Made by a program: the position numbers and the translations under genes. From a virus (Duplodnaviria > Caudoviricetes), in the IMG/VR virus record IMGVR_UViG_2974630753_000001, positions 5,661 through 69,660 of that record: DNA of 64,000 bases. One strand, given 5' to 3'. The notes under the pieces were generated by a model that did not search any database, was not told the DNA's origin, and was given only the letters and a program-made list of their open reading frames with translations. Positions 1 through 64,000 of the stretch are shown here, one piece after another. The stretch's first letter is position 1, and every line of letters starts with the position of its first letter.

Positions 1-2
1 CA

Positions 3-377
3 ATCGAAACGTTGCGAGCAACCAATGCGAAGTTGGCACTGCTGAACGCAATTGGAAACGATTCGCGTTTTACGTGGCACAACACGGACCTTGTTGCCGA
101 TCAGCTTAATCGAGAAATTGTGAAGGTTGATGACAAGGGCAATGTTTCGGGCCTTCAGAAAGAATTGGCCCGAGTTGCCAAGGACCATCCGTACCTGCTG
201 AAAACCGAAGAGCAGCAAGGAAATTCGCAGCAGCAGAACAACCAACAGCAACAGCAGAATTCGCTTGGTGTTGTTACTGGCTTTCAGCCCGGACAGGGCG
301 GTTCCAACTCAGGCTCTCTCGATCAGAATGCACAAGAGTTGGCGAAAAAGTACCCGGCACTTGCAAATCGCTTGTAG
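3..377 (+). CDS. Probable capsid scaffolding protein, C-terminal part (5' truncated by window edge)
   Basis: Frame is open from the window edge. Gln/Asn-rich linker ends in AKKYPALANRL. Located two genes upstream of the major capsid gene. Confidence 0.65.
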   Translation: METLRATNAKLALLNAIGNDSRFTWHNTDLVADQLNREIVKVDDKGNVSGLQKELARVAKDHPYLLKTEEQQGNSQQQNNQQQQQNSLGVVTGFQPGQGGSNSGSLDQNAQELAKKYPALANRL

Positions 378-415
378 GTCAAGGGTATCCCCGTCGGGAA
401 ACTGAAAGGTAGGAA

Positions 416-847
416 ATGTCTCGTTACGATAAGTATGACCCGAAGGTAGGAGGGTACCGAGCTACCCTTGCTGCCGACTGGGCCACAAATGACGTGGAAC
501 ATGCAGTGGCCGTTGGCCATGACGCAAATGGCCGAGTTGTTAAGGGAGCCGGTGTTTCTGGCGTCAAGGGTGTTCTGGTCCTCACGAAGGCATACAAGGC
601 TGGAACTCGCGTCGATGTCATGACTTCTGGTGACATCATCGAATTTGGCCCGTATGACGGAACTTCCGTCGCTGGTGTCGATTTTGCGGACACCAGCACG
701 AATTACTACGGTCATGCAGATGGCACCGTTACCGACACTCAAGACGATGATGGTGTTTACATTGGCCATACGGTCGACAATGGTCGTCGCTTGGTTGTTC
801 GTGTGGTTCCTTTGGCCGCAATCCCCGCTCCTGTGGAAACTCCGTAA
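416..847 (+). CDS. Capsid decoration / minor capsid protein
   Basis: 143 aa, beta-rich, between scaffold and major capsid genes. RBS AAAGGTAGGA precedes ATG. Confidence 0.55.
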   Translation: MSRYDKYDPKVGGYRATLAADWATNDVEHAVAVGHDANGRVVKGAGVSGVKGVLVLTKAYKAGTRVDVMTSGDIIEFGPYDGTSVAGVDFADTSTNYYGHADGTVTDTQDDDGVYIGHTVDNGRRLVVRVVPLAAIPAPVETP

Positions 848-864
848 GGGAAGGATTGAAAAAC

Positions 865-2097
865 ATGAAAACCCTTATGACGCAACGAGATCGGGAAATG
901 AACTTCGAGCAAATGCTGACCCGTGCCGGTCTGCTCTCTCTTCCCTATGGTTGTGAAGATGATAGTTCCGGTGGTTACGGTACCGCTGGCGATATCGTTT
1001 ACACCACGAACGATGGTGTTGACCTCAATCAGCTTTGGGCAGAAGCTCAAGCAGCACTTGCTGTTTGGAATGCCGGTCGCTCGAAGTTGGTCAACCTCTT
1101 GACGTTTGACGTTGAGAACGAAATCGAATCGGTTCCGCAGGTTGGCGAAGCTACTTTCGAGCTGGCTTCCGAATTCGGTGAGCCTGAGAGCGAACGAATC
1201 AAGCTGGGATACTTCCAACTTGGTTACGACTTCCAGGATTACGACCGGGCAACTCGCTTTACGTACCGGTTCCTTCGTGATGCTGATTCTCGTCAGGTTG
1301 CCGCCATCAACAACGCAATGATGCAAGCCGATGAGCGACTTGTTTTCAAGCAGGTTATGGCCGCGATTTTCGATAACCGAAATCGCGTGGCGGACATCAG
1401 GAATAACCCGTACAACGTCTATGCCCTTTACAACGCAGATGGCACTGTTCCGCCTTCGTATCGTGGCAATACGTTCACTTCGAGCCACAGTCACTACTTG
1501 GTCTCTGGTGGAGCGAAGATCGATTCTGGTGACCTTGAAGATGCCTATGAGCACATTGCAGAGCATGGCTACAGCATCGAAAACGGCACTCAGATCGTTT
1601 GTTTGATGAATCGCGCGCAGCTCAAAGAGGTTCGCAAGTTCCGCGCTGGTCAGACAAACAACAACACCAAGGTTGCCGAATACGATTTCATCCCCGGTCG
1701 TGGTCAGCCTACCCAAATCATCGACACGCCTTTGGGTTTGCTTGGTTCGCTCCCCCCGGATACGTGGAACGGCTTGCGGGTCTACGGTTCTTACGGCGAT
1801 ATCTTGCTGATTGAAGAGCCTTTCATCCCTGATGGCTATTTCTTGATGTTCGGCACCGGCGGGGCAGGCAATCTGCAAAACCTCGTTGGTTTCCGGCAAC
1901 ACAAGAATGCCGTTTACCGTGGTCTTCGGATCATGCCGGGACGTGACCAGCGCTACCCGCTGATTGAGTCGTATTACACCCGTGCCTTTGGTACTGGTAT
2001 TCGTCAGCGTGCAGGCGCAGTTGTCATGCAGATCAAGGCTTCTGGAAGTTACGACATTCCAGAGCCTTATGATCGATCGAAGTCAGTAATCGCTTAA
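865..2097 (+). CDS. Major capsid protein
   Basis: ~410 aa, position in head module, C-ending codon bias suggesting high expression. Start ATG 865 follows AAGGA. Confidence 0.85.
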   Translation: MKTLMTQRDREMNFEQMLTRAGLLSLPYGCEDDSSGGYGTAGDIVYTTNDGVDLNQLWAEAQAALAVWNAGRSKLVNLLTFDVENEIESVPQVGEATFELASEFGEPESERIKLGYFQLGYDFQDYDRATRFTYRFLRDADSRQVAAINNAMMQADERLVFKQVMAAIFDNRNRVADIRNNPYNVYALYNADGTVPPSYRGNTFTSSHSHYLVSGGAKIDSGDLEDAYEHIAEHGYSIENGTQIVCLMNRAQLKEVRKFRAGQTNNNTKVAEYDFIPGRGQPTQIIDTPLGLLGSLPPDTWNGLRVYGSYGDILLIEEPFIPDGYFLMFGTGGAGNLQNLVGFRQHKNAVYRGLRIMPGRDQRYPLIESYYTRAFGTGIRQRAGAVVMQIKASGSYDIPEPYDRSKSVIA

Positions 2098-2101
2098 GTT
2101 G

Positions 2102-2149
2102 TTGGGGGACAAGGGTTTTGAGTGTCTATCCAATTCCCTTGTCCCCCAA
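2102..2149 (+). terminator. Stem-loop after major capsid gene
   Basis: Perfect 14-bp inverted repeat TTGGGGGACAAGGG / CCCTTGTCCCCCAA with a 20-nt loop, 4 nt after the stop codon. Confidence 0.65.
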
Positions 2150-2172
2150 TTACTTTCCAAATAGGAGGATGA

Positions 2173-2493
2173 ATGTCCAGGAACATTGAGAACGATCATC
2201 CCTTCACTCAGGATGAGATCGACTACCTGCTTTCGCGGTCTGGGGGCGAAGCCATTGTGAAGGCGAATCGTCGTGATTTCCCTGAAAAGACCGAGGCCTC
2301 AAAGGATGAGGGCCACAAGGAATCTCATTCGGCTGAGCTTGATCCAGACATCGTGGAGTTCGTGAAGGGCCTGGAAAAGAGTGCCGTTGATGCCGAGCTG
2401 GAAAAGCTTGGAATCGAAACCCAGGCAACAGAACTCAAGGAAAAGAAGCTTGAGCTTGCAAAGGCTCTTCAAGCCAAGAGGGATGCTGAGTAA
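2173..2493 (+). CDS. Hypothetical virion-module protein
   Basis: Strong RBS AGGAGG, 106 aa, in head-tail joining region. Confidence 0.7.
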   Translation: MSRNIENDHPFTQDEIDYLLSRSGGEAIVKANRRDFPEKTEASKDEGHKESHSAELDPDIVEFVKGLEKSAVDAELEKLGIETQATELKEKKLELAKALQAKRDAE

Positions 2494-2495
2494 CA

Positions 2496-2843
2496 GTGTC
2501 TATTTCGCCTGCCCAAGTTGCCACGGTCAAAATGCTGCTCCCCACAGCGGCAGTGGAAGACTATGGATGGACTGATGAGTTCATCGAAAACCTCATGGAG
2601 ACAAGAGGTTTCGGGGCAACTCAGGCAGTGCGATTTTTCTGGCTTCAGCGAGTCAATGAGACCGTTGAATATCTAGACATCAACGACAAGCCACTTACTC
2701 AAATCCACAGGCAGGCAAAGGAAATGCTTGCTTATTGGGATGAGGTTCTAAAGGGTGGCCCTGAAGCAATAGAGCCAAACACCAGAAGCCCCATAAGTTT
2801 TGGTGAAATCGAAAGGCCGGAAGGGTATGTCCGCTCCCGTTAG
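2496..2843 (+). CDS. Probable head-to-tail adaptor
   Basis: 115 aa helical protein at the syntenic position after the capsid genes. Confidence 0.55.
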   Translation: MSISPAQVATVKMLLPTAAVEDYGWTDEFIENLMETRGFGATQAVRFFWLQRVNETVEYLDINDKPLTQIHRQAKEMLAYWDEVLKGGPEAIEPNTRSPISFGEIERPEGYVRSR

Positions 2844-3255
2844 TAATAGCGAGCTGAAGGTACTTCCGGCCCTTCGGAAGGCAACTGAACTTTCAATTCG
2901 ATTTGATCCTAGGACAATCGAATTGGTCCCGAACACCAAGGTCCAGAAGCCAGGCGGGGTATATGACTATACGTCTCAAACCCCAAGGCCGCCACAGACT
3001 TTCAACGTTCTCCCCATTGCCTCGACTCTCGGTGGTCGATCTGGGTCGATTGATCGGATTGCGGAAAGTAATGGGCTAAAAGGACATTCGTGGTATTTCT
3101 ATCTCGTGGGTCGGCATGATTGTGAAATGGCCATCAATGATACCTGGTCTGAGGGAGAGACTACGTATCGAATAATCAGCATTCTTCCAAAGAATGACTA
3201 TGAAAGACGTGCCGTAGTAGAGGCTTTCGGGAAAGACCCGAACTATGGCAACTAA
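2827..3255 (+). CDS. Probable head-to-tail stopper
   Basis: Beta-rich ~140 aa protein (DCEMAINDTWSEGETTYRII), syntenic position. Confidence 0.55.
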   Translation: MSAPVSNSELKVLPALRKATELSIRFDPRTIELVPNTKVQKPGGVYDYTSQTPRPPQTFNVLPIASTLGGRSGSIDRIAESNGLKGHSWYFYLVGRHDCEMAINDTWSEGETTYRIISILPKNDYERRAVVEAFGKDPNYGN

Positions 3256-3622
3256 GGTTCAGATGACTTGGACCGGGATTTCCAACGTAGAAAAGGAAAT
3301 CAACAGGTTCGAAGAGAGAGTGAAGACTGACATCACAGCAGTCTTTTTGCGTAGCAAGCCACTTGCAGAGCAATACATGAGGACTAATGCCCCTTGGCAA
3401 GATCAAACAACCAATGCGCGCAACGGACTTCATGCCGAAGTAGAGTCTGATTTTGATACGTTCTGGGAGTTGATTTGTGCCCATAGCGTATTTTACGGAA
3501 TCTATTTGGAGACAAGGTTTTCCGGACGTTACGCAATCCTCATGCCTACCATTCTTGAGTTTGGCAATCAGATCATGAACCAAATGACACGAATCATGGC
3601 AAAGAGGGGAGCGCAAGACTAA
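3245..3622 (+). CDS. HK97 gp10-like neck / tail completion protein
   Basis: Motif MRTNAPWQDQTTNARNGL...HSVFYGIYLE resembles this family. Confidence 0.65.
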   Translation: MATKVQMTWTGISNVEKEINRFEERVKTDITAVFLRSKPLAEQYMRTNAPWQDQTTNARNGLHAEVESDFDTFWELICAHSVFYGIYLETRFSGRYAILMPTILEFGNQIMNQMTRIMAKRGAQD

Positions 3623-4035
3623 TGAGCCGCGCTGCCGTTTTTGATGCGATTACGTCAGATTCAAACTTGAACTCTGTTGGACTGAACGCAGATACGGTCT
3701 TTCACACTTGGAGTTCTGATGAAAGGCCAGTCAGCACAGGGGCTTTCGCTATGCTGAGATGGGGGACTCAAGGTGCTCCCTATTGGCAGCAAGTGAAAGC
3801 ACCAGTGAATCTTATGATTTGGATTCACTACCCAGAAGTTGTAACTAATGACTACGGCAAGATAGATAAGATTCTTGACCGTATCGATTCGGTTCTTTCG
3901 GCCCAACGCGATGTTGTCGGAAGTGATGGGTATACGTTGAGTTTCGTTCGTCTGGGAGGAAGGTCAGCTGACCTCGTTGATGATGGATTCTCAACAATCA
4001 CGAAATACGCTGCCTATCAAGTGTTTTACCGTTAA
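3622..4035 (+). CDS. Probable tail terminator
   Basis: 137 aa following the gp10-like gene, TAATG overlap. Confidence 0.55.
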   Translation: MSRAAVFDAITSDSNLNSVGLNADTVFHTWSSDERPVSTGAFAMLRWGTQGAPYWQQVKAPVNLMIWIHYPEVVTNDYGKIDKILDRIDSVLSAQRDVVGSDGYTLSFVRLGGRSADLVDDGFSTITKYAAYQVFYR

Positions 4036-4052
4036 GGGAAGGGTCAGTTCAA

Positions 4053-4406
4053 ATGTCCGATACGCCAGGCATTTTCAGCTCTGATGAGCCAGCGAAGCCC
4101 AAAGAGGATCAGGACCCTCTAAAGGGTCTCCCTCCGACGGTTCGTGTCGAAGAGGCAAGGACCCCAATGGCTTTGAAGCAACCTGACAAGAGTGCTCGCG
4201 GTCCTTGGGTGCAGTACAACGGAGTTGGCACTGTTCGAATCATGACAGCTGCCGATTGGAAAACTGTTGGTGTTGATTCGAAGAAGTATTGCGAGTGGAA
4301 TTACTTGAACCACAAGCGACTTCCGGTCTCTTCGTTTACCGATGAAGAGCTTCAATACCTGCTCCGTGTCGATGGCCGTTTTTCGGTCGTTGAGGATGAG
4401 AACTGA
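4053..4406 (+). CDS. Hypothetical protein
   Basis: ORF with RBS AAGGG in the tail module. Confidence 0.6.
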   Translation: MSDTPGIFSSDEPAKPKEDQDPLKGLPPTVRVEEARTPMALKQPDKSARGPWVQYNGVGTVRIMTAADWKTVGVDSKKYCEWNYLNHKRLPVSSFTDEELQYLLRVDGRFSVVEDEN

Positions 4407-4410
4407 AACC

Positions 4411-4647
4411 ATGACCGCAGCACTGGCTATCCAACTTCGTTGCAGAAGTAAGCTGCAAGGAATCATCAAGAAATACTCAGATGACAAGGTGCTCTTGGAG
4501 ATTCGTTGCAAGGATAAGTGGTGCGCCGATCGCAGCGCGGGAGTTGTTGTCCTGCACTACTTTAACGTCGAAACAGGCGAGTTAGATCATACAAAGAAAT
4601 TCCGTGACCCAAAGCGTCCGGTTCGACGAAAGGTGAAGAAACAATGA
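4411..4647 (+). CDS. Small Cys-containing hypothetical protein
   Basis: ATG 4411 after GAGGA; contains CRSK...CKDKWC; overlaps the major tail start. Confidence 0.55.
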   Translation: MTAALAIQLRCRSKLQGIIKKYSDDKVLLEIRCKDKWCADRSAGVVVLHYFNVETGELDHTKKFRDPKRPVRRKVKKQ

Positions 4648-5498
4648 GTTCTCCTGTGCCCGTTGCACTTCCGTTCGGTATGCGAGACTGCAAGATTTAC
4701 CCCTACCTGGATCAGCAGGGGACGATTCTTGCAGAAGAGGGTTTTGACCTTCCCAACTCGCAAACCTTCAGCTTTGCTGATTCCGAAGACTTTACCGATC
4801 TTCGGGGTGATGATGAGCTTGTGGCCACGCATGGCAATGGCGCACAAGTAAACTGGACCCTCGAGGCCGGTGGTATTGCGCTTCAGATTTGGGCCATTTT
4901 TACCGGTGGTCAAATCATCGAGACCGGTACTGCACCGAATCGCACTATCACTCTTCGGAAGTGCTCCGATGACGCCCGACCGTATTTCCAAGTCAAGGGT
5001 CAGATCATGTCTGATTCTGGCGGTGACGTCACTGCGGTTGTTTATCGCGCAAAGTGCAACGGTGATATTTCCGGTCAGTTCGCAGATGGTCAGTTCTTCG
5101 TGACTTCTGCTGATGGCATTGGCCTTCCGATTCCGGGAACCAAGTTGCTTTACGATATCGCTCAGCATGAAACCCGTACTTTCCTTTCGACTACGCCTGA
5201 TCCTCTGCCGATTATGCCGCCGAAAAACGTTATGGTGGGCAATGTTTCGGACACTGGCGCAACGGTTGTTTGGGAGACCGTTTCTGGTGTTACCGGTTAC
5301 CGTGTGGAATACGCGGCAGGTCCAGCTTTCGATACTTGGACTGCCGTAAACCCCGATCCCACAACGGGAACCGCAAATCTCGCAACCCTGACCCCGGAAA
5401 CGGATTATCAGGTTCGCGTGACTTCCAAGGTCGGAACGGATGTTGGTTACTTCGGTACCGCTGTTCCGTTTACCACTCTGGAAGATTCCACCCCGTAA
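4644..5498 (+). CDS. Major tail protein with C-terminal FN3-like domain
   Basis: N-terminal tail-tube-like region (FSFADSEDFTDLRGDD). C-terminal PPKNVMVGNVSDTGATVVWE...LTPETDYQVRV is an FN3 signature. Confidence 0.8.
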   Translation: MSSPVPVALPFGMRDCKIYPYLDQQGTILAEEGFDLPNSQTFSFADSEDFTDLRGDDELVATHGNGAQVNWTLEAGGIALQIWAIFTGGQIIETGTAPNRTITLRKCSDDARPYFQVKGQIMSDSGGDVTAVVYRAKCNGDISGQFADGQFFVTSADGIGLPIPGTKLLYDIAQHETRTFLSTTPDPLPIMPPKNVMVGNVSDTGATVVWETVSGVTGYRVEYAAGPAFDTWTAVNPDPTTGTANLATLTPETDYQVRVTSKVGTDVGYFGTAVPFTTLEDSTP

Positions 5499-5537
5499 GT
5501 TGTTGAAAAACAACTAGATTCCGAAAGAGGAACGTAA

Positions 5538-6320
5538 ATGTCCTATCCTGGTGTTGACCCTGCCGTGCTTGCTCAAGTGAATCCTGTTGGGACACAGGAG
5601 AGCACGGCGGGGGAGCCTATGGCCCCAAACCCTTTGGTGGCTAAAGCATCTGAGACGATGCATGAATCCGCATTGCGCGAACCGGTCATTGATCAATCCG
5701 CAGTTAAAGCCGCTGTTGCAGACATGTTCGCGCTTCAGGATGGATGGAAGCCAAAACAAGCAGTCAAGTTTGTCATCGAATGCCCAAGTGGCCAAAGGGT
5801 TTTGGCAAGGCATCTCGATACGATGGCATTGCTTGAGGCCAACCTCATTGAAGAGATTGATTTCTTTACAAAGCGTCTCTTCCCCGCCGAAATGGATGCA
5901 AGCGGCAACGTAATCGAAAAGCCTGAGGATGCAGCAGAAGCTTCTATCTGGACAGTTCTCAAGGACCCCGAAAAGCGTTGCCGTTTCTTGCGTTTGATGA
6001 ATGGCCTCTTGGTCACGGCAATTGAACGTCCAAAGATCATTGACGACGGAGTTGAAATCCTCACCGACACAGAGGGAAAGAAACACGTTGTTGAGGGAGC
6101 AAGGCTTTCACCAGAAGATTATGAAAAGGTCTTCAAGAAAAAGCTTCGACCTCTTGGTCCTAATGAAACCTATGCCAGCGCAGTGGATTTCGCAGATAAA
6201 ATGGCAATTTACTCGGAGTTGAACAAGCCTCTGGCTGTGATCACGCCCTTTCGCGAAGAACAGGCAATTAGCTTGGCGCGTATGGCATCAGGCGAAAGCT
6301 CTGGGTATTCGCCCGAGTGA
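5538..6320 (+). CDS. Tail assembly chaperone (G)
   Basis: Lies between the major tail and tape measure genes. Confidence 0.75.
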   Translation: MSYPGVDPAVLAQVNPVGTQESTAGEPMAPNPLVAKASETMHESALREPVIDQSAVKAAVADMFALQDGWKPKQAVKFVIECPSGQRVLARHLDTMALLEANLIEEIDFFTKRLFPAEMDASGNVIEKPEDAAEASIWTVLKDPEKRCRFLRLMNGLLVTAIERPKIIDDGVEILTDTEGKKHVVEGARLSPEDYEKVFKKKLRPLGPNETYASAVDFADKMAIYSELNKPLAVITPFREEQAISLARMASGESSGYSPE

Positions 6321-6627
6321 GTTGTATGGGATTACCTGGCCTTTGGCAGCTTTCTACCTTGATCGCGGACTTTATTGGTGGTCAAGTTTCGTAGAGGGCC
6401 GAATGAACGAAGTGGAGAATGCTGTGCGTAATCAGATGAAAAACAAGAGGGGCACAGACGCTTTCGTTCATTCGGCTCGAACGGCGGCATTTAATAAGCT
6501 CATGGGGCTAAGCGTTGCTTCTGCCTATCGTCAACCACATAGCTTTACCTCTTCATCAAAAGGTGCGAAACCTGTTGCATCACAAGGGAAATCAAGCAAC
6601 TTTGACAACAGTCTGTTTGGTGGGTAA
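6241..6627 (+). CDS. Tail assembly chaperone frameshift extension (GT)
   Basis: Frame opens at 6241 with no good start codon and overlaps the end of G. It encodes AWRVWHQAKALGIRPSELYGI...AFYLDR. Slip site CCC TTT C at 6246-6252. Confidence 0.65.
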   Translation, partial: SRPFAKNRQLAWRVWHQAKALGIRPSELYGITWPLAAFYLDRGLYWWSSFVEGRMNEVENAVRNQMKNKRGTDAFVHSARTAAFNKLMGLSVASAYRQPHSFTSSSKGAKPVASQGKSSNFDNSLFGG

Positions 6628-6633
6628 AAGCAT

Positions 6634-9600
6634 ATGAGCATGATTGACATTGGCACGGCTACCGGCAAGGTTCGGATTGAATATGAATCACAGGGTGCCG
6701 CAAAGGTTACCAAGGAATTTGAGTCTGTTAAAAAGGCGACTCAAGATGCCGTGGTTCCTTTTTCCACATGGGCCGATAAGATAGGGCTGAATGCCGGTGC
6801 TCTAAGGCAATACAACCTTATTCAAAAGCAAGTCAACGAAGCAACAAAGGCTGCAAGGGTTTTCGAGCAAAACCTGAACAATGTTAGAGCACGGTCGAAC
6901 TCGACTCTTCGGGAAAACTACCGTGCCAACATGCTTCAGATTACGGCAACCAAGTCTCTTGAGGATTTGAAAAAGGTTGCTGCACAAGCACAAAAAGAAC
7001 TCCCCATGGCCCTTGCGACAGCTGGGTCTCGTGCTGCTGAGGAATTCTCGAAAAACTTTGAACAGCAGGGCATTCTGGGCGTTCAAAAGTCAAGCTCAAA
7101 GGTCGGGCAAGTCGCTGGCAGTGCATTGAGTTTGGGTTTAAAGGCAGGGGTGGCCGCTGCTGCTGCCACTGCTGCCGCTGCCATTGCTGGCGTTGGAGTT
7201 GCTGCAACACAAGGCTTTTCGCGTCTTGAAAGAATTGACCAAGCAAACTTCAAACTGAAGGCCTTGGGTCATAGCGGCAATGATGTCAAAAAGATCATGG
7301 AGTCTGCGAATCAGGCTGTTGATAAAACAGCTTATTCGCTGGACGCTGCTGCAACAATTGCGGCTTCGGCGGTAGCGGCTGGAATCAAGCCTGGTCAACA
7401 GCTTACAAATTATTTGACCAGTGTTGCCGACGCTGCCGCTATTGCTGGTGTTTCACTGGACCAAATGGGCGGTATCTTTAACGGTATCGTTGCAACGAAT
7501 CGTGTTTATATTGGCGATCTTTCGGCTCTCGGTAACCTTGGTATCCCCATCATCCAAGCTCTGGCAGATGAGTATGGGGTTTCTGCCGCAGCGCTTTCCG
7601 ACATGGTTACCAAGGGTGAGGTTGACTCTGCTCACTTTCTAAGCGCTATTCAAAACAACTTTGGCAATGCGGCAAAGAGCATGGGAGACTCCATCTCTGG
7701 TGCCATTGCAAACCTCAAGACAGCAGTTGCAAGACTTGGGGCCAACTTTCTTGCGCCTCTCTTTGGCCAGACCGGGTCTGGCGATCAGGGAAATTCAATT
7801 GCCTTGGCCGTAGGCAAGATTCGTCAAGCTGTCGATGGGCTCTCGAATTTCTTGAAGAGTCATCAAGCGGGATTGATTGAGTTCTGGTCAGGGTTTGGCA
7901 AGGCTGCACTGATCACCAGTCGAGTTATCCTCAATGTCATTAGCTTCATTAGTGATTCGGTTGTGAAAATCACTGAAGTCTTTGGGGATACGATTGGATG
8001 GGCCGCACAAGCTGCCGCTGGTATCGCGGACGTTTTTGGTGGAGATGGTGTTGCCAAGAATATGCGAGAGTTCGCAGATTCTATGCACGCCTTGGGGTCT
8101 GGTCTTCGGGAAAATCGCGATAAGAACTTGCCTAGGTTCTTCAATGCAATTGATAGTGGTTGGGCAAGCATCCTCAAGTGGGAAGAAGAATCGAAAAAGG
8201 CAGCAGGAGCAACAGATTCGCTTGGAGACTCTGCCAACGGTGCAGCACCAAAAGTTCAAACCTTCATGCAAGCCCTTGAAGAGCTTGGAATTACGCTTCA
8301 AGATGCTCGAAAGGGTATCGAGGGTTCCAATGAAGATTTTGAGGCATTCCTAGAGCAACTTGCTGATAAGGGTGCGCCACAAGACCTTATCGACACGATG
8401 AAGAATCTTCGTCAGTCATTTGACCAAAGTGGTCGTGGAGCAAAGCAATTCGCAGACGCTGTTCAAAAACTAAGCGACAAAACAGTTTCCGCAGATGACA
8501 AGGCGAATAGTCTCATTGATTCTCTGCGCACTCTTGGAATCATCCCTGCCGGAGAAGCCCTTCAGGAATACAACAAGACTCTCTCGGAAGTTACTGACGC
8601 ACAAGCGAATTTGGTTGATGTCCTAGACACCACCGGCGGGGCACTGATCGGTCAAAATGGTGAGCTAAACACCAGCACGAAGAATGGCCAAACGCTTTTC
8701 GAGACAATCGAGAAGCTAAGAGAGTCAATGTTCGAACTTGCCGCATCTGGTGAGGCAACCCCTCAAGAGGCATGGAATCGAACGCACGAAGCACTTATGT
8801 TGATTCTCAATGACTTTGGTATTTTTGGTGATCAAGCCGAAGAGTTGATTCGTAAGTATCTGACTGATCCTCATGAGTTTGAGGTTATTTACAACTCGAA
8901 AAATTTTGGTCCAGTAGAGCAACAGCTCAAGTCTCTTTTCTTGCAGGTTGAGTCGGCAAGAGAAAAGGGAGACAACAAGATTGAGTTTGGCCTGAATATT
9001 GATGAGGCCAACGCTGCTGACCTAAAGAAACAGATCGAACAAATCGGTGGCATTTGGCGTCAATATGACCCACTGACTGGCACTGCCATCGTTGAGATTC
9101 CGTCTAACGTAGACATCACGGCTCAACGTGAAGCGCTGGAACGTGTTTGGAGTCAAGAGCCGACAAAGCTTGCTTCTGAACTCAACGTCACAACGAAGGC
9201 CAACGACATCGTTAATGAGGTTGTTGGTGGGCCAGGAAATGCCCTTCACATCCCAACAGTCTTGGACGTTCAAAATCCAGAGGTTGTTCCTGGTGGCACG
9301 CCTGGACCATCGGATTCTCAAGGGGCAGAAAAGAATTCGCCAAGGCCATTTCAGGGACCAGGGCTTGATCCGAAGACCGGTCAACCAATTCCGTTGCCCC
9401 CTGGCCCTTTTAACCCTGAAAGCAAGCTCCCTGATAATTGGATCGTTCCCGATGACCTTGGTGGTCTTTTGGGTGGAGATGGTTCATATCAGCTGACCCA
9501 AGCTCAGCAAGAGAGCCTTGTAAATCTCGCAAATAACAAAGAGGCTCTTGACCGAGCCCTTTCTGAAAATCCTGCTATTGCAGAGCAATTGAAGTCCCTT

Positions 9601-12153
9601 GTTGACCAAGCCAATGCTCAAGGTCAAAACATGGGAGCTGCCTTTGCGCAAGGCATTGTTGACAGTGGAGATGAAGTTAGAAAAGCTTTGCTCCAATTGG
9701 CAACGCTTGCAGGCGATTACCTTGGAAATTCACCCGCCAAGTACGGTCCTCTTTCTGGCAAGGGCTGGACCCTAGAGCGAGGAAAAACGTTCACTCGTGC
9801 TTGGGCACAAGGCATTTCGTCTGAGTCCGGTAAGGCCAAGGGTGCTACGTCAAGCATGGTCATGGCTTCTGTTATGCCCTTTGACGATCAATTTGCTCAA
9901 TTCATCAAGGACATGCAGCAATTCAGCGATTTTGGTAAGCATGTCTTGGATTTCGTATCTCAGGTTACCGATACGGTTTTCAGCACTTTGACTTTGGCCA
10001 ATGATCTTTCTGGTGGTCGTCTTTTCCCCAAGACCTATGTAAACGATCCTGATGCAAAGAAGTCAGGAAATCGTCTCTCTCCGTGGAGTCCTGGTGGTAC
10101 ACAAGGAAATTCGCGTGGCTCTGGTAAAGCGTCCACTGGTGGACGGTTAACGGGAAAGCCCGGTGATCTGCCAGCGAACGCAAGCAAGCAACAGATTTCC
10201 GATTACATCATCGGTCGCGCTATGTCTCTTGGGTATTCGAGAGAGCAAGCCGAATACTTTGCGACACAAGCGTATGGGGAGAGTGGCTTTAACCCCAATG
10301 CCTCGAATCCTTCGGGGTGGGAAGGTATTTTCCAATTCGATAAGCCAACCTGGCAACAAGCCGGTGGTGGCGACATGTTCAATCCACAACAGAACATTGA
10401 CAATTATTTTAGGCTTGCTGCCCAACGTGGATTGACCCCCGAAAACTTTACTGACCCAACGCAATTGGGAACTCAGGTTTCAAAGGGTGGCCCATACCAT
10501 CCTCAAAACGCTGCCAAAGGTCACCTTGCTGCTGCACAAAAGGGAGTGCAGGAATACATCGACAATTACTCTCAACAGGCAGTAGACCAGGTTGCGGAAA
10601 CCGTTGCGAACAATGTGACCGGAGCTGTAACCGGTAGTGGCTCTTATGGGATTCCCGATGTCCCAATTAGCAAGGGCACCAACGTAGTTGTCCCCTACGG
10701 CGGGCAAGGATTCCCTGATTGGGTCTATCAAGTTGCTGATGCCTTTGGGCTTGAAGCAAGCACATATCTTGGTCACCAGACAAACGGGGCAAATGGAAAG
10801 ATTGCTTCTGGTCCGGTAGCACCAAACCCTCAGGGACTAAATCGCGGAATCGATTGGCGTCCAAAGGGATTGTCCCCCACAAGCAAAGAGGGTGCAGCAA
10901 GGCTTGATGCCTTTGCAAAATTCTTGCAAGGTTCTGGTGCTGCTGAGCAAGTTATTTGGGAAAATCCATCGGGTGAGCAATTTGGGTTCCCTTTTAATTC
11001 GGACTTCTCTGGCAACTACCCCGGTCACCGCGACCATCTGCACAGCCGTTTCTCAGCGCCAGTCACACTGCCCTCTGGCTTCACCCCAGGCGGGCCAACG
11101 CCGTCGTCGGGCACCAACACCCCAGTGCCAGTTACCATCTCGCCTACGGGCCAACAGGGCGTCATTCCTGTGGAGCCTACGGGAGCTTTCACCAGTAATT
11201 TAGGCCTTGGGCTTCCCGATGCCCTAAATAAGTTGGCAGAGAATGACTCTCAATTTGCACAGGCTGTGCTTGCAGCTCGTGGAGTTGGTGGGGGATTCAA
11301 TCAGGATGAAGTGATTCCGCTTCTGCAACATCTTGATTCGATGATTGCAGATCAAAACAACCTGAACACCCCGACCTCGAAAGAGACCATCAGTGCGCTT
11401 GAAACCATCCGTGGTGGAATTCTTTCGAACTATGGCCTCAAAGAGGGTGAAAGCCCGCTGGATGCCGCACAAAACGTGGCCAATGGTGTCTCTTCTATCG
11501 CAAGCGATATCTTTGGTGTTTTTGACTCGACTCTGAAATCTATTGAGAGTGCTAAGAATATCGGCGATACCCTGGTCCGTGGTATCGGGAATACCGAAGA
11601 TATCTACAACATTGTTGACAATGTTCAGAGCTTCATTGAACTTGGGCAGAGGATTGCTCAAACAGTAAGTGACGTAGCAGGTTTCGCTTCGTCTCTTGTT
11701 GGTGCTGCTGGATCAGGTGATCCTAGCGGTGGAAGTTCTGGTGTCGCAATGGCTTTGGGTGCAGTTTCCGGTATCTCTGGGATTGTTGCGCAAGCCTTGG
11801 GAGCGGTGAATACAGCCATCGATTTGGGCCAAGAGGCCTATCGATTGGTCACGAAATACGTTGGTAGATTCCTAACTTCGTGGTTCGGCTTCCCGGGAGC
11901 TTCTGACATTAATTACTTGCTCGATGAGGTCACCGGACAGCTTCAGGTCTACACATCCGAAAATCCGCAAATGAAAAACACCTTCAACACCCTTGGCAGG
12001 TCTTTGGGTGGAGACTACGGAACTAGAGTTGGTGCTCAAAATTCGTTCTACATCTATCAGGGACCGGGCCAAGACCCAAGAGACACAATGACTGATGCAA
12101 TGTTTGCAATTAAGTCTTCTGGACAGGGAGCATTTGGTTATGGCACAGAGTAG
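6634..12153 (+). CDS. Tape measure protein with internal peptidoglycan-hydrolase-like domains
   Basis: 1839 aa, Ala/Gly-rich helical tape-measure domain. Contains SLT-like ESGFNPNA...GIFQF and a TYLGH...GIDW...HRDHLH motif. Confidence 0.92.
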   Translation: MSMIDIGTATGKVRIEYESQGAAKVTKEFESVKKATQDAVVPFSTWADKIGLNAGALRQYNLIQKQVNEATKAARVFEQNLNNVRARSNSTLRENYRANMLQITATKSLEDLKKVAAQAQKELPMALATAGSRAAEEFSKNFEQQGILGVQKSSSKVGQVAGSALSLGLKAGVAAAAATAAAAIAGVGVAATQGFSRLERIDQANFKLKALGHSGNDVKKIMESANQAVDKTAYSLDAAATIAASAVAAGIKPGQQLTNYLTSVADAAAIAGVSLDQMGGIFNGIVATNRVYIGDLSALGNLGIPIIQALADEYGVSAAALSDMVTKGEVDSAHFLSAIQNNFGNAAKSMGDSISGAIANLKTAVARLGANFLAPLFGQTGSGDQGNSIALAVGKIRQAVDGLSNFLKSHQAGLIEFWSGFGKAALITSRVILNVISFISDSVVKITEVFGDTIGWAAQAAAGIADVFGGDGVAKNMREFADSMHALGSGLRENRDKNLPRFFNAIDSGWASILKWEEESKKAAGATDSLGDSANGAAPKVQTFMQALEELGITLQDARKGIEGSNEDFEAFLEQLADKGAPQDLIDTMKNLRQSFDQSGRGAKQFADAVQKLSDKTVSADDKANSLIDSLRTLGIIPAGEALQEYNKTLSEVTDAQANLVDVLDTTGGALIGQNGELNTSTKNGQTLFETIEKLRESMFELAASGEATPQEAWNRTHEALMLILNDFGIFGDQAEELIRKYLTDPHEFEVIYNSKNFGPVEQQLKSLFLQVESAREKGDNKIEFGLNIDEANAADLKKQIEQIGGIWRQYDPLTGTAIVEIPSNVDITAQREALERVWSQEPTKLASELNVTTKANDIVNEVVGGPGNALHIPTVLDVQNPEVVPGGTPGPSDSQGAEKNSPRPFQGPGLDPKTGQPIPLPPGPFNPESKLPDNWIVPDDLGGLLGGDGSYQLTQAQQESLVNLANNKEALDRALSENPAIAEQLKSLVDQANAQGQNMGAAFAQGIVDSGDEVRKALLQLATLAGDYLGNSPAKYGPLSGKGWTLERGKTFTRAWAQGISSESGKAKGATSSMVMASVMPFDDQFAQFIKDMQQFSDFGKHVLDFVSQVTDTVFSTLTLANDLSGGRLFPKTYVNDPDAKKSGNRLSPWSPGGTQGNSRGSGKASTGGRLTGKPGDLPANASKQQISDYIIGRAMSLGYSREQAEYFATQAYGESGFNPNASNPSGWEGIFQFDKPTWQQAGGGDMFNPQQNIDNYFRLAAQRGLTPENFTDPTQLGTQVSKGGPYHPQNAAKGHLAAAQKGVQEYIDNYSQQAVDQVAETVANNVTGAVTGSGSYGIPDVPISKGTNVVVPYGGQGFPDWVYQVADAFGLEASTYLGHQTNGANGKIASGPVAPNPQGLNRGIDWRPKGLSPTSKEGAARLDAFAKFLQGSGAAEQVIWENPSGEQFGFPFNSDFSGNYPGHRDHLHSRFSAPVTLPSGFTPGGPTPSSGTNTPVPVTISPTGQQGVIPVEPTGAFTSNLGLGLPDALNKLAENDSQFAQAVLAARGVGGGFNQDEVIPLLQHLDSMIADQNNLNTPTSKETISALETIRGGILSNYGLKEGESPLDAAQNVANGVSSIASDIFGVFDSTLKSIESAKNIGDTLVRGIGNTEDIYNIVDNVQSFIELGQRIAQTVSDVAGFASSLVGAAGSGDPSGGSSGVAMALGAVSGISGIVAQALGAVNTAIDLGQEAYRLVTKYVGRFLTSWFGFPGASDINYLLDEVTGQLQVYTSENPQMKNTFNTLGRSLGGDYGTRVGAQNSFYIYQGPGQDPRDTMTDAMFAIKSSGQGAFGYGTE

Positions 12154-13717
12154 GAATCTTGAGCCGGGTCAATACCAATTGGGAGACTTCGTCTTTGGAT
12201 ACGGAACTCTCTTTTCCGTAGAGACGTTTGACCCCATGGGTTATGATGTGAACGTTCAGGATTATCAATCTCAGCTTTCAGACGAGATTCGATTTGGGTC
12301 AGACTCGTTGAAGCCCTTGCCAATTCAGCTTGAAATCAACGCCTTCAGCAATAGACTCTTGGGAAACATTGCATCTTTGACTGGAGACACAAGAGAGCTG
12401 AACTTCGAAAACGACAGGCGCATAGGCGAATTCACTAGAGAGTGGAGGGCCGATGAGATTCGAGGGAAGTGGGGAGAGCTTAAACCACTTCACATTTGCC
12501 GCAAAGATGGCCGCGTTGTTCAGGTTTTCGGAAGGCCAGGAAAGCTGGCAGTAAGCAAGCCTGACCGAGAAGGCATGAGAAAAGTTGTCGCTGAATTTAG
12601 GCGTTCAGATACGTTGTACTACAACGACTTTGAATGGTATCTCCAGGTTCGCGAGGGAGAAGTTGCAACCGTATATCGACCATACGAATTGGATATGGGA
12701 GATGGAGACTCCTGGCTTCGATTTTTGATTGTTGGCCCGATGAAAAACCCAATCATCCAAGTTGGTTCAATCACAATCAATTTGGTGCATGAGCTTGAAC
12801 CGGGCGAAATTGTCGAAATCAGCTCCTACCCCTGGGCCCGGCGGGCTATCCGACTAAATGATGGTCTTTCCTTAAATGCCAAGGTAACTCAACCGTACCT
12901 CGAAAAACTAAGCTTTCCCCCGAACACTCCGATCAAGGTTTCTTGGAATGCAACTGACACCAACACTCAGATTGAACTAGTTGACTTCTCAGAGGAATTC
13001 GAGACCGAAGAGGGCTTGAACCCTGACGATTGGACAGAGACCACATATCAGGGCAGCACCGATGGTGGTTGGAAGATTGATAACGGAGTTCTCACGTGGG
13101 ACGATAGCGGCAATGGAAATCGTTCTGCCACAAGTATTTTCAACAAACCGTCGTTGACTCCATATCAGTCTGTCGGTATGACCTTGGCCACCCCGCCGGA
13201 AGGATCATTGCTTGGGAGTGAAGAGTGCAGTAACCGAATCATTGGGCGTAGCAACGAAGATGGAACTGAGTATCTTTATTGGGACTTGACTTACACAAAG
13301 GCTTGGTTCGGTCATCACAAAGATGGCGAAGATACGATACTCAGTGAAATCTATTCTCTCCCAAGGGTTATGAACCTTTTGCAGACTATTCTCGGTGCTC
13401 TTTTTGGTCCGATTTTTGGCTCTGGTCTCCCGAACAATAATTGGAAGTATGACGTTGAGTTTGGCACTGGTGCAGGGGAATTCAGTTCTACCTTGAAGAT
13501 AAACGATCACTTTGGGGTGACCTTCACTCCCGAGTCGGAGCTAGAGATTCCAAGTGCCAACCTTTACACTGGTCTTGGAATGCGAGCGACCACAAGGGCT
13601 TTGGGTCAATCAACACCAGGAACAGTATCGGAGTGGCACATGAGGGACAATTCTCCTGAGCCCATTGATGTTTCGGCTGTTTATATGTTTTGGCGTGACG
13701 CTTGGCAGAACCTATGA
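12140..13717 (+). CDS. Minor tail protein (distal-tail-like)
   Basis: First gene after tape measure; ends in the typical MFWRDAW. Confidence 0.75.
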   Translation: MAQSRNLEPGQYQLGDFVFGYGTLFSVETFDPMGYDVNVQDYQSQLSDEIRFGSDSLKPLPIQLEINAFSNRLLGNIASLTGDTRELNFENDRRIGEFTREWRADEIRGKWGELKPLHICRKDGRVVQVFGRPGKLAVSKPDREGMRKVVAEFRRSDTLYYNDFEWYLQVREGEVATVYRPYELDMGDGDSWLRFLIVGPMKNPIIQVGSITINLVHELEPGEIVEISSYPWARRAIRLNDGLSLNAKVTQPYLEKLSFPPNTPIKVSWNATDTNTQIELVDFSEEFETEEGLNPDDWTETTYQGSTDGGWKIDNGVLTWDDSGNGNRSATSIFNKPSLTPYQSVGMTLATPPEGSLLGSEECSNRIIGRSNEDGTEYLYWDLTYTKAWFGHHKDGEDTILSEIYSLPRVMNLLQTILGALFGPIFGSGLPNNNWKYDVEFGTGAGEFSSTLKINDHFGVTFTPESELEIPSANLYTGLGMRATTRALGQSTPGTVSEWHMRDNSPEPIDVSAVYMFWRDAWQNL

Positions 13718-14886
13718 GCTACGCCAATAAGTTTCGATTTGTCATCGAAGATGTTCACGGGAACATCTTAGCGAGAGATGTTGTGGCGCAAGGTGTTCAG
13801 GTAGTGCGTCAACTTTCCGGCCCCTGCCAAATCGAGTTCCAAGTTCACCCAAAAGAACCAAGCATTCAGCATCCCGACGGCTCTGGTCCTATTCAGCTAA
13901 AGCCTTGGGGCCATTGGATTCACGCGATTCGTGATGGTCTCGATGGAGAAGAAATCGTTTGGGCCAGCGGAATCATGCAACCGTCTGATGTCGATCCGAC
14001 AACGGGTATCTTGCAGTTAAAGGCAGAGGGTTTCAGCAATTATCCCAAAGGGATTCCGTGGCTTCAGAATTGGAACCCCATTGCTGTTGATCCGTTCGAG
14101 ATTGTGACTCGAATCTGGAACCACATTCAAGCTCAAGAAAACGGAAATCTCGGAGTTACTGTGTATCCCACTTCTAGTGGGACACAGATGCTTCCGGGCT
14201 TTTCCTTCAACAATGAACAGATGGTTCAAGATTTCTTTGCAATCTTCATTAGGGCCGTGGATCGTCTCGACTGTGGTGACTACATCTCAAAGTTGGCTAG
14301 AGACATACCTTTTGACTTTCTTGAAGAGAGTTCTTGGACCGAAGATCGAACCGGCATCACTAAGAAAATCCACCTTGGGTACCCGAAAGTTGGTGTGTAC
14401 CAGACGGATTTGACTTTTAGACTTGGCGAGAACGTAAACGCTTGCACCCCAAAGCAACCCAGTGAAATCGAGTGGACTTCAGGATTCACGTACAAGGGTT
14501 ATTTCCCCGGGAAAGAGTATTACGCAAGTTTTGAAAACGCTGACCCTGACCGCTACCGGCGGGTCATGGACGAAGAAGACCTGAACATTGACTCAAATGA
14601 ACGTGCAAAGGCTTGGGCCAGAAGAAAACTCACTCGGAGACAGATTCCACATTACTTTGAGTCAGTAGTCATTGATCCGTATCATCCCAATGCACCTTTT
14701 GGGTCTTTTGATGTTGGAGACTCGATTGACATTCAAGGCCCAATGCCTTGGGTGGGAGATGTGAAGCAAGAGCATAAAATTTTGATGCATATTTGGGACG
14801 AGACGAAAGGTGTTGTAGAGCTGAAGACTATGGCTGAAGGTGCCTTCAACTATGATCCAATCGAATACATTCCTCAGGGAGGATGA
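13714..14886 (+). CDS. Minor tail protein (baseplate hub-like)
   Basis: Second gene after tape measure, ATGA overlap, ~390 aa. Confidence 0.7.
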   Translation: MSYANKFRFVIEDVHGNILARDVVAQGVQVVRQLSGPCQIEFQVHPKEPSIQHPDGSGPIQLKPWGHWIHAIRDGLDGEEIVWASGIMQPSDVDPTTGILQLKAEGFSNYPKGIPWLQNWNPIAVDPFEIVTRIWNHIQAQENGNLGVTVYPTSSGTQMLPGFSFNNEQMVQDFFAIFIRAVDRLDCGDYISKLARDIPFDFLEESSWTEDRTGITKKIHLGYPKVGVYQTDLTFRLGENVNACTPKQPSEIEWTSGFTYKGYFPGKEYYASFENADPDRYRRVMDEEDLNIDSNERAKAWARRKLTRRQIPHYFESVVIDPYHPNAPFGSFDVGDSIDIQGPMPWVGDVKQEHKILMHIWDETKGVVELKTMAEGAFNYDPIEYIPQGG

Positions 14887-14892
14887 TCGTCA

Positions 14893-17800
14893 ATGACTGG
14901 CTTTTTTAGTCAAGCTGGCTTTGGTGGCCCGCCTGGTGGAGGTTCGGTTGAGTCGAAGGCTCTTCGCCAAATCGACTCTCGCACAAAGAGTTTCGCCAAT
15001 AAAGACTTTGTCAAAAACATTGCTTGGCTGAATCAGTCTGTTGACACACTGAGCGCTTATACCCAAAAGCTGCAAAAGGGTGTAGACGCTGCGAATCAGA
15101 ATGCTCTTGAGCAGATTTTGAGTTTCGCAGCTGACCTCTTTGTCCTCTTTGGTGGAGGCGAGCCGACCGGGATTGACCTTGGAGATTTGAAGTATGTAAT
15201 CCAAGGTATTGGTGCGCTTTTGGGCATCAATCCTGACACTCCGTTCCCCCTCAACCTTTTTGACGCAGCATGGAATCTCTTTGGGACTTACGTTGTCCCG
15301 CTTGAACAATTCACTGATGTTGTCTTCGATGCCATTACAGCTTGGGCTGAAGACTTCGGTCTATCTCCTGAACTTATCGAATCAATCCAAGACCTCAAAG
15401 ATGCCATCGAGGCTTTGGGCACAACGTTTTCCGATTTCTTTAACTCTCTTCACGATCTACTCTCTATCTTTGGGACCAACTTTCCAGTCCTAGGAGAGTT
15501 TTGGGATGCTTTGGTGGATTTGCTTACCGGAGTTGACATCTCAGGGTTGAAGCCTGTTATTTCGATGCTGGCCGATCTGGGCATACCGTTCATTCAAGCT
15601 CTTACAGCAATTGTCAACGCAGGCAATGCTTTTCTGACTCCATTCTCAAAGATCAGCGGGAGTCAGATTGCGACGCTTGGGGATAACGTAGTTCCTCCAG
15701 CTAGCAATAACACCACAATTTGGACTGTCGGCATTGACACTACAAATACGTGGGCTTATGACTCTACCCAAGAGGCCTTCACTACCCTTGGCACTGGAAC
15801 CTCAAAACAAGTTGATACTCAAGGGATTTCGCCTTGCAACCCTGGGGCTGAGTTTGTTACTGCGGCCAAGATTCGATGGTCTGGAATCCCAAGCTCTGCC
15901 AATGGCTTTGGGTATCAGATCATTTGGTATCTGAATCAAACAGAAGTCTCTCGCACTTCAGTAAATATTCCATCAGGACATGGGTCCAGTTCTGCTGGAA
16001 CATCTTTCGTTCAGATGGCGAATAATTCAATCATTGTGCCGCAGAACGTAAATGGCTTCAAGGTTGCAGGGTACGTTAATGGCACAATCACTTCAGGGCA
16101 AGTATGGATCAAAGACATCAGTGTTCGCATTGCTGGAAAAATCTCAAAGGGAATCATTGATGGTATTGAGGATTTTCTCACTGGCCTCTCTCCGATCAAT
16201 GCTCGAAATCTCTTTGGATTGTTGCCCGCCAACATCTTTAGCGCGATTCCCATCAGCGCTCTTGGGGACCACCAACCGAACCTATGGCCATTGGGTATGT
16301 TCCCGAATGCGAATGTCATTGATGGCAAGGGGATTTGGACGTTCGATGACACGGTTAAGAGAACTGAAGATGGTACCGGGTCTGTTCGCGTTGTGGCAGA
16401 TGGAACACCAAAAGCTTTGCGTGGCATTGAAACTCCGGTCATGCCAAAGCAAACAATCAGGCCTTCGGTTTTCGTACATTGGGACGAGTACCTTGGCTCT
16501 GGTGCCCCAATTCAGTTGCACCTAGCCCTTTACAAGCAAACCTCTGTCGATGAAAACCTAAACCCTGTCTATACCTTTCAGGGTTATCATGTGGTCGACT
16601 CTTTCACTCCCGGTTCATCTTCCGGTGGGTGGGTAGAGCTTTCGGGAGAGTACACAATTCCCGATACAGATGTTGACATGGTCAAAGGTCGTCTTTACAT
16701 CGGACCTCAAGCATTGGGTGGCACAATACATTTCGATGATGCTTCTGCTAGGCAGATTCGAAAGATGTTGCAAGAGTGGGTCGAAGGTCTCCCTGAAGTA
16801 ATTCAAGATACCTTTGCACGTTGGCAGTTGACGGTAGATACGATTGTTAATGCCATCAGGAACACCAACATCTTTGGTTACGAACTCGAAGATATAGCAA
16901 CAGCTTTGAGGAACATCCCGGCCCTAAACATTCTTGGCTTGCTTGGGCCAGAAACCATCGAAGAGACAATTCAAGAGTTGGTCAACGCAGCGGTCGGCGG
17001 GCTAGTTGGGCTTCCTGGCGTAGGTGCAAGTCTCGCAGACCTTTTCAACATGCTTCAACAAATTAGCTCTTGGGCTACTCAGGGACGTTGGTCTTGGGAG
17101 CTTTGGGGTAGGCGAGACAATACCCCGATTGACTCTGGTCTAATTCCTTCCAGCACTTCAAATTTCAAAATCAACTACATCAACACCACTCTTGCTTGCA
17201 CTCAGGCAAATTCTCTGATTGCAGCCATTAGGGTTGAGCAGTCGGCCCCGCTAGGTGTTGTCTCATGGCTTGGTTATGGTTCTGCTGGAATCACAGCGTT
17301 TTACGTCAACATCTGGAAGATCAATAAGACCACCGCAGCTCGCGAACGAGTTCATCACTCTGCGGATGTTAAATCAATCCTCCACCCTGGAAGTACCGAT
17401 GCTGATATCGGCTGGAACTTCTATTTCCTCCCAGAACCTTTGGAGCGCAACGCAGAAGATGAGCTTTTCTTTGAGTTGGTTCCTGTTGGTGGCACCCATT
17501 ACGTTCGCGGCGTCGATACTGAAGATACGATTCCAGACCATCCCTACGCATTGACGAAAGGCCTTGCGGCAACTAGGAATAACACCACAAACCCGGATAA
17601 TCCTCCTGCCAGCATTAGCCTGGCCTCTTGGACAACCTCTAGCAAGGTTCCATGGATTGAAACCGCAATTGATGTGGTCAGTGGAAATAACAACTATGAT
17701 CCGGTTATTCTTGAATTTGAAGACACAGTAACGATTCCGATTCCTTCATGGGTCAACTACGTTGACGTTATCCCATGTAGCGAAGGTGGAGACGGCGATA

Positions 17801-18384
17801 ATGGGGCAACCCTAAACTTCAATGGAAGGCCAGGAACACCAGCGAAAATCGTTGCGACAACATATATTCGGGAAACTCACTTTACCGGAGATGCAACACT
17901 CACCTTCAATAAGGAAAGTGGGGTCGCTAGCTTTACCGTTGGCGCACATAGCATTTCATCTCCAAAGGGAACAAACGGCTCTGGACAGGTATTTGGTGGT
18001 AGCACAACCGGAAAGGGTGCTGGTCCATTTACCTATAAAGGCCAGGTCTACCTCCACGAGTCGGGAGACCAAAAGGTTTCTGGTAGAGCAGGAACAAACC
18101 CAGGCGGTGGCGGTGCTGGTGGAAATGGCTTGCTAATTCCTCAGTCTGGCGGTAACGGTGGAAAAGCCAAGGGATGGGCCAAGTTTAGGCAATCTCCGGT
18201 AGAAGACGAGGGAGATATCTTTGACACGATACCTCCGAGCGCTCCCGACATTGAAGTTGTTGAGGTAAGCTTCAGTTCGATCACGGTTGAGCTGGACTCC
18301 CCTGACCCTGACGTGGCGGGATACGACATCTTTGTTGATGGAATTCAGGTCAACGATCAATTAATTCCGGAAGAGGATGAGTAA
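14893..18384 (+). CDS. Large minor tail protein (carbohydrate-binding-like and Gly-rich domains; ends in half an FN3 domain)
   Basis: 1163 aa. Gly-rich GGGGAGGNG segment; C-terminus DTIPPSAP...GYDIFVDG. Confidence 0.8.
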   Translation: MTGFFSQAGFGGPPGGGSVESKALRQIDSRTKSFANKDFVKNIAWLNQSVDTLSAYTQKLQKGVDAANQNALEQILSFAADLFVLFGGGEPTGIDLGDLKYVIQGIGALLGINPDTPFPLNLFDAAWNLFGTYVVPLEQFTDVVFDAITAWAEDFGLSPELIESIQDLKDAIEALGTTFSDFFNSLHDLLSIFGTNFPVLGEFWDALVDLLTGVDISGLKPVISMLADLGIPFIQALTAIVNAGNAFLTPFSKISGSQIATLGDNVVPPASNNTTIWTVGIDTTNTWAYDSTQEAFTTLGTGTSKQVDTQGISPCNPGAEFVTAAKIRWSGIPSSANGFGYQIIWYLNQTEVSRTSVNIPSGHGSSSAGTSFVQMANNSIIVPQNVNGFKVAGYVNGTITSGQVWIKDISVRIAGKISKGIIDGIEDFLTGLSPINARNLFGLLPANIFSAIPISALGDHQPNLWPLGMFPNANVIDGKGIWTFDDTVKRTEDGTGSVRVVADGTPKALRGIETPVMPKQTIRPSVFVHWDEYLGSGAPIQLHLALYKQTSVDENLNPVYTFQGYHVVDSFTPGSSSGGWVELSGEYTIPDTDVDMVKGRLYIGPQALGGTIHFDDASARQIRKMLQEWVEGLPEVIQDTFARWQLTVDTIVNAIRNTNIFGYELEDIATALRNIPALNILGLLGPETIEETIQELVNAAVGGLVGLPGVGASLADLFNMLQQISSWATQGRWSWELWGRRDNTPIDSGLIPSSTSNFKINYINTTLACTQANSLIAAIRVEQSAPLGVVSWLGYGSAGITAFYVNIWKINKTTAARERVHHSADVKSILHPGSTDADIGWNFYFLPEPLERNAEDELFFELVPVGGTHYVRGVDTEDTIPDHPYALTKGLAATRNNTTNPDNPPASISLASWTTSSKVPWIETAIDVVSGNNNYDPVILEFEDTVTIPIPSWVNYVDVIPCSEGGDGDNGATLNFNGRPGTPAKIVATTYIRETHFTGDATLTFNKESGVASFTVGAHSISSPKGTNGSGQVFGGSTTGKGAGPFTYKGQVYLHESGDQKVSGRAGTNPGGGGAGGNGLLIPQSGGNGGKAKGWAKFRQSPVEDEGDIFDTIPPSAPDIEVVEVSFSSITVELDSPDPDVAGYDIFVDGIQVNDQLIPEEDE

Positions 18385-19598
18385 TGCCAGCAAGATTCAA
18401 AATCACTGGCTTGCAGTCAAATACACCCGTAGAGATCACTGCAAGGGCCATTGATAGAACTGGAAACGTCTCTGACACAACGACTCACGATCCTGTGTCA
18501 ACTCTGGAACATACATCAGAGGACCCAATGTTGCCGGAACATGAAGCGGTGATTGATAACATCATTAACGCAACGATGGAAGTCTCCGGTGCCCCTGGTG
18601 TAATTTTCGGAATGTCAGGACCACTGGGACGATTGACTAAAGCCTACGGGAAACACGCAAATGTCAACCGTCCCTTGACAATCGATGATCATTATCGAAT
18701 TGCCTCTAGCACAAAGCTTTTCGTCTCTCTGGCATTCTGGATGCAGTTTGAACAAGGTCGAATCTCCTTGGATGACAAGCTAAGCGACTATGTTTCTGGC
18801 ATTCCAAATGGAGATACCATCACGATAAAAAATCTGATGGACATGCGTTCTGGCATAGCTGATTTCGCGCAAAACCTACTTGTTCAAATCATCTTCACCC
18901 TCTTCCCTACTTGGGGGTGGACCGATGCAGAAAAAGATGCCCTTGGATTTATCAAGGGAACCCCAATGTTCCAGCCAGGAACCAACTATCACTACACCAA
19001 CGGGAACACAATCCTTTTGGGGATGTGCCTGAGAGCAGTTGACCCACAGCATCGACACATCAAAACGATCATTCAAGAGGACATCTTGAATCCCCTTGGT
19101 ATGACTGAAACTTCGTGGCCAAAAGATGCAGTGATTCCCCTTCCGAGAGCCGCTGATCAAAAAGTCAACCCAGAACTGTACGGTGCAGGCGGGGCAATGG
19201 TTTCAACGGTTACCGATATGCTGACCTTCGGAGAAGCGTTGAGAGACCATGTCTTGATCGGTGAAGACACATTTGATTTTTGGATGAACGACCTAAGTCA
19301 TTATTGGCGTTATGCTGGACCTTTCATCAATCCCCCGCCGAATTACTTTGGATATGGCCTGTTTACGGAGATTACCGGCACTTGGCGCGGTCACAACGGC
19401 ATCATTGATGGATGGATTCACCAGGTCGGTTTTGACACTGTGAGCGGTTCTGTTCTTGTGGTTTCAGAAAACAAGCTCACATCCAAACCTGCTGTCGCAG
19501 CTGGCTATACAGTCATCTTCCATGATATTGCAGCAGAGCTGTTGCCAGGGTCCATGGACGACCAAGACATTCCAGTGCCACCGGAGTTACAGCAATGA
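18384..19598 (+). CDS. Virion-associated serine hydrolase (beta-lactamase / D-Ala-D-Ala carboxypeptidase fold)
   Basis: Motifs SxxK (IASSTK), YxN (YHYTN) and HxG (GHNG); embedded in tail genes. Confidence 0.85.
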   Translation: MPARFKITGLQSNTPVEITARAIDRTGNVSDTTTHDPVSTLEHTSEDPMLPEHEAVIDNIINATMEVSGAPGVIFGMSGPLGRLTKAYGKHANVNRPLTIDDHYRIASSTKLFVSLAFWMQFEQGRISLDDKLSDYVSGIPNGDTITIKNLMDMRSGIADFAQNLLVQIIFTLFPTWGWTDAEKDALGFIKGTPMFQPGTNYHYTNGNTILLGMCLRAVDPQHRHIKTIIQEDILNPLGMTETSWPKDAVIPLPRAADQKVNPELYGAGGAMVSTVTDMLTFGEALRDHVLIGEDTFDFWMNDLSHYWRYAGPFINPPPNYFGYGLFTEITGTWRGHNGIIDGWIHQVGFDTVSGSVLVVSENKLTSKPAVAAGYTVIFHDIAAELLPGSMDDQDIPVPPELQQ

Positions 19599-21235
19599 CA
19601 ACTGAAGTAGGTTGGTGGGCAGAGGTTTTCGCTCTTCTTGAGGCAGAAGCCAAAAAGGCCAGAGCGCAAATGAACGGCCAAAATGCTCTGGCCGGTTCTA
19701 TCCAAACCGACCTATCCCCAGCAATCTCAAGCTTTGAAGGGTACTTGAGGCCTGAAGGTGAAATCGAGGCAATTGCTGCGAAACCCATTGCAGAGGTTAG
19801 CGGTTACCAGCGTCCATCGGGCTCGGTCGAGGTTACCCTGCAAAAGCTCATTGCTGAAATGTCAGGAAAGCAATCGTCTAACGGTGCCCTGATAAGTCAG
19901 ATTCAGTTACCACAGGCATCTCTTACGGCAAAGCAAATCCAAAGAGGCTCTATCGGAGTCGCTTTGGAAAAGGCCAAGGCTGAGCTTGAAGGGTCTCAGG
20001 CTCAAAGAGGCTCTGTCTCAGCAATTTTGAGAAAAGCCGTGGCTTCATTTAATGGTCAATCGGTTTCAGCTAATCCGGTAACGTTCGATACCATTGGGGC
20101 TTTTGGTGGAGATACGACCGGCGCACCAAGTTGCAGTATCAATCCATCAACTGGCTCAACAGTTTTCGTGCTAGTAGCACTCGGCAGCGGATCACTTCTT
20201 ACAGCAACTTATGCCGGGTCAACCCCAATGAGATTGCTTGGAAGAGCAGTCTTTAACGGAGCCACTCTTTCAGTCTTTGTTCTTAGAAATGTTGTTGGTG
20301 GTTCACCAGTGACCATCACGACCACAAAGACTGGCTTTTCCTGGGGTGAAGCAATTGCCATATCTTACAAAAACGTTGAGGATATTAGACCTCCGAAAAC
20401 TGTTGTGGGAAGTGGAACTAGCTGTGCCCAAGCCGTTGGTGCTTTGCCGAGTGGGCTTACGTTGCAAGCGTTTTCAACAGGTGCTTCAAATACAAACTTT
20501 ACCAGTGTAACCGGTGGAACCAATCGCGCCACGGATACCTCAAGTTTTGCACGCACAACGGTCAATGAGGCCTCTTCTCCCCTAACGGTTTCCGCTGCCT
20601 TTGCCTCATCGCAGGCCTGGGGTGGCATAGAAATTCAAATGTCAAGCGCCATAAGGTCAAATCCATATCTAAGGAATATCGCAAGTCCTTCTACCAGAAA
20701 TGCTGGCAGCACAACCGTTTCCGTGAGCGCTGAGGTAAATGACTGGATTTTCCTAGACATTCATCAAGACAGGTCGGGATTCCCAAGCTCGGTCACTCTT
20801 GATGGCGTGGCTATGGTTTTGGTTGAAGAGCAACTATTTTCCAATGGCTCTGCCACTGCATGGATACGTCGATATCGAAGTGCCACAAAGGTTTCCAGTG
20901 CTGGAACAAAAACCGCATCAATTACCTCAACCGGTAGCGGTTGGTGGGTTCCGATCATTTACGCTATTCCAAAGGTAGGCTCTTACACCACTGTTAAGGC
21001 CACAGGGACTAGCTCCAACCCCACTCACGCAATCACTTGTGGTGTAGACGATTTCATAATTCAGTCGTTTGCAATGCAGAATCTTCCCGTATCAAGTTAT
21101 GCAGGGGCCAACGTTTACGATGGTATGGGAGCAAGTCAGGCACCCGTCTTTGTCCAAATAGCCGATGAGTCAACAACTTTCCAGGTATCTGGAACGGTAA
21201 ATTGGGCATCAATCGCAACAGTATTTAGTCCGTAA
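19595..21235 (+). CDS. Minor tail protein
   Basis: Ser/Thr/Gly-rich beta-domain repeats typical of tail-tip proteins. Confidence 0.7.
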   Translation: MTTEVGWWAEVFALLEAEAKKARAQMNGQNALAGSIQTDLSPAISSFEGYLRPEGEIEAIAAKPIAEVSGYQRPSGSVEVTLQKLIAEMSGKQSSNGALISQIQLPQASLTAKQIQRGSIGVALEKAKAELEGSQAQRGSVSAILRKAVASFNGQSVSANPVTFDTIGAFGGDTTGAPSCSINPSTGSTVFVLVALGSGSLLTATYAGSTPMRLLGRAVFNGATLSVFVLRNVVGGSPVTITTTKTGFSWGEAIAISYKNVEDIRPPKTVVGSGTSCAQAVGALPSGLTLQAFSTGASNTNFTSVTGGTNRATDTSSFARTTVNEASSPLTVSAAFASSQAWGGIEIQMSSAIRSNPYLRNIASPSTRNAGSTTVSVSAEVNDWIFLDIHQDRSGFPSSVTLDGVAMVLVEEQLFSNGSATAWIRRYRSATKVSSAGTKTASITSTGSGWWVPIIYAIPKVGSYTTVKATGTSSNPTHAITCGVDDFIIQSFAMQNLPVSSYAGANVYDGMGASQAPVFVQIADESTTFQVSGTVNWASIATVFSP

Positions 21236-21250
21236 CAGAAAGGTAGAGAA

Positions 21251-21532
21251 GTGAATCCAGAGCTAGCAGCAGTAGACGAAGCTATGGACCCGGCAAGGCC
21301 AGGCGGTCGAGATGTTGTCTTGGCCAGAAGCCTTGCGGATCAATACGTTTCGAATCATCCCGAAGAGTTCGAAGGCCTAACAGACAAGACCCTCAAAGAA
21401 TGCGTTGAGGCTGTTGACGTGTTCCGCAATGCAGGGTGGGACGAAATGCGAGCACGTGCTGATTTGTGGATTTTGCACAAGTTCGAGTTTCAAGTAATCG
21501 GCGGGGAAACCCAAGCGCAAGTGAGGATTTGA
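21251..21532 (+). CDS. Hypothetical protein (tail region)
   Basis: GTG start after AAGGTAG, 93 aa. Confidence 0.6.
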   Translation: MNPELAAVDEAMDPARPGGRDVVLARSLADQYVSNHPEEFEGLTDKTLKECVEAVDVFRNAGWDEMRARADLWILHKFEFQVIGGETQAQVRI

Positions 21533-21534
21533 TC

Positions 21535-21969
21535 ATGGCTTTTTACCTAAGCAATGCTGTTGTCACCGCAATGCTCGGCGGGGGAGACAATCAATCCCTT
21601 GCAGCATTTATTGGGGCCTCTCCACATATCTGCATTTATGCAGGGACAGTACCGGCGAATGCAGATACAGCCCTTAGCAGTAATACGAAGCTTGCTGAAT
21701 TGATTTGTGCTGCAACCCCTTTCAGTAGTTTTACCGATACCGGGTCTGCGGCAAGAGCTGTTTTCGGGACAATCTCTGATGATACAAGTGCGGATGCCAC
21801 TGGTACAGCAACGTTTTGGCGTTTGATTAAGGCAGACGGTACAACAGTTGTTGGTCAGGGTGAGGTTGGCACTTCAGGAAAAGAGCTGACCCTCAACACA
21901 ACGGCAATCACTGCCGGTTCGGTTGTTTCAATTACTTCCGGTTATATCGAACTCCCCGAAGGTGGTTAA
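21535..21969 (+). CDS. Minor tail / virion protein
   Basis: Motif ICIYAGTVPANAD...ADATGTATFWR is common in virion proteins. Confidence 0.6.
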   Translation: MAFYLSNAVVTAMLGGGDNQSLAAFIGASPHICIYAGTVPANADTALSSNTKLAELICAATPFSSFTDTGSAARAVFGTISDDTSADATGTATFWRLIKADGTTVVGQGEVGTSGKELTLNTTAITAGSVVSITSGYIELPEGG

Positions 21970-21974
21970 CCCCA

Positions 21975-23543
21975 ATGGGTTTCAGGGTGGTCAATGGCAG
22001 TACGCATACTGAAAACGGTTGGCGTTGTTGTGACCGTGATGAATGTGACATCGTTCGAATCAAAGACCTCTACCTGACCGAAACAGCCCCGCTGAGAAAG
22101 GGTGCCCCGCTGGTCATTCTTGGCGCATGGCTCTATTGGTATGACAGGAACGTTGAGGAGATTGTTTCTTCGATTTGGGGATGGTCCAGAGACAACGACG
22201 TCTTAGGTGCTTATGGGGCAAACAAAGGCTCAAATCATTTGTCGGGCACTGCTGTTGATGTCAATGCTCCGAAATACCCTTGGGGCGCATATCGAATGCC
22301 AGCTGACAAAATAGCCAAGGTTCGTGAGGGGCTGAGACTCTTTGAGGGGTCGGTCTTTTGGGGTAGAACTTGGGGTGAGCAGGGAGTCAGCAAGGCTGAC
22401 GAAATGCATTACCAAATGGCTTGGCCCGAGGGAGACCCTAGAAACGAGGCGTTCGCAAGAAAGCTTCTAGACGGGTATCTCAGCATCTATAAGCAAAGCT
22501 CGGACGGAGACCAAAGTACAACCCCTACAAGGAAATTGGTTGCGCCAGGCCCAGGCGGAACATACTGGAATGACGTAAGCCAATATCAAGTCAAGCCTAT
22601 CGATTCAAGCTATCCCTATAAGGTGTTTAGCTTTAGGACCAATTCAGGCGATAAAGAAGATCAACTTGCAAGGGTAAACGCAAGGGCTGCAAAGGCTTTG
22701 CTTGACTCAGGTCAACTTGAGATTGTTATTCCATATTACTTTTTCCGGCCGGGACAGGCCAATTGCGACCTTCATCGCGAAATCCTAGAGGCCACAGGGC
22801 TTTTCAATCATCCTCGCACGGTAACGATGGTTGATGTGGAGGGTGACAACGGCTCTGTTACCGGGAACAACAGTGCAGAAATAAATGATGAGATAAATCG
22901 TTTGCGTAGTTGGTATGGGAATCAAGACCGAGTGATCGGATACCTCAACAGCAATGCAGACCCTAACCTTTGGCCAGCAAGGGATGGGGTGAATCTCGTT
23001 GTCCCGCAATATGGTAGAACTCCAGGGGACATCTCCTCCATTAGAGATTTCCAGGTGAAAATCGATGCCTTTGCCCATCAATTTACCTCTACAGCTCAAG
23101 ACCAAAAACCTTGGCTAGGCACAAACGTTGATGTGAATTGGTCACCTTATGAAATCTCAGAGTTATTGGTGCTCTTCGGCATTCAAGAGGAACAGGGGTT
23201 GTTTATGTATCTGACCAAAGAAGAAGAATTCGCCATTCGAGACAAAATTCTTGGGTACAAATCCATGAATCATCAGTGGCCATCTAGAGGTATCTTCCGC
23301 GACAATGACGAAGGTGTTGACGATACGGTCGGAATGATGCTCAACTCAGATGGAAACATCTGGGATGTCTTGGTTATTATCGGAGCGCTTTCTGGTGTTA
23401 CAGAACATGTTTCACGTGTGGAGCGCTTGGCTAACGGCCAAGGGCCAAACGGAAAGAATGAGAGGTTTGTGACAATTGCCCAAGAACTTTTACGATTTAT
23501 TCAAGAGAAAGACGAAGGGGCCGAAGGAAATGCAACAATCTAA
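21975..23543 (+). CDS. lysA: Lysin A (M15-type Zn peptidase plus GH25-like domain)
   Basis: SNHLSGTAVDVNA...DEMHYQ is a peptidase motif; YWNDVSQYQ starts a GH25-like domain. Confidence 0.85.
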   Translation: MGFRVVNGSTHTENGWRCCDRDECDIVRIKDLYLTETAPLRKGAPLVILGAWLYWYDRNVEEIVSSIWGWSRDNDVLGAYGANKGSNHLSGTAVDVNAPKYPWGAYRMPADKIAKVREGLRLFEGSVFWGRTWGEQGVSKADEMHYQMAWPEGDPRNEAFARKLLDGYLSIYKQSSDGDQSTTPTRKLVAPGPGGTYWNDVSQYQVKPIDSSYPYKVFSFRTNSGDKEDQLARVNARAAKALLDSGQLEIVIPYYFFRPGQANCDLHREILEATGLFNHPRTVTMVDVEGDNGSVTGNNSAEINDEINRLRSWYGNQDRVIGYLNSNADPNLWPARDGVNLVVPQYGRTPGDISSIRDFQVKIDAFAHQFTSTAQDQKPWLGTNVDVNWSPYEISELLVLFGIQEEQGLFMYLTKEEEFAIRDKILGYKSMNHQWPSRGIFRDNDEGVDDTVGMMLNSDGNIWDVLVIIGALSGVTEHVSRVERLANGQGPNGKNERFVTIAQELLRFIQEKDEGAEGNATI

Positions 23544-23949
23544 CTTGGTTGTTCCCACCAATGGAGTCATGCCGCTCAAGACGCTAGATGACTGGCGGGC
23601 CATGTTTCATCAGGTTGTTCCGATCATCGTTACAGCTCTGGTCACGGCAAATATTGTTACGGATTCTCAAGTCACGCTTTGGCTTCCGTTTGTTTTTGCC
23701 ATTGCGGACAATCTCTTATCGGTTGGTAACGCGACAGATAGGGTACGAAAAGCGATCTACTCTATATTCGCCCTCCTGCAAGGTGGTTCTGCTGTCACAA
23801 CGATCCTGGTCAGCCACCAAGAGCTAACCCCAATCATCACTGCTGGAATCACCATTGCCTCAGCGATTTTCGCGAACTTCTACACCCCAACCTCCACAAT
23901 GCAACCTGCAATGAGGGTTGGGTCTGACATGAAAGATGTTGGGGCATAA
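23530..23949 (+). CDS. Holin
   Basis: Multi-TM protein overlapping the end of lysin A. Confidence 0.7.
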   Translation: MQQSNLVVPTNGVMPLKTLDDWRAMFHQVVPIIVTALVTANIVTDSQVTLWLPFVFAIADNLLSVGNATDRVRKAIYSIFALLQGGSAVTTILVSHQELTPIITAGITIASAIFANFYTPTSTMQPAMRVGSDMKDVGA

Positions 23950-24219
23950 GTGTTTAAGCGGATAGCAGGGGCAATCATCATAGCCGTTTTTTCTATGGCC
24001 CTGGTGATTGCCCCTGTATCTGCTTCACCCACATATATTGCAGGTCCAGAGCCTACCCCAATTATCAAGTGTAGGAATCAAAGTCACGTCTGGAATCCTG
24101 AACAATGCGATAGGCCAGCACCGTTCACGATTGGCGGTGGTGGTTCGGGAAGGTCGAACGGGGGATTGCTGGGGAGAATTGGCGGCATCATTGGTCGCCT
24201 GACAGGGGGAATTTTGTGA
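23950..24219 (+). CDS. Small secreted/membrane protein with Gly-rich tail
   Basis: Signal-peptide-like N-terminus; C-terminus GGGGSGRSNGGLLGRIGGIIGRLTGGIL. Confidence 0.6.
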   Translation: MFKRIAGAIIIAVFSMALVIAPVSASPTYIAGPEPTPIIKCRNQSHVWNPEQCDRPAPFTIGGGGSGRSNGGLLGRIGGIIGRLTGGIL

Positions 24220-24710
24220 TTCGTCGGATTTTTCGAAAGTTCTTGCCAGACAAGGCCTTTCAAAAGCCATCCAGGCTTGATCATGGGCGGATGTATGTTT
24301 GTGTCGTTGTGGGTCTGTTCTTAACATCTCTATCCATGATCGTGCTTGGACCGCTACCTGATTCGACGATCTCTAACCTCAATGAATTTACCCAAACGTC
24401 AATGGCTTTCGTTCTTTTCCTTGGGTCTTTGTCTTGCATCATTGGAATGTCAAGAGGCACAAGGTTTTTCTTTCCAAGGGCTGACCTTCGAGATTCTTAC
24501 CTCATCGCCAAGTGGTCGATTCCCGGAGTAGTGGCCAGTCTTGGAACTTACGTCATTGCAATCTTGGTTAACTATGGCTCTATCTGGCTTTCCGCTCTCT
24601 CAGGCAGCATTGGGGCATCAATTGTTATTGGAAGTCTTTGGAACGCATGGGATTTCGCCAATGAGATTGATCGTCTCGATGAAGAGTTAAAGAATGAGGT
24701 AGAACCTTAA
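24216..24710 (+). CDS. Four-TM membrane protein (lysis cassette)
   Basis: Four hydrophobic stretches, GTGA overlap. Confidence 0.7.
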   Translation: MIRRIFRKFLPDKAFQKPSRLDHGRMYVCVVVGLFLTSLSMIVLGPLPDSTISNLNEFTQTSMAFVLFLGSLSCIIGMSRGTRFFFPRADLRDSYLIAKWSIPGVVASLGTYVIAILVNYGSIWLSALSGSIGASIVIGSLWNAWDFANEIDRLDEELKNEVEP

Positions 24711-25177
24711 TGAACAATTGGCTTCAGGGCATAGGGATAATCGTTGCGGCGATTGTTTCCCTTGTAGGCCTCTTCATTTCGATAAGAAATCGAAAGAGAG
24801 ACACCAAAGCTGTTGAGGCCAAAACGAATCTTGATGAAACACAACAGGCATCAATCGTCAAGCAACTTGCTGATTCTACTGAAGTTATGTATCTCAAAAG
24901 GCTTGAGAGCTTTAAAGATGATATTCGATTGATGAGGGCCGAACTTGATGCAGCCAGAAAAGATTCTGAATCATCAAGGCAGGAAGTGGCTTTGGCAAGA
25001 GATGAGGCTAGAAAAGCAAGAGAAGAGGCCTCACTTTTCGAAGATTTCTTTTTCAATCATCACTCAAGGTGGGACAGAACCTTGCTGATGATCGCACGTG
25101 AAAACGGTTGGGAGATACCAGACCCTCCAAGCTGGCTGATCTTTCTAAGATCGAAAGGAATGAATGACGATGACTGA
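24710..25177 (+). CDS. Single-TM coiled-coil membrane protein (lysis cassette)
   Basis: N-terminal TM helix followed by a long charged coiled coil. Confidence 0.7.
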   Translation: MNNWLQGIGIIVAAIVSLVGLFISIRNRKRDTKAVEAKTNLDETQQASIVKQLADSTEVMYLKRLESFKDDIRLMRAELDAARKDSESSRQEVALARDEARKAREEASLFEDFFFNHHSRWDRTLLMIARENGWEIPDPPSWLIFLRSKGMNDDD

Positions 25178-26096
25178 TCGAATCTTTTTCTTGTGGTTGC
25201 CTGGGACATGGGAGGTTGACATGTTCAAAAATGAAAATCCAAGTGCCACAAACTTTGTGGGGCTAGGGAAGTGGTTGGTTGACGATCGCTTTCCAGATCG
25301 ATTGCCCCTCAGCATCTTTGAGCCGATCATGCTTTGCCCGCCGGATTACATGGCCAGCTTTGGCCCTATCCCAGCAGCAGGGTCATCAATCTTTTCGGCA
25401 TGGAATCACTTGAGCTACAAAGAGTCTGTAATGGATGCTGTCGAGCACAGTGTTCAGATCATTCTCAAGCTTCCTGTTTCAAGGCCAATTGTCATCGCCG
25501 GGTACTCTCAGGGTGCAGAGGTAGCCGAGAGAATCAAGGCAGAGTTTTTGCCAGGTGGCCGTCTAGAGCGTTATTTTCTGTTGTCCCACTACACCTTTGG
25601 CAATCCAGGTAGACCACAAGGGGTTACGTTCCCCAACGGCAACATCTTGCCATGGGGTGGGATTTCAAACCTGAATATCCCTACGCCACAAAACACTTAC
25701 TACAGGTCATACGCTTTCTATGACGACATGTACGCAAATGCTAACCCGAAAAGCTACCTGTTTCAGTTCTACGATGGCCTGACTGACTTACAGTTTCACG
25801 ATCCTTTCAAGGCAGTGAAAGATGTTCTGGGAGTAGTGACTAAGTCTGATTTGATGATCCTTGCCGGGGCACAACCTACAAACCCTCTGTGGATCATGAT
25901 GAACATCCCCAAGTTCATCGACATTGGGACAAGAGCTGCGAATTCTCTTGATGCCCTTGCACGTTTTGCGTCTTCTGGGGCACACGGTCACTACCACGAT
26001 TGGGAAATCATTCCGGGCTTTACCCCTATCTTCCATTGCATCAGATCGGCGAAGTATGCAGCGAAAGGAATTGGCTATGCAGTCCCGGGAATCTAA
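25164..26096 (+). CDS. lysB: Lysin B (cutinase-like mycolylarabinogalactan esterase)
   Basis: GYSQGA nucleophile motif and FGNPGR, located in the lysis cassette. Alternative start at 25170. Confidence 0.85.
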   Translation: MTMTDRIFFLWLPGTWEVDMFKNENPSATNFVGLGKWLVDDRFPDRLPLSIFEPIMLCPPDYMASFGPIPAAGSSIFSAWNHLSYKESVMDAVEHSVQIILKLPVSRPIVIAGYSQGAEVAERIKAEFLPGGRLERYFLLSHYTFGNPGRPQGVTFPNGNILPWGGISNLNIPTPQNTYYRSYAFYDDMYANANPKSYLFQFYDGLTDLQFHDPFKAVKDVLGVVTKSDLMILAGAQPTNPLWIMMNIPKFIDIGTRAANSLDALARFASSGAHGHYHDWEIIPGFTPIFHCIRSAKYAAKGIGYAVPGI

Positions 26097-26241
26097 AAGA
26101 CAGCTAACAGAACAACTTTCAATGTTCGGACTGAAACCCACAAAGGCCATGAAGAAACAAAGCCCAGGCGGGGTAGTCATCGATCTTCTTGAAATATCAA
26201 ATCCCTCAAAGGAATTCATCGAATACGGCAAGGAGCAGTGA
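26077..26241 (+). CDS. Small hypothetical protein
   Basis: ATG after AAAGGA; overlaps both neighbouring genes. Confidence 0.4.
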   Translation: MQSRESKRQLTEQLSMFGLKPTKAMKKQSPGGVVIDLLEISNPSKEFIEYGKEQ

Positions 26242-26714
26242 CGATGACAGAGAGCGTGGGTGTTCCGGTCAACATCATCCCCATTGGTCTCGATATGGAC
26301 CCTGAGACAGCAACATACGTAGGTGTTCTAGAGGGAACCATTGCAGCACTTGTGATTAACGAGGCGAAGTATCGCGCGTTCTTAGAGCTTCTGACCGGAG
26401 AGCCTTGGGAGGACACAAAGCTTGATATTGACGGAAATCAGTTGATGGCCATAGCAATTGAAGCGCTGATCAAACAGACTGGAATGGACAGGGTCAGGGC
26501 ACAAGTCTTGGTTGCTCAACGTTGGCAAAAGAGGAACCTTTCAACGGAAAGTGTTGTTCCTCAAGCTGTTCCGGTTGAGTCCTTGATGACAGAGAACAAC
26601 CGTCCACTGGTGGACAGTAAGCCGAAAGTTGATATGTCTCAACGGCTTAAGGCCTGGAAGAGTCGTCAAATGCAAGATGCCGCAACGATTTCCGAGAGCG
26701 AAGTTTCGCCTTAA
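26238..26714 (+). CDS. Hypothetical protein
   Basis: 158 aa ORF, last gene before the non-coding hinge. Confidence 0.65.
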   Translation: MTMTESVGVPVNIIPIGLDMDPETATYVGVLEGTIAALVINEAKYRAFLELLTGEPWEDTKLDIDGNQLMAIAIEALIKQTGMDRVRAQVLVAQRWQKRNLSTESVVPQAVPVESLMTENNRPLVDSKPKVDMSQRLKAWKSRQMQDAATISESEVSP

Positions 26715-26744
26715 AGTTTGCTGGTAAATGCCTGGTAGTTGGGT

Positions 26745-26799
26745 TGAAAGCCCTTGTGTCACAAGTGATTTAAAAACGCTTGTGGGATAAGGGCTTTCA
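26745..26799 (+). terminator. Long stem-loop ending the late operon
   Basis: ~21-bp stem TGAAAGCCCTTGTGTCACAAG / CTTGTGGGATAAGGGCTTTCA with one mismatch and G-U pairs. Confidence 0.6.
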
Positions 26800-26986
26800 T
26801 GTGTTAGAGAGGGGTCAAAAGTGCCAAGTTTTGGCGTTGCTATAACAAAATCTGTGATTTGCATCACGTTGCTAGATTTTGGGAAAATGTATCCTGACCA
26901 GGACTTTTTGCCTTTGCCGGCCTGTTGCTGACAAACTTAGCTAGTTTAACCATAGGTTTGCTACAGGCCATTTTTGCTTGACCGGG

Positions 26987-26995
26987 TGCTAGGAT
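26987..26995 (+). promoter_or_regulatory. Putative extended -10 promoter
   Basis: TGcTAGGAT matches TGnTAnnnT. Confidence 0.35.
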
Positions 26996-27001
26996 GGTCG
27001 A

Positions 27002-27420
27002 AGACCACCCCGGTTCGCCAGGGTGGTTGAGGCAACACGAGGCGCGCGGTAGGAATCGCGCTCCCGGCAACGGGGACCACGCCAGAGTGAAAAACGCCAG
27101 AGCACGCGGGTAGCAACCACGTGTGCAAAACAAATGCTTCTGTCGCAAAAGTGTTCTCCCGCAAGGGATTCCGGCGATTCGTCCCTGACGTCCAAACCAT
27201 ACGAATTGAAGCGTTTCATATAGGCCAGAACGAAATCCAAAGAGCAACAAGGGAATTCAACTAGCGATAACGGATCGTCGGGAGACGTACCGGAGTCATC
27301 CAACCGGATGCCCGCTAAAGCCCGACAGGGTGTGACCTGACAGAACCTTGTGAGTGTATGGAAGAAAACCGATTGTCGAGAGACAAACGGGACGGACGAA
27401 GGCTGAAACACGTTGTGGCA
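27002..27420 (+). ncRNA. Candidate structured non-coding RNA
   Basis: No credible ORF; several GNRA-capped hairpins (27063, 27157, 27276) and other stems. Confidence 0.4.
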
Positions 27421-27421
27421 G

Positions 27422-27450
27422 TTACGATTTAATGCCCTAAGAGATAGAAT
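27422..27450 (+). promoter_or_regulatory. SigA-type promoter
   Basis: TTACGA - 17 bp - TAGAAT. Confidence 0.6.
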
Positions 27451-27455
27451 CCCCC

Positions 27456-27551
27456 GAAGCTCAAGCGCGACGGAATGGCGCTATCCGCTCCAAATCCTCT
27501 GTGGCACAACGTTTTCCATCCATCCTCGGTGCAACTTCGGTTGCACCTTTT
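27456..27551 (+). ncRNA. Candidate CU-rich sRNA / leader ending in a UUCG terminator hairpin
   Basis: Contains TTTTCCATCCATCCTC (27512-27527), then GGTGCAAC-TTCG-GTTGCACC-TTTT. Confidence 0.5.
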
Positions 27552-27580
27552 GGGTGCTGGATCAAGAAAGAGAGTCAACA

Positions 27581-27811
27581 ATGGCCAGTAAGGTTTATGT
27601 CCCAATGGACAAAATCGTTACCTGCAAGCGTTGTGGCGCAAGCCCTTTGGCTTGGGTCAAATCCGAGAAAACCGGAAAGTTCTACTTAGCCAAGGTAGTT
27701 CGGCAAGAGGCACTTACCTATGACCCGCATAAATGTCATCCTGACATGGTTGAAAACATGAAGCGGGCCAAGGCAATTGACGAAGCAAACGGAGTTCAGT
27801 TCAGCTTCTAA
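27581..27811 (+). CDS. Small Zn-ribbon-like protein
   Basis: CKRC...HKCH; ATG after AGAAAGAGAG. Confidence 0.65.
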   Translation: MASKVYVPMDKIVTCKRCGASPLAWVKSEKTGKFYLAKVVRQEALTYDPHKCHPDMVENMKRAKAIDEANGVQFSF

Positions 27812-27898
27812 CGACAATGATCCAGCACCTTAATGGTGCAATTTGAAAGTGGTTGTGTCACAACCTGATCCCCACACTTTCACTAGGAGGATGAACGA

Positions 27899-28117
27899 AT
27901 GATGAAGAGCAAGCGCATTCAGGCGGGTCTTTACCGTGTCACCCTTGAAAATGGGGATGAGTACACGGTAAACCAAATCCGTACTGACGCAGCGGGTTAC
28001 GGCATCGAAAATCTCTGGTGGGTCTCACCTTCCGGAGAATTTACCCCGCCGTGCTACTTCGATCCTTTCTATACGAAAGGTGAAGCGCTCCACCAACTTT
28101 CGCTTCTGGAAGCCTGA
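27899..28117 (+). CDS. Hypothetical protein
   Basis: RBS AGGAGG, 72 aa. Confidence 0.7.
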   Translation: MMKSKRIQAGLYRVTLENGDEYTVNQIRTDAAGYGIENLWWVSPSGEFTPPCYFDPFYTKGEALHQLSLLEA

Positions 28118-28153
28118 ACGGTTCTACCGGGGTTCGATTCCCCGGCAGGTACG
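28112..28153 (+). ncRNA. tRNA-like element 1
   Basis: GCCTG aacggttcta CCGGGG TTCGATT CCCCGG CAGGT ACG. Confidence 0.8.
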
Positions 28154-28201
28154 AAAGTCCTTGATACACAAGGGCTTAACAATAGAAAAAGGGATGGAAA
28201 C

Positions 28202-28435
28202 ATGGAGATTACCTCAAATCGGAAGGCCATTGCGGAAGCTGCTGAAAAGGCAGGGTTCCAAAGGGTTTTCACTCCCCACTTTGATGTTTACATCAAGGGA
28301 GACAACGAAATTGAGATTTTCTACTTCTCTACCGGCAGACTCAAGGGAACATTTATTGAGTACATGCAAAAAGAGAAGATCACCAAGGTTGGCCCGATTC
28401 TCGATTACTTCCGAATCATGGCTAATCAGAGCTGA
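28202..28435 (+). CDS. Hypothetical protein
   Basis: GGGATGGAAA RBS, 77 aa. Confidence 0.7.
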   Translation: MEITSNRKAIAEAAEKAGFQRVFTPHFDVYIKGDNEIEIFYFSTGRLKGTFIEYMQKEKITKVGPILDYFRIMANQS

Positions 28436-28444
28436 ATCGAACTT

Positions 28445-28473
28445 GGCCACTCTCGGAAAGAGAGTGTGCCACT
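28445..28473 (+). other. Degenerate leader element (hairpin without T-loop)
   Basis: GGC CACTCTC ggaaa GAGAGTG t GCC AC, then a small hairpin and AGGATGGAA, in the same position as the other elements. Confidence 0.45.
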
Positions 28474-28515
28474 GGTCAATTCAGACCGACCCAAAACAAA
28501 ACAAAGGATGGAATC

Positions 28516-28785
28516 ATGGCTACGATCACGGGAAAGCTGCATTGCTGCGACGATTGCGCAATGGCAATCGCCAACGGCGACACTTCCGGTCTTGACTACT
28601 ATGGCGATGAATACCGCGCCAAGTGGGAAGCTGGTGTAGAAGCAAGCAAAGACGAACTGCCGGAAGGTTATCCGGTCATTGCTTGCCCCGAAGATTGCCC
28701 CGGTGACGATAAGCAGGAATTCATGTGTGACTATTGCAGTCGCAACGTCTACTCTCACAAGTTTGACCTTGCATTTCTGAACTAA
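28516..28785 (+). CDS. Cys-rich small protein
   Basis: HCCDDC...CPEDC...CDYC; AGGATGGAA RBS. Confidence 0.7.
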   Translation: MATITGKLHCCDDCAMAIANGDTSGLDYYGDEYRAKWEAGVEASKDELPEGYPVIACPEDCPGDDKQEFMCDYCSRNVYSHKFDLAFLN

Positions 28786-28794
28786 TCACCAACA

Positions 28795-28837
28795 GCCGCA
28801 ACGGTTTTCGTATGGGTTCGATTCCCATAGCGGCACG
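28795..28837 (+). ncRNA. tRNA-like element 2
   Basis: GCCGC aacggttttcg TATGGG TTCGATT CCCATA GCGGC ACG. Confidence 0.85.
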
Positions 28838-28887
28838 TCGTACCGATCAAAGTGGTTGGTACAAAACAAAATAAAAGGATGGAAACA

Positions 28888-29310
28888 ATGCAGATCACTG
28901 GAATCACCGTTAAGGACTTTCACTTGGCGATTGCTAAGGCAAACATCAAGTACGACAATAACCTAACGGCATTCATTGGAACTGAGTACAGCAATACTCG
29001 GTTTATTGGTCGAGTTGTCTTGCGAGAGACCGGCTTTCAAAAGTTCGGCAAAGGAACAGATTTGGCCAGTGGCCAACGTCGTTCATCGCAAGGCAGGCGC
29101 ATCAATGCTGTGTGCTGGCACGCATATCGTGACGTTTTGGTTGAGGTCTTCAATATCAACCCTGACGCAAAGGTTCGTACCAGGGAAGCGAAATACCTTG
29201 GTAAAGAATCCTTTTACGCAAACTTCCCCAACACAGCACATAGCAATCTAGGCAGTCTTTTTCAGCCTCTGTGCTATGCGGATGCTTGCGATTGCGACGG
29301 TGACCACTGA
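28888..29310 (+). CDS. Hypothetical protein
   Basis: AGGATGGAA RBS, ~140 aa. Confidence 0.7.
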   Translation: MQITGITVKDFHLAIAKANIKYDNNLTAFIGTEYSNTRFIGRVVLRETGFQKFGKGTDLASGQRRSSQGRRINAVCWHAYRDVLVEVFNINPDAKVRTREAKYLGKESFYANFPNTAHSNLGSLFQPLCYADACDCDGDH

Positions 29311-29320
29311 GTTACCGGTA

Positions 29321-29363
29321 GGGACAACGGTTTTCGGGGGAGTTCGATTCTCCCCGTCCCACG
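29321..29363 (+). ncRNA. tRNA-like element 3
   Basis: GGGAC aacggttttcg GGGGAG TTCGATT CTCCCC GTCCC ACG. Confidence 0.85.
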
Positions 29364-29411
29364 AAGTCAACGAATCCCGTTGGCTAACAATGAAATACAA
29401 AGGATGGAATC

Positions 29412-29696
29412 ATGGCTGACGTTACTTCTGTGCTCTTTTGCGGCATGGGTTGCGGCAAGGTTGAAGCTGAACACTTCAACGATTGTGAAGGTCGAACCCT
29501 CTACGGTCGTGAATGGAAGTGCAAGTGTGGCAAGACAATTGAGACTATCGGCGGTAGAGACGTTGATTGCGATTGTGGAGCTTGCTACAACGGCTTTGGC
29601 CAACGGTTGCGTAGCGACTGGCGCGGTAACCCTTCAAACTACGATGACGAAATCGGAGACCTTGAAGGCTACGAAATGCAGCACGCCAATGACTAA
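29412..29696 (+). CDS. Cys-rich Zn-finger-like protein
   Basis: CGMGC...CKCG...CDCGACYN. Confidence 0.7.
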   Translation: MADVTSVLFCGMGCGKVEAEHFNDCEGRTLYGREWKCKCGKTIETIGGRDVDCDCGACYNGFGQRLRSDWRGNPSNYDDEIGDLEGYEMQHAND

Positions 29697-29823
29697 GGTA
29701 CTCAAGCTAATTGAATGCCGCTACTGTCATCGGTTCGGGTTCAACGGATTTGAGCCTGACCACCTTTTAGGTGGCTATCGATGCAAAGCCCGCAAGGCTT
29801 GCGAGAAGCGCATAGGCAAGTAA
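29689..29823 (+). CDS. Small Cys-rich protein
   Basis: CRYC...CKARKAC; overlaps the previous stop codon. Confidence 0.5.
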   Translation: MTKVLKLIECRYCHRFGFNGFEPDHLLGGYRCKARKACEKRIGK

Positions 29824-29831
29824 GCCGAAAA

Positions 29832-29879
29832 GCCCTGAACTTAGCGACATTTCGGAGTGCGAGTCTCCAACAGGGCACG
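29832..29879 (+). ncRNA. tRNA-like element 4 (variant T-loop)
   Basis: GCCCTG aacttagcgacatttc GGAG TGCGAGT CTCC aa CAGGGC ACG. Confidence 0.65.
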
Positions 29880-29926
29880 AAAGTCATTGAAACACAATGG
29901 CTTACAAACAGAAAAGGATGGAAACC

Positions 29927-30175
29927 ATGTCTCATTACGCCTTTGAGGTTGCCTCAATGGATTTGTCAGTCGCTTTCGATTGCGAAGCTGACCGTGCAGA
30001 ACGTGAGGGATTTACTGGCGTTGCAGAGCGTCAGCGGGCCAACACTTTACATCTTCGTAATGCAGTCGATCATATGGTCAAGCATTGTCCTGAAGGTTAC
30101 CGTGTCAAAACGGAAATCGTTGTGTCGTTTGTCCCGAACGTCAACCCCGTCCTGAAAGACGAATATCGCAAATGA
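29927..30175 (+). CDS. Hypothetical protein
   Basis: AGGATGGAA RBS. Confidence 0.7.
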   Translation: MSHYAFEVASMDLSVAFDCEADRAEREGFTGVAERQRANTLHLRNAVDHMVKHCPEGYRVKTEIVVSFVPNVNPVLKDEYRK

Positions 30176-30184
30176 ATCATGGTA

Positions 30185-30229
30185 GCCCTGAACGGTTTTC
30201 AGCAAGGTTCGATTCCTTGCCAGGGCACG
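30185..30229 (+). ncRNA. tRNA-like element 5
   Basis: GCCCTG aacggttttca GCAAGG TTCGATT CCTTGC CAGGGC ACG. Confidence 0.85.
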
Positions 30230-30274
30230 AGGTCAATGAAATACGTTGGCCAACAACAGAAAAGGATGGAAACT

Positions 30275-30454
30275 ATGGACAAAATCATTGAGCTTTCGGA
30301 AAATGAAGCTCGTCAGTTATTGACAGAGCTGAAGATGGCCGAATCTCAGGGGAGCTTGACCAAGCTCTCTGTGTCCATCAAGAGTGATCATGTGGTTTTC
30401 AAGATAAATGAATTCACATGGTCTCCCCCTATGGGTAAGCCTTTGGAAGGCTAA
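30275..30454 (+). CDS. Hypothetical protein
   Basis: AGGATGGAA RBS, 59 aa. Confidence 0.65.
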   Translation: MDKIIELSENEARQLLTELKMAESQGSLTKLSVSIKSDHVVFKINEFTWSPPMGKPLEG

Positions 30455-30462
30455 CCCAAATA

Positions 30463-30505
30463 GCGCCAACGGTTTTCGTAGAGGTTCGATTCCTCTAGGC
30501 GCACG
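30463..30505 (+). ncRNA. tRNA-like element 6
   Basis: GCGCC aacggttttcg TAGAGG TTCGATT CCTCTA GGCGC ACG. Confidence 0.85.
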
Positions 30506-30552
30506 AAACGCAGTGAAATCCATTGCGTTACAACAGAAGAGGATGGAATTGA

Positions 30553-30738
30553 ATGTTCACTCTTGAAATACGTACTACCGGAGACGCTTTCGTTGGTTTC
30601 ACAGAGCAAGAGGTTGCCAAACTTCTTCGTGACGTGGCTCATCAAGTGGAGTCTTATGCGGCATCGAACAAAACCCATTCGATCATTGACATCAACGGAA
30701 ATCGCTGTGGCTCTTGGAAGTTGACCAACGATGAATGA
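30553..30738 (+). CDS. Hypothetical protein
   Basis: GAGGATGGAA RBS, 61 aa. Confidence 0.7.
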   Translation: MFTLEIRTTGDAFVGFTEQEVAKLLRDVAHQVESYAASNKTHSIIDINGNRCGSWKLTNDE

Positions 30739-30940
30739 AGCAGAACGAATCAAGGCAAAGACCGAAGAGCTAAAGCCACTGTGGCCCAAGGGAACTCGAG
30801 TTTCGTGGGACCACTTCGGCATGAAGCGATTTGGTGAAGTTGTAGACATTGATGGTCATTTCATCAGGGTTAAGCCAAGCGATGAATGGCCAGAGCCAAT
30901 TTGGCTTGACCATCAGAGACTCGAAAAGGTCAGTGCATGA
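30731..30940 (+). CDS. Small SH3-like hypothetical protein
   Basis: KGTRVSW...GEVVDID pattern; overlaps the previous gene. Confidence 0.55.
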   Translation: MNEAERIKAKTEELKPLWPKGTRVSWDHFGMKRFGEVVDIDGHFIRVKPSDEWPEPIWLDHQRLEKVSA

Positions 30941-31197
30941 ACAACATTCAATTAGAAATGAATCAAGTCAGACAGGCCAGAAAGGCAATTGCAGACATTG
31001 ACAAATGTTTGCTTGAAGCTCAAAGGCCTGGTGCCACTTTGGTTCTCAGAGACAGGGCTGTTAAAAGAGCAAGGTACACACTTGTTTGCCTAGAAGACAT
31101 GGTTGATGGTTTTGCCAAGGGCAAGCCAAGACCGTGGTCCTGGTACGTCCCGATGATTTCTGAAGAGTTTGACCCGCCGGTCTCTGCCAAGACTTGA
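30937..31197 (+). CDS. Hypothetical protein
   Basis: ATGA overlap with the previous gene. Confidence 0.6.
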   Translation: MNNIQLEMNQVRQARKAIADIDKCLLEAQRPGATLVLRDRAVKRARYTLVCLEDMVDGFAKGKPRPWSWYVPMISEEFDPPVSAKT

Positions 31198-31206
31198 AAG
31201 GTGGCC

Positions 31207-31273
31207 GCCCACAATGGTTTTAGCGCGCAAGAGGGTAGCGCACTACAGAGGTTCGATTCCTCTGGTGGGCACG
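31207..31273 (+). ncRNA. tRNA-like element 7 (with inserted hairpin)
   Basis: GCCCAC aatggttt [tagcgcgc aagagggta gcgcacta] CAGAGG TTCGATT CCTCTG GTGGGC ACG. Confidence 0.85.
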
Positions 31274-31317
31274 TGAACCGTTGATACCCAACGGAAAACA
31301 GAAAAGAGGATGGAAAC

Positions 31318-31725
31318 ATGACTGCACCAATCGTTTTGAACGTTCTTGGCTATTTCTCGCCTAGCCCGAAGTATGCCAACTCTGTTGCTATGGTCCTAGA
31401 CCTAACCGACAGTTGGGACGATGATTTTGGTGATGTAGATACCTACGGCACTCAGGTGATGGTGTTCTATCGGTTCACCATTCAAGAGGCCTATGCTGCT
31501 GTGAATGCGTACATCCAAAACACCACAACGGGATTCAATTCCTTTGTGCCTTGGCGTGACGCTTCTCAGCTCATTGACATCATCACTGAAGGTCAGAATT
31601 GGATCGTGACAACAGACAGTGATGGTTTCGTAAATGCCGAGTGCTTCCCGAATCTTGAAGAGGCAGAACGGATTTACCTTGATCGTCGCACTGACTTTCA
31701 AGTTTGGGCAAAGGAAAGGCCATAG
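31318..31725 (+). CDS. Hypothetical protein
   Basis: GAGGATGGAA RBS, 135 aa. Confidence 0.7.
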   Translation: MTAPIVLNVLGYFSPSPKYANSVAMVLDLTDSWDDDFGDVDTYGTQVMVFYRFTIQEAYAAVNAYIQNTTTGFNSFVPWRDASQLIDIITEGQNWIVTTDSDGFVNAECFPNLEEAERIYLDRRTDFQVWAKERP

Positions 31726-31729
31726 CTCA

Positions 31730-31966
31730 ATGAAACCACTGCACGTTATCGTGTCTCTGTTTCATTACACAAAGGGGACCATCACAGACATCAATGGCAA
31801 TATCATTACCTTCATTGATGTTCGGGAGATGAGGGGTTCTGCCTTTGTTGATGGGCCAAACGTAGTTGAGTTCGGCCCAAAACTAAGTCCTTTGATAGCA
31901 ACGCCTTTCGGCTGTTATCAGATGGCGTTCTGGTGTCACGATTGCAGCAAAATCCACGAAGAGTGA
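31730..31966 (+). CDS. Hypothetical protein
   Basis: ATG after GGAAAGG; C-terminal CHDC. Confidence 0.55.
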   Translation: MKPLHVIVSLFHYTKGTITDINGNIITFIDVREMRGSAFVDGPNVVEFGPKLSPLIATPFGCYQMAFWCHDCSKIHEE

Positions 31967-31975
31967 TTCGTGGTG

Positions 31976-32020
31976 GCCCCGTTTGGAATTAACCGTGGTT
32001 CGACTCCACGGCGGGGCACG
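31976..32020 (+). ncRNA. tRNA-like element 8
   Basis: GCCCCG tttggaattaa CCGTGG TTCGACT CCACGG CGGGGC ACG. Confidence 0.85.
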
Positions 32021-32059
32021 TAGCGACGAAACCCGTTGCAACAGAAAGGGGATGGAGAG

Positions 32060-32272
32060 ATGATGGAGACAGGACAGCAGTCAACCTACGTTCGAATTCT
32101 GAAGGTGGGGCAAGTTTTCTGGGACGAAGAGCTTTTGTGGGAAGTTACTCGAGAACCTGTGATAGAAAACGATTCTCGAGTTTTGATCTACATTCGTCCA
32201 TATCCACATCAAGAGGGTCAAAGGTCACGTGCCTTTTACTATGACCATGATCGACGAGTGCGATTGGCCTAA
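32060..32272 (+). CDS. Hypothetical protein
   Basis: GGGGATGGAG RBS. Confidence 0.65.
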   Translation: MMETGQQSTYVRILKVGQVFWDEELLWEVTREPVIENDSRVLIYIRPYPHQEGQRSRAFYYDHDRRVRLA

Positions 32273-32308
32273 GTGAAAATGCCGATAAGACAACGTCTAT
32301 ATCGGTTA

Positions 32309-32409
32309 GCTCTGAATGGTTTGAATCTCGTTAAGAGACAGCAACTTTCAGGTAAGTTCCGTAACCGCGTGCGGAGATTCAGTGAGTTCGATTCTCACAC
32401 AGAGCACCA
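32309..32409 (+). ncRNA. tRNA-like element 9 (longest; ends ACCA)
   Basis: GCTCTG aatggttt GAATCTC..44 nt..GAGATTC a GTGAG TTCGATT CTCAC a CAGAGC ACCA. Confidence 0.8.
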
Positions 32410-32472
32410 TAGGTGAATGTCACCTAGCGACAGTGAATCTCACTGTCAGGCAACAGAAATGAGGATGGAAAA

Positions 32473-33606
32473 ATGAGTCGAGAAACCCGTGAATGGCTGA
32501 ACGAATTCATCTTGGTTGGCAATTGCAAGGAACGTCCAATGGCCTGGCATTATGATCGAGAGCTTCAGAAGTCAAAGGGTTTGGCAGACAACCACTTTGA
32601 AGACCCGATTCCATATCAGGTTGTGGTTGATCGTCTGTTCTCATGGGAACCGAAATCTGTGCCCAAGGCCAATTTGGTTCCCTGTGCCAAGCGTGACGCG
32701 AATTTCTTTGGCCCGCAAGGCCAACCGTACAAAGTCATGCCTACCGGCACTTGGAATGATGACTATGTTTACGAAGGTGAGCAAGGAATCATTCGATCAG
32801 ATACCAAGGCACACATGGCAACTCATGGATCAGGGTACAAAATCCACGATTACAAACAGTGGCTCTTGAGGCTACAGTCAAACGTCTTGGGTGATTCCCT
32901 TACGATTCTGGGAGCTGGCCTACTTCGCAACGCTTTGCAAGCGTATGTTCAGGTGGCCATGCCTAGGCCTGAGACAGATGACAAAACCGGATTGAAGTTC
33001 ATGCCGTATATCACAGCATCTACTTCTCTAGATGGCTCTCTACCAACAACTTTCAGTGCTCAATCGCTTCTGATCGTGTGTGACAACACTCGAGAAATGG
33101 CCTTGAGGCAAGCTGAACGTTCGGGAACCATTTACAAGGCAAAGCACACGTCAAAGTCCTTGGATCAAAACAGGATCAAAGACGTTCGTGAAGCTCTTGG
33201 AATCGTCCATAAGCAAGCGGATGATTTCGTGGCTGAAATGCAAGAGCTGGCAAGCATTTCCGTGACCCGCCGACAGTGGGTCAAGGTTCTGGATATCATC
33301 TTGCCCTTGCCTGATCCGAAAGACCCGAAGACCAGCAAGCGTGCAATGACGATTGCTGAAAACAAAAGGGAGGTAATGAATCACACCTATTGGCGAGATC
33401 CGATGATGAACAACATGCAAGGTTCTGCCTTGGGAGTTGTCCAAGCGGTAAACACCTACGCGAATCATTATTCGCAGATAAAGGGAAATCGCTTGGAGCG
33501 CAACATGGAAAAGATGGTCAAGGGTGACTTTGGGGATATCGACCGCAAAACGGTCTTGGCTCTCTCAGAGGTCCTGAACCGTCCAGAGTTGGTTACTGTC
33601 AGCTAA
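32473..33606 (+). CDS. DUF932-like phage/plasmid protein
   Basis: Motif TSLDGS...LLIVCDNT...KHT; 377 aa. Confidence 0.8.
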   Translation: MSRETREWLNEFILVGNCKERPMAWHYDRELQKSKGLADNHFEDPIPYQVVVDRLFSWEPKSVPKANLVPCAKRDANFFGPQGQPYKVMPTGTWNDDYVYEGEQGIIRSDTKAHMATHGSGYKIHDYKQWLLRLQSNVLGDSLTILGAGLLRNALQAYVQVAMPRPETDDKTGLKFMPYITASTSLDGSLPTTFSAQSLLIVCDNTREMALRQAERSGTIYKAKHTSKSLDQNRIKDVREALGIVHKQADDFVAEMQELASISVTRRQWVKVLDIILPLPDPKDPKTSKRAMTIAENKREVMNHTYWRDPMMNNMQGSALGVVQAVNTYANHYSQIKGNRLERNMEKMVKGDFGDIDRKTVLALSEVLNRPELVTVS

Positions 33607-33634
33607 ATTCGAACGAAAAGAAAGAGGGGACAAA

Positions 33635-33769
33635 ATGAGACCTGGGGCATACAGCGCACCTGGCCTTGGCGGTGCAGTGAACGGTCAAATCAAAAGCATT
33701 CTGCGACGCTGGAAAAAGCAGGCAGAGAGCAACCGCAAGTGGTATGAAGCGGGCAAGCGAGTGAACTAA
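33635..33769 (+). CDS. Small hypothetical protein
   Basis: 44 aa, RBS AGAGGGG; below the ORF-track cutoff. Confidence 0.5.
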   Translation: MRPGAYSAPGLGGAVNGQIKSILRRWKKQAESNRKWYEAGKRVN

Positions 33770-33778
33770 GCAGTGGCA

Positions 33779-33828
33779 GGGTAGCCGATGGTTCGGCATT
33801 CGTCAGGTTCGATTCCTGACTACCCACG
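33779..33828 (+). ncRNA. tRNA-like element 10
   Basis: GGGTA gccga tggt tcggc attc GTCAGG TTCGATT CCTGAC TACCC ACG. Confidence 0.8.
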
Positions 33829-33868
33829 AAGGGCAAAGACATTGCCCTACAACAGAAATGAGGATGGA

Positions 33869-34264
33869 ATGATGAGAACACGGATCAAAGAGATTCTGAT
33901 CGCTTTTGTCATCACCATGTCAATTGTGTTCAGCCTCTTTGCAATATCTCAAATGGCAAGAGCCTCAGCGGATTACAACATGGGCTGTGAACGTGTTCGT
34001 TGGGGATTTCTTTGGTCGGGATACAGAACTATCTGTGATGGGCCAAAGAGACCAGACGGAAGTTGGGACCGTACCCGTAGGGAATGGACCCCCGCTGGTT
34101 ATGTTCCTGTCTCTTGCTATGGGTATTCGTTTATCTCATGCTCTGGAGGGTACTATCGGCAGGAATCAACGCAACGACTGGAAACGTATCCGGTAACTGA
34201 CGCAACGGTTTTGCCAAATGAACCGGCTTGGTTACCTCCTGGTACAGCTAGGATTCTGCCATGA
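33869..34264 (+). CDS. Secreted CDGP-type protein
   Basis: Signal peptide plus RTICDGPKRPDGSWDRTR...ETYPV, as in mycobacterial and mycobacteriophage CDGP proteins. Confidence 0.7.
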   Translation: MMRTRIKEILIAFVITMSIVFSLFAISQMARASADYNMGCERVRWGFLWSGYRTICDGPKRPDGSWDRTRREWTPAGYVPVSCYGYSFISCSGGYYRQESTQRLETYPVTDATVLPNEPAWLPPGTARILP

Positions 34265-34282
34265 CTTGGTGAAAGCATAAAG

Positions 34283-34325
34283 GCCGCAACGGTTTTCGTA
34301 TGGGTTCGATTCCCATAGCGGCACG
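34283..34325 (+). ncRNA. tRNA-like element 11 (identical to element 2)
   Basis: 43-nt exact copy of 28795-28837. Confidence 0.85.
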
Positions 34326-34366
34326 AGTACCAAAAACCTTGGTACAGAACAGAAATGAGGATGGAA

Positions 34367-34897
34367 ATGAGATTCGTTGACTTGAGCACTGGGGAACCGA
34401 AAGAGGTTGAGGTTTTTACTCTTCGGGAGGTCAGCTCAAAAATGTCTGTCTCTGGTCAGCATTACTACAGTCGGATAAAAACACTTACCGGCTGGATCAA
34501 TGACCCTAAAATCTCAACCCCTAAGCCAGCATTCACCTTTCAAGAGGTTGACTATTGGAAGCCAGAACAGGTCGAAGACTGGAATGCCCTATGGGAGAAG
34601 CAGATTGAGCTTGAAGCCGAACGTCAGTGGAAAAGGCTTGAAGAGGAAAAGATTTCAAAGGCCTCTCTGATCAATCACCTTTTGGACGAAGCCAGAGATC
34701 TTGAGCGTCGAAACTCTCGGTGCTACAGCAAAAATCGTGGAAACTCCATGAGCGATGGCCGTAGACGCGCTGTTGCTTTTGAAGGGGTGGAGGCTTTTGT
34801 GCGAATGTTGTTGGGAGGGTCGAGTTTTCCTGTTGACAAGGAAAAAGAGCTGAACGCTTTGTTTCGCAAAGCAAAAGACCATGTGAACATGCAGTGA
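34367..34897 (+). CDS. Hypothetical protein, possible N-terminal HTH
   Basis: GAGGATGGAA RBS; FTLREVSSKMSVS pattern. Confidence 0.65.
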   Translation: MRFVDLSTGEPKEVEVFTLREVSSKMSVSGQHYYSRIKTLTGWINDPKISTPKPAFTFQEVDYWKPEQVEDWNALWEKQIELEAERQWKRLEEEKISKASLINHLLDEARDLERRNSRCYSKNRGNSMSDGRRRAVAFEGVEAFVRMLLGGSSFPVDKEKELNALFRKAKDHVNMQ

Positions 34898-34905
34898 TCA
34901 TGGTA

Positions 34906-34949
34906 GACCGGAATGGTTGTAGGTAGGTTCGATTCCTACCCCGGTCACG
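34906..34949 (+). ncRNA. tRNA-like element 12
   Basis: GACCGG aatggttgta GGTAGG TTCGATT CCTACC CCGGTC ACG. Confidence 0.85.
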
Positions 34950-34990
34950 CTAATCTGTTGATTCCCAACGGATTTGAGAGGATGGAAATA

Positions 34991-35158
34991 ATGCAAACAA
35001 TCATCGAACCTGACACGTATGCCGCAAAGGAACAGATTCAAGCCATCGCCGAAGAGAAAGGGATGGCATCAACTCATATCCACGGCACACACGTCATTGG
35101 TTACCACGACAGCAAAAAGTGTGGTGGCCACGAGATTGCCAGGTGGTATTCATCATGA
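34991..35158 (+). CDS. Small hypothetical protein
   Basis: GAGGATGGAA RBS, 55 aa. Confidence 0.6.
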   Translation: MQTIIEPDTYAAKEQIQAIAEEKGMASTHIHGTHVIGYHDSKKCGGHEIARWYSS

Positions 35159-35367
35159 AAACCTGTTTTGTAGTCATCGTTGCAATGACGTTGTCTATCT
35201 TAGGGATTCACACTGCATACGCTGAACCATGTGGTTACGTCAGTAACCTTCCCTGGTCTCCGTGTGCTGAAATCTCGCCATTCCAAACGTATCCCGGTTA
35301 CTACGACCCACAGGGGAAAACCCCTGGCGCTATGGGTCCATGGGGTTACGTTCCGAAGGTAGGGTAA
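35155..35367 (+). CDS. Small secreted protein
   Basis: Signal-peptide-like N-terminus ending AYA; ATGA overlap. Confidence 0.6.
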   Translation: MKTCFVVIVAMTLSILGIHTAYAEPCGYVSNLPWSPCAEISPFQTYPGYYDPQGKTPGAMGPWGYVPKVG

Positions 35368-35372
35368 AAGCC

Positions 35373-35441
35373 GCCCGCGTTGGTACTGATGCAAGCATGG
35401 GGATGTTGCGTCACGGAAGTTCAATTCTTCCGGCGGGCACG
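35373..35441 (+). ncRNA. tRNA-like element 13 (with inserted hairpin)
   Basis: GCCCGC gttggtac [tgatgcaagcat gggg atgttgcgtca] CGGAAG TTCAATT CTTCCG GCGGGC ACG. Confidence 0.85.
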
Positions 35442-35485
35442 AAACCTGTTGACTCACAACGGGTTACAACGAAATGAGGGTGGAA

Positions 35486-35701
35486 ATGACTGTCCGAGTG
35501 AGAAATTCAATGGAGGTTGTTGCAACAGATGACCGAACGGGAACTGTTGTGGCCAGGGCTAATCGAGGTGATTTCGGAAAGGATTGGTTCATCGGTCGAA
35601 TCATATATGGCAAGATGACCCAAATCGCAACTGTCTCTGGTCATGCTCCTGAGGTTATGCAGAGAAAATTGGTGCTGGCCATACTGAAAGAGGTCTCCTA
35701 A
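35486..35701 (+). CDS. Hypothetical protein
   Basis: GAGGGTGGAA RBS variant. Confidence 0.65.
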   Translation: MTVRVRNSMEVVATDDRTGTVVARANRGDFGKDWFIGRIIYGKMTQIATVSGHAPEVMQRKLVLAILKEVS

Positions 35702-36039
35702 TGACCAAGAGCCATTTACGAAAGCTGTTGATTTCCATGGCTTTTGGATGCATCATTGCTGCGGTATTGATTCAGTCACCAAAGGCAAAGGCAGACAGTG
35801 AATATTGGGGTATCTATGCGGTCAATTACGGAGATGCCCTGATCTGCGATCACTTCACGAGACATGGAGTCAACCGAGTTAGCTTTACCGCTCTCGGAAA
35901 TTTCCTAATGAACTCAGAGGGTTATTCCTCTGAAGAGGCGGGGAAGATAGTGACCCTTTCAACTCAAATGTATTGCCCTGAACACATTCCAGCTATAAAC
36001 CAAGTGATCAGGCAGATACTCAAGGTGACATTGGCTTGA
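35701..36039 (+). CDS. DUF732-like secreted protein
   Basis: Signal peptide; ICDHF...YSSEEAGKIV...MYCPEH. Confidence 0.65.
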   Translation: MTKSHLRKLLISMAFGCIIAAVLIQSPKAKADSEYWGIYAVNYGDALICDHFTRHGVNRVSFTALGNFLMNSEGYSSEEAGKIVTLSTQMYCPEHIPAINQVIRQILKVTLA

Positions 36040-36055
36040 GTTGAAAAGGTCAAGG

Positions 36056-36105
36056 GCCAGACCCGATTCGGCGGGGCATCGAGATTCAAGCTCTCGACTG
36101 GCACG
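36056..36105 (+). ncRNA. tRNA-like element 14
   Basis: GCCAG a cccg attcgg cggg gca TCGAGA TTCAAGC TCTCGA CTGGC ACG. Confidence 0.75.
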
Positions 36106-36146
36106 AAACCCATTGTTGCAGATGGGTTTTAAGAAAGGATGGAAAA

Positions 36147-36311
36147 ATGAAGGTCAGAATTGACTTTACCGTGAAGGTTGACCCTGATCGGTGGAGGGCT
36201 ACAAAAGGTCTACCGGAAGATACGGATTCTCAAGTGAGACAAGCTGTTAAGGCTTGGGTTCAGAAAGAGACATCCGAAAGTCTATCTCGTGAAGGGATTC
36301 TCATCCAGTGA
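36147..36311 (+). CDS. Small hypothetical protein
   Basis: 54 aa after AAGGATGGAAAA; below the ORF-track cutoff. Confidence 0.6.
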   Translation: MKVRIDFTVKVDPDRWRATKGLPEDTDSQVRQAVKAWVQKETSESLSREGILIQ

Positions 36312-36574
36312 CCAAAAAAGCCAAATCAATTCAAGCTGAACGTGACACGAGTACGTCAAAACTTCAGCAGAAGACCCTACGCAATGCCTACCGTCATGGA
36401 ATGACCTGGGATGATGATGAAGTTTCGTTGCTAGTCAACGGGATTCAAAAAGATCAAACCACTTTTGAAATGGCGATGGCCCTTGGACGTTCGTACTACT
36501 CAGTTCAAGGGGCAAGGGCACATGTTCGTTTCGCCATGGACCACATCAACGTAATTCGAAAGGCTGCAAAGTGA
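36308..36574 (+). CDS. Small HTH-like DNA-binding protein
   Basis: WDDDEVSLL...FEMAMALGRSYYSVQ helical HTH pattern. Confidence 0.55.
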   Translation: MTKKAKSIQAERDTSTSKLQQKTLRNAYRHGMTWDDDEVSLLVNGIQKDQTTFEMAMALGRSYYSVQGARAHVRFAMDHINVIRKAAK

Positions 36575-36973
36575 ACGAAGAGGAACGAAAGCTAATCGCT
36601 TTCATGACCTGGCTAGAAGATGTCTTTCCTCACAGAGTGAGGTTTAGAGACGAATCTGCCAAACTTCAACTTGCACAAGGCTTTTTGAATCGGGAAGAGG
36701 GACAGAGTGATTCAAACATTGCGTAATCTGTTTCGTGCCAAGAGATTTCATAAGCTGCAAAAACGTGCTAACGAAGAGCAGCTGTGTAAGTTTCACGAAA
36801 CACTGGCCAACGAAATCAGGGAAGAAAGGAGACGCCAAGTTAAATGACGCGATTGGTCCGTCTTCTGAATCAATTTGTGACGCAATGAGATTCAGGAGAC
36901 GGACCTTTATGCGTTCTCTGGTGCCCTTACCCGAACTTCCCCGCTGAGTTAGCCTGGCGAGCCGTCAGGCCTG

Positions 36974-36982
36974 TGCTAGGGT
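36974..36982 (+). promoter_or_regulatory. Putative extended -10 promoter preceded by an inverted repeat
   Basis: TGcTAGGGT, preceded by GCCTGGCG / CGTCAGGC. Confidence 0.4.
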
Positions 36983-37012
36983 GCCTCTAGGGCACAATGA
37001 AGGGTCGTCAAA

Positions 37013-37225
37013 GTGCTTGAAACAGTACAGATTTCGCTGATGTCGGATCAGCGAGTCTCCATCACTCAATCTGACTCCAAAAACCTTGTTATAAGCCAAG
37101 TTTCAATCCCTCGAAAAGAATGGGAAGAGCTTATGGCCAAGGTTGTATGGCAAACCAAGAGCGCTAGCCATACAGAGCTCATGCAGTTAATCACTGCATT
37201 AAGTGTTCTTTTGGAAGATAGCTAG
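37013..37225 (+). CDS. Hypothetical protein
   Basis: GTG start after GAAGGG. Confidence 0.5.
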   Translation: MLETVQISLMSDQRVSITQSDSKNLVISQVSIPRKEWEELMAKVVWQTKSASHTELMQLITALSVLLEDS

Positions 37226-37262
37226 AAGTTGCTATTTCCTTGAATAGCAACAAGATTGAGGT

Positions 37263-37271
37263 TGTTAGGGT
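37263..37271 (+). promoter_or_regulatory. Putative extended -10 promoter preceded by an inverted repeat
   Basis: TGtTAGGGT, preceded by perfect GTTGCTATT / AATAGCAAC (37228-37251). Confidence 0.45.
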
Positions 37272-37334
37272 ACCTCACAAGGGGTATCCTTGAGGTTGCA
37301 ACGAAGACCGACCGGTCTTGGATTGGAGATTGAA

Positions 37335-38135
37335 ATGTCACGTCAGAAGCCAGCGGTTGCGCTGGTAGAGGAAACCGACGAACAGGAGAAAACCAACTGG
37401 AAGAATGACGCTGCTGAGTTTGGTCGTCATTTCAAGCAAGGTGGTTGGCGTTTGGGTCTTTTGGTGGCGCGAAACTGTTTGCCCTCTGTAGGTGGCAGAC
37501 CAACCAACGAGAGTCAAAACCGTCCACTGGTGGACAGTTTTACCGAGAAGACCAGCATTCGCGAATTCGCTGAAATTGCAGGGGTTTCCAAGTCAACAGT
37601 TGCCTATTACTACAAGGCATGGGAACTTGCTGCGGATGCTGGTCTAGTCCTTCATGCAAGCGAATTGAACCCCGGAGATGACGACTCAGGGGTCAGCGAG
37701 CTTGAAGAGGACAACGAAGATGATGAAGAGCGCCGCGAAAAGTGGAAGGTCTTCTATCGTCAAGCCAGAAATGGCGAAAAGAAGAAAGCAGAACCAAAGG
37801 CAGAAGCAAAGCCAAGGGCTGAAGAAAAGAAGCCCGACCGCTTGCCTGTCTCAAGCGAGGGGGACGAAAGCGACTCTGACGTTGATGAGCTAGATCAAAT
37901 CACGCCAGAGCAGATTGCCGAACTTGATTCGGCCAATCGTAAAGCCGAAATCCTAGAACGTTTGGAATCTCTTCGGGCAGTCGATAATTGGCTGAAATCC
38001 TTTGGGCCATCCATGAACTCAGAGGAAACACGCTTGATCGGAGAGATTGGGTTTATTGCCCTGGACCTGAATACCATGGCCAAGTCATCCATTGCAGGGG
38101 CCGACGATTCAGTTGCAGTAGCAGTAGATCAGTAA
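37335..38135 (+). CDS. HTH DNA-binding protein with acidic linkers
   Basis: SIREFAEIAGVSKSTVAYYYKAW HTH; RBS GGAG. Confidence 0.75.
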   Translation: MSRQKPAVALVEETDEQEKTNWKNDAAEFGRHFKQGGWRLGLLVARNCLPSVGGRPTNESQNRPLVDSFTEKTSIREFAEIAGVSKSTVAYYYKAWELAADAGLVLHASELNPGDDDSGVSELEEDNEDDEERREKWKVFYRQARNGEKKKAEPKAEAKPRAEEKKPDRLPVSSEGDESDSDVDELDQITPEQIAELDSANRKAEILERLESLRAVDNWLKSFGPSMNSEETRLIGEIGFIALDLNTMAKSSIAGADDSVAVAVDQ

Positions 38136-38191
38136 GACCGTATTGGCTAGGTGGTAAGTACACATAGAGACAGAAACCTAGCCAATCCCCT

Positions 38192-38263
38192 TGCCCCGTA
38201 GTGTAATTGGCAGCACGAGTGGTTTTGGTCCACTTAGTTCAGGTTCGAGTCCTGGTGGGGCAG
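38192..38263 (+). tRNA. trnQ: tRNA-Gln (anticodon TTG), CCA not encoded
   Basis: Full cloverleaf: TGCCCCG/TGGGGCA acceptor, GTGT/GCAC D arm, AGTGG-TTTTGGT-CCACT anticodon arm, TCAGG-TTCGAGT-CCTGG T arm. Confidence 0.92.
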
Positions 38264-38439
38264 CTCAAGTTACAACAAATCAATTGATGGAAAGGTCGGA
38301 ATGGACTGGCAATTTGAGACGTTCAAAGCGTGGGCCAAAATCTGTGGCTACGATTGGACCAAGGACTTTGACAGGGTTGACCAAAACTCTTGGCAATCAA
38401 AGCATTCCGGCGCTATTTTCTCTGTGAGCTGGGGTCCTA

Positions 38440-38700
38440 GTGACGACTGAAAATGTCAGCTGGGACGATTGTGCGAAGCAGATTCGAAAGGCGATGGTCG
38501 ATGTCACAAAAGCTGCCGACCGGGTCCGAAACTCAAGCCTTGAAATGATTGATGATCAATACGAAATCCTTTGTGACTTAATGGATTTGGTTGATGAAAT
38601 GCAAGAGGACTGGATTGCCGGTGGCCAACGCCCATGGCAAAGTTATCGAGACGAATATCAAGAGCGTAAGGGAATCTACCTAGGGAAATCCATGAGATGA
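38440..38700 (+). CDS. Hypothetical protein
   Basis: 86 aa ORF, overlapping the next gene. Confidence 0.6.
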   Translation: MTTENVSWDDCAKQIRKAMVDVTKAADRVRNSSLEMIDDQYEILCDLMDLVDEMQEDWIAGGQRPWQSYRDEYQERKGIYLGKSMR

Positions 38701-38921
38701 GCGAAAACCCAACAGAGACAAGCGATTTCGTTACTTTGACGAAAAGCCAATATGAGCGATTGATGGCAGATCATCGAAAGCTCAAGGCAATTCGTGAGAC
38801 CGTTGAAGAATACAGGATGACGAAAAAGCTTATCGCAGCGCATATTTCAGCAGGTCATCTACATCGATTGCGCCGCAAGGCATTAAGCAAAATCACCCTT
38901 TTACTACAGAGCAAGGTTTAG
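38697..38921 (+). CDS. Hypothetical protein
   Basis: ATGA overlap. Confidence 0.6.
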   Translation: MSENPTETSDFVTLTKSQYERLMADHRKLKAIRETVEEYRMTKKLIAAHISAGHLHRLRRKALSKITLLLQSKV

Positions 38922-38924
38922 CCC

Positions 38925-39170
38925 ATGAAAATCAAGACGTTGACCTTCATTGCTTGTGAGCATTGCAGCAAGGATTTTGGTGGCCCTGATGCTGGTGACT
39001 ACCAAGATTGGGACCAGATTGCTAGCGGTATGTCTTTGCCGGAATTCCTTGCAGGAGAAGCCCTTTCGCTCGGTTGGTTCAGGGTTGTTTGGATGACCAA
39101 CGATGTGCTTTTGTGCTCTTCTCAGTGCGTCACTAAATGGATGAAAGAGGTTATGTCTCATGGCAACTGA
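38925..39170 (+). CDS. Zn-binding hypothetical protein
   Basis: CEHC...CSSQC. Confidence 0.6.
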   Translation: MKIKTLTFIACEHCSKDFGGPDAGDYQDWDQIASGMSLPEFLAGEALSLGWFRVVWMTNDVLLCSSQCVTKWMKEVMSHGN

Positions 39171-41007
39171 GTCAGCAATGCTACGGCGGGTCAGCAAGAC
39201 AGAGCTTGAGCTAGTGGCCCCAAACGGGAAGAAAAAGCTATACCCCTTCAGCTATGAAAGTGCTTTGGAGGCAAGGGAGCTGGCCAAGCGAAAAGGCTGG
39301 AAGATTGCGGTAGAGCCCAAACTCAAAGAGTGGATCAAAAATGAGATAGCCAAACGCAATTGGCCACTCGAAATGATTCCTCATAATTCAAATCTCGGAA
39401 AAGCCTTGGCAGGGCGATCCTTTCAGCGCGAAGGGGTTGAATTCTGCGTTAAGAACCGTAGCGTTTTGATTGCCGATGAACCGGGCCTGGGGAAGACCCT
39501 TCAGTCGATGAGTGCTGTTATCGAAAGTGGTTGTACTGGAACAATTTTGGTCGTTGCCCCGAAAACAGCTGCATATGTCACTTGGCCACACGAACTTCAG
39601 ACTTGGGTCAATGAAGTTGCGCCATATGACGAATGGGTCATCATGGGTGGCAAAATGACTAAGCTCGAACGTGTCCGGGCAATGAAGCGAATTCTGTTGT
39701 GGGACATGGGTAAAAACCGTATTGGCCCTAGGCAATGGGTCATTGTGTCCCCAAATTACTTGCGGCTCAAGGCCAAACTCGATAAAAACCAAAACTTTGT
39801 CTATGACGAAGACAAGAGCAAGATTATCGTTCCTGTCCGAGAAGCAATGCCAGCTCTTTTGGCCATTGATTATGCAGCAATCATTGTTGACGAAGCACAC
39901 CAAACCCTTTCTGGCGCAACAGGAAACATCAAGAAACAATCAGCCCAACGGCAAGGCTTGGGTTTGCTTGAGACTCAAGAAAACGGATTGCGAATCGCCA
40001 TCTCTGGTACGCCTTTTCGAGGCAAGCGCGAAAACCTTTGGGGTACTTTGAATTGGCTCTATCCAGATAGGTACACCGCTTACTGGTCTTGGGTCCAAAA
40101 GCATTTCGAGACCTTCGTAGACCCAATGACCAACGCAACGACAGTTGGGGAGTTGAAGAGCGAAACTAAGCTCTCAAATGAGTTGCAAGACATCATGATT
40201 CGTCGCACCAAACAAGAGGTGGCAAAAGAACTTCCGCGCAAGCGCTACGGCGGGACACCGCTTTTCAAAAATGGCCCAATTGCTGTTTGGTTGGATATGG
40301 AAGGCCAGCAAGCAAAGGCCTACAAAGGCATGGTCGAAAGTGCCATGGTAGAGCTTGAGGGTGGCCGATTGATGGCCAATGGTGTTCTGGCAGAGATGAT
40401 TCGGCTAAAACAATTCGCCAACTCTTACGGGTTCATCGGTGGAGATGACGAATTTTTCCCGACCTTTCCTAGTAACAAATTCGACTGGATAGTTGATTTC
40501 CTTGCTGATCGCGGTATTGACGGCAAGGGTCCGGGCGAATCCAAAGTCATTATTGCAAGCCAATTTACAAAGCACATTGATCTCTTTGCGAAAAGGCTTG
40601 AGAGTGAACATAAGATTCCTGTCTTTACCCTTACTGGCAAGACCAACGAAAAAGACCGCATTCGCCTTCAACGTGAGTTTCAAAGGGGGACAACAGATTC
40701 CGGAGAGTTTTCCCCTGATGTGTTCCTCTTGAACACGAAGGCCGGTGGCGTCTCTTTGACCCTAGATGCTGCCGATGATGTGATCATTGTTGATTCTACT
40801 TTCAACCCTGAAGATCAAGAGCAGGTGGAGGATCGTGCCCATCGAATTTCCAGGCTAGATCACAATGTGACGATTTGGAACCTGGCCTCTACCAACAGCA
40901 TTGACGAACATATTTTGAGGCACACTTTCAAGATGGACACTTCGATCAAGAAAATCCTTGATGGAGAGCGAGGCGTTGATTTTGCAAAGTTGATTTTTGG
41001 AGGGTGA
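39160..41007 (+). CDS. SNF2-family (SF2) DNA helicase
   Basis: LIADEPGLGKT, IIVDEAH, SGTP, AGGVSLTL, QVEDRAHRI. Confidence 0.92.
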   Translation: MATESAMLRRVSKTELELVAPNGKKKLYPFSYESALEARELAKRKGWKIAVEPKLKEWIKNEIAKRNWPLEMIPHNSNLGKALAGRSFQREGVEFCVKNRSVLIADEPGLGKTLQSMSAVIESGCTGTILVVAPKTAAYVTWPHELQTWVNEVAPYDEWVIMGGKMTKLERVRAMKRILLWDMGKNRIGPRQWVIVSPNYLRLKAKLDKNQNFVYDEDKSKIIVPVREAMPALLAIDYAAIIVDEAHQTLSGATGNIKKQSAQRQGLGLLETQENGLRIAISGTPFRGKRENLWGTLNWLYPDRYTAYWSWVQKHFETFVDPMTNATTVGELKSETKLSNELQDIMIRRTKQEVAKELPRKRYGGTPLFKNGPIAVWLDMEGQQAKAYKGMVESAMVELEGGRLMANGVLAEMIRLKQFANSYGFIGGDDEFFPTFPSNKFDWIVDFLADRGIDGKGPGESKVIIASQFTKHIDLFAKRLESEHKIPVFTLTGKTNEKDRIRLQREFQRGTTDSGEFSPDVFLLNTKAGGVSLTLDAADDVIIVDSTFNPEDQEQVEDRAHRISRLDHNVTIWNLASTNSIDEHILRHTFKMDTSIKKILDGERGVDFAKLIFGG

Positions 41008-41011
41008 CGCA

Positions 41012-41305
41012 ATGGTTGAATTATCCTATCTCGCACTTGGTTTCGCTTCTGGGACGATCATTACCTCTAGCATCTTGATAGGGGTACAGCGCAGACTTGT
41101 AGCCAGAATTCTGCACAATGCTCAAATGGAAGCTGTTGCAACGGATTTGGAGACCCGAAGGCTTGCGCATGATTTCGGCATTGATGAGATGCCCCGCCCG
41201 GGGATGGGGCCGGATGCCGACGAAAGCAGTCTCTTTGAAGTGAGGCCAGGGGCAATGCATCTTGCTCACTTAGCCACAAAAAGAAAGAAAAATACTCCGA
41301 GATAG
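41012..41305 (+). CDS. Membrane-anchored hypothetical protein
   Basis: N-terminal TM helix. Confidence 0.55.
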   Translation: MVELSYLALGFASGTIITSSILIGVQRRLVARILHNAQMEAVATDLETRRLAHDFGIDEMPRPGMGPDADESSLFEVRPGAMHLAHLATKRKKNTPR

Positions 41306-41306
41306 C

Positions 41307-41334
41307 TTGACCCACATTGAATTACGACTAAGCT
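41307..41334 (+). promoter_or_regulatory. SigA-type promoter
   Basis: TTGACC - 16 bp - TAAGCT upstream of gene 41397. Confidence 0.55.
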
Positions 41335-41396
41335 GGACAGTGCAAGGGTCGAAGAGACCGAGCTAGTAAATCGAAATCACAAGGGAGACAAAGCAA

Positions 41397-41840
41397 ATGA
41401 CTGCTGACGTTGCAGACGCCAAGACCGACGAGGCCCCGAAGAAGCGTGGAGGCCAGCGTGGCGAGCGTCCGTGGCGCGACAAGCCCACTGCCCGTGAGCG
41501 AGTGATGAATCAGAACCTTGCTGAATTCATCAAGGAGGCCACTGACAAGGATGTGTCTCCGGAAACCATTCGTGCAGTGCGGTATTGCCTGAACAAGTGG
41601 AGCAATTCGGATGCCACGAAGGCTCTTCGCGAGAACATGGACAAGAAGCTTGAAAAGGCCAAGCTTCAGGACAAGCGCGAAAAGGCTCTGGCCATGCTCA
41701 AGGAAGCCGATTCGGAGCTGTCCAAGTACGATTCGGACGGCGATTTGGACGATGACGACGGAGACGACGAAGACGAAGAGACGTTCGATGACACGGATTC
41801 CGATTCGGACGATGACGACGACGACGTTTTCGGCGACTAA
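41397..41840 (+). CDS. Basic helical protein with a very acidic C-terminal tail
   Basis: Strong G/C third-position codon bias; Asp-rich tail. Confidence 0.8.
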   Translation: MTADVADAKTDEAPKKRGGQRGERPWRDKPTARERVMNQNLAEFIKEATDKDVSPETIRAVRYCLNKWSNSDATKALRENMDKKLEKAKLQDKREKALAMLKEADSELSKYDSDGDLDDDDGDDEDEETFDDTDSDSDDDDDDVFGD

Positions 41841-41890
41841 CTGAAAAACCGTCCACCAGTGGACAATTCACACAATTAAATAGAGGCCTA

Positions 41891-41950
41891 CCGGGTAGGG
41901 GTTAGAGTCGGGTTTTCCTCCATCCTCCCCTTAGATTCGCCCCTATCCGG
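41891..41950 (+). ncRNA. Hairpin presenting UUUUCCUCCAUCCU in its loop
   Basis: CCGGGTAGGGG/CCCCTATCCGG, GAGTC/GATTC and GGG/CCC stems. Confidence 0.5.
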
Positions 41951-42109
41951 TGGCTCAAAAAGGTTGTGGGGCAAGCGAATAATGTTGGTCGAGTTCCGAT
42001 GTAAGACTAGACGCTTTTGCGTTAGGCATTTTGGTTCCGAACCGCTAATAGTAGTTGTCCCACAACCTCTTTGAGCAAAACGCTTCAGTCAGGGTCGAAA
42101 AAGAAACAG

Positions 42110-43150
42110 GTGGTTTCTGTGAATGATGTTCCGTTGCTTAGGAATTCGGAACGTGTGGATTTTCGTCGATGCCCTCAACGTTGGCACTGGCGTTGGAACG
42201 AACATCTAGTTCCAATTGATTTCTCTACTGGCCCTTTGGTTTTCGGCACCTTTGGTCATCTAGCCCTTGCTGAGTGGTATATCCCAGGCACAAAGCGAGG
42301 CAGGCATCCAGCGGAAACGTGGGATGAAATCACAAAGGATTACATGGATTCCGTTCGAAACGATGTAACGGGATACCTTGATGACGAAGTCGAAATGACA
42401 TGGGAAGATGCTAGAGCTTTAGGCCATCAACTTTTGGTTGATTACGTAGAGGAATATGGCCATGATGAGCAATGGGAAGTGCTGTGGGTGGAACACCCTG
42501 GAAATCAACCGATTCCACACCCACGAAACAAAAACAAAGCCATTGTTGACTACGCCTTTACGTTAGACCTTATCGTTCGCGACCACGAGGCAGGCGGGCG
42601 AGTGAGGTACATCGATCACAAATTCATGAAACAGATTCAGACAAACCATCTTTGGATCGATTCTCAAAACGGCGGTTACCTTGCAATCGGAACACATCAG
42701 CTTCGGAAAGCAGGGGTTATCGGGCCGAAAGAGTCTGTGCGAGACCTTGTTTACAACTTTGTTCGCAAGGCCAAGCGAGATGATCGTAAGCGCAACCGGT
42801 TTGGTGAGTACCTGAATAAAGATGGGTCAGTGAGTGCCCGTCAACCTACCCCTAGGTTTGTTCGGTATCCCGTGACAAAGACTGCGGCTGAACGCAATTC
42901 ACAGATTGCTCATATTGGGAACGAGGCACTTCACATGAAGGCCTTTAGAGATGGCAAATTACCCTTGCATAAAAACCCAACCCGTGATTGCACTTGGGAT
43001 TGTTCATTTTTCACTCTTTGTCAGGTTCACGAATCAGGTGGAGAAGTAACCGAAACCAAGAAAATGCTTTACAGGGTTGAAGACCCGTATGCAGAGTACA
43101 AAGACCATAGCAAGTCAACCAAGACTCTTGAAAGGCGACTCAACGAATGA
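42110..43150 (+). CDS. RecB/Cas4-like PD-(D/E)xK exonuclease
   Basis: SERVDFRRCPQRW...TLDLIVRD...IDHK...CTWDCSFFTLC. Confidence 0.85.
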   Translation: MVSVNDVPLLRNSERVDFRRCPQRWHWRWNEHLVPIDFSTGPLVFGTFGHLALAEWYIPGTKRGRHPAETWDEITKDYMDSVRNDVTGYLDDEVEMTWEDARALGHQLLVDYVEEYGHDEQWEVLWVEHPGNQPIPHPRNKNKAIVDYAFTLDLIVRDHEAGGRVRYIDHKFMKQIQTNHLWIDSQNGGYLAIGTHQLRKAGVIGPKESVRDLVYNFVRKAKRDDRKRNRFGEYLNKDGSVSARQPTPRFVRYPVTKTAAERNSQIAHIGNEALHMKAFRDGKLPLHKNPTRDCTWDCSFFTLCQVHESGGEVTETKKMLYRVEDPYAEYKDHSKSTKTLERRLNE

Positions 43151-44010
43151 GCGAAGAGGGCAAGTCTCCCGTTGATAATTTCGAAGATGCCGTAAGTGCT
43201 TGGGAGGCAGAGCAAGGACCCCTCCCATCAGAAATCGTTGGCCTAGAAGAGATTTCGCCATACCCCAACATTCTGATTTTCGCGAAATCAGGGGCAGGGA
43301 AGACCGTTTGGGGATGTTCGGACGATAGGGTTTTGGTCCTGAATTGTGAGCCAGAGGGAACGCTTTCCGCAAAGATGTTGGGAAGCAAGGCAAGGCAATG
43401 GACTATTCGAAACTACAAGGATTGGGAAAAGGCCACAGATTGGCTGAAAAGGCTTGTGGAAGAGGGCAAGTCGATTCCATTTGATGTGGTTTTTGTCGAC
43501 TCTCTTACAGCTCTTCAGAAGATACTCATGAGAGATATCTTGGATGATGTTGTGGCCAAAAAGCCTTCACGTGACCCTGACGTTCCAGACCGACCCGAAT
43601 ATCTCAAGAACCAATTGGTTCTGATGCGTCAAGTTCGGGAACTGAATGCTCTTCCCGTAGTTGTGGTTTGGTCCGCTCTCGTCAAGAAAGAGGTTGATCC
43701 AGAGGGTAACGAATTCCTCTTCCCTGACATCCAAGGCAGGGGTTACGGTCTGGCACAAGAGGTTTTGGCTGACATGACTTGCTTTGGCTACCTCTACGTT
43801 AAACCGCGACGCAATGCGCAGGGCAAGCGTTTGGTAGACAAAGACACTCGAAAGCCTCTGTCTGACAGAATCATTCAATGGGAAGATATGGGTTCAATGC
43901 AGGGCAAAGACCGCTCTACTGTGCTTGGTGCCTCAACCAAGAACAAAACACTGAAGGAGGTAAGAGAAAGGATGCAAAAGGCAATAAACGAAGCACGACA
44001 AAGCAATTAA
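43147..44010 (+). CDS. AAA ATPase (Sak4 / AAA_24-like recombination protein)
   Basis: Walker A AKSGAGKT, Walker B VFVDS; adjacent to the exonuclease. Confidence 0.85.
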   Translation: MSEEGKSPVDNFEDAVSAWEAEQGPLPSEIVGLEEISPYPNILIFAKSGAGKTVWGCSDDRVLVLNCEPEGTLSAKMLGSKARQWTIRNYKDWEKATDWLKRLVEEGKSIPFDVVFVDSLTALQKILMRDILDDVVAKKPSRDPDVPDRPEYLKNQLVLMRQVRELNALPVVVVWSALVKKEVDPEGNEFLFPDIQGRGYGLAQEVLADMTCFGYLYVKPRRNAQGKRLVDKDTRKPLSDRIIQWEDMGSMQGKDRSTVLGASTKNKTLKEVRERMQKAINEARQSN

Positions 44011-44044
44011 GCAAACAGGCAAACTCGAAAGTAAGGAATCCCAA

Positions 44045-44698
44045 ATGCCAGTAATCAAGCCGAAGTTCGACGGTTCCGAAATGACGTCGGGTTTCTACGA
44101 TGGTCCCCCGCCTGCACCTGGCCCCTACAAGGGCAAGATCAAGAAAATGGGTCTGGCGAAGATTTCCAGTGGAGATAACAAGGGCGAAGATCGAATTGCG
44201 CTTGTTCTGGAAATCACGAGTGGAAAGTTCAAGGGAGCTGGCATTGTTCACTCCCTAAACCTCATCACATCTTCCGCTTGGGCAGTGAATCAATTTCTCG
44301 ATGCCCTTACGGATGGTTCTGAAAAGCAAAAGCTTGCTTTGCGAAAGTTGTTCTGGCAGAAGGGCTATGCTGTTGAGGACAACGAAGACGGCAAGATGGG
44401 TCGCCAATTTATTTCAATCGGTGGGAAGTTCAAGCCGATTGGCAAGCCGATTGCTTTTGTTACCAAGATGGATGTTTCCACGAAGACCGATGAGCAAATC
44501 GCAGTCATCGACAAATTCGTTGTTCCCCTGGAAGGCAATGATGAAGGGGGAGAAGAGGATTCGTTGGACTCTGTGTCCTCTGATTCTGATGATGACGACA
44601 CAGACGTTGCAGTTGCAGACGACTCCGATTCTTCGGATGATGACTCTGAGGCTGTTGCTTCTGACGATGATGAAGATGACCCGTGGGGTGAGGATTAA
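44045..44698 (+). CDS. Probable ssDNA-binding protein (DUF669-like)
   Basis: OB-fold-like N-terminus; acidic tail ending DPWGED; follows the Sak4-like gene. Confidence 0.65.
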   Translation: MPVIKPKFDGSEMTSGFYDGPPPAPGPYKGKIKKMGLAKISSGDNKGEDRIALVLEITSGKFKGAGIVHSLNLITSSAWAVNQFLDALTDGSEKQKLALRKLFWQKGYAVEDNEDGKMGRQFISIGGKFKPIGKPIAFVTKMDVSTKTDEQIAVIDKFVVPLEGNDEGGEEDSLDSVSSDSDDDDTDVAVADDSDSSDDDSEAVASDDDEDDPWGED

Positions 44699-44731
44699 CA
44701 ACTGAACAGGCCTGGCACGGCCATATGAGTT

Positions 44732-44775
44732 GGGCAGTGTCGTAGTTGCGAAAACGATTGCGACACTGCCCTTTT
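44732..44775 (+). terminator. Intrinsic terminator
   Basis: GGGCAGTGTCGTAGTTG / CGATTGCGACACTGCCC followed by TTTT. Confidence 0.75.
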
Positions 44776-44820
44776 CAGGCCTAGCACTATGAGATTTTAT
44801 GAGAGATTGTGAGACTAAAA

Positions 44821-45018
44821 ATGGCCAAGATAATTCTCGAGGTCACCTATCCTGTAAATCTAGAGCACTATCCGGCAGAAGTCAGAAATGACACTGAGGC
44901 AATGCTTTTCGATTGCAGGCAGATTGAAGAGGGGGAAGGTGACATTGGTTTGCTCATCGAGAATGAGCTGAAAATCGTTGGCGTGCAGGATGATTCGGGG
45001 AAGTTGCATAAACTATGA
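44821..45018 (+). CDS. Hypothetical protein
   Basis: 65 aa ORF. Confidence 0.55.
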   Translation: MAKIILEVTYPVNLEHYPAEVRNDTEAMLFDCRQIEEGEGDIGLLIENELKIVGVQDDSGKLHKL

Positions 45019-45168
45019 TTGGTGAAGAATCGGTTAACCGTCGCAATGCATTAAGTCATGCAATGCATTTGGCAGACATTCAGGCCACGCACTGTGGTGT
45101 GTCCGTTGAATCAAGCAAAATCGTTGAAGACGCCAAGTGCTTCTGTGACTTTTTGGGCGGCAAGGGAA

Positions 45169-45453
45169 ATGAGTAGCGGCATTCAGGTAATCCTCCCAAT
45201 TGAAGTATTCGGGTCAGCGGAAAACCTTACGCCACAGGCAATTACGGAAGCGCTGACCAAAGCCAAAGAGAACACAGAGCAACTGTCCAAGAGCAAAGAA
45301 ACCATCAACTTGCTTTTGCGAATCATCAAAGAACAGGGGAACCGTTTAGAGAATATCGTTGAGGGTGGCCACTCTGGGATGGAGCAGGCTAAGAGAGTTC
45401 GTGAAATGATCAGAGACCTGAAAACCTTTGATATCAGGGAGGATTTGAAGTGA
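45169..45453 (+). CDS. Coiled-coil hypothetical protein
   Basis: ATG after AAGGG. Confidence 0.55.
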   Translation: MSSGIQVILPIEVFGSAENLTPQAITEALTKAKENTEQLSKSKETINLLLRIIKEQGNRLENIVEGGHSGMEQAKRVREMIRDLKTFDIREDLK

Positions 45454-45917
45454 CAGAAAATCGATACGTTGATAACAAGGGAACACTAACCTCTGAAGGT
45501 GAGGTTTCGGTAATGCAAGGTTTGGCCATCTTGAAAAATGCTGTAGCACTAAACAACTTTGAAAAAGGTTGGCGCACAATCGATGCTCCTCAACGTCCGG
45601 TTGCAGAGCTTGCCGCATTGCTTCATTCCGAAGTAACAGAGGCCTTCGAGTCGTACCGTGATCGAGAACCAATCTTGGCTTATGAGTACGATTTTGGGGA
45701 CGAAAAGGAAATCAGAAGCGAGCCAACCTATCTCGTTCCTGGCCACTCAACTCCCATGATTGGCAAGCCAATTGGCGAAGCTAGCGAGTTGGCTGACGTG
45801 ATCATTCGCGTGCTTGATTGGGCAGATGAGCGAGAGATTCCGCTTATCAAGGCCATCATTGAAAAGCACAAGTTCAATCAAACCCGCGCCTACCGTCACG
45901 GCAATAAGGCCTGCTGA
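45450..45917 (+). CDS. MazG-like nucleotide pyrophosphohydrolase
   Basis: LHSEVTEAFE...ELADVIIRVLD...KFNQTR. Confidence 0.85.
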   Translation: MTENRYVDNKGTLTSEGEVSVMQGLAILKNAVALNNFEKGWRTIDAPQRPVAELAALLHSEVTEAFESYRDREPILAYEYDFGDEKEIRSEPTYLVPGHSTPMIGKPIGEASELADVIIRVLDWADEREIPLIKAIIEKHKFNQTRAYRHGNKAC

Positions 45918-45947
45918 TCGCTAAGGTTACGGTTACAGGAGATTCAT

Positions 45948-46286
45948 ATGAAAGAGCGTATCAAGACCTTCCGATTCACTTGTGACGGTTGGTATTACAA
46001 CGAACATGGTGAAATTCAATATTGCATAGATGACCCTGTAACCGTAACCCTCACAGGCACCAAAGATGAGATAGAGAACGAACTTTCGACCCTTGGTTGG
46101 AAGACAGCCCATATGTTCTATAAAGACGTAGAGTACCTTTGTCCAAGAGAGCATTTCGAGGATACACAAAAGGATAAAAAGGTTCGATTCAATAAGCCAA
46201 ACGATCTTCCAAGGTACTCAGTCAAACTTAAACCGACAGAAGAACTTACAGATGACCAACAATTAGATAGGTTTTTTAATGGCTGA
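45948..46286 (+). CDS. Hypothetical protein
   Basis: RBS CAGGAG, 112 aa. Confidence 0.65.
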   Translation: MKERIKTFRFTCDGWYYNEHGEIQYCIDDPVTVTLTGTKDEIENELSTLGWKTAHMFYKDVEYLCPREHFEDTQKDKKVRFNKPNDLPRYSVKLKPTEELTDDQQLDRFFNG

Positions 46287-48081
46287 CAAAATGATGAGAT
46301 ACGTTGATATTCATGCACATTCAACGTTTTCGTACGGTGATGGGTACGCTCCCGTAGAGGAACACGTGGAAAGACTTGCAAAGCTTGGCCGCTCGCATGT
46401 CTGTCTCTCTGAGCATGGAAATGTTTCGTCATGGGCACAGCTTGAGAAGTCTGCTGAAAAGCATGATGTCACACCACTTTTCGCGATTGAGATTTACATT
46501 GCTCCACCTGGTGAGCGTCGCAAAAACCACATGATCTTGCTGGCCATGAGTGAGATTGGCCTACAGAACATCAATCGAATTGTTACCCAAAGCTGGAAGC
46601 AGTTCTATCAATTCCCTACGGTCTACTGGAAAGATTTGGTTCGCTGGAATGAAGGAATCATTGCCCTTAGCGGATGTGCCGATTCCCAACTCTCTTGTAT
46701 CTTGTTGGGTGGCAAGTCTTTCGGTGAAAAGAGGCTGGAACCCCGTGATGGGGACTTGGAACGTGCCATTAGGGGAGTACGAAAATTCCAAGAGGTTTTT
46801 GGTGACCGATATTTCTTGGAAGTTCAGCGATTTCCTAGGCTTGACCGTACTTGCGCTCTCAATCCGCTACTTGCCCAAATCTCAAGGGAGACAGGCGTTT
46901 CCCTTGCTGCAACAAGCGATAGTCACTATCCCTACCCTGACCAAAATGCGATGCAGAGGATTCTTCATGCGTCTCATCGCGGCGGGACTGTCGAAAGTGC
47001 AGATGCCTCATGGGAATACGACATTCTCCTGACCTACCCCGAATCAGACCTTGAGATCTACAGAGACCTTCGGCAGACAGGCCTTTCAAAAGAAGAGGCT
47101 AAATCAGCAATTGAAAATACCCAGATCATTGCAAATCGTTGCGACGTAAGACTTCCCAAGGCCAAGCTGCCGAAATTCATTGTCGACGGCAAGGTTCCAG
47201 AAAAGAGTGCGGAAGTTCTTCTGCAAGAAGCGATTACGCTTGGTTACAACTACAGGCTTCAATTCAACAAATACATGCAAGAGCACAAGTCAGAGTACAA
47301 AAAGAGAATCAAGCATGAGTACGAAGTCATCTGTGCCACAGAAGGTTTCGCTGATTACTTTCTCATGGTTGCAGATATCATCACTTGGGCCAAGTCTCAG
47401 GGTATTGCTGTCGGCCCAGGGCGGGGTAGCTCTGCTGGCTCTCTTGTTTGTTATCTTCTGGCCATCACAGAAATCGACTCTATGCAATTCCCAATGCTTT
47501 TCGAACGATTCCTTGACCCAACTCGAACTGACCCGCCGGATATTGATATTGACTTTGAGGATGATCGACGGGATGAGGTCTTCGAGTATGCGGCACAGAA
47601 GTACGGTGCGGAATGTGTTGCAAACATTGGTACCTTCACTCGTTACCGGGGCAAAAACTCTCTCGATGACATCGCTCGCGTTTACCGAATTCCCATGTGG
47701 AAGATTGATGCTGTAAAGGCAAAGTTGATCGAACGCGCCGAGGGCCACCCAAGATTCTTCAATACCCTTGAAGATACGTTCAATTCGTTTGAGGACATCA
47801 GAGAGTTGGTCAATGAGACTCCCGAATTGAACTATGCAGCAAAGCTTGAGGGGAACATCCGTGGCTTTGGCGTTCATGCGGCGGGGATGGTCATATCTTC
47901 TGTTCCCCTTGATAATGTCTCGGCAACCTACCAGCGAGAAATCGGTGGAAGATTAGGTAGCGCAATAGCTTTCGATAAAAAAGATGCCGCATACCTTGGG
48001 CTACTGAAGATCGACGCTTTGAGTCTTCAGACCATGGGTATGATTTCGAAGGTGTGCGAATTGACAAGGCAGGGAAAATGA
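46279..48081 (+). CDS. dnaE: DNA polymerase III alpha subunit, N-terminal part (PHP domain and palm)
   Basis: IHAHSTFSYGDG, GRGSSAGSLVCY, PDIDID, GVHAAG, LLKID. Confidence 0.92.
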   Translation: MADKMMRYVDIHAHSTFSYGDGYAPVEEHVERLAKLGRSHVCLSEHGNVSSWAQLEKSAEKHDVTPLFAIEIYIAPPGERRKNHMILLAMSEIGLQNINRIVTQSWKQFYQFPTVYWKDLVRWNEGIIALSGCADSQLSCILLGGKSFGEKRLEPRDGDLERAIRGVRKFQEVFGDRYFLEVQRFPRLDRTCALNPLLAQISRETGVSLAATSDSHYPYPDQNAMQRILHASHRGGTVESADASWEYDILLTYPESDLEIYRDLRQTGLSKEEAKSAIENTQIIANRCDVRLPKAKLPKFIVDGKVPEKSAEVLLQEAITLGYNYRLQFNKYMQEHKSEYKKRIKHEYEVICATEGFADYFLMVADIITWAKSQGIAVGPGRGSSAGSLVCYLLAITEIDSMQFPMLFERFLDPTRTDPPDIDIDFEDDRRDEVFEYAAQKYGAECVANIGTFTRYRGKNSLDDIARVYRIPMWKIDAVKAKLIERAEGHPRFFNTLEDTFNSFEDIRELVNETPELNYAAKLEGNIRGFGVHAAGMVISSVPLDNVSATYQREIGGRLGSAIAFDKKDAAYLGLLKIDALSLQTMGMISKVCELTRQGK

Positions 48082-49469
48082 CCGGCGTAACTCTGGAAGA
48101 GCTATATAGGATTCCACTTGATGATGAACCGGTTTTCGATGCCTTCCGAAAAGGGGATGTTCTAGGCATCTTTCAGTTCGAGGGCAACACCACTCGAAGA
48201 ATCCTAAAGGCTGTTCAGCCAACAACTTTCATGCATCTTGCGGATGTCAACGCTTTGTCTCGACCGGGAGCTGACGACAAGGCCTACATCCAAAATAAGA
48301 ATTCTGGCGAAGAACTTGAATACCCGCATGAAATCATGCGAGAGCATCTGTCTTGGACCTATGGCGTTGTGGTCTACGAAGAACAGATTTTGATGATTCT
48401 TCGTGACTTGGGTGGCTTTGCTCCCGAAGAGCTTAACCGTATGCGTAAGATCATTCATGACAAACTAGGGAGCACTGCTTTCAATGAGAATTTCAAACGC
48501 TTTGTCAAAGGTGCTACCGGACATGGACTTTCGGAAGATGCCGCCGAATCGATATGGAACGGTTTGGTTAGTGCGAGTGGTTACGCCTTCAACATTGCTC
48601 ACTCCGTCAGTTACGCTCACATTGGCTATTGGCAAATGTGGCTTAAAATCCATTATCCCGCAGAGTTTTTCACGGGGCAGCTTCTCAAATGCTCCGACGA
48701 TGTCCGGCGGGGCAAACTGATTCAAGAGGCCGAACGACATGGCATCAAGGTCAGTCCACCGAAAATCCTTGTCTCTAAACAAAATTGGTCTTTGGTTCGC
48801 GATGGTGGTCAGGATGAGATTGTTGCCGGGTTTGAGGCTATCCCTGGCATTGGTCCGAAAACCTCTGTTAACATCATCAATTGGGTAAACGAATCGATTG
48901 GCGCTGGTCATGCTGATGAACTCGATTGGACAGACCTTAAGCAAGTCAAAGGGATTGGCCCCAAAACCATCAAGACCATTGTGGATTTCTGCGAGAAAGA
49001 TGACCCGTTTGAAGTTCATGAGGTACAGAGGGTTTTGGATATGTATCGTCAAAGCTTCAAACTTGGTGAAATACAAGGGGTTCCGTTACCTACCCATATC
49101 AGCCTAGACATCCCACCGGAACGAGAGATGGTCTGCTACATGGGGATTGCTCGCGGTAAGAAATACTATGACGCAGTAGAGCAATTGCAAAAACGAACCT
49201 CTGGGGACTTGAGTTACGAAGAGGCCCTTGAACAACTAGATGATCCTCATTTGGTGAAGTATGTAGCTATTGATGTGGAGGATGAGTATGGAGAGACCGT
49301 AAGAGTTCGCGTAAGTCGTTGGAAATACCCACAATTCCAGAACTTGATTAACTCAATCAAGGTAAACCGAGATGTTGTTGTGGTTAGGGGATTTTCAAGT
49401 GACTTTGGTGGAATCTCAATCCAGGCAAAGGATTTGGCCGTACTAAATCCCAAGGCAGATCAATCGTAG
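48078..49469 (+). CDS. dnaE: DNA polymerase III alpha subunit, C-terminal part (fingers, HhH, OB)
   Basis: GIFQFEG, GVVVYEEQIL, YAFNIAHSVSY, IPGIGPK. Own ATG at 48078 overlapping the upstream TGA. Confidence 0.9.
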   Translation: MTGVTLEELYRIPLDDEPVFDAFRKGDVLGIFQFEGNTTRRILKAVQPTTFMHLADVNALSRPGADDKAYIQNKNSGEELEYPHEIMREHLSWTYGVVVYEEQILMILRDLGGFAPEELNRMRKIIHDKLGSTAFNENFKRFVKGATGHGLSEDAAESIWNGLVSASGYAFNIAHSVSYAHIGYWQMWLKIHYPAEFFTGQLLKCSDDVRRGKLIQEAERHGIKVSPPKILVSKQNWSLVRDGGQDEIVAGFEAIPGIGPKTSVNIINWVNESIGAGHADELDWTDLKQVKGIGPKTIKTIVDFCEKDDPFEVHEVQRVLDMYRQSFKLGEIQGVPLPTHISLDIPPEREMVCYMGIARGKKYYDAVEQLQKRTSGDLSYEEALEQLDDPHLVKYVAIDVEDEYGETVRVRVSRWKYPQFQNLINSIKVNRDVVVVRGFSSDFGGISIQAKDLAVLNPKADQS

Positions 49470-49479
49470 GGGCAAGGAA

Positions 49480-49989
49480 ATGGGCAAGAAAAAGAAAAAG
49501 GCAAGTCCGAATCGTCATGTGATTCAAAGCCAGAACTCAAAGAAACAGTATGGCTCTGATCCACAGGAGATTTTGAAGCAACAGGATTCAGTGAGGAGAT
49601 TAGCAACCATGATGCAGGTCATGAGTGCCCCGCCTGAGCCCATCTTGAGTTTGCTTGAAAGACTTGGGATTCTGTTTGAGGTTGTTGAAAACGTTCCTGG
49701 TGACCCATCGCTAAACACATTGGTAATCAAAATGTCTGACCTTGAGGCAGGGGAAGAACGAAATCAGGCCGAAGGGTCATTGCTGGCACGGATGTACGGG
49801 AAAGATGACCCTGCCGCATCAATCCAGCAGAAACCGTCCACTGGTGGCCAGTTGCCCTCGAATGTGGATGTCGCAGAGCGTGTTTCGAAGCTGCTGGCTA
49901 GTAAGGGGGTGGCCAGACCGGCACAGAGGCCAAATCTGCAAGAGCTTTTGAATCAGGCAAAGAACGAAAACGGACAAAAGGAGAGCTAG
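49480..49989 (+). CDS. Hypothetical protein
   Basis: 169 aa; RBS AAGGA. Confidence 0.65.
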   Translation: MGKKKKKASPNRHVIQSQNSKKQYGSDPQEILKQQDSVRRLATMMQVMSAPPEPILSLLERLGILFEVVENVPGDPSLNTLVIKMSDLEAGEERNQAEGSLLARMYGKDDPAASIQQKPSTGGQLPSNVDVAERVSKLLASKGVARPAQRPNLQELLNQAKNENGQKES

Positions 49990-49992
49990 GAT

Positions 49993-50193
49993 ATGTACAA
50001 GTGCAGCGCGTGCGGTCACTCCATCGGAGCAATGCTTGATGGTCAGGGTCGACCTGTAAGTTTCAAGTGCCACAGGACAAATCGAATCGCAACCCAGGTT
50101 CCACTGATGCTGCCGAAACGCAGCACTCCGAAGCCAAGCCGAGAATTTATCAATGAGGCCAAGGGTTTCCTGGCGAAGCGTAGGGATAAGTAA
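49993..50193 (+). CDS. Zn-ribbon hypothetical protein
   Basis: CSACGH...KCH. Confidence 0.6.
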   Translation: MYKCSACGHSIGAMLDGQGRPVSFKCHRTNRIATQVPLMLPKRSTPKPSREFINEAKGFLAKRRDK

Positions 50194-50354
50194 TGAAGCG
50201 AAATGTGTTGATTCTCTTGGGCTTTACATGGATGGGCTTCCTGATTTGGCTTTCATTCCGAAATTGGCACGCGGCAGTGTTCATCCTGTTGTTTCAAATC
50301 TCTTTGAACACAGGGCAAATGAACTCTTCTCTCAAGAATTGGTGGAAACTATGA
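50193..50354 (+). CDS. Small two-TM membrane protein
   Basis: 53 aa read by hand; TAATG and ATGA overlaps on both sides. Confidence 0.5.
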   Translation: MKRNVLILLGFTWMGFLIWLSFRNWHAAVFILLFQISLNTGQMNSSLKNWWKL

Positions 50355-50638
50355 TGGATAAGCCAGGCGTGACTCTCATTGTCACCAAAGACAATCCGTT
50401 GTTCAAACAAATCCTGACTGCCCTTGGTAACCTTGAGGAAAAAGATGGCCAGCTTATCTTTACGAAGTTCATTGGTATTCCACGTGTTCCAAGAGCAAAA
50501 ATGACCATTCAGATTGAAGATGGAGAACCTGTCACTTACGTATTTGATCATAATGATGGAGCTTCGTTGAGTACAGATTATGGGCTAATGATCGAAAGTC
50601 ATTGGGGGACAAGCGATGCCATCCATCGACGCATCTAA
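50351..50638 (+). CDS. Hypothetical protein
   Basis: ATGA-coupled start. Confidence 0.55.
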   Translation: MMDKPGVTLIVTKDNPLFKQILTALGNLEEKDGQLIFTKFIGIPRVPRAKMTIQIEDGEPVTYVFDHNDGASLSTDYGLMIESHWGTSDAIHRRI

Positions 50639-50879
50639 GACTCTAAAAACCTCACACGGTGGATATGCCGGAAGGTCACTAATCGAACGCATTCAGCAAC
50701 AGATGGACAAGCGACGAAACAAGATGGAAGACAGCTTCGTTGAGTATGGCCCTGACTCAAAGCAATACTTGCTGAACAAGGGCCGATATGAAGGTTTTGC
50801 GGCCACTCTTGCAATTCTTCGTAGTTCGTCGCTTGAGCATGAAGTCCAGTGCAGCAACGAGAGGTTGGGGATTGAATGA
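50616..50879 (+). CDS. Hypothetical protein
   Basis: 87 aa ORF. Confidence 0.6.
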   Translation: MPSIDASKTLKTSHGGYAGRSLIERIQQQMDKRRNKMEDSFVEYGPDSKQYLLNKGRYEGFAATLAILRSSSLEHEVQCSNERLGIE

Positions 50880-51487
50880 AAGAGGGAAAGTATGCGCCGA
50901 AAGGTGTTGTCTTGACGGCTGATCCTCCAAAAGTCCCTATTTTCAAGATATCTCGGGACAACCTTTCAATGATCGCACTGGACCCAGGCGGGGTAACCGG
51001 TTGGTCACACATCATCTTTCCAGCGAAAGTTGGTGGGGTAGATATCTTTTCGCTACCGATAGAGGTACTGCTGAAAAACAAGATTCAATGGTTACATGGT
51101 CAAGTCGATTGCCGGATGGACGAAGACCTTGGGGTTCACATCTTGCGAAAGTGCTTGTTCTCCCACAAGTGGCACAGCGCAATCGTTTTCGAGGATTTCC
51201 AATTGCGAACTCTCGCAGCAGATTTGAGCCCGGTAACTATCACGGCCAAGCTTGAGCATCACCTTTGGTTGCAAGGTCGGAGAATCAACTACAAGCAAAT
51301 GCCTTCCATGGCAAAGAGAATGAGCAATGAACGTCTTGAAGGTCTTGAGGTCTATACGTCTCGTGGAGGAATGCAACATGCGAGAGATGCTGACCGACAC
51401 ATCATCATGACAATTCGTCGCTGCATGGAAGGTGGCGAAAAAGGCCGAACAATGAAGAGAAAGCTGTGGCCGCATGTCTACAAATGA
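50876..51487 (+). CDS. RuvC-like Holliday junction resolvase
   Basis: ALDPGGVTGWS, IVFEDF, HARDA acidic motif pattern. Confidence 0.75.
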   Translation: MKEGKYAPKGVVLTADPPKVPIFKISRDNLSMIALDPGGVTGWSHIIFPAKVGGVDIFSLPIEVLLKNKIQWLHGQVDCRMDEDLGVHILRKCLFSHKWHSAIVFEDFQLRTLAADLSPVTITAKLEHHLWLQGRRINYKQMPSMAKRMSNERLEGLEVYTSRGGMQHARDADRHIIMTIRRCMEGGEKGRTMKRKLWPHVYK

Positions 51488-51627
51488 TGGGGAGGCAATT
51501 GTCACTCGTCTTCTGTTGGGAGGCAATGACTTTGAGCTAGCAGAAACCCCAAAAGGATTACTCATCCCAAGGATCAATGGCATGGACCTATCCGCAAGCG
51601 AGGTTAAAGACTTGAAAGAAGCTCTCA

Positions 51628-51903
51628 ATGTCCTACCCGATTAACCAAGGGCCGAAAGATGAAGCCATTCGCGTTGGGTGCGAAAAAGGTTTCAAGGATT
51701 TCGTTGAGGACTACAAAAATCAGATGGGCATGTCCTCCCTTAGTTCTGCTGTTCGAAGGTTGGCATTGATCGGTGCCTACTGTGAAGCGCAGCACGGAAA
51801 CGCAAGTATGCCAGCAAGTTTCGACAATCTAGTGATTCCAGGAGGTCGCAAGACAAAGGGGGACGTAGGAAACCCAGACGAATACAGTTGGGGAGAAGAG
51901 TGA
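51628..51903 (+). CDS. Ribbon-helix-helix-like protein
   Basis: IRVGC...FVEDYK...SLSSAVRRLA pattern. Confidence 0.5.
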   Translation: MSYPINQGPKDEAIRVGCEKGFKDFVEDYKNQMGMSSLSSAVRRLALIGAYCEAQHGNASMPASFDNLVIPGGRKTKGDVGNPDEYSWGEE

Positions 51904-51933
51904 TCATTAACGAATCGAAAGGTAAGTGACACC

Positions 51934-52122
51934 ATGGCAATTCAGGTTGTGTGCGATGACTGCAAGCGAGTTCTTCGGGATAGCGAAGATGCCACCGGAG
52001 CAGAGCCCGAACCTCAAGGGACGCTTCAGCTTACATTCAACGGCAAGACTCTGTTTCATATGGATCTCTGTCCTCGTTGCTCGCGAAAATACCTGAAAAA
52101 GCTTCAGGAACCCCACGAGTAA
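51934..52122 (+). CDS. Zn-binding hypothetical protein
   Basis: CDDC...DLCPRC. Confidence 0.65.
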   Translation: MAIQVVCDDCKRVLRDSEDATGAEPEPQGTLQLTFNGKTLFHMDLCPRCSRKYLKKLQEPHE

Positions 52123-52125
52123 GTC

Positions 52126-52434
52126 ATGGCCACTAGGTCAAAGTCCTTTGAGGCTAAGTACCCTGGTAAATGCGCAATGGCTAGCTGTCGCAAGCCAATT
52201 CACAAAGGTGACATGGTTCTCTATGTGAATGATCGCATAGCTCACGAAAGTTGCTGTCCGATAGGGGGTTTGGGTCCATACGATTCAACTCCCGATCTGC
52301 CGGGAGACTGGCACGGAGATACCGATTACGAAATCACAAGGGTCGAAGGTGATTACATCGTGACGGGTCGAAGAAATCACGAAAAACCTTGCAAGAAATG
52401 CTTTCTCATACATGCAGGAGAAGAATGCCCATGA
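52126..52434 (+). CDS. Cys/His-rich hypothetical protein
   Basis: AKYPGKC...HESC...CKKCFLIH. Confidence 0.65.
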   Translation: MATRSKSFEAKYPGKCAMASCRKPIHKGDMVLYVNDRIAHESCCPIGGLGPYDSTPDLPGDWHGDTDYEITRVEGDYIVTGRRNHEKPCKKCFLIHAGEECP

Positions 52435-52576
52435 TCAAACAAACAGATCACAGCAAAGAGTGGTTTCAGGCTACGGTTACCTTCGGCAATTTTAGCAGTG
52501 AGGTTGAGGCCAATAGCTTCATGAATGAATTCCGAAGAAATAACGCACATTTCATTACGTCAGAGGTGAAAGGATC

Positions 52577-52918
52577 ATGGCGTCCATGAAACACTTTGTT
52601 TTCTACGAAGCACAGAGGTCAGCCCAAATCGTGAAAAAGCTTGCAGAGCTTGGTGTTCGATCACTTCATAAATTCAAGTGGGAGTGGTCCGTTGTCTACG
52701 ATAAGTTCGATGGCGACTGGTGGCCAGAACGTCAAGTATTTCAATCTCGAAGGGGCGCAAGGCAGTTCAAATCCAACCTCTTGATGGATGCAGACCCATT
52801 CATCGCCCGAAGGCACGTTCGCAACGTCAGGATACAAAGACGTTTGGTTTCTGTTGAATGGCAAGACTATTCGGATACATTCAGCTACAACGAGAAGGGC
52901 AATGGCAATGGACGCTAG
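52577..52918 (+). CDS. Hypothetical protein
   Basis: RBS AAAGGA. Confidence 0.6.
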   Translation: MASMKHFVFYEAQRSAQIVKKLAELGVRSLHKFKWEWSVVYDKFDGDWWPERQVFQSRRGARQFKSNLLMDADPFIARRHVRNVRIQRRLVSVEWQDYSDTFSYNEKGNGNGR

Positions 52919-53596
52919 AGCAAGGGGATACCTTCAAGCTGCACATCAAGCGTTGGGTCTGGCAAATCAACGTTTGGACAATCGACCCGCGCTCACGAAG
53001 ATCATTCATGACCTAGAGGATTTCATGAATCCTGTTGAGGCAGAAGATGAATGAACCGGTTCGTCGCTTTGAGGCCATCAATGATCTTTTGGGCTTTGCC
53101 GATAGCCTATCGGATGAGGTTGCAACCTCTTTGGCACAACGTGACAAAATTGTCCTAGAGGCAATAGATGCCTTGAAAGCCTTGGGCATAAGTGGCCAAG
53201 AGATACAGCAAGCCCAGCAGTACAAAAAGGCTCAAATCAGAGCGTCCATCAAAAAGAGGGGTTGAATCATGTTGTGGTGCCCCGTCTCCCACATCTTGTG
53301 GCCGCTACGGCGGGGTACCACAACACCTATTGCGAGTGCCTGTCGCGCTGGTCAGCGCACGTTTCCAGGCGTAGGGTGGTCCAGACCCGCGCGCGGAAGT
53401 CGATGCCGCACAGGCGATTTCAGAGCCACAAATGAGGGTCGAAAATGGATGGTTCCAAAGCAATTTCGATGATGGTCATCGTTGCAATGGATTGTGAAGA
53501 GTGCGAACGAAATATGCCCATTGGGAGCGAGTGTCAAATCGCTGGCCCAAGTGACATCAGGATGGTTTGTATGAATTGCTTTGAAAGGCTGAATAG

Positions 53597-56332
53597 TTGA
53601 GCGCTCCAAGGTCTATCAACAGTGGAACCCCATTTACTTCAACCGCAAGGGATTATATTGATAAAGGATGGGGAGTCCTCCCTCTACCAGAACGTCGAAA
53701 AGAGTTTCCACCAACGGGTTTCACTGGTAGAGCTGGAAAGTTCGCTGATGATGATGACCTGACACGATGGCTAGTTGACCCCAAATACTCCAAGGGCAAC
53801 ATTGCACTTCGTGTCGGTAATGAACTCAAAATCTCTGGAGAGCGTTACGAGGTCATCGGTATCGACGTTGACGCTCACTCCAAAAAGAAAGGCGCAGAAG
53901 AGCTTTCGCAGCTTGAACGGAAGCTAGGCGAACTCCCTGAAACATGGATTTCTTCGGCCCGAACCGACGGTAATTCTGGCATTCGGTTTTTCCTGGTCCC
54001 TTATGGCTACGGCTTCAAAGGCCAAGCCTCACAATCGATTGACATTGTTCAGCGCGTCCATCGATATGCCGTGGTCTACCCCTCATGGCACCCTGAGACC
54101 AAAAACCAATACTTCTGGTATGAACCGGGTAACCCGCCGGACGGCGAACACGTCACGACAGAAATACCTAGCGCATTCACATTGCCGCTGTTGCCGGACA
54201 AGTGGATTGATTTCCTCACCCTAAATCGCACGGCAGACTTTGACTTTGGCGATGGTCGCTACGGAATCGACCTTGATATTTCTGGTGAAGCTCTAGCCGA
54301 GTGGATCAAAGAGAAATTCATCCCACCACTAGCCAATGAACCTGGTGGCATGTGTGCTCACATGAAAAAGACTGTGGCGCAATGGATTCAGAAGATCGAA
54401 GAGAGCCCGACAAACCACAACATCATCACGTCGGCGCACTGGAATCTCGTTCGAACGGCAAGCGAAGGTCATAGCGGTTACGAAGCTGCATTGGCTGAAG
54501 TTGAAGCTGTTTGGTTCAAAGACATTATGGCCAAAGGCAAGAGGCCTGCCCATGTTGTCGAGAAAGAGATGAAGCGTAGTCGTGACGGTCAGTTCCGAAA
54601 GCTCAAGGCTAAAGCGGATTCTTATGAGCAACAAGGTCTTTCGTTGTTCGCAGGTGGTGAACTCTGCATGTCTGCCGAAGACCTGGCCCCTGACAAAGAG
54701 GACACAAAGAGTGGCGACGACAAGCACTGGATCTTCTCAGTTCCGTTGCTCTTCAAAGACTTTGACCCCAAGAGCTACGACAAGAATGACGTTGGCCAAG
54801 CACAGCATTTCTACGACCGTGTGCAAGACAACGTTCGCTATCTAGCTGACTACAACGGATGGATCATCTATGACGGATTGCGTTGGCACATAGACGATTT
54901 CACTCACGTTCGGGATTTGTTTCATCGTGCCGTGGTTGTGCCCTCGAAGAAACGCGCTCGCTCTCTGTGGAAGGCAAGCGTTGATGCCATCACGTCAGGT
55001 CGGTTGGTAAAGACTGACCCGGAATACCTCGAATTGATCCGTGACGCAAAGAAACTCGATTGGGTAGCCGAGCACTACGGCAACGACAACAAAATAAAGG
55101 CAGCACTCAACTGCATGAAGGCAATCCCTGGCGTAGGTATGCGCTATGGGGATTTGAATTGGGACACAACAATTTTGGCCATGCCCAACGGTAAGGTCCT
55201 AAAGCTCGATGAGCCCAAAACCAAACCGGAGCCAAACGCCAAGGGCTTTCGGATCATTCGTAACGAAAAGCGGTTCCTCACAACGTATTCCACAGCAGTC
55301 GAGTATCGGCCAACCAAGCTCATCTCTGATCGCGAGAAGAACCTGTGGGCGGGGTATCTGAAGCTGTTCCTGCCTGACCTGAAATACCGTAGGTTCGTTC
55401 AAAAAGCGTTGGGCTACATGCTCATTGGCGGCAACCCAGAAAAGCTAGCGATGTTCCTTGTGGGCCAATCGAATACCGGTAAGTCCACGATGCTGCAAGC
55501 GATACAGGGAGTGATGAATGACTATGGCGCAACGTTTCAGCCGAACGCGATTTTCAAAGACTCTGGGACGGGCAATAATCCAGAGTTGGGGAACCTCTTG
55601 CATAAGAGGGGAATCTTTAGCTCTGAGAGCGGTTCACAGCGCATTCATGCAAACCCGTTGAAACGTAATACAGGCGGCGATAAAATCTCAGTCACGCGCA
55701 AATACGCCAACGATCAAATCATCGGAATCCCACACTTCACACCGATAGTGGCCACCAACCAAGCGCCAACGATTGATGATGCTGACGAAGCGTTGGTGAA
55801 ACGAATTCTGGTGCTGCCCTTCACAACTCGAGTACCGGAATTACAGAACGACAAGCGCGCTGATGTGGAGTTGGAACGAGATGCTAGGCACGCGGTCTTG
55901 AATTGGTTGGTCAACGGGTACCGTCTTTACATCCGTGAAGGCCTAGCCCATGAGCAGTGGCACCCGTGGTCAATTGCAGCTACAGCAGAGTTCGCGAATG
56001 AATTGTCTGACGTGGCAACGTTTTTAGGTGAGACCTGTGTGGCTGCCGATGACGATCAAAAGGCTTATCTCACAAGCGACATACTCAGTGAGACACATGC
56101 AAAGACCAGGGCTCGATGGTCAAAGGTGAGTATGTCTGGCTTGTATCTGAAGTATCAGCATGAATGCGCTGAGTCTGGCCAGAATCCAATGCCTCCAAGG
56201 CTTTTCGCAAAGAAAGTACGTCAGGTGTTCGGAGTAACAGTGATTCCGGTGAAGGTCGATGGGAAGGTCTCGAAGAATTACCTTGGGCTCAGGTACATCA
56301 ACGAAGCAATGATGAATCAGGTTCAGGGATAG
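53597..56332 (+). CDS. Primase-polymerase (AEP) fused to D5-like SF3 helicase
   Basis: IGIDVD prim-pol motif, D5_N-like region (GWIIYDGLRW), Walker A GQSNTGKST, C-terminal winged helix. Confidence 0.92.
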   Translation: MSAPRSINSGTPFTSTARDYIDKGWGVLPLPERRKEFPPTGFTGRAGKFADDDDLTRWLVDPKYSKGNIALRVGNELKISGERYEVIGIDVDAHSKKKGAEELSQLERKLGELPETWISSARTDGNSGIRFFLVPYGYGFKGQASQSIDIVQRVHRYAVVYPSWHPETKNQYFWYEPGNPPDGEHVTTEIPSAFTLPLLPDKWIDFLTLNRTADFDFGDGRYGIDLDISGEALAEWIKEKFIPPLANEPGGMCAHMKKTVAQWIQKIEESPTNHNIITSAHWNLVRTASEGHSGYEAALAEVEAVWFKDIMAKGKRPAHVVEKEMKRSRDGQFRKLKAKADSYEQQGLSLFAGGELCMSAEDLAPDKEDTKSGDDKHWIFSVPLLFKDFDPKSYDKNDVGQAQHFYDRVQDNVRYLADYNGWIIYDGLRWHIDDFTHVRDLFHRAVVVPSKKRARSLWKASVDAITSGRLVKTDPEYLELIRDAKKLDWVAEHYGNDNKIKAALNCMKAIPGVGMRYGDLNWDTTILAMPNGKVLKLDEPKTKPEPNAKGFRIIRNEKRFLTTYSTAVEYRPTKLISDREKNLWAGYLKLFLPDLKYRRFVQKALGYMLIGGNPEKLAMFLVGQSNTGKSTMLQAIQGVMNDYGATFQPNAIFKDSGTGNNPELGNLLHKRGIFSSESGSQRIHANPLKRNTGGDKISVTRKYANDQIIGIPHFTPIVATNQAPTIDDADEALVKRILVLPFTTRVPELQNDKRADVELERDARHAVLNWLVNGYRLYIREGLAHEQWHPWSIAATAEFANELSDVATFLGETCVAADDDQKAYLTSDILSETHAKTRARWSKVSMSGLYLKYQHECAESGQNPMPPRLFAKKVRQVFGVTVIPVKVDGKVSKNYLGLRYINEAMMNQVQG

Positions 56333-56371
56333 CGGGATTGGGATTCAATTATGGTTCTGGAAAACAGGGGA

Positions 56372-56679
56372 GGTAACCGAAACCGAAATTTTCGGTTACC
56401 CTATAAGCCCAGGTCAGAGGGTCAGAGTAACCGAAAGGTAACCGAAAATTTTGCTTCGGTTACCGTGTTTCCGCAGGTCAGAGTATGTGGGTAACCGAAA
56501 TCTCTTTACTACTCTCTACTTCTATATATAGAGAAGATTTTATGAGAGAACGTGAGTGAGTATGACGGATTATGACGTCGACGTTCGTAGAGAAGGTTAG
56601 GAAAAAATTTCGGTTACCGTTACCTAGGGGGTCTGACCTGCACAGATGCGGTAACCGAAAATGTCTTCGCAGGTCAGAG
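56372..56679. repeat. Iteron cluster, putative replication origin
   Basis: Eight GTAACCGAA copies in both orientations, ~5 GGTCAGA copies, central TCTATATATAGA palindrome; directly after primase-helicase. Confidence 0.75.
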
Positions 56680-57036
56680 TGGGTTTTTGCCAGGGGTGAA
56701 AATGAATGCGAGACAAGGGTTTTCAATGCTGTTGAATGCCAAGGAGATTCAAATAGGAACATTGAATGAGAGGGGTAGATAAAGGATTTGGGAATTGAAT
56801 CGACAGGCATTCAAAATAGAAGATTGAATGACAGGGGTAGATCGAAATGAAAGGGAAATGAATGTGCGACCTCAATCATGAGCCGAAAGATATTCCAGGC
56901 TTTCCGTTCAAAGTTGTTGAGTGCCAAGACATTCCGCATGGAGTGCTATGGCCTTTGGGTTCCTCGAATGAAGAGTTAATGACGGAAGCTGTTGCAGACC
57001 TTGAAGATTCAGGACTTGAAGAAAGGGTGATCTGAA

Positions 57037-57393
57037 ATGACACAGCCTATGGACCCGAATGATTACCCTGACGATTCCAGTGAATATGGTTGGGGGCCAG
57101 GGATTTTCCCACCTGGTATTGCCGATAATGAAGGTCAACGATTGAAACAGGATGACTTTGGCGCAAACCTTCCGTACCAAACAGAACCGATAGGAGATGC
57201 ACGTGACAATTACGCTAGGGCCGTGGCAGATCGTCGCACTGATAGCACTGACCCTACTAGCGGTCGCGATTTTGAATCTCTTGGTAACCCAGACCGTTTC
57301 GGTGCTCAACCGCCATTGGTCCAGGGTCAACCGGAAGCGAACAAATCGCAGAATCCGAAAGTCGAACGCAACAAACTCCGTCGAAAGAGGTAG
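57037..57393 (+). CDS. Hypothetical protein
   Basis: RBS AAAGGG. Confidence 0.55.
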   Translation: MTQPMDPNDYPDDSSEYGWGPGIFPPGIADNEGQRLKQDDFGANLPYQTEPIGDARDNYARAVADRRTDSTDPTSGRDFESLGNPDRFGAQPPLVQGQPEANKSQNPKVERNKLRRKR

Positions 57394-57591
57394 TCGCACA
57401 ACAAGATTCGACATTGATCCATCAGGCCTTCCACTGCACCCCAATCTCGTTGAAAGAATTGAGGATTCAGAACAAAGTGCGACTACCGGCATAGTGCCAG
57501 GCGGGGTATCATGGGTTATGGGAGTAGAACCAAAACTGTCCACCAAAGATGTTCTACCCCAACGAATCTGGAAAAGAATGAAAGGGTCGAA

Positions 57592-57960
57592 ATGAAGTTC
57601 AGTGATATTCGGGGCACGGTTTTTAAGGGCACTCCCGAAGATGAGTACAACCGACATGCAGGGGTTGCAACTCCGAGACGTGTTGCTCCTCAGGTCCACA
57701 AGGCATCCATGGACCTCAAGAAAGAATTCAAGGATGCAGGATTCACCCGTGCGGATTTGATGGCCCCACAACAGAATCGCGAGTATCGCCGTGCAATGCG
57801 AAAGCCGTTTGGGCGCAACCGTTTACGTCATCAACTCAAGACAAATCCGCATTGGTTCAAGCGACACATGATCGAGGTCAACATGCGAAAGGCATTGGAA
57901 CAAGACCGAATTCGTCGTGGTCTGCCTTCGTTCGATGATGCCTATGAAAGGATGATCTGA
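57592..57960 (+). CDS. Basic hypothetical protein
   Basis: RBS AAAGGG, Arg/Lys-rich. Confidence 0.6.
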   Translation: MKFSDIRGTVFKGTPEDEYNRHAGVATPRRVAPQVHKASMDLKKEFKDAGFTRADLMAPQQNREYRRAMRKPFGRNRLRHQLKTNPHWFKRHMIEVNMRKALEQDRIRRGLPSFDDAYERMI

Positions 57961-58110
57961 TGAGGGTTGAGGTCTACGTTGAGAGCAATGAAATCGGAGA
58001 GATTCGCGTAGAGATTTCTAGCGAAAAGGCAAGTAGCCCAATGCATTTGGTGGAGATTGCAACTCAAGCTGTTGAGGCTGAGGTCAATCGAATCAATGCA
58101 TTGAATTACG

Positions 58111-58407
58111 GTGGCTGAAATGAATTGCACTTGTGCGCCCGCTGATTCGTTCAATGTTCGGGTCTCTGATTTGATCGACCCTTCATGCCCGGAGCATGGA
58201 TGCCGATTGAAGCGTTGCCCGAAAAAGGTTGGAGGACAAGGCTTTCGGAGTTTGGCGAGCGATCAGGAAATCAAAGATGTTTTGCGAAAGAACCTGACCG
58301 AAATTCAATTGGGTCCTGGTCATTACGCTTTCATGATTCCAAATGCAGACATTGATTCTGTCGTGCGAAATCTGAGGTCTGGCTTTGAGATTCGAGTACG
58401 CAAATGA
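58111..58407 (+). CDS. Cys-containing hypothetical protein
   Basis: CTC...CPEHGC. Confidence 0.5.
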   Translation: MAEMNCTCAPADSFNVRVSDLIDPSCPEHGCRLKRCPKKVGGQGFRSLASDQEIKDVLRKNLTEIQLGPGHYAFMIPNADIDSVVRNLRSGFEIRVRK

Positions 58408-58601
58408 GCTTTTCTCGTAAGTGCGACAAATGCAAAGATCATTTCGATCCGAAAGATGTTGTGCAGCTTGATCTCTCAACGATTGACGTGAGGAATTACT
58501 ACACGATTCATCTGTGTAAAGAAAAGTGCCTTAAGGCTTTTCTGGAATGGCAAGGCGTAGATCGATGAGTTGGCCATCATCAAGCAATCAACCGAAATAC
58601 G

Positions 58602-59003
58602 TTGCGATTCAACGGGATTGCAAGAGAGCTTCGTGCATGGCCTTGGGAATTCAATGCTCGGAACGTCGAAACGGGAAAGAATGCAGAGAGGGATATCAAA
58701 GTGACAGTCAACATTGATTGGGATTCATATCCTCCCGAAACGCCTTTTCGCTTTTGGAGGTTGAGGGCAGAGGATGGGTCTGTTTTCCAATATGCGTGCC
58801 CATGGTGGGACGAAGAGACCATGGCCAAAATTGAAGAGCCAGCGCGTAGTCAATGGGAAAACGCACGAACACAAGCACTTTGGGTGGGCTTTGAAGCTCT
58901 GTTCCGTGGTGAATTGCCGGAATATCCGAAGGCTGTTGAAATCGTGGCCGAATTCCAGGGCACTCGCGATAACCTTCCGCCATGGTGGGGTGTTTTGACA
59001 TGA
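58602..59003 (+). CDS. Hypothetical protein (start uncertain)
   Basis: ORF track; Trp-rich. Confidence 0.5.
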   Translation: MRFNGIARELRAWPWEFNARNVETGKNAERDIKVTVNIDWDSYPPETPFRFWRLRAEDGSVFQYACPWWDEETMAKIEEPARSQWENARTQALWVGFEALFRGELPEYPKAVEIVAEFQGTRDNLPPWWGVLT

Positions 59004-59133
59004 GGCTTGATTGGGTCGAAATCAAAAGAGCCACAATGACTTTCGTTGGAGCGACAGCCATTACGTTTTGTGTGTTGGCGATTGTGATCGCCATTCTTGC
59101 AGGGGTCGACAGATTGATCGGAGCGCTTTGACC

Positions 59134-59652
59134 ATGAGTGATTTTATGAATGACTTGCAATCAGTAATCAATCGCCATTGCCAGGAAAACCAAAGTGGCA
59201 CACCTGATTTCATCCTTGCTAGCTTTGTGGCCGATTCTCTCAAGGCTTTCAGTGTAGCTGTAAATGATCGTGAACGTTGGTACGGCAGGTCACAGGATCA
59301 ATTCGGAATGCCAGTTGATTGTAGTCAAATAACCAATCCTGTTGGGCCACAAGCATATTCCCCTGTTACCCCGAACAATGATTTGAAGAATCAAATCGAT
59401 GGAGTAGAAGAGGCAGAAAAGACCGTTGGTTTTAAAGTGATTACTGCCGATTATGGAACTAATGTGAAAACCGTTGGGTTGCTTGACCATTCGACCGATG
59501 AGGTTGCATGGATGAATGACTGGCTTAGCAAGCATCTAGGTATGCCACGGCCATATTCGTTGAGGGTTACTGAATTCGATGGCTTCGGTACTCCCAACCT
59601 CTTTAGCGCGATGATCTATGGGGTTCATTCGGGGAGGGTGGATCGTGTCTGA
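59134..59652 (+). CDS. Hypothetical protein
   Basis: LQSVINRHCQENQSGTPDFILASF is a recurring phage motif. Confidence 0.6.
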   Translation: MSDFMNDLQSVINRHCQENQSGTPDFILASFVADSLKAFSVAVNDRERWYGRSQDQFGMPVDCSQITNPVGPQAYSPVTPNNDLKNQIDGVEEAEKTVGFKVITADYGTNVKTVGLLDHSTDEVAWMNDWLSKHLGMPRPYSLRVTEFDGFGTPNLFSAMIYGVHSGRVDRV

Positions 59653-59864
59653 AATCCGTTGTGTCGGTGGGTATCTCGACAATGTGATGGTTCCAGATCG
59701 TGGGGCAAAAATGCAGGTGCTTGATTACCTCGATTATCAAAAGTACGCAAACCTTCCGAAAGGTGATCCGCGCCTTAATGATCGGGTCAAATACCACACA
59801 TACACGAGATTCGGAACGGTCTATGTTCACGATGAAAACTGCTGTCCCACAAAGGAATTGAAAG

Positions 59865-60314
59865 ATGTGCGGTGACTTACCCTTTCATCCATGGTGGCAT
59901 CACCCGAACCACAATTACGTTGGAAAGCACAGGGGCACATACCCTTACGCTCATTCCAAGGCACCATTGCCATATGGCCTACGTTCAATCAAAATTACGC
60001 CATACGTTGGGTTGACTGACTTTGATTTGGACGAAAGTGGTTTCAAGCCAATAGGTTTCACGCTTCCAGATTCACAATGGGATGAGGAAACCCTAGAGGT
60101 CGGTGGAAAGCCAATTGCCACAAAGAGAACCCACCGAACAACGATGAATGTTGAAATCACAGATGTAAACCAAGAATTGATAGCTCAACTGTTAGGGGTC
60201 GAAATATGTTCGCAGCAATCACAGTCCAAGGGTCAGCATTCGAGTGTGGCCGGTCGTGTGAAACGATTCTTCGAAAAGGTGACACGGCATTTATTGCGAA
60301 GGGTGGGCAAGTGA
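59865..60314 (+). CDS. Hypothetical protein
   Basis: ORF track. Confidence 0.5.
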   Translation: MCGDLPFHPWWHHPNHNYVGKHRGTYPYAHSKAPLPYGLRSIKITPYVGLTDFDLDESGFKPIGFTLPDSQWDEETLEVGGKPIATKRTHRTTMNVEITDVNQELIAQLLGVEICSQQSQSKGQHSSVAGRVKRFFEKVTRHLLRRVGK

Positions 60315-60351
60315 TCTGTCCTGATTGCGCAAAGAAAGAGCTGAAAGAAAT

Positions 60352-60744
60352 ATGAACCTGATGGACCCATATCGGGAAAAGGCTTTCTGTGCCGAGCACC
60401 CAATGGCAGGGTGGATCGAACCTGGTCAAGAATGCCGACGCTGTAAGTGGTTGAGGGAGAACGGTTTTGGGAAAGACCAGAAACTGGCCACGTGTGGACA
60501 CTTTACAGGGCTCAGAGAATGGGGTCTCCATGCGCAACCATGGAGAATCTGTCAGGTTTGTTTCATGCCCAAAGCTCAGCATGATGCAGGCGGGCCACCG
60601 TTACCAGAGAGCTTGATTCGAACACAAACGGCACATGTGGAAATGACTAGAGCCCTTCAAGACTTGGTCAATGAATTCTCTTGGAGCGCAACGATTCCTA
60701 GAGCAAGAGTTCAGAGCATTTTGGAGGCACACAGATATGTCTAA
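60352..60744 (+). CDS. Cys-rich hypothetical protein
   Basis: CRRC...CQVC. Confidence 0.55.
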   Translation: MNLMDPYREKAFCAEHPMAGWIEPGQECRRCKWLRENGFGKDQKLATCGHFTGLREWGLHAQPWRICQVCFMPKAQHDAGGPPLPESLIRTQTAHVEMTRALQDLVNEFSWSATIPRARVQSILEAHRYV

Positions 60745-61102
60745 CCCAGAAACGTACGAAATAATAAGCGATTTGGCCTGGAAGCTCGATATGCTAAGGG
60801 TAGATGCGAAACGTGTTGTTGAGGGCACGATTTCGCCTCATGTTCTTTCAGAAGCTTCAAAAGACGATGTACGCACAATCATTGCTGCGATTGACCGAAT
60901 CAGATCAGAGCTTGAAATCGCTTGGCACAGGCAGCAATTGCAGAAAGCGCGTGATGCTGTAGAGATTCATCAAAGCATCATCGAGAAGCACAACGAAAGC
61001 CAAACCAGGAGAACAGCTTTCGATGTGGTATCCAATGCTGCTGAGCGTGGCCCATTGCAAGCCGAGATGAACTCAGAAGATTATGGGTGGTCTCAAAGAT
61101 GA
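60737..61102 (+). CDS. Coiled-coil hypothetical protein
   Basis: ATG after GGAGG. Confidence 0.55.
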   Translation: MSNPETYEIISDLAWKLDMLRVDAKRVVEGTISPHVLSEASKDDVRTIIAAIDRIRSELEIAWHRQQLQKARDAVEIHQSIIEKHNESQTRRTAFDVVSNAAERGPLQAEMNSEDYGWSQR

Positions 61103-61208
61103 TACCCATGTGGAAGTATCGAATTCTCAATCAAATCAGTTGGTGGACAAAGTGTTTGATCTGTGGCAAGCGGAATCGACATTACCGCTATTGCAATGGT
61201 GATGGCGG

Positions 61209-61604
61209 TTGCACGGCATGAATATCAGCTATCACTGGTCTCCATCAAGCAATCACGATTCGATTATTCGTCGCGGTCTGTTGGTTCCAAAAGCTCACCC
61301 GCGCTTAACGACTCCGGTTACGTGTTCGGAAAACCACAGAAATCCACACATTTCTCTTGGTAGAACACCAATGCACGCATGGAGTCTTTCAGGTGGATTT
61401 TTGCTCTTGCGGGCACAGCAAGAACCGTTGGCGTGGAATGACTTTCAGATTCCATTGAAGTGGGATTTGTGGGAGGTTATTTTGCCAAAGATTCGACCTT
61501 GGCGAAAAGATGATTATGAGCTGACGGTTGACCAAGACATTTTGCCTGGCTATTTGAAATGGGTTGCGCACAGATGGATTACGGAATCTCATGCAACCCA
61601 TTGA
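61209..61604 (+). CDS. Hypothetical protein (start uncertain)
   Basis: YHWSPSSNHDSIIRRGL resembles the N-terminus of ART-fold small phage proteins (weak). Confidence 0.45.
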   Translation: MHGMNISYHWSPSSNHDSIIRRGLLVPKAHPRLTTPVTCSENHRNPHISLGRTPMHAWSLSGGFLLLRAQQEPLAWNDFQIPLKWDLWEVILPKIRPWRKDDYELTVDQDILPGYLKWVAHRWITESHATH

Positions 61605-62198
61605 GGCACAAATGATTTACGATCATGCCCCAGTGCCAGGACCCCTATACTGGGACTTCAAGTGCCGAGTGTGCAGTCAGCGAGTTGACTTGCACGCCAA
61701 CGTCTTTGCGCGGATACTCTGGCGTATACGGAAGTGGAGAAAGGCCAAAAATCATGTGCGGTAAGGAACCGATGATAGGCCAACATTTCGATTTTCAAGA
61801 GTTCATTTTCGATAGGGTAACGGAAAGCATGAGGTTGGAGCGTGAAGCTCGAATTGCCAAGGCAGAAGCGAACTTTCGGAAAGACCTTGAGTCAGGCCGA
61901 GTTTGGAAATGGAAGGTGTTCTGATGCCTGCCCCACCTTGTAAGCCAAATTGCATGTGCGGCAAGCATTTTCGCACAAGAGAACACAATCGCCGGATTGG
62001 GGAGTCTGTAAAGGAACGTCAATTGCAGAACCTCAAAGAGGGAAAGCCGATCAACCAATTCAAAAGAGAGAAATAGATCATGAGTGACTATCGATACCCT
62101 GATTGGTATATGCGGGTCTATTGGTGGGGTGGTTGGTCTTTCCTGTTCCGAATTGCCCTTTTGGTCATGAGTTTCCTTGCAGGGTGGTGGATTTCAAA

Positions 62199-63455
62199 AT
62201 GAGTGCTCCGGTCAAGTTCGTTGGCGTGCCTGATGGACCCGCTAGGTTCATCAAGGAATTCGGTTGTGAGGTAGGCACTTTCGTAAGTCACTCGGATAAA
62301 GAGTTGGATTACCATGTGCCCCTTGAATTTCGAGGCGATTATCGACCAACAGAGTTGGCCAACTACGATCCTCAAATCGATTACCGCACAGACATTTTCG
62401 GCAAATGCCTTTGCACTGCAAAGACCAAACAAGACATTCTGTGTGAACGAAAAGCTGTGAATCGATCATGGCGTTGCCCAATGCACGGCGGGCAACTCAA
62501 TCGGCTTGACCGTATTGCGAAGGATAAAGAGAGCGCTTCGAATGAAGCTGAGACACAAGGCCTTTCGAGATATCGTCAATTCCAAGAGGGCATCATTACC
62601 GTTGATGACTTGGATGATGAAGAGCTAGCGCAGTGTGGCTTTAAGGCAAAGAATGGGGTTATTTACAAACCCAAGAATGTTCCCCGTGAACTCGCAAATG
62701 CCTTTCAGAAAGCCATCTTTGAACGTGCCAATGCAGAGCTTCGCGGTATGGTCGTTGATGCAGCGAAAACCGTTGGCGAAATCATGAACAACAAGACCAA
62801 TGAACCCGATATTCGTTTGAAGGCTGCATTGAGTTTGATTGAGCGGGGTCTCGGTAAGACTCCGAATGTTGTTGCTATAACCCAAGATAAGCCATTCGAG
62901 GTGGTTTTTGATGCGATACTTCACTCTGCCGGTAATGTCCCGGGAGCAGCTCAAACAAGCCAAGCCGGACCTCTACCAATCGAATCCGCAATTGATGCAG
63001 AATCTTTTGAGATTGAGCAACCAACATCACTGGGCAATCCCGGGGTCGAAGCACCAAAAGCGTTTGGAGAGAGCGATTCTGGAGACACACATAAGCCTGA
63101 TGGCATCGAACCTAGCGCCATTGAACGTATCGTTTCAGAGGCTAGGGAAAGCAATCCAAGGCTTCGTGAGCGAAATCCAGCGATTCTCGCTCAGACCATA
63201 GAAATCAAGCCTTTCGAGTATGACCTTTCAGACCAGCGAGAAGCGATCGACAAGGCAATCAAAAAGCGTTATGCATCAAGGGCTTTGGGGATTGACCTGA
63301 CTGCCGATAGCGTGCCCTTCATCCGTGAAGAATGGGTGGATAAGGACGGGGTCACGTGGATTAGGCATGTTGACCCAAACACCATAAAAACCAAGTCTCC
63401 CAATCAATCTCAGGTTAATAGACGAAAGTCCTTCACTCTCAATGACTTTGAGTGA
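62199..63455 (+). CDS. Probable terminase small subunit-like protein (HGGxSTG-type Zn motif)
   Basis: CTAKTK...CERKA...RCPMHGG and IRLKAALSLIERGLGK. Start ATG 62199 is coupled to a 40-aa upstream ORF. Confidence 0.55.
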   Translation: MSAPVKFVGVPDGPARFIKEFGCEVGTFVSHSDKELDYHVPLEFRGDYRPTELANYDPQIDYRTDIFGKCLCTAKTKQDILCERKAVNRSWRCPMHGGQLNRLDRIAKDKESASNEAETQGLSRYRQFQEGIITVDDLDDEELAQCGFKAKNGVIYKPKNVPRELANAFQKAIFERANAELRGMVVDAAKTVGEIMNNKTNEPDIRLKAALSLIERGLGKTPNVVAITQDKPFEVVFDAILHSAGNVPGAAQTSQAGPLPIESAIDAESFEIEQPTSLGNPGVEAPKAFGESDSGDTHKPDGIEPSAIERIVSEARESNPRLRERNPAILAQTIEIKPFEYDLSDQREAIDKAIKKRYASRALGIDLTADSVPFIREEWVDKDGVTWIRHVDPNTIKTKSPNQSQVNRRKSFTLNDFE

Positions 63456-63860
63456 CATTGCCTGGCGTGTCGCTTGCCGCAGTGCTGGTCAAGGCGTAAG
63501 CTGCGGTCACAGTGGGTAACCCGTGCCCAAGAGTCGAGTTCATACCGAAAGCCGAAAAGGCTTGTTGTTGAAGGGATTTGGAAAATGCCGAGTTCTCAAG
63601 TTCGGCCTTTCGGTAAGGCAAAGAAGATCAACCCCATTCCTCGTGAAAAGGACAATACCTCTGACCTCGAATTGGCAGAGATGAAGGCACGTGCGAAGTA
63701 TGCGCACATTCGGCAGGGTGACAACTTGAATCCGGCCAACAACGGACATACCACGACAGCTCCACATGGTGGCACCACGTAGGGGCGAAATATGAAGGGA
63801 GGCAACCCAATTGAGCGCCAAGCGCATTGTCGCGCCACAGGCTGCCGTTGGGTCTGGGAA

Positions 63861-63891
63861 CCCGCCGATCTTCGACCCGTCGGCGGGCTTT
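63861..63891 (+). terminator. Stem-loop / putative terminator
   Basis: CCCGCCGA / TCGGCGGG followed by CTTT. Confidence 0.45.
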
Positions 63892-64000
63892 CCAAATCAC
63901 CCGTTCTTTAATCGGAACTTACGGTTTGTCTCCGCTTCAGATAGCAGGGGTCGAATTCGGTTGTGTGCGTTGACGATTGAAGATTAAAGGGTGGTTATAG

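Follow-up and report, generated by a model that had tools for sequence, protein, structure and literature searches.

The 130 nt at 27422-27551, which the initial annotation had taken for a small RNA gene with its own promoter and terminator, is identified by comparison with related phages as belonging to a structured RNA that had not been recognised before, measures at least 330 nt, and has its core at 27221-27551; the flagged nucleotides form its 3′ module. This RNA represents a new family, recognised in three mycobacteriophage lineages by its conserved position and compensatory base changes, and the unit in the present phage also takes in 26987-27420; it may reach approximately 550 nt if its start lies near 27003. 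About 15 early genes carry a ribosome-binding-site (RBS) tag that is mirrored by the invariant CCAUCCUC tract of this RNA, and the tract probably controls the translation of these genes, an anti-RBS function that is plausible and well supported by the comparison between phages. All coordinates refer to the window, i.e., the whole 64,000-nt stretch of phage DNA that was analyzed, and the features are compiled in Table 1.

Locus and Distribution of the RNA

The phage represented by the window, whose host is Mycobacterium smegmatis, is approximately 85% identical to the phages Cuke (Cukevirus) and MrMiyagi (Fowlmouthvirus), and all the genes in the window are carried on the + strand. An 870-bp gap (26715-27581) has the lysis cassette on one side and a run of small early genes on the other, with the flagged 130 nt situated at its 3′ end; the same gap is present in Cuke and MrMiyagi. 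The structured RNA family was found in the Cuke-like phages, in Cluster R (Papyrus and Send513), and in Indlulamithi, and it occupies the same syntenic position after lysin B in all three lineages. A cross-cluster blastn match of 86% covered positions 27237-27363, and the Indlulamithi tract was found by a short-query search in a 1.5-kb gap located after lysin B and NrdH. The covariance model built on the 5′ core (model R1) scored 161 bits in the window, 150 bits in Papyrus, and 47.7 bits (E 3e-12) in Indlulamithi, where the match shows compensatory swaps of whole helices. The window bears, in the gap after lysin B, the complete set of elements by which this post-lysis-cassette RNA is recognised, namely the R1 core, the 3′ domain, the invariant UUCCAUCCAUCCUCGG tract, and the hairpin.

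Regarding the search for more distant relatives, model R1 detected no homologue in the post-lysis gap of Predator (Cluster H). Exact-pattern scans of viral and metagenome contigs returned only Cuke-like or near-identical Cluster R contigs, and the scan of genome contigs gave chance matches only (Thioclava, Limisphaerales). An 18-nt match in the Ralstonia phage RSJ2, which sits within an RNA polymerase gene, was set aside as chance, and blastn with one Papyrus cassette as the query recovered Cluster R only. At the gathering score, the sole Rfam 15 match in the window was a tRNA-Gln at 38192. With E values up to 10, nothing credible was obtained over 26600-27700 among riboswitches, T-box, RNase P, tmRNA, 6S/Ms1, group I/II introns, and 6C; resemblances to RNase P CR-I/CR-V, the T-box, and rsmX, which had no Rfam support, were dropped.

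Table 1. Features of the structured RNA, its proposed targets, and the second anti-motif site (window coordinates).
Feature	Start	End	Strand	Remarks
Candidate extended -10 TGCTAGGAT	26987	26995	+	Identical in the window, Cuke, and MrMiyagi
Clade-specific structured 5′ region	27000	27217	+	Flanks conserved among Cuke-like phages
Conserved 5′ domain	27221	27404	+	Multi-helix junction; covariance-model core 27234-27366
Window-specific hairpin CCGAUUGUC-GAGA-GACAAACGG	27364	27390	+	27-nt insertion relative to Cuke and MrMiyagi; hairpin in the MFE fold
3′ domain	27405	27516	+	Closed by helix 8 (27410-27420 with 27502-27512); contains helix 9
TTACGA-17 nt-TAGAAT hexamers	27422	27450	+	Inside helices 8 and 9; promoter not supported
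Anti-RBS tract UUCCAUCCAUCCUC	27514	27527	+	Predicted single-stranded; the 27512-27527 of the initial annotation adds a 5′ UU in the window
Terminal hairpin 14, GGUGCAAC-UUCG-GUUGCACC and UUUU	27528	27551	+	Three lineages, three hairpin sequences, same place
Helix 15, GGUGCUGGAUCA (27553-27564) with UGAUCCAGCACC (27818-27829)	27553	27829	+	12 perfect pairs
Conserved cassette-0 leader	27830	27901	+	Kept in Cuke and MrMiyagi
15 cassette RBSs (proposed targets)	28186	36150	+	12 AGGATGG and 3 one-mismatch variants
Second anti-motif, long hairpin after the acidic-tail protein gene	41885	41955	+	Apical loop UUUUCCUCCAUCCU

Comparative Evidence for the RNA Structure

The alignment of the window with Cuke, MrMiyagi, Papyrus, and Send513 revealed conservation extending from approximately 27221 to beyond 27551. 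When RNAalifold and pair counts were applied to these five sequences, 80 pairs were predicted, with 94.4% of their alignment cells paired versus 31-42% in slid controls, and compensatory changes affected 14 pairs, a count reached by none of 500 shuffles. For example, three of the five pairs of helix 9 (27426-27430 with 27492-27496) covary, the two strands reading GAUUU/AAAUC in the window, GGUUU/AAACC in Cuke, ACUUU/AAAGU in MrMiyagi, and ACCU/AGGU in Papyrus. Four pairs of hairpin 14 covary across the lineages. The G-U pairs, together with an A-to-G change in Weiss13 that produces a U.G pair, fit the + strand only. Additionally, junction sequences within the RNA are strongly conserved. The MFE fold of the whole 334 nt was not unusually stable (z -0.79), and therefore the evidence for the structure is comparative between phages; the 3′ domain alone had a z-score of -2.89, and hairpin 14 in the window reached -13.9 kcal/mol (z -3.7) and was listed as terminator-like.

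At the 5′ side, transcription of the large RNA would start at the candidate extended -10 given in Table 1, with comparable elements, TGgTACTCT in Papyrus and TGgTATAGT in Indlulamithi, located 240-460 nt upstream of the core. The segment at approximately 27030-27135 is swapped for a different GC-rich sequence in Cuke and MrMiyagi. At the 3′ side, the tail following hairpin 14 consists of UUUU or UUUA (3-4 U) only in the Cuke-like phages, and reads AUUA in Cluster R and AACA in Indlulamithi. Counterparts of helix 15 with different sequences are situated directly 3′ of hairpin 14 in Cuke, MrMiyagi, and Papyrus; in the window, this helix encloses a 76-aa gene (27582-27811). In the cassette-0 leader that follows, a palindrome, GTTGTGTCACAAC, occupies 27852-27864, and GAGGAUG at 27887-27893, the first RBS complementary to the tract, precedes a start codon at 27899. 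Since helix 15 and cassette-0 are conserved after the hairpin, transcription would, in at least some cases, continue past the hairpin, which is consistent with the initial suggestion that read-through supplies the operon.

The Anti-RBS Tract and Its Predicted Targets

Every element described in the initial annotation was found in the sequence, from TTACGA (27422-27427), the 17-nt spacer, and TAGAAT (27445-27450) to the tract, the hairpin, and the TTTT. The letters at 27512-27527 are TTTTCCATCCATCCTC, within which TTTTCCATCC exactly complements GGATGGAAAA and TCCATCCTC exactly complements GAGGATGGA, and they are followed by the 8-bp UUCG hairpin GGTGCAAC-TTCG-GTTGCACC (27528-27547) and TTTT (27548-27551). 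The sequence TTCCATCCATCCTCGG was identical in six of six sequences from the three lineages and unpaired in the consensus, and the UUCCAUCCAUCCUCGG block, invariant in the three lineages, was the longest such block of the RNA. In predicted folds of MrMiyagi, Papyrus, Send513, and Indlulamithi, the unpaired probability of the tract was 0.7-1.0, and no internal Watson-Crick complement of the tract of at least 5 nt was present in the Papyrus or Indlulamithi RNAs.

Three candidate partners of the tract were considered and rejected. Closure in cis by the upstream AGGAUGG at 26991 is restricted to the Cuke-like phages and absent from Cluster R and Indlulamithi. The pairing with GGGAUGGUAUGGAAG in the Cuke MFE fold involves a Cuke-specific segment whose UAUGG is already engaged in the covarying helix 1. 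The 13-nt complement AGGATGGATGGAA at 5737, within the ORF at 5538-6320, is not conserved in Cuke and was attributed to chance.

The motif proposed as the target proved to be real, with 20 AGGATGG copies in the window versus 9.65 expected, a number that none of 100 shuffles reached. Twelve + strand copies fall within 28505-36136, a few bases ahead of a start codon in every case. The cassette RBSs are located 4-8 nt before their start codons, each behind a tRNA-like minihelix and a hairpin. The cassettes carry 12 AGGATGG copies in the window, 13 in Papyrus, 16 in Cuke (30090-38958), and approximately 11 in Indlulamithi (36106-44750), so that start-associated (G)AGGAUGG RBSs mark the tRNA-like early cassettes in all three RNA-bearing lineages; the late genes are without the motif, and those of Cuke have ordinary mixed Shine-Dalgarno sequences. 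As the initial annotation had proposed for every cassette RBS, the tract is predicted to form 8-10 bp with the 15 cassette RBSs at -13 to -16 kcal/mol, compared with late-gene means of -5.9 kcal/mol in Cuke and -6.9 kcal/mol in Papyrus. The fold suggested at the outset as an alternative, in which the tract pairs only with the RBS of the gene at 27581, does not apply, that RBS not being complementary to it. Two further ideas about the cassette RBSs were discarded: they are not weak for the host anti-SD, with predicted energies of -8 to -11 kcal/mol equal to those of late genes, and a mini-ORF starting from the AUG inside AGGAUGG was inconsistent between cassettes.

Based on the statistics of the 64-kb window alone, the anti-motif is not beyond chance: five minus-strand matches to GAGGATGGAAAA with up to two mismatches occur in the window, approximately the chance number, and CCATCCT has three copies on its + strand. 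The significance of the tract comes from its conservation in related phages, not from window statistics. On the + strand, CCATCCTC has only two or three copies per genome, two of which keep their place across the window, Cuke, Papyrus, and Indlulamithi: one copy is the tract itself, and the other lies in a hairpin loop that follows the gene of the acidic-tail protein. Considering that the tract is invariant, predicted to be single-stranded, and found together with AGGAUGG RBSs in the three lineages, the comparison supports the anti-RBS idea of the initial annotation, the tract being read as single-stranded and under selection for complementarity to the RBS motif of the cassettes; the co-occurrence of motif and RNA may come partly from common descent, the lineages being related.

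A Second Anti-Motif Site and Its Counterpart in Cluster H

The second conserved copy of CCATCCTC, at 41920-41927, is displayed in the loop of a hairpin with a fold of -38 kcal/mol (z -4.7). Syntenic hairpins with CCAUCCUC were located in Cuke (45063), Papyrus (50217), and Indlulamithi (48404), which, with the window, makes four of the four fully read genomes. The Cluster H phages have the same tRNA-like cassettes with a different start motif, (A/G)GAAACGGAC(A/G), their RBS motif being GGAAACGGACA. In Predator, the 42 kb that were read contain just one exact complement, TGTCCGTTTCC (0.01 expected by chance), which lies in the apical loop of the syntenic hairpin following the equivalent gene; the corresponding loop of Konstantine, on a different stem, carries CCGTCCGTTTCC. 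Motif and anti-motif thus change together between clusters, which is strong natural evidence of RNA pairing. This covariation evidence is direct for the second site and only indirect for the tract at 27514-27527, since the RBS motif does not vary among the phages with the large RNA. Furthermore, Cluster H, with no R1 match in the post-lysis gap, manages without the large RNA, and therefore the tract is not required for the cassette system as such.

These observations also bear on the view, unlikely in our judgment, that the tract is conserved for another reason, as a site for a phage or host protein or for the ribosome, or as a tertiary contact, that its complementarity has no function, and that the role of the RNA lies elsewhere, e.g., in antitermination, mRNA stabilisation, or an action on the tRNA-like elements. 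Pyrimidine-rich single strands are common protein-binding sites. Such a view would be in agreement with the strongly conserved junction sequences, with an RNA far larger than a carrier of a seed, and with the cassettes of Cluster H, which lack the large RNA. It is also favored by the chance level of complementarity in the window, but the exact complementarity of two independently conserved 8-mers, with odds of ~1.5e-5 per register, argues against it, as do the unpaired display of the 8-mer at a second conserved site and the Cluster H counterpart that tracks a different RBS motif.

Proposed Mechanism and Action in Cis or in Trans

In the model that we prefer, the RNA would be the + strand leader of the early operon, with transcription coming from farther upstream and the TTACGA/TAGAAT hexamers playing no part as its promoter. 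A single-stranded tract of 11-14 nt, including the letters CCAUCCAUCC, would be presented between the 3′ domain and the terminal hairpin and would base-pair with the start-associated (G)AGGAUGG(A), the RBS of about 15 early genes. Pairing would occlude these RBSs, so that translation would be lowered or timed as a set. The tract would act in cis on the first downstream RBS (27887-27893), and the remaining RBSs could be reached in trans once the RNA had been processed or if some transcripts terminated at the hairpin; the second copy of the anti-motif, in the hairpin loop at 41920, would belong to the same layer of control. We infer transcription, the ends of the RNA, pairing in vivo, and repression as the direction of the effect. 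Taken as a whole, i.e., a leader RNA of at least 330 nt whose exposed tract pairs with approximately 15 early RBSs and lowers or times their translation, the model has in our estimation about an even chance of being correct. If the RNA existed only as the operon leader, it would be equimolar with each target, which is unfavorable for silencing 15 sites in trans. Additionally, the RNA probably does something more that the model does not explain, because its structured body of about 300 nt far exceeds the need of a seed-presenting sRNA.

Pairing in cis with the next RBS (27887-27893) is predicted beside the proposed action in trans. When the leader was folded with the first gene, the tract paired with the first downstream RBS in three of four phages, with predicted probabilities of ~0.5 in the window (27521-27527 with 27887-27893), ~0.6 in MrMiyagi, and 0.87 in Papyrus. 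This RBS is the sole partner common to all lineages within approximately 1.3 kb, and the conserved helix 15 and cassette-0 connect the tract to it. Such features would suit a leader switch operating exclusively in cis, in the manner of a riboswitch or attenuator, in which the tract masks no RBS other than the first, or else makes read-through of hairpin 14 dependent on folding, the large structured body serves as a sensor domain, and the remaining cassette RBSs share the motif merely as copies of one another. The first gene, however, varies among the phages, so that no specific gene would be regulated, and the first RBS of Indlulamithi, GAGGAUAGG, matches just 6 nt; both points make it less likely that the tract acts purely in cis on a single gene. 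The second site, moreover, covaries with the genome-wide RBS motif, arguing for many targets, and no Rfam riboswitch, T-box, or leader model matches the RNA. Altogether, we consider a switch confined to cis to be quite unlikely.

The Proposed Promoter Hexamers and the Extent of the Transcript

The TTACGA and TAGAAT hexamers that the initial annotation had read as a promoter are present, but their role as a promoter found no support. Both lie inside covarying helices. The pair was not listed by the promoter scan (8/12 by hand count, with a threshold of 9), and the -10 hexamer, TAGAAT with 17-nt spacing in the window and Cuke, reads TAGAGA in MrMiyagi and CAGGCA in Papyrus and is lost from MrMiyagi, Cluster R, and Indlulamithi. 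The differences among phages at the proposed -35 are matched on the partner strand of helix 9, at 27495-27496, and are therefore compensated changes of an RNA. Helix 8 begins upstream of the proposed promoter; therefore, the RNA must begin before 27410.

An independent sRNA of ~95 nt (~27456-27551), with the TTACGA-17-TAGAAT promoter at its head and the UUCG hairpin as its terminator, is for these reasons very unlikely. Its proposed end, the hairpin with TTTT, is listed as terminator-like, and the hairpin is conserved with covariation; two of the three lineages lack the U-run, and the conserved helix 15 shows that structure continues past the hairpin. The 96-nt stretch folds by itself with the tract free (z -2.2). 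A start at 27456 would leave helices 8 and 9 without the first of their two strands. The -10 shared by the window and Cuke is a further point in favor of such an sRNA.

Least probable of all, and barely credible, is the absence of any RNA element, the region being instead a DNA-level signal (an origin, an operator array, or a packaging or recombination site), for which the palindrome TTGTGTCACAA flanking it at 26753 and 27852 could speak, or a small protein gene on the minus strand (Cuke gp34), annotated in Cuke as a 49-aa reverse ORF over the 3′ domain. Some of the compensatory changes give G-U pairs, which hold for the + strand alone; the annotations of MrMiyagi, Papyrus, Send513, and Indlulamithi place no ORF there, and the putative reverse ORF is ruled out by single-base indels that separate close relatives within it.

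Comparison with Known Systems and Implications

The logic of the large RNA appears closest, by analogy, to that of the C4 RNA of P1/P7. The C4 antisense RNA was reportedly described by Citron and Schuster in 1990 and by Hartmann et al. in 1995. C4 (immI operon, RF01695) comes from the transcript of its own target, masks a downstream RBS, and is released by RNase P (PMC5320573). The present RNA would resemble it as a phage RNA at the head of an operon with exposed segments complementary to a downstream RBS, and the operon here is full of tRNA-like elements, which could be RNase P sites. In contrast, C4 is ~77 nt long with three stem-loops and one target region (icd/ant), whereas the RNA described here has at least 330 nt, presents its seed as the linker that joins a domain-closing helix to a hairpin, and has about 15 RBSs as its proposed targets. 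No covariance match to C4 (RF01695) was obtained over 26600-27700, either at the gathering score or with E up to 10.

Within mycobacteria, the unpaired C-rich RNA B11/6C pairs with the RBSs of many mRNAs and represses them without Hfq (PMC10470900). The parallel would lie in unpaired C-rich segments directed at purine-rich RBSs in the same host genus; however, B11/6C is host-encoded, measures ~90 nt, targets G tracts through the cytosine runs of its hairpin loops, and does not belong to an operon leader, and the Rfam 6C model gave no match in the window searches. In phage T4, early mRNAs are shut down at their RBSs, RegA being a translational repressor and RegB a GGAG-specific endonuclease. 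These are likewise phage devices acting on many early RBSs together, although they are proteins and not antisense RNA.

Another system of interest is formed by the start-associated sequences of Cluster K (SAS/ESAS), for which Pope et al. (2011) left open whether a phage RNA or a protein is the reader (PMC3203893), and whose function was still untested in 2025 (PMC12699233). Both systems have a conserved extended motif that overlaps the RBS a few bases from the start, is confined to non-structural genes of the right arm, and often has a paired element upstream; AGGATGG lies 4-8 nt before the starts of cassette genes only, within the 3-8 nt expected of an SAS-type motif. They differ in the consensus, which is GGGATAGGAGCCC in Cluster K and GAGGATGG, (G)AGGATGG(A), here, and in the upstream element, which here is the tRNA-like minihelix with its hairpin. 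A further difference is that conserved RNA structures hold the anti-motif here, which at the second site shows covariation with the motif from cluster to cluster. The complement of a SAS-type motif is thereby located in two conserved RNA structures, at one of which it changes with the motif between clusters, and the open question on the SAS reader becomes a simple bench test in M. smegmatis.

A broader and tentative reading, to which we attach rather low probability, is an "address code" made of RNA only, in which early genes carry a start-associated tag and two structured phage RNAs, the large one heading the early operon and a hairpin closing the early region, display the exact anti-tag (AGGAUGG with CCAUCCU, GGAAACGGACA with UGUCCGUUUCC), co-evolving between clusters, with the body of the head RNA as a sensor or a catalytic or processing domain. 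If this were true, each lineage would possess a private switch of its early programme, co-infecting relatives could be silenced by it as well, the head RNA would cooperate through its large body with the tRNA-like punctuation, and the long-sought reader of SAS-type motifs would be at hand. Apart from this reading, the new family corrects annotations that place ORFs on the RNA and links the RNA to the tRNA-like punctuation system of the early genes, and the matched motif/anti-motif pairs could provide orthogonal translation switches for mycobacterial genetics. In the K1 phages, the SAS has one copy in reverse orientation, which in Anaya is intergenic, at 59870.

Cassette architecture and a hairpin with the second anti-motif

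One cassette architecture is common to at least four phage lineages (the window, Papyrus, Indlulamithi, Predator and Konstantine). Each cassette opens with an acceptor/T-arm minihelix, whose loop is GGTTCGANTCC and whose tail is 'AC'; a variable hairpin and the start motif follow in that order. A natural hypothesis is that RNase P/Z punctuates the early mRNA. A long hairpin located 3' of the acidic-tail protein gene presents, in each of these genomes and in Cuke, a loop complementary to the lineage's own start-associated RBS motif. The window, Cuke, Papyrus and Indlulamithi carry CCAUCCUC in this loop, and Predator and Konstantine, both of Cluster H, carry (U/C)GUCCGUUUCC; the stems vary between lineages, while the loop follows the RBS motif.

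Coordinates of the features in the window and related phages
Feature	Genome	Position
Palindrome CTTGTGTCACAAG	window	26753-26765
Palindrome GTTGTGTCACAAC	window	27852-27864
Long-range helix (12 bp, perfect)	window	27553-27564 with 27818-27829
Cassette region	window	28112-36146
Cassette region	Papyrus	38.2-44.6 kb
Cassette region	Indlulamithi	35.0-42.4 kb
Cassette region	Predator	36.8-42 kb
Cassette region	Konstantine	38.1-45 kb
Anti-motif hairpin	window	41885-41955
Anti-motif hairpin	Cuke	45063
Anti-motif hairpin	Papyrus	50217
Anti-motif hairpin	Indlulamithi	48404
Anti-motif hairpin	Predator	48722
Anti-motif hairpin	Konstantine	16843-16855 (numbering of stretch read)
Post-lysis-gap ORF gp34	Cuke	29611-29760 (minus strand)
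Post-lysis-gap ORFs gp42, gp43	Papyrus	
Post-lysis-gap ORF gp42	Send513	

Surroundings of the structured RNA

The long-range helix wholly encloses the Cys-rich 76-aa gene (27582-27811) in the window, where Papyrus has a mere 15-nt loop. In MrMiyagi the position is taken by a ~80-nt insert that includes a T-loop-like GGTTCAAATCC; the gene's homologue in that phage, gp37, is instead located after cassette-0, the conserved leader. The two palindromes are near-identical, share a TTGAAAG... context and lie ~1.1 kb apart, one on each side of the RNA region; a DNA-binding regulator might use them as operator sites.

In Cuke, Papyrus and Send513, the post-lysis gap has annotated small ORFs that look spurious: Cuke gp34 overlaps the structured RNA itself, and gp42 of both Papyrus and Send513 is immediately upstream of its conserved core. 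For Papyrus gp43, an AGGATGG RBS at 37529 suggests a start at ~37541 rather than 37502. Predator lacks the structured RNA in its gap (34640-35400; 6641-7400 of the stretch read), which is filled by short palindromic GC-rich repeats of the GCGCGC and TGCGCA types, in dozens of copies.

Complements elsewhere

In Anaya (JF704106), the sole reverse-oriented copy of the Cluster K start-associated sequence (SAS), GGCCTCCTATCCC at 59870 (39871 of the stretch read), has one mismatch to the exact SAS complement. It is intergenic, within the 385-bp gp96-gp97 gap, and on the gene strand, which suggests an anti-SAS RNA, a counterpart of the window's proposed anti-RBS RNA. In the window, 13 nt at 5737-5749 (AGGATGGATGGAA) are also perfectly complementary to the tract, the invariant anti-RBS stretch; this match is not kept in Cuke and lies within a tail assembly chaperone homologue (ORF 5538-6320).
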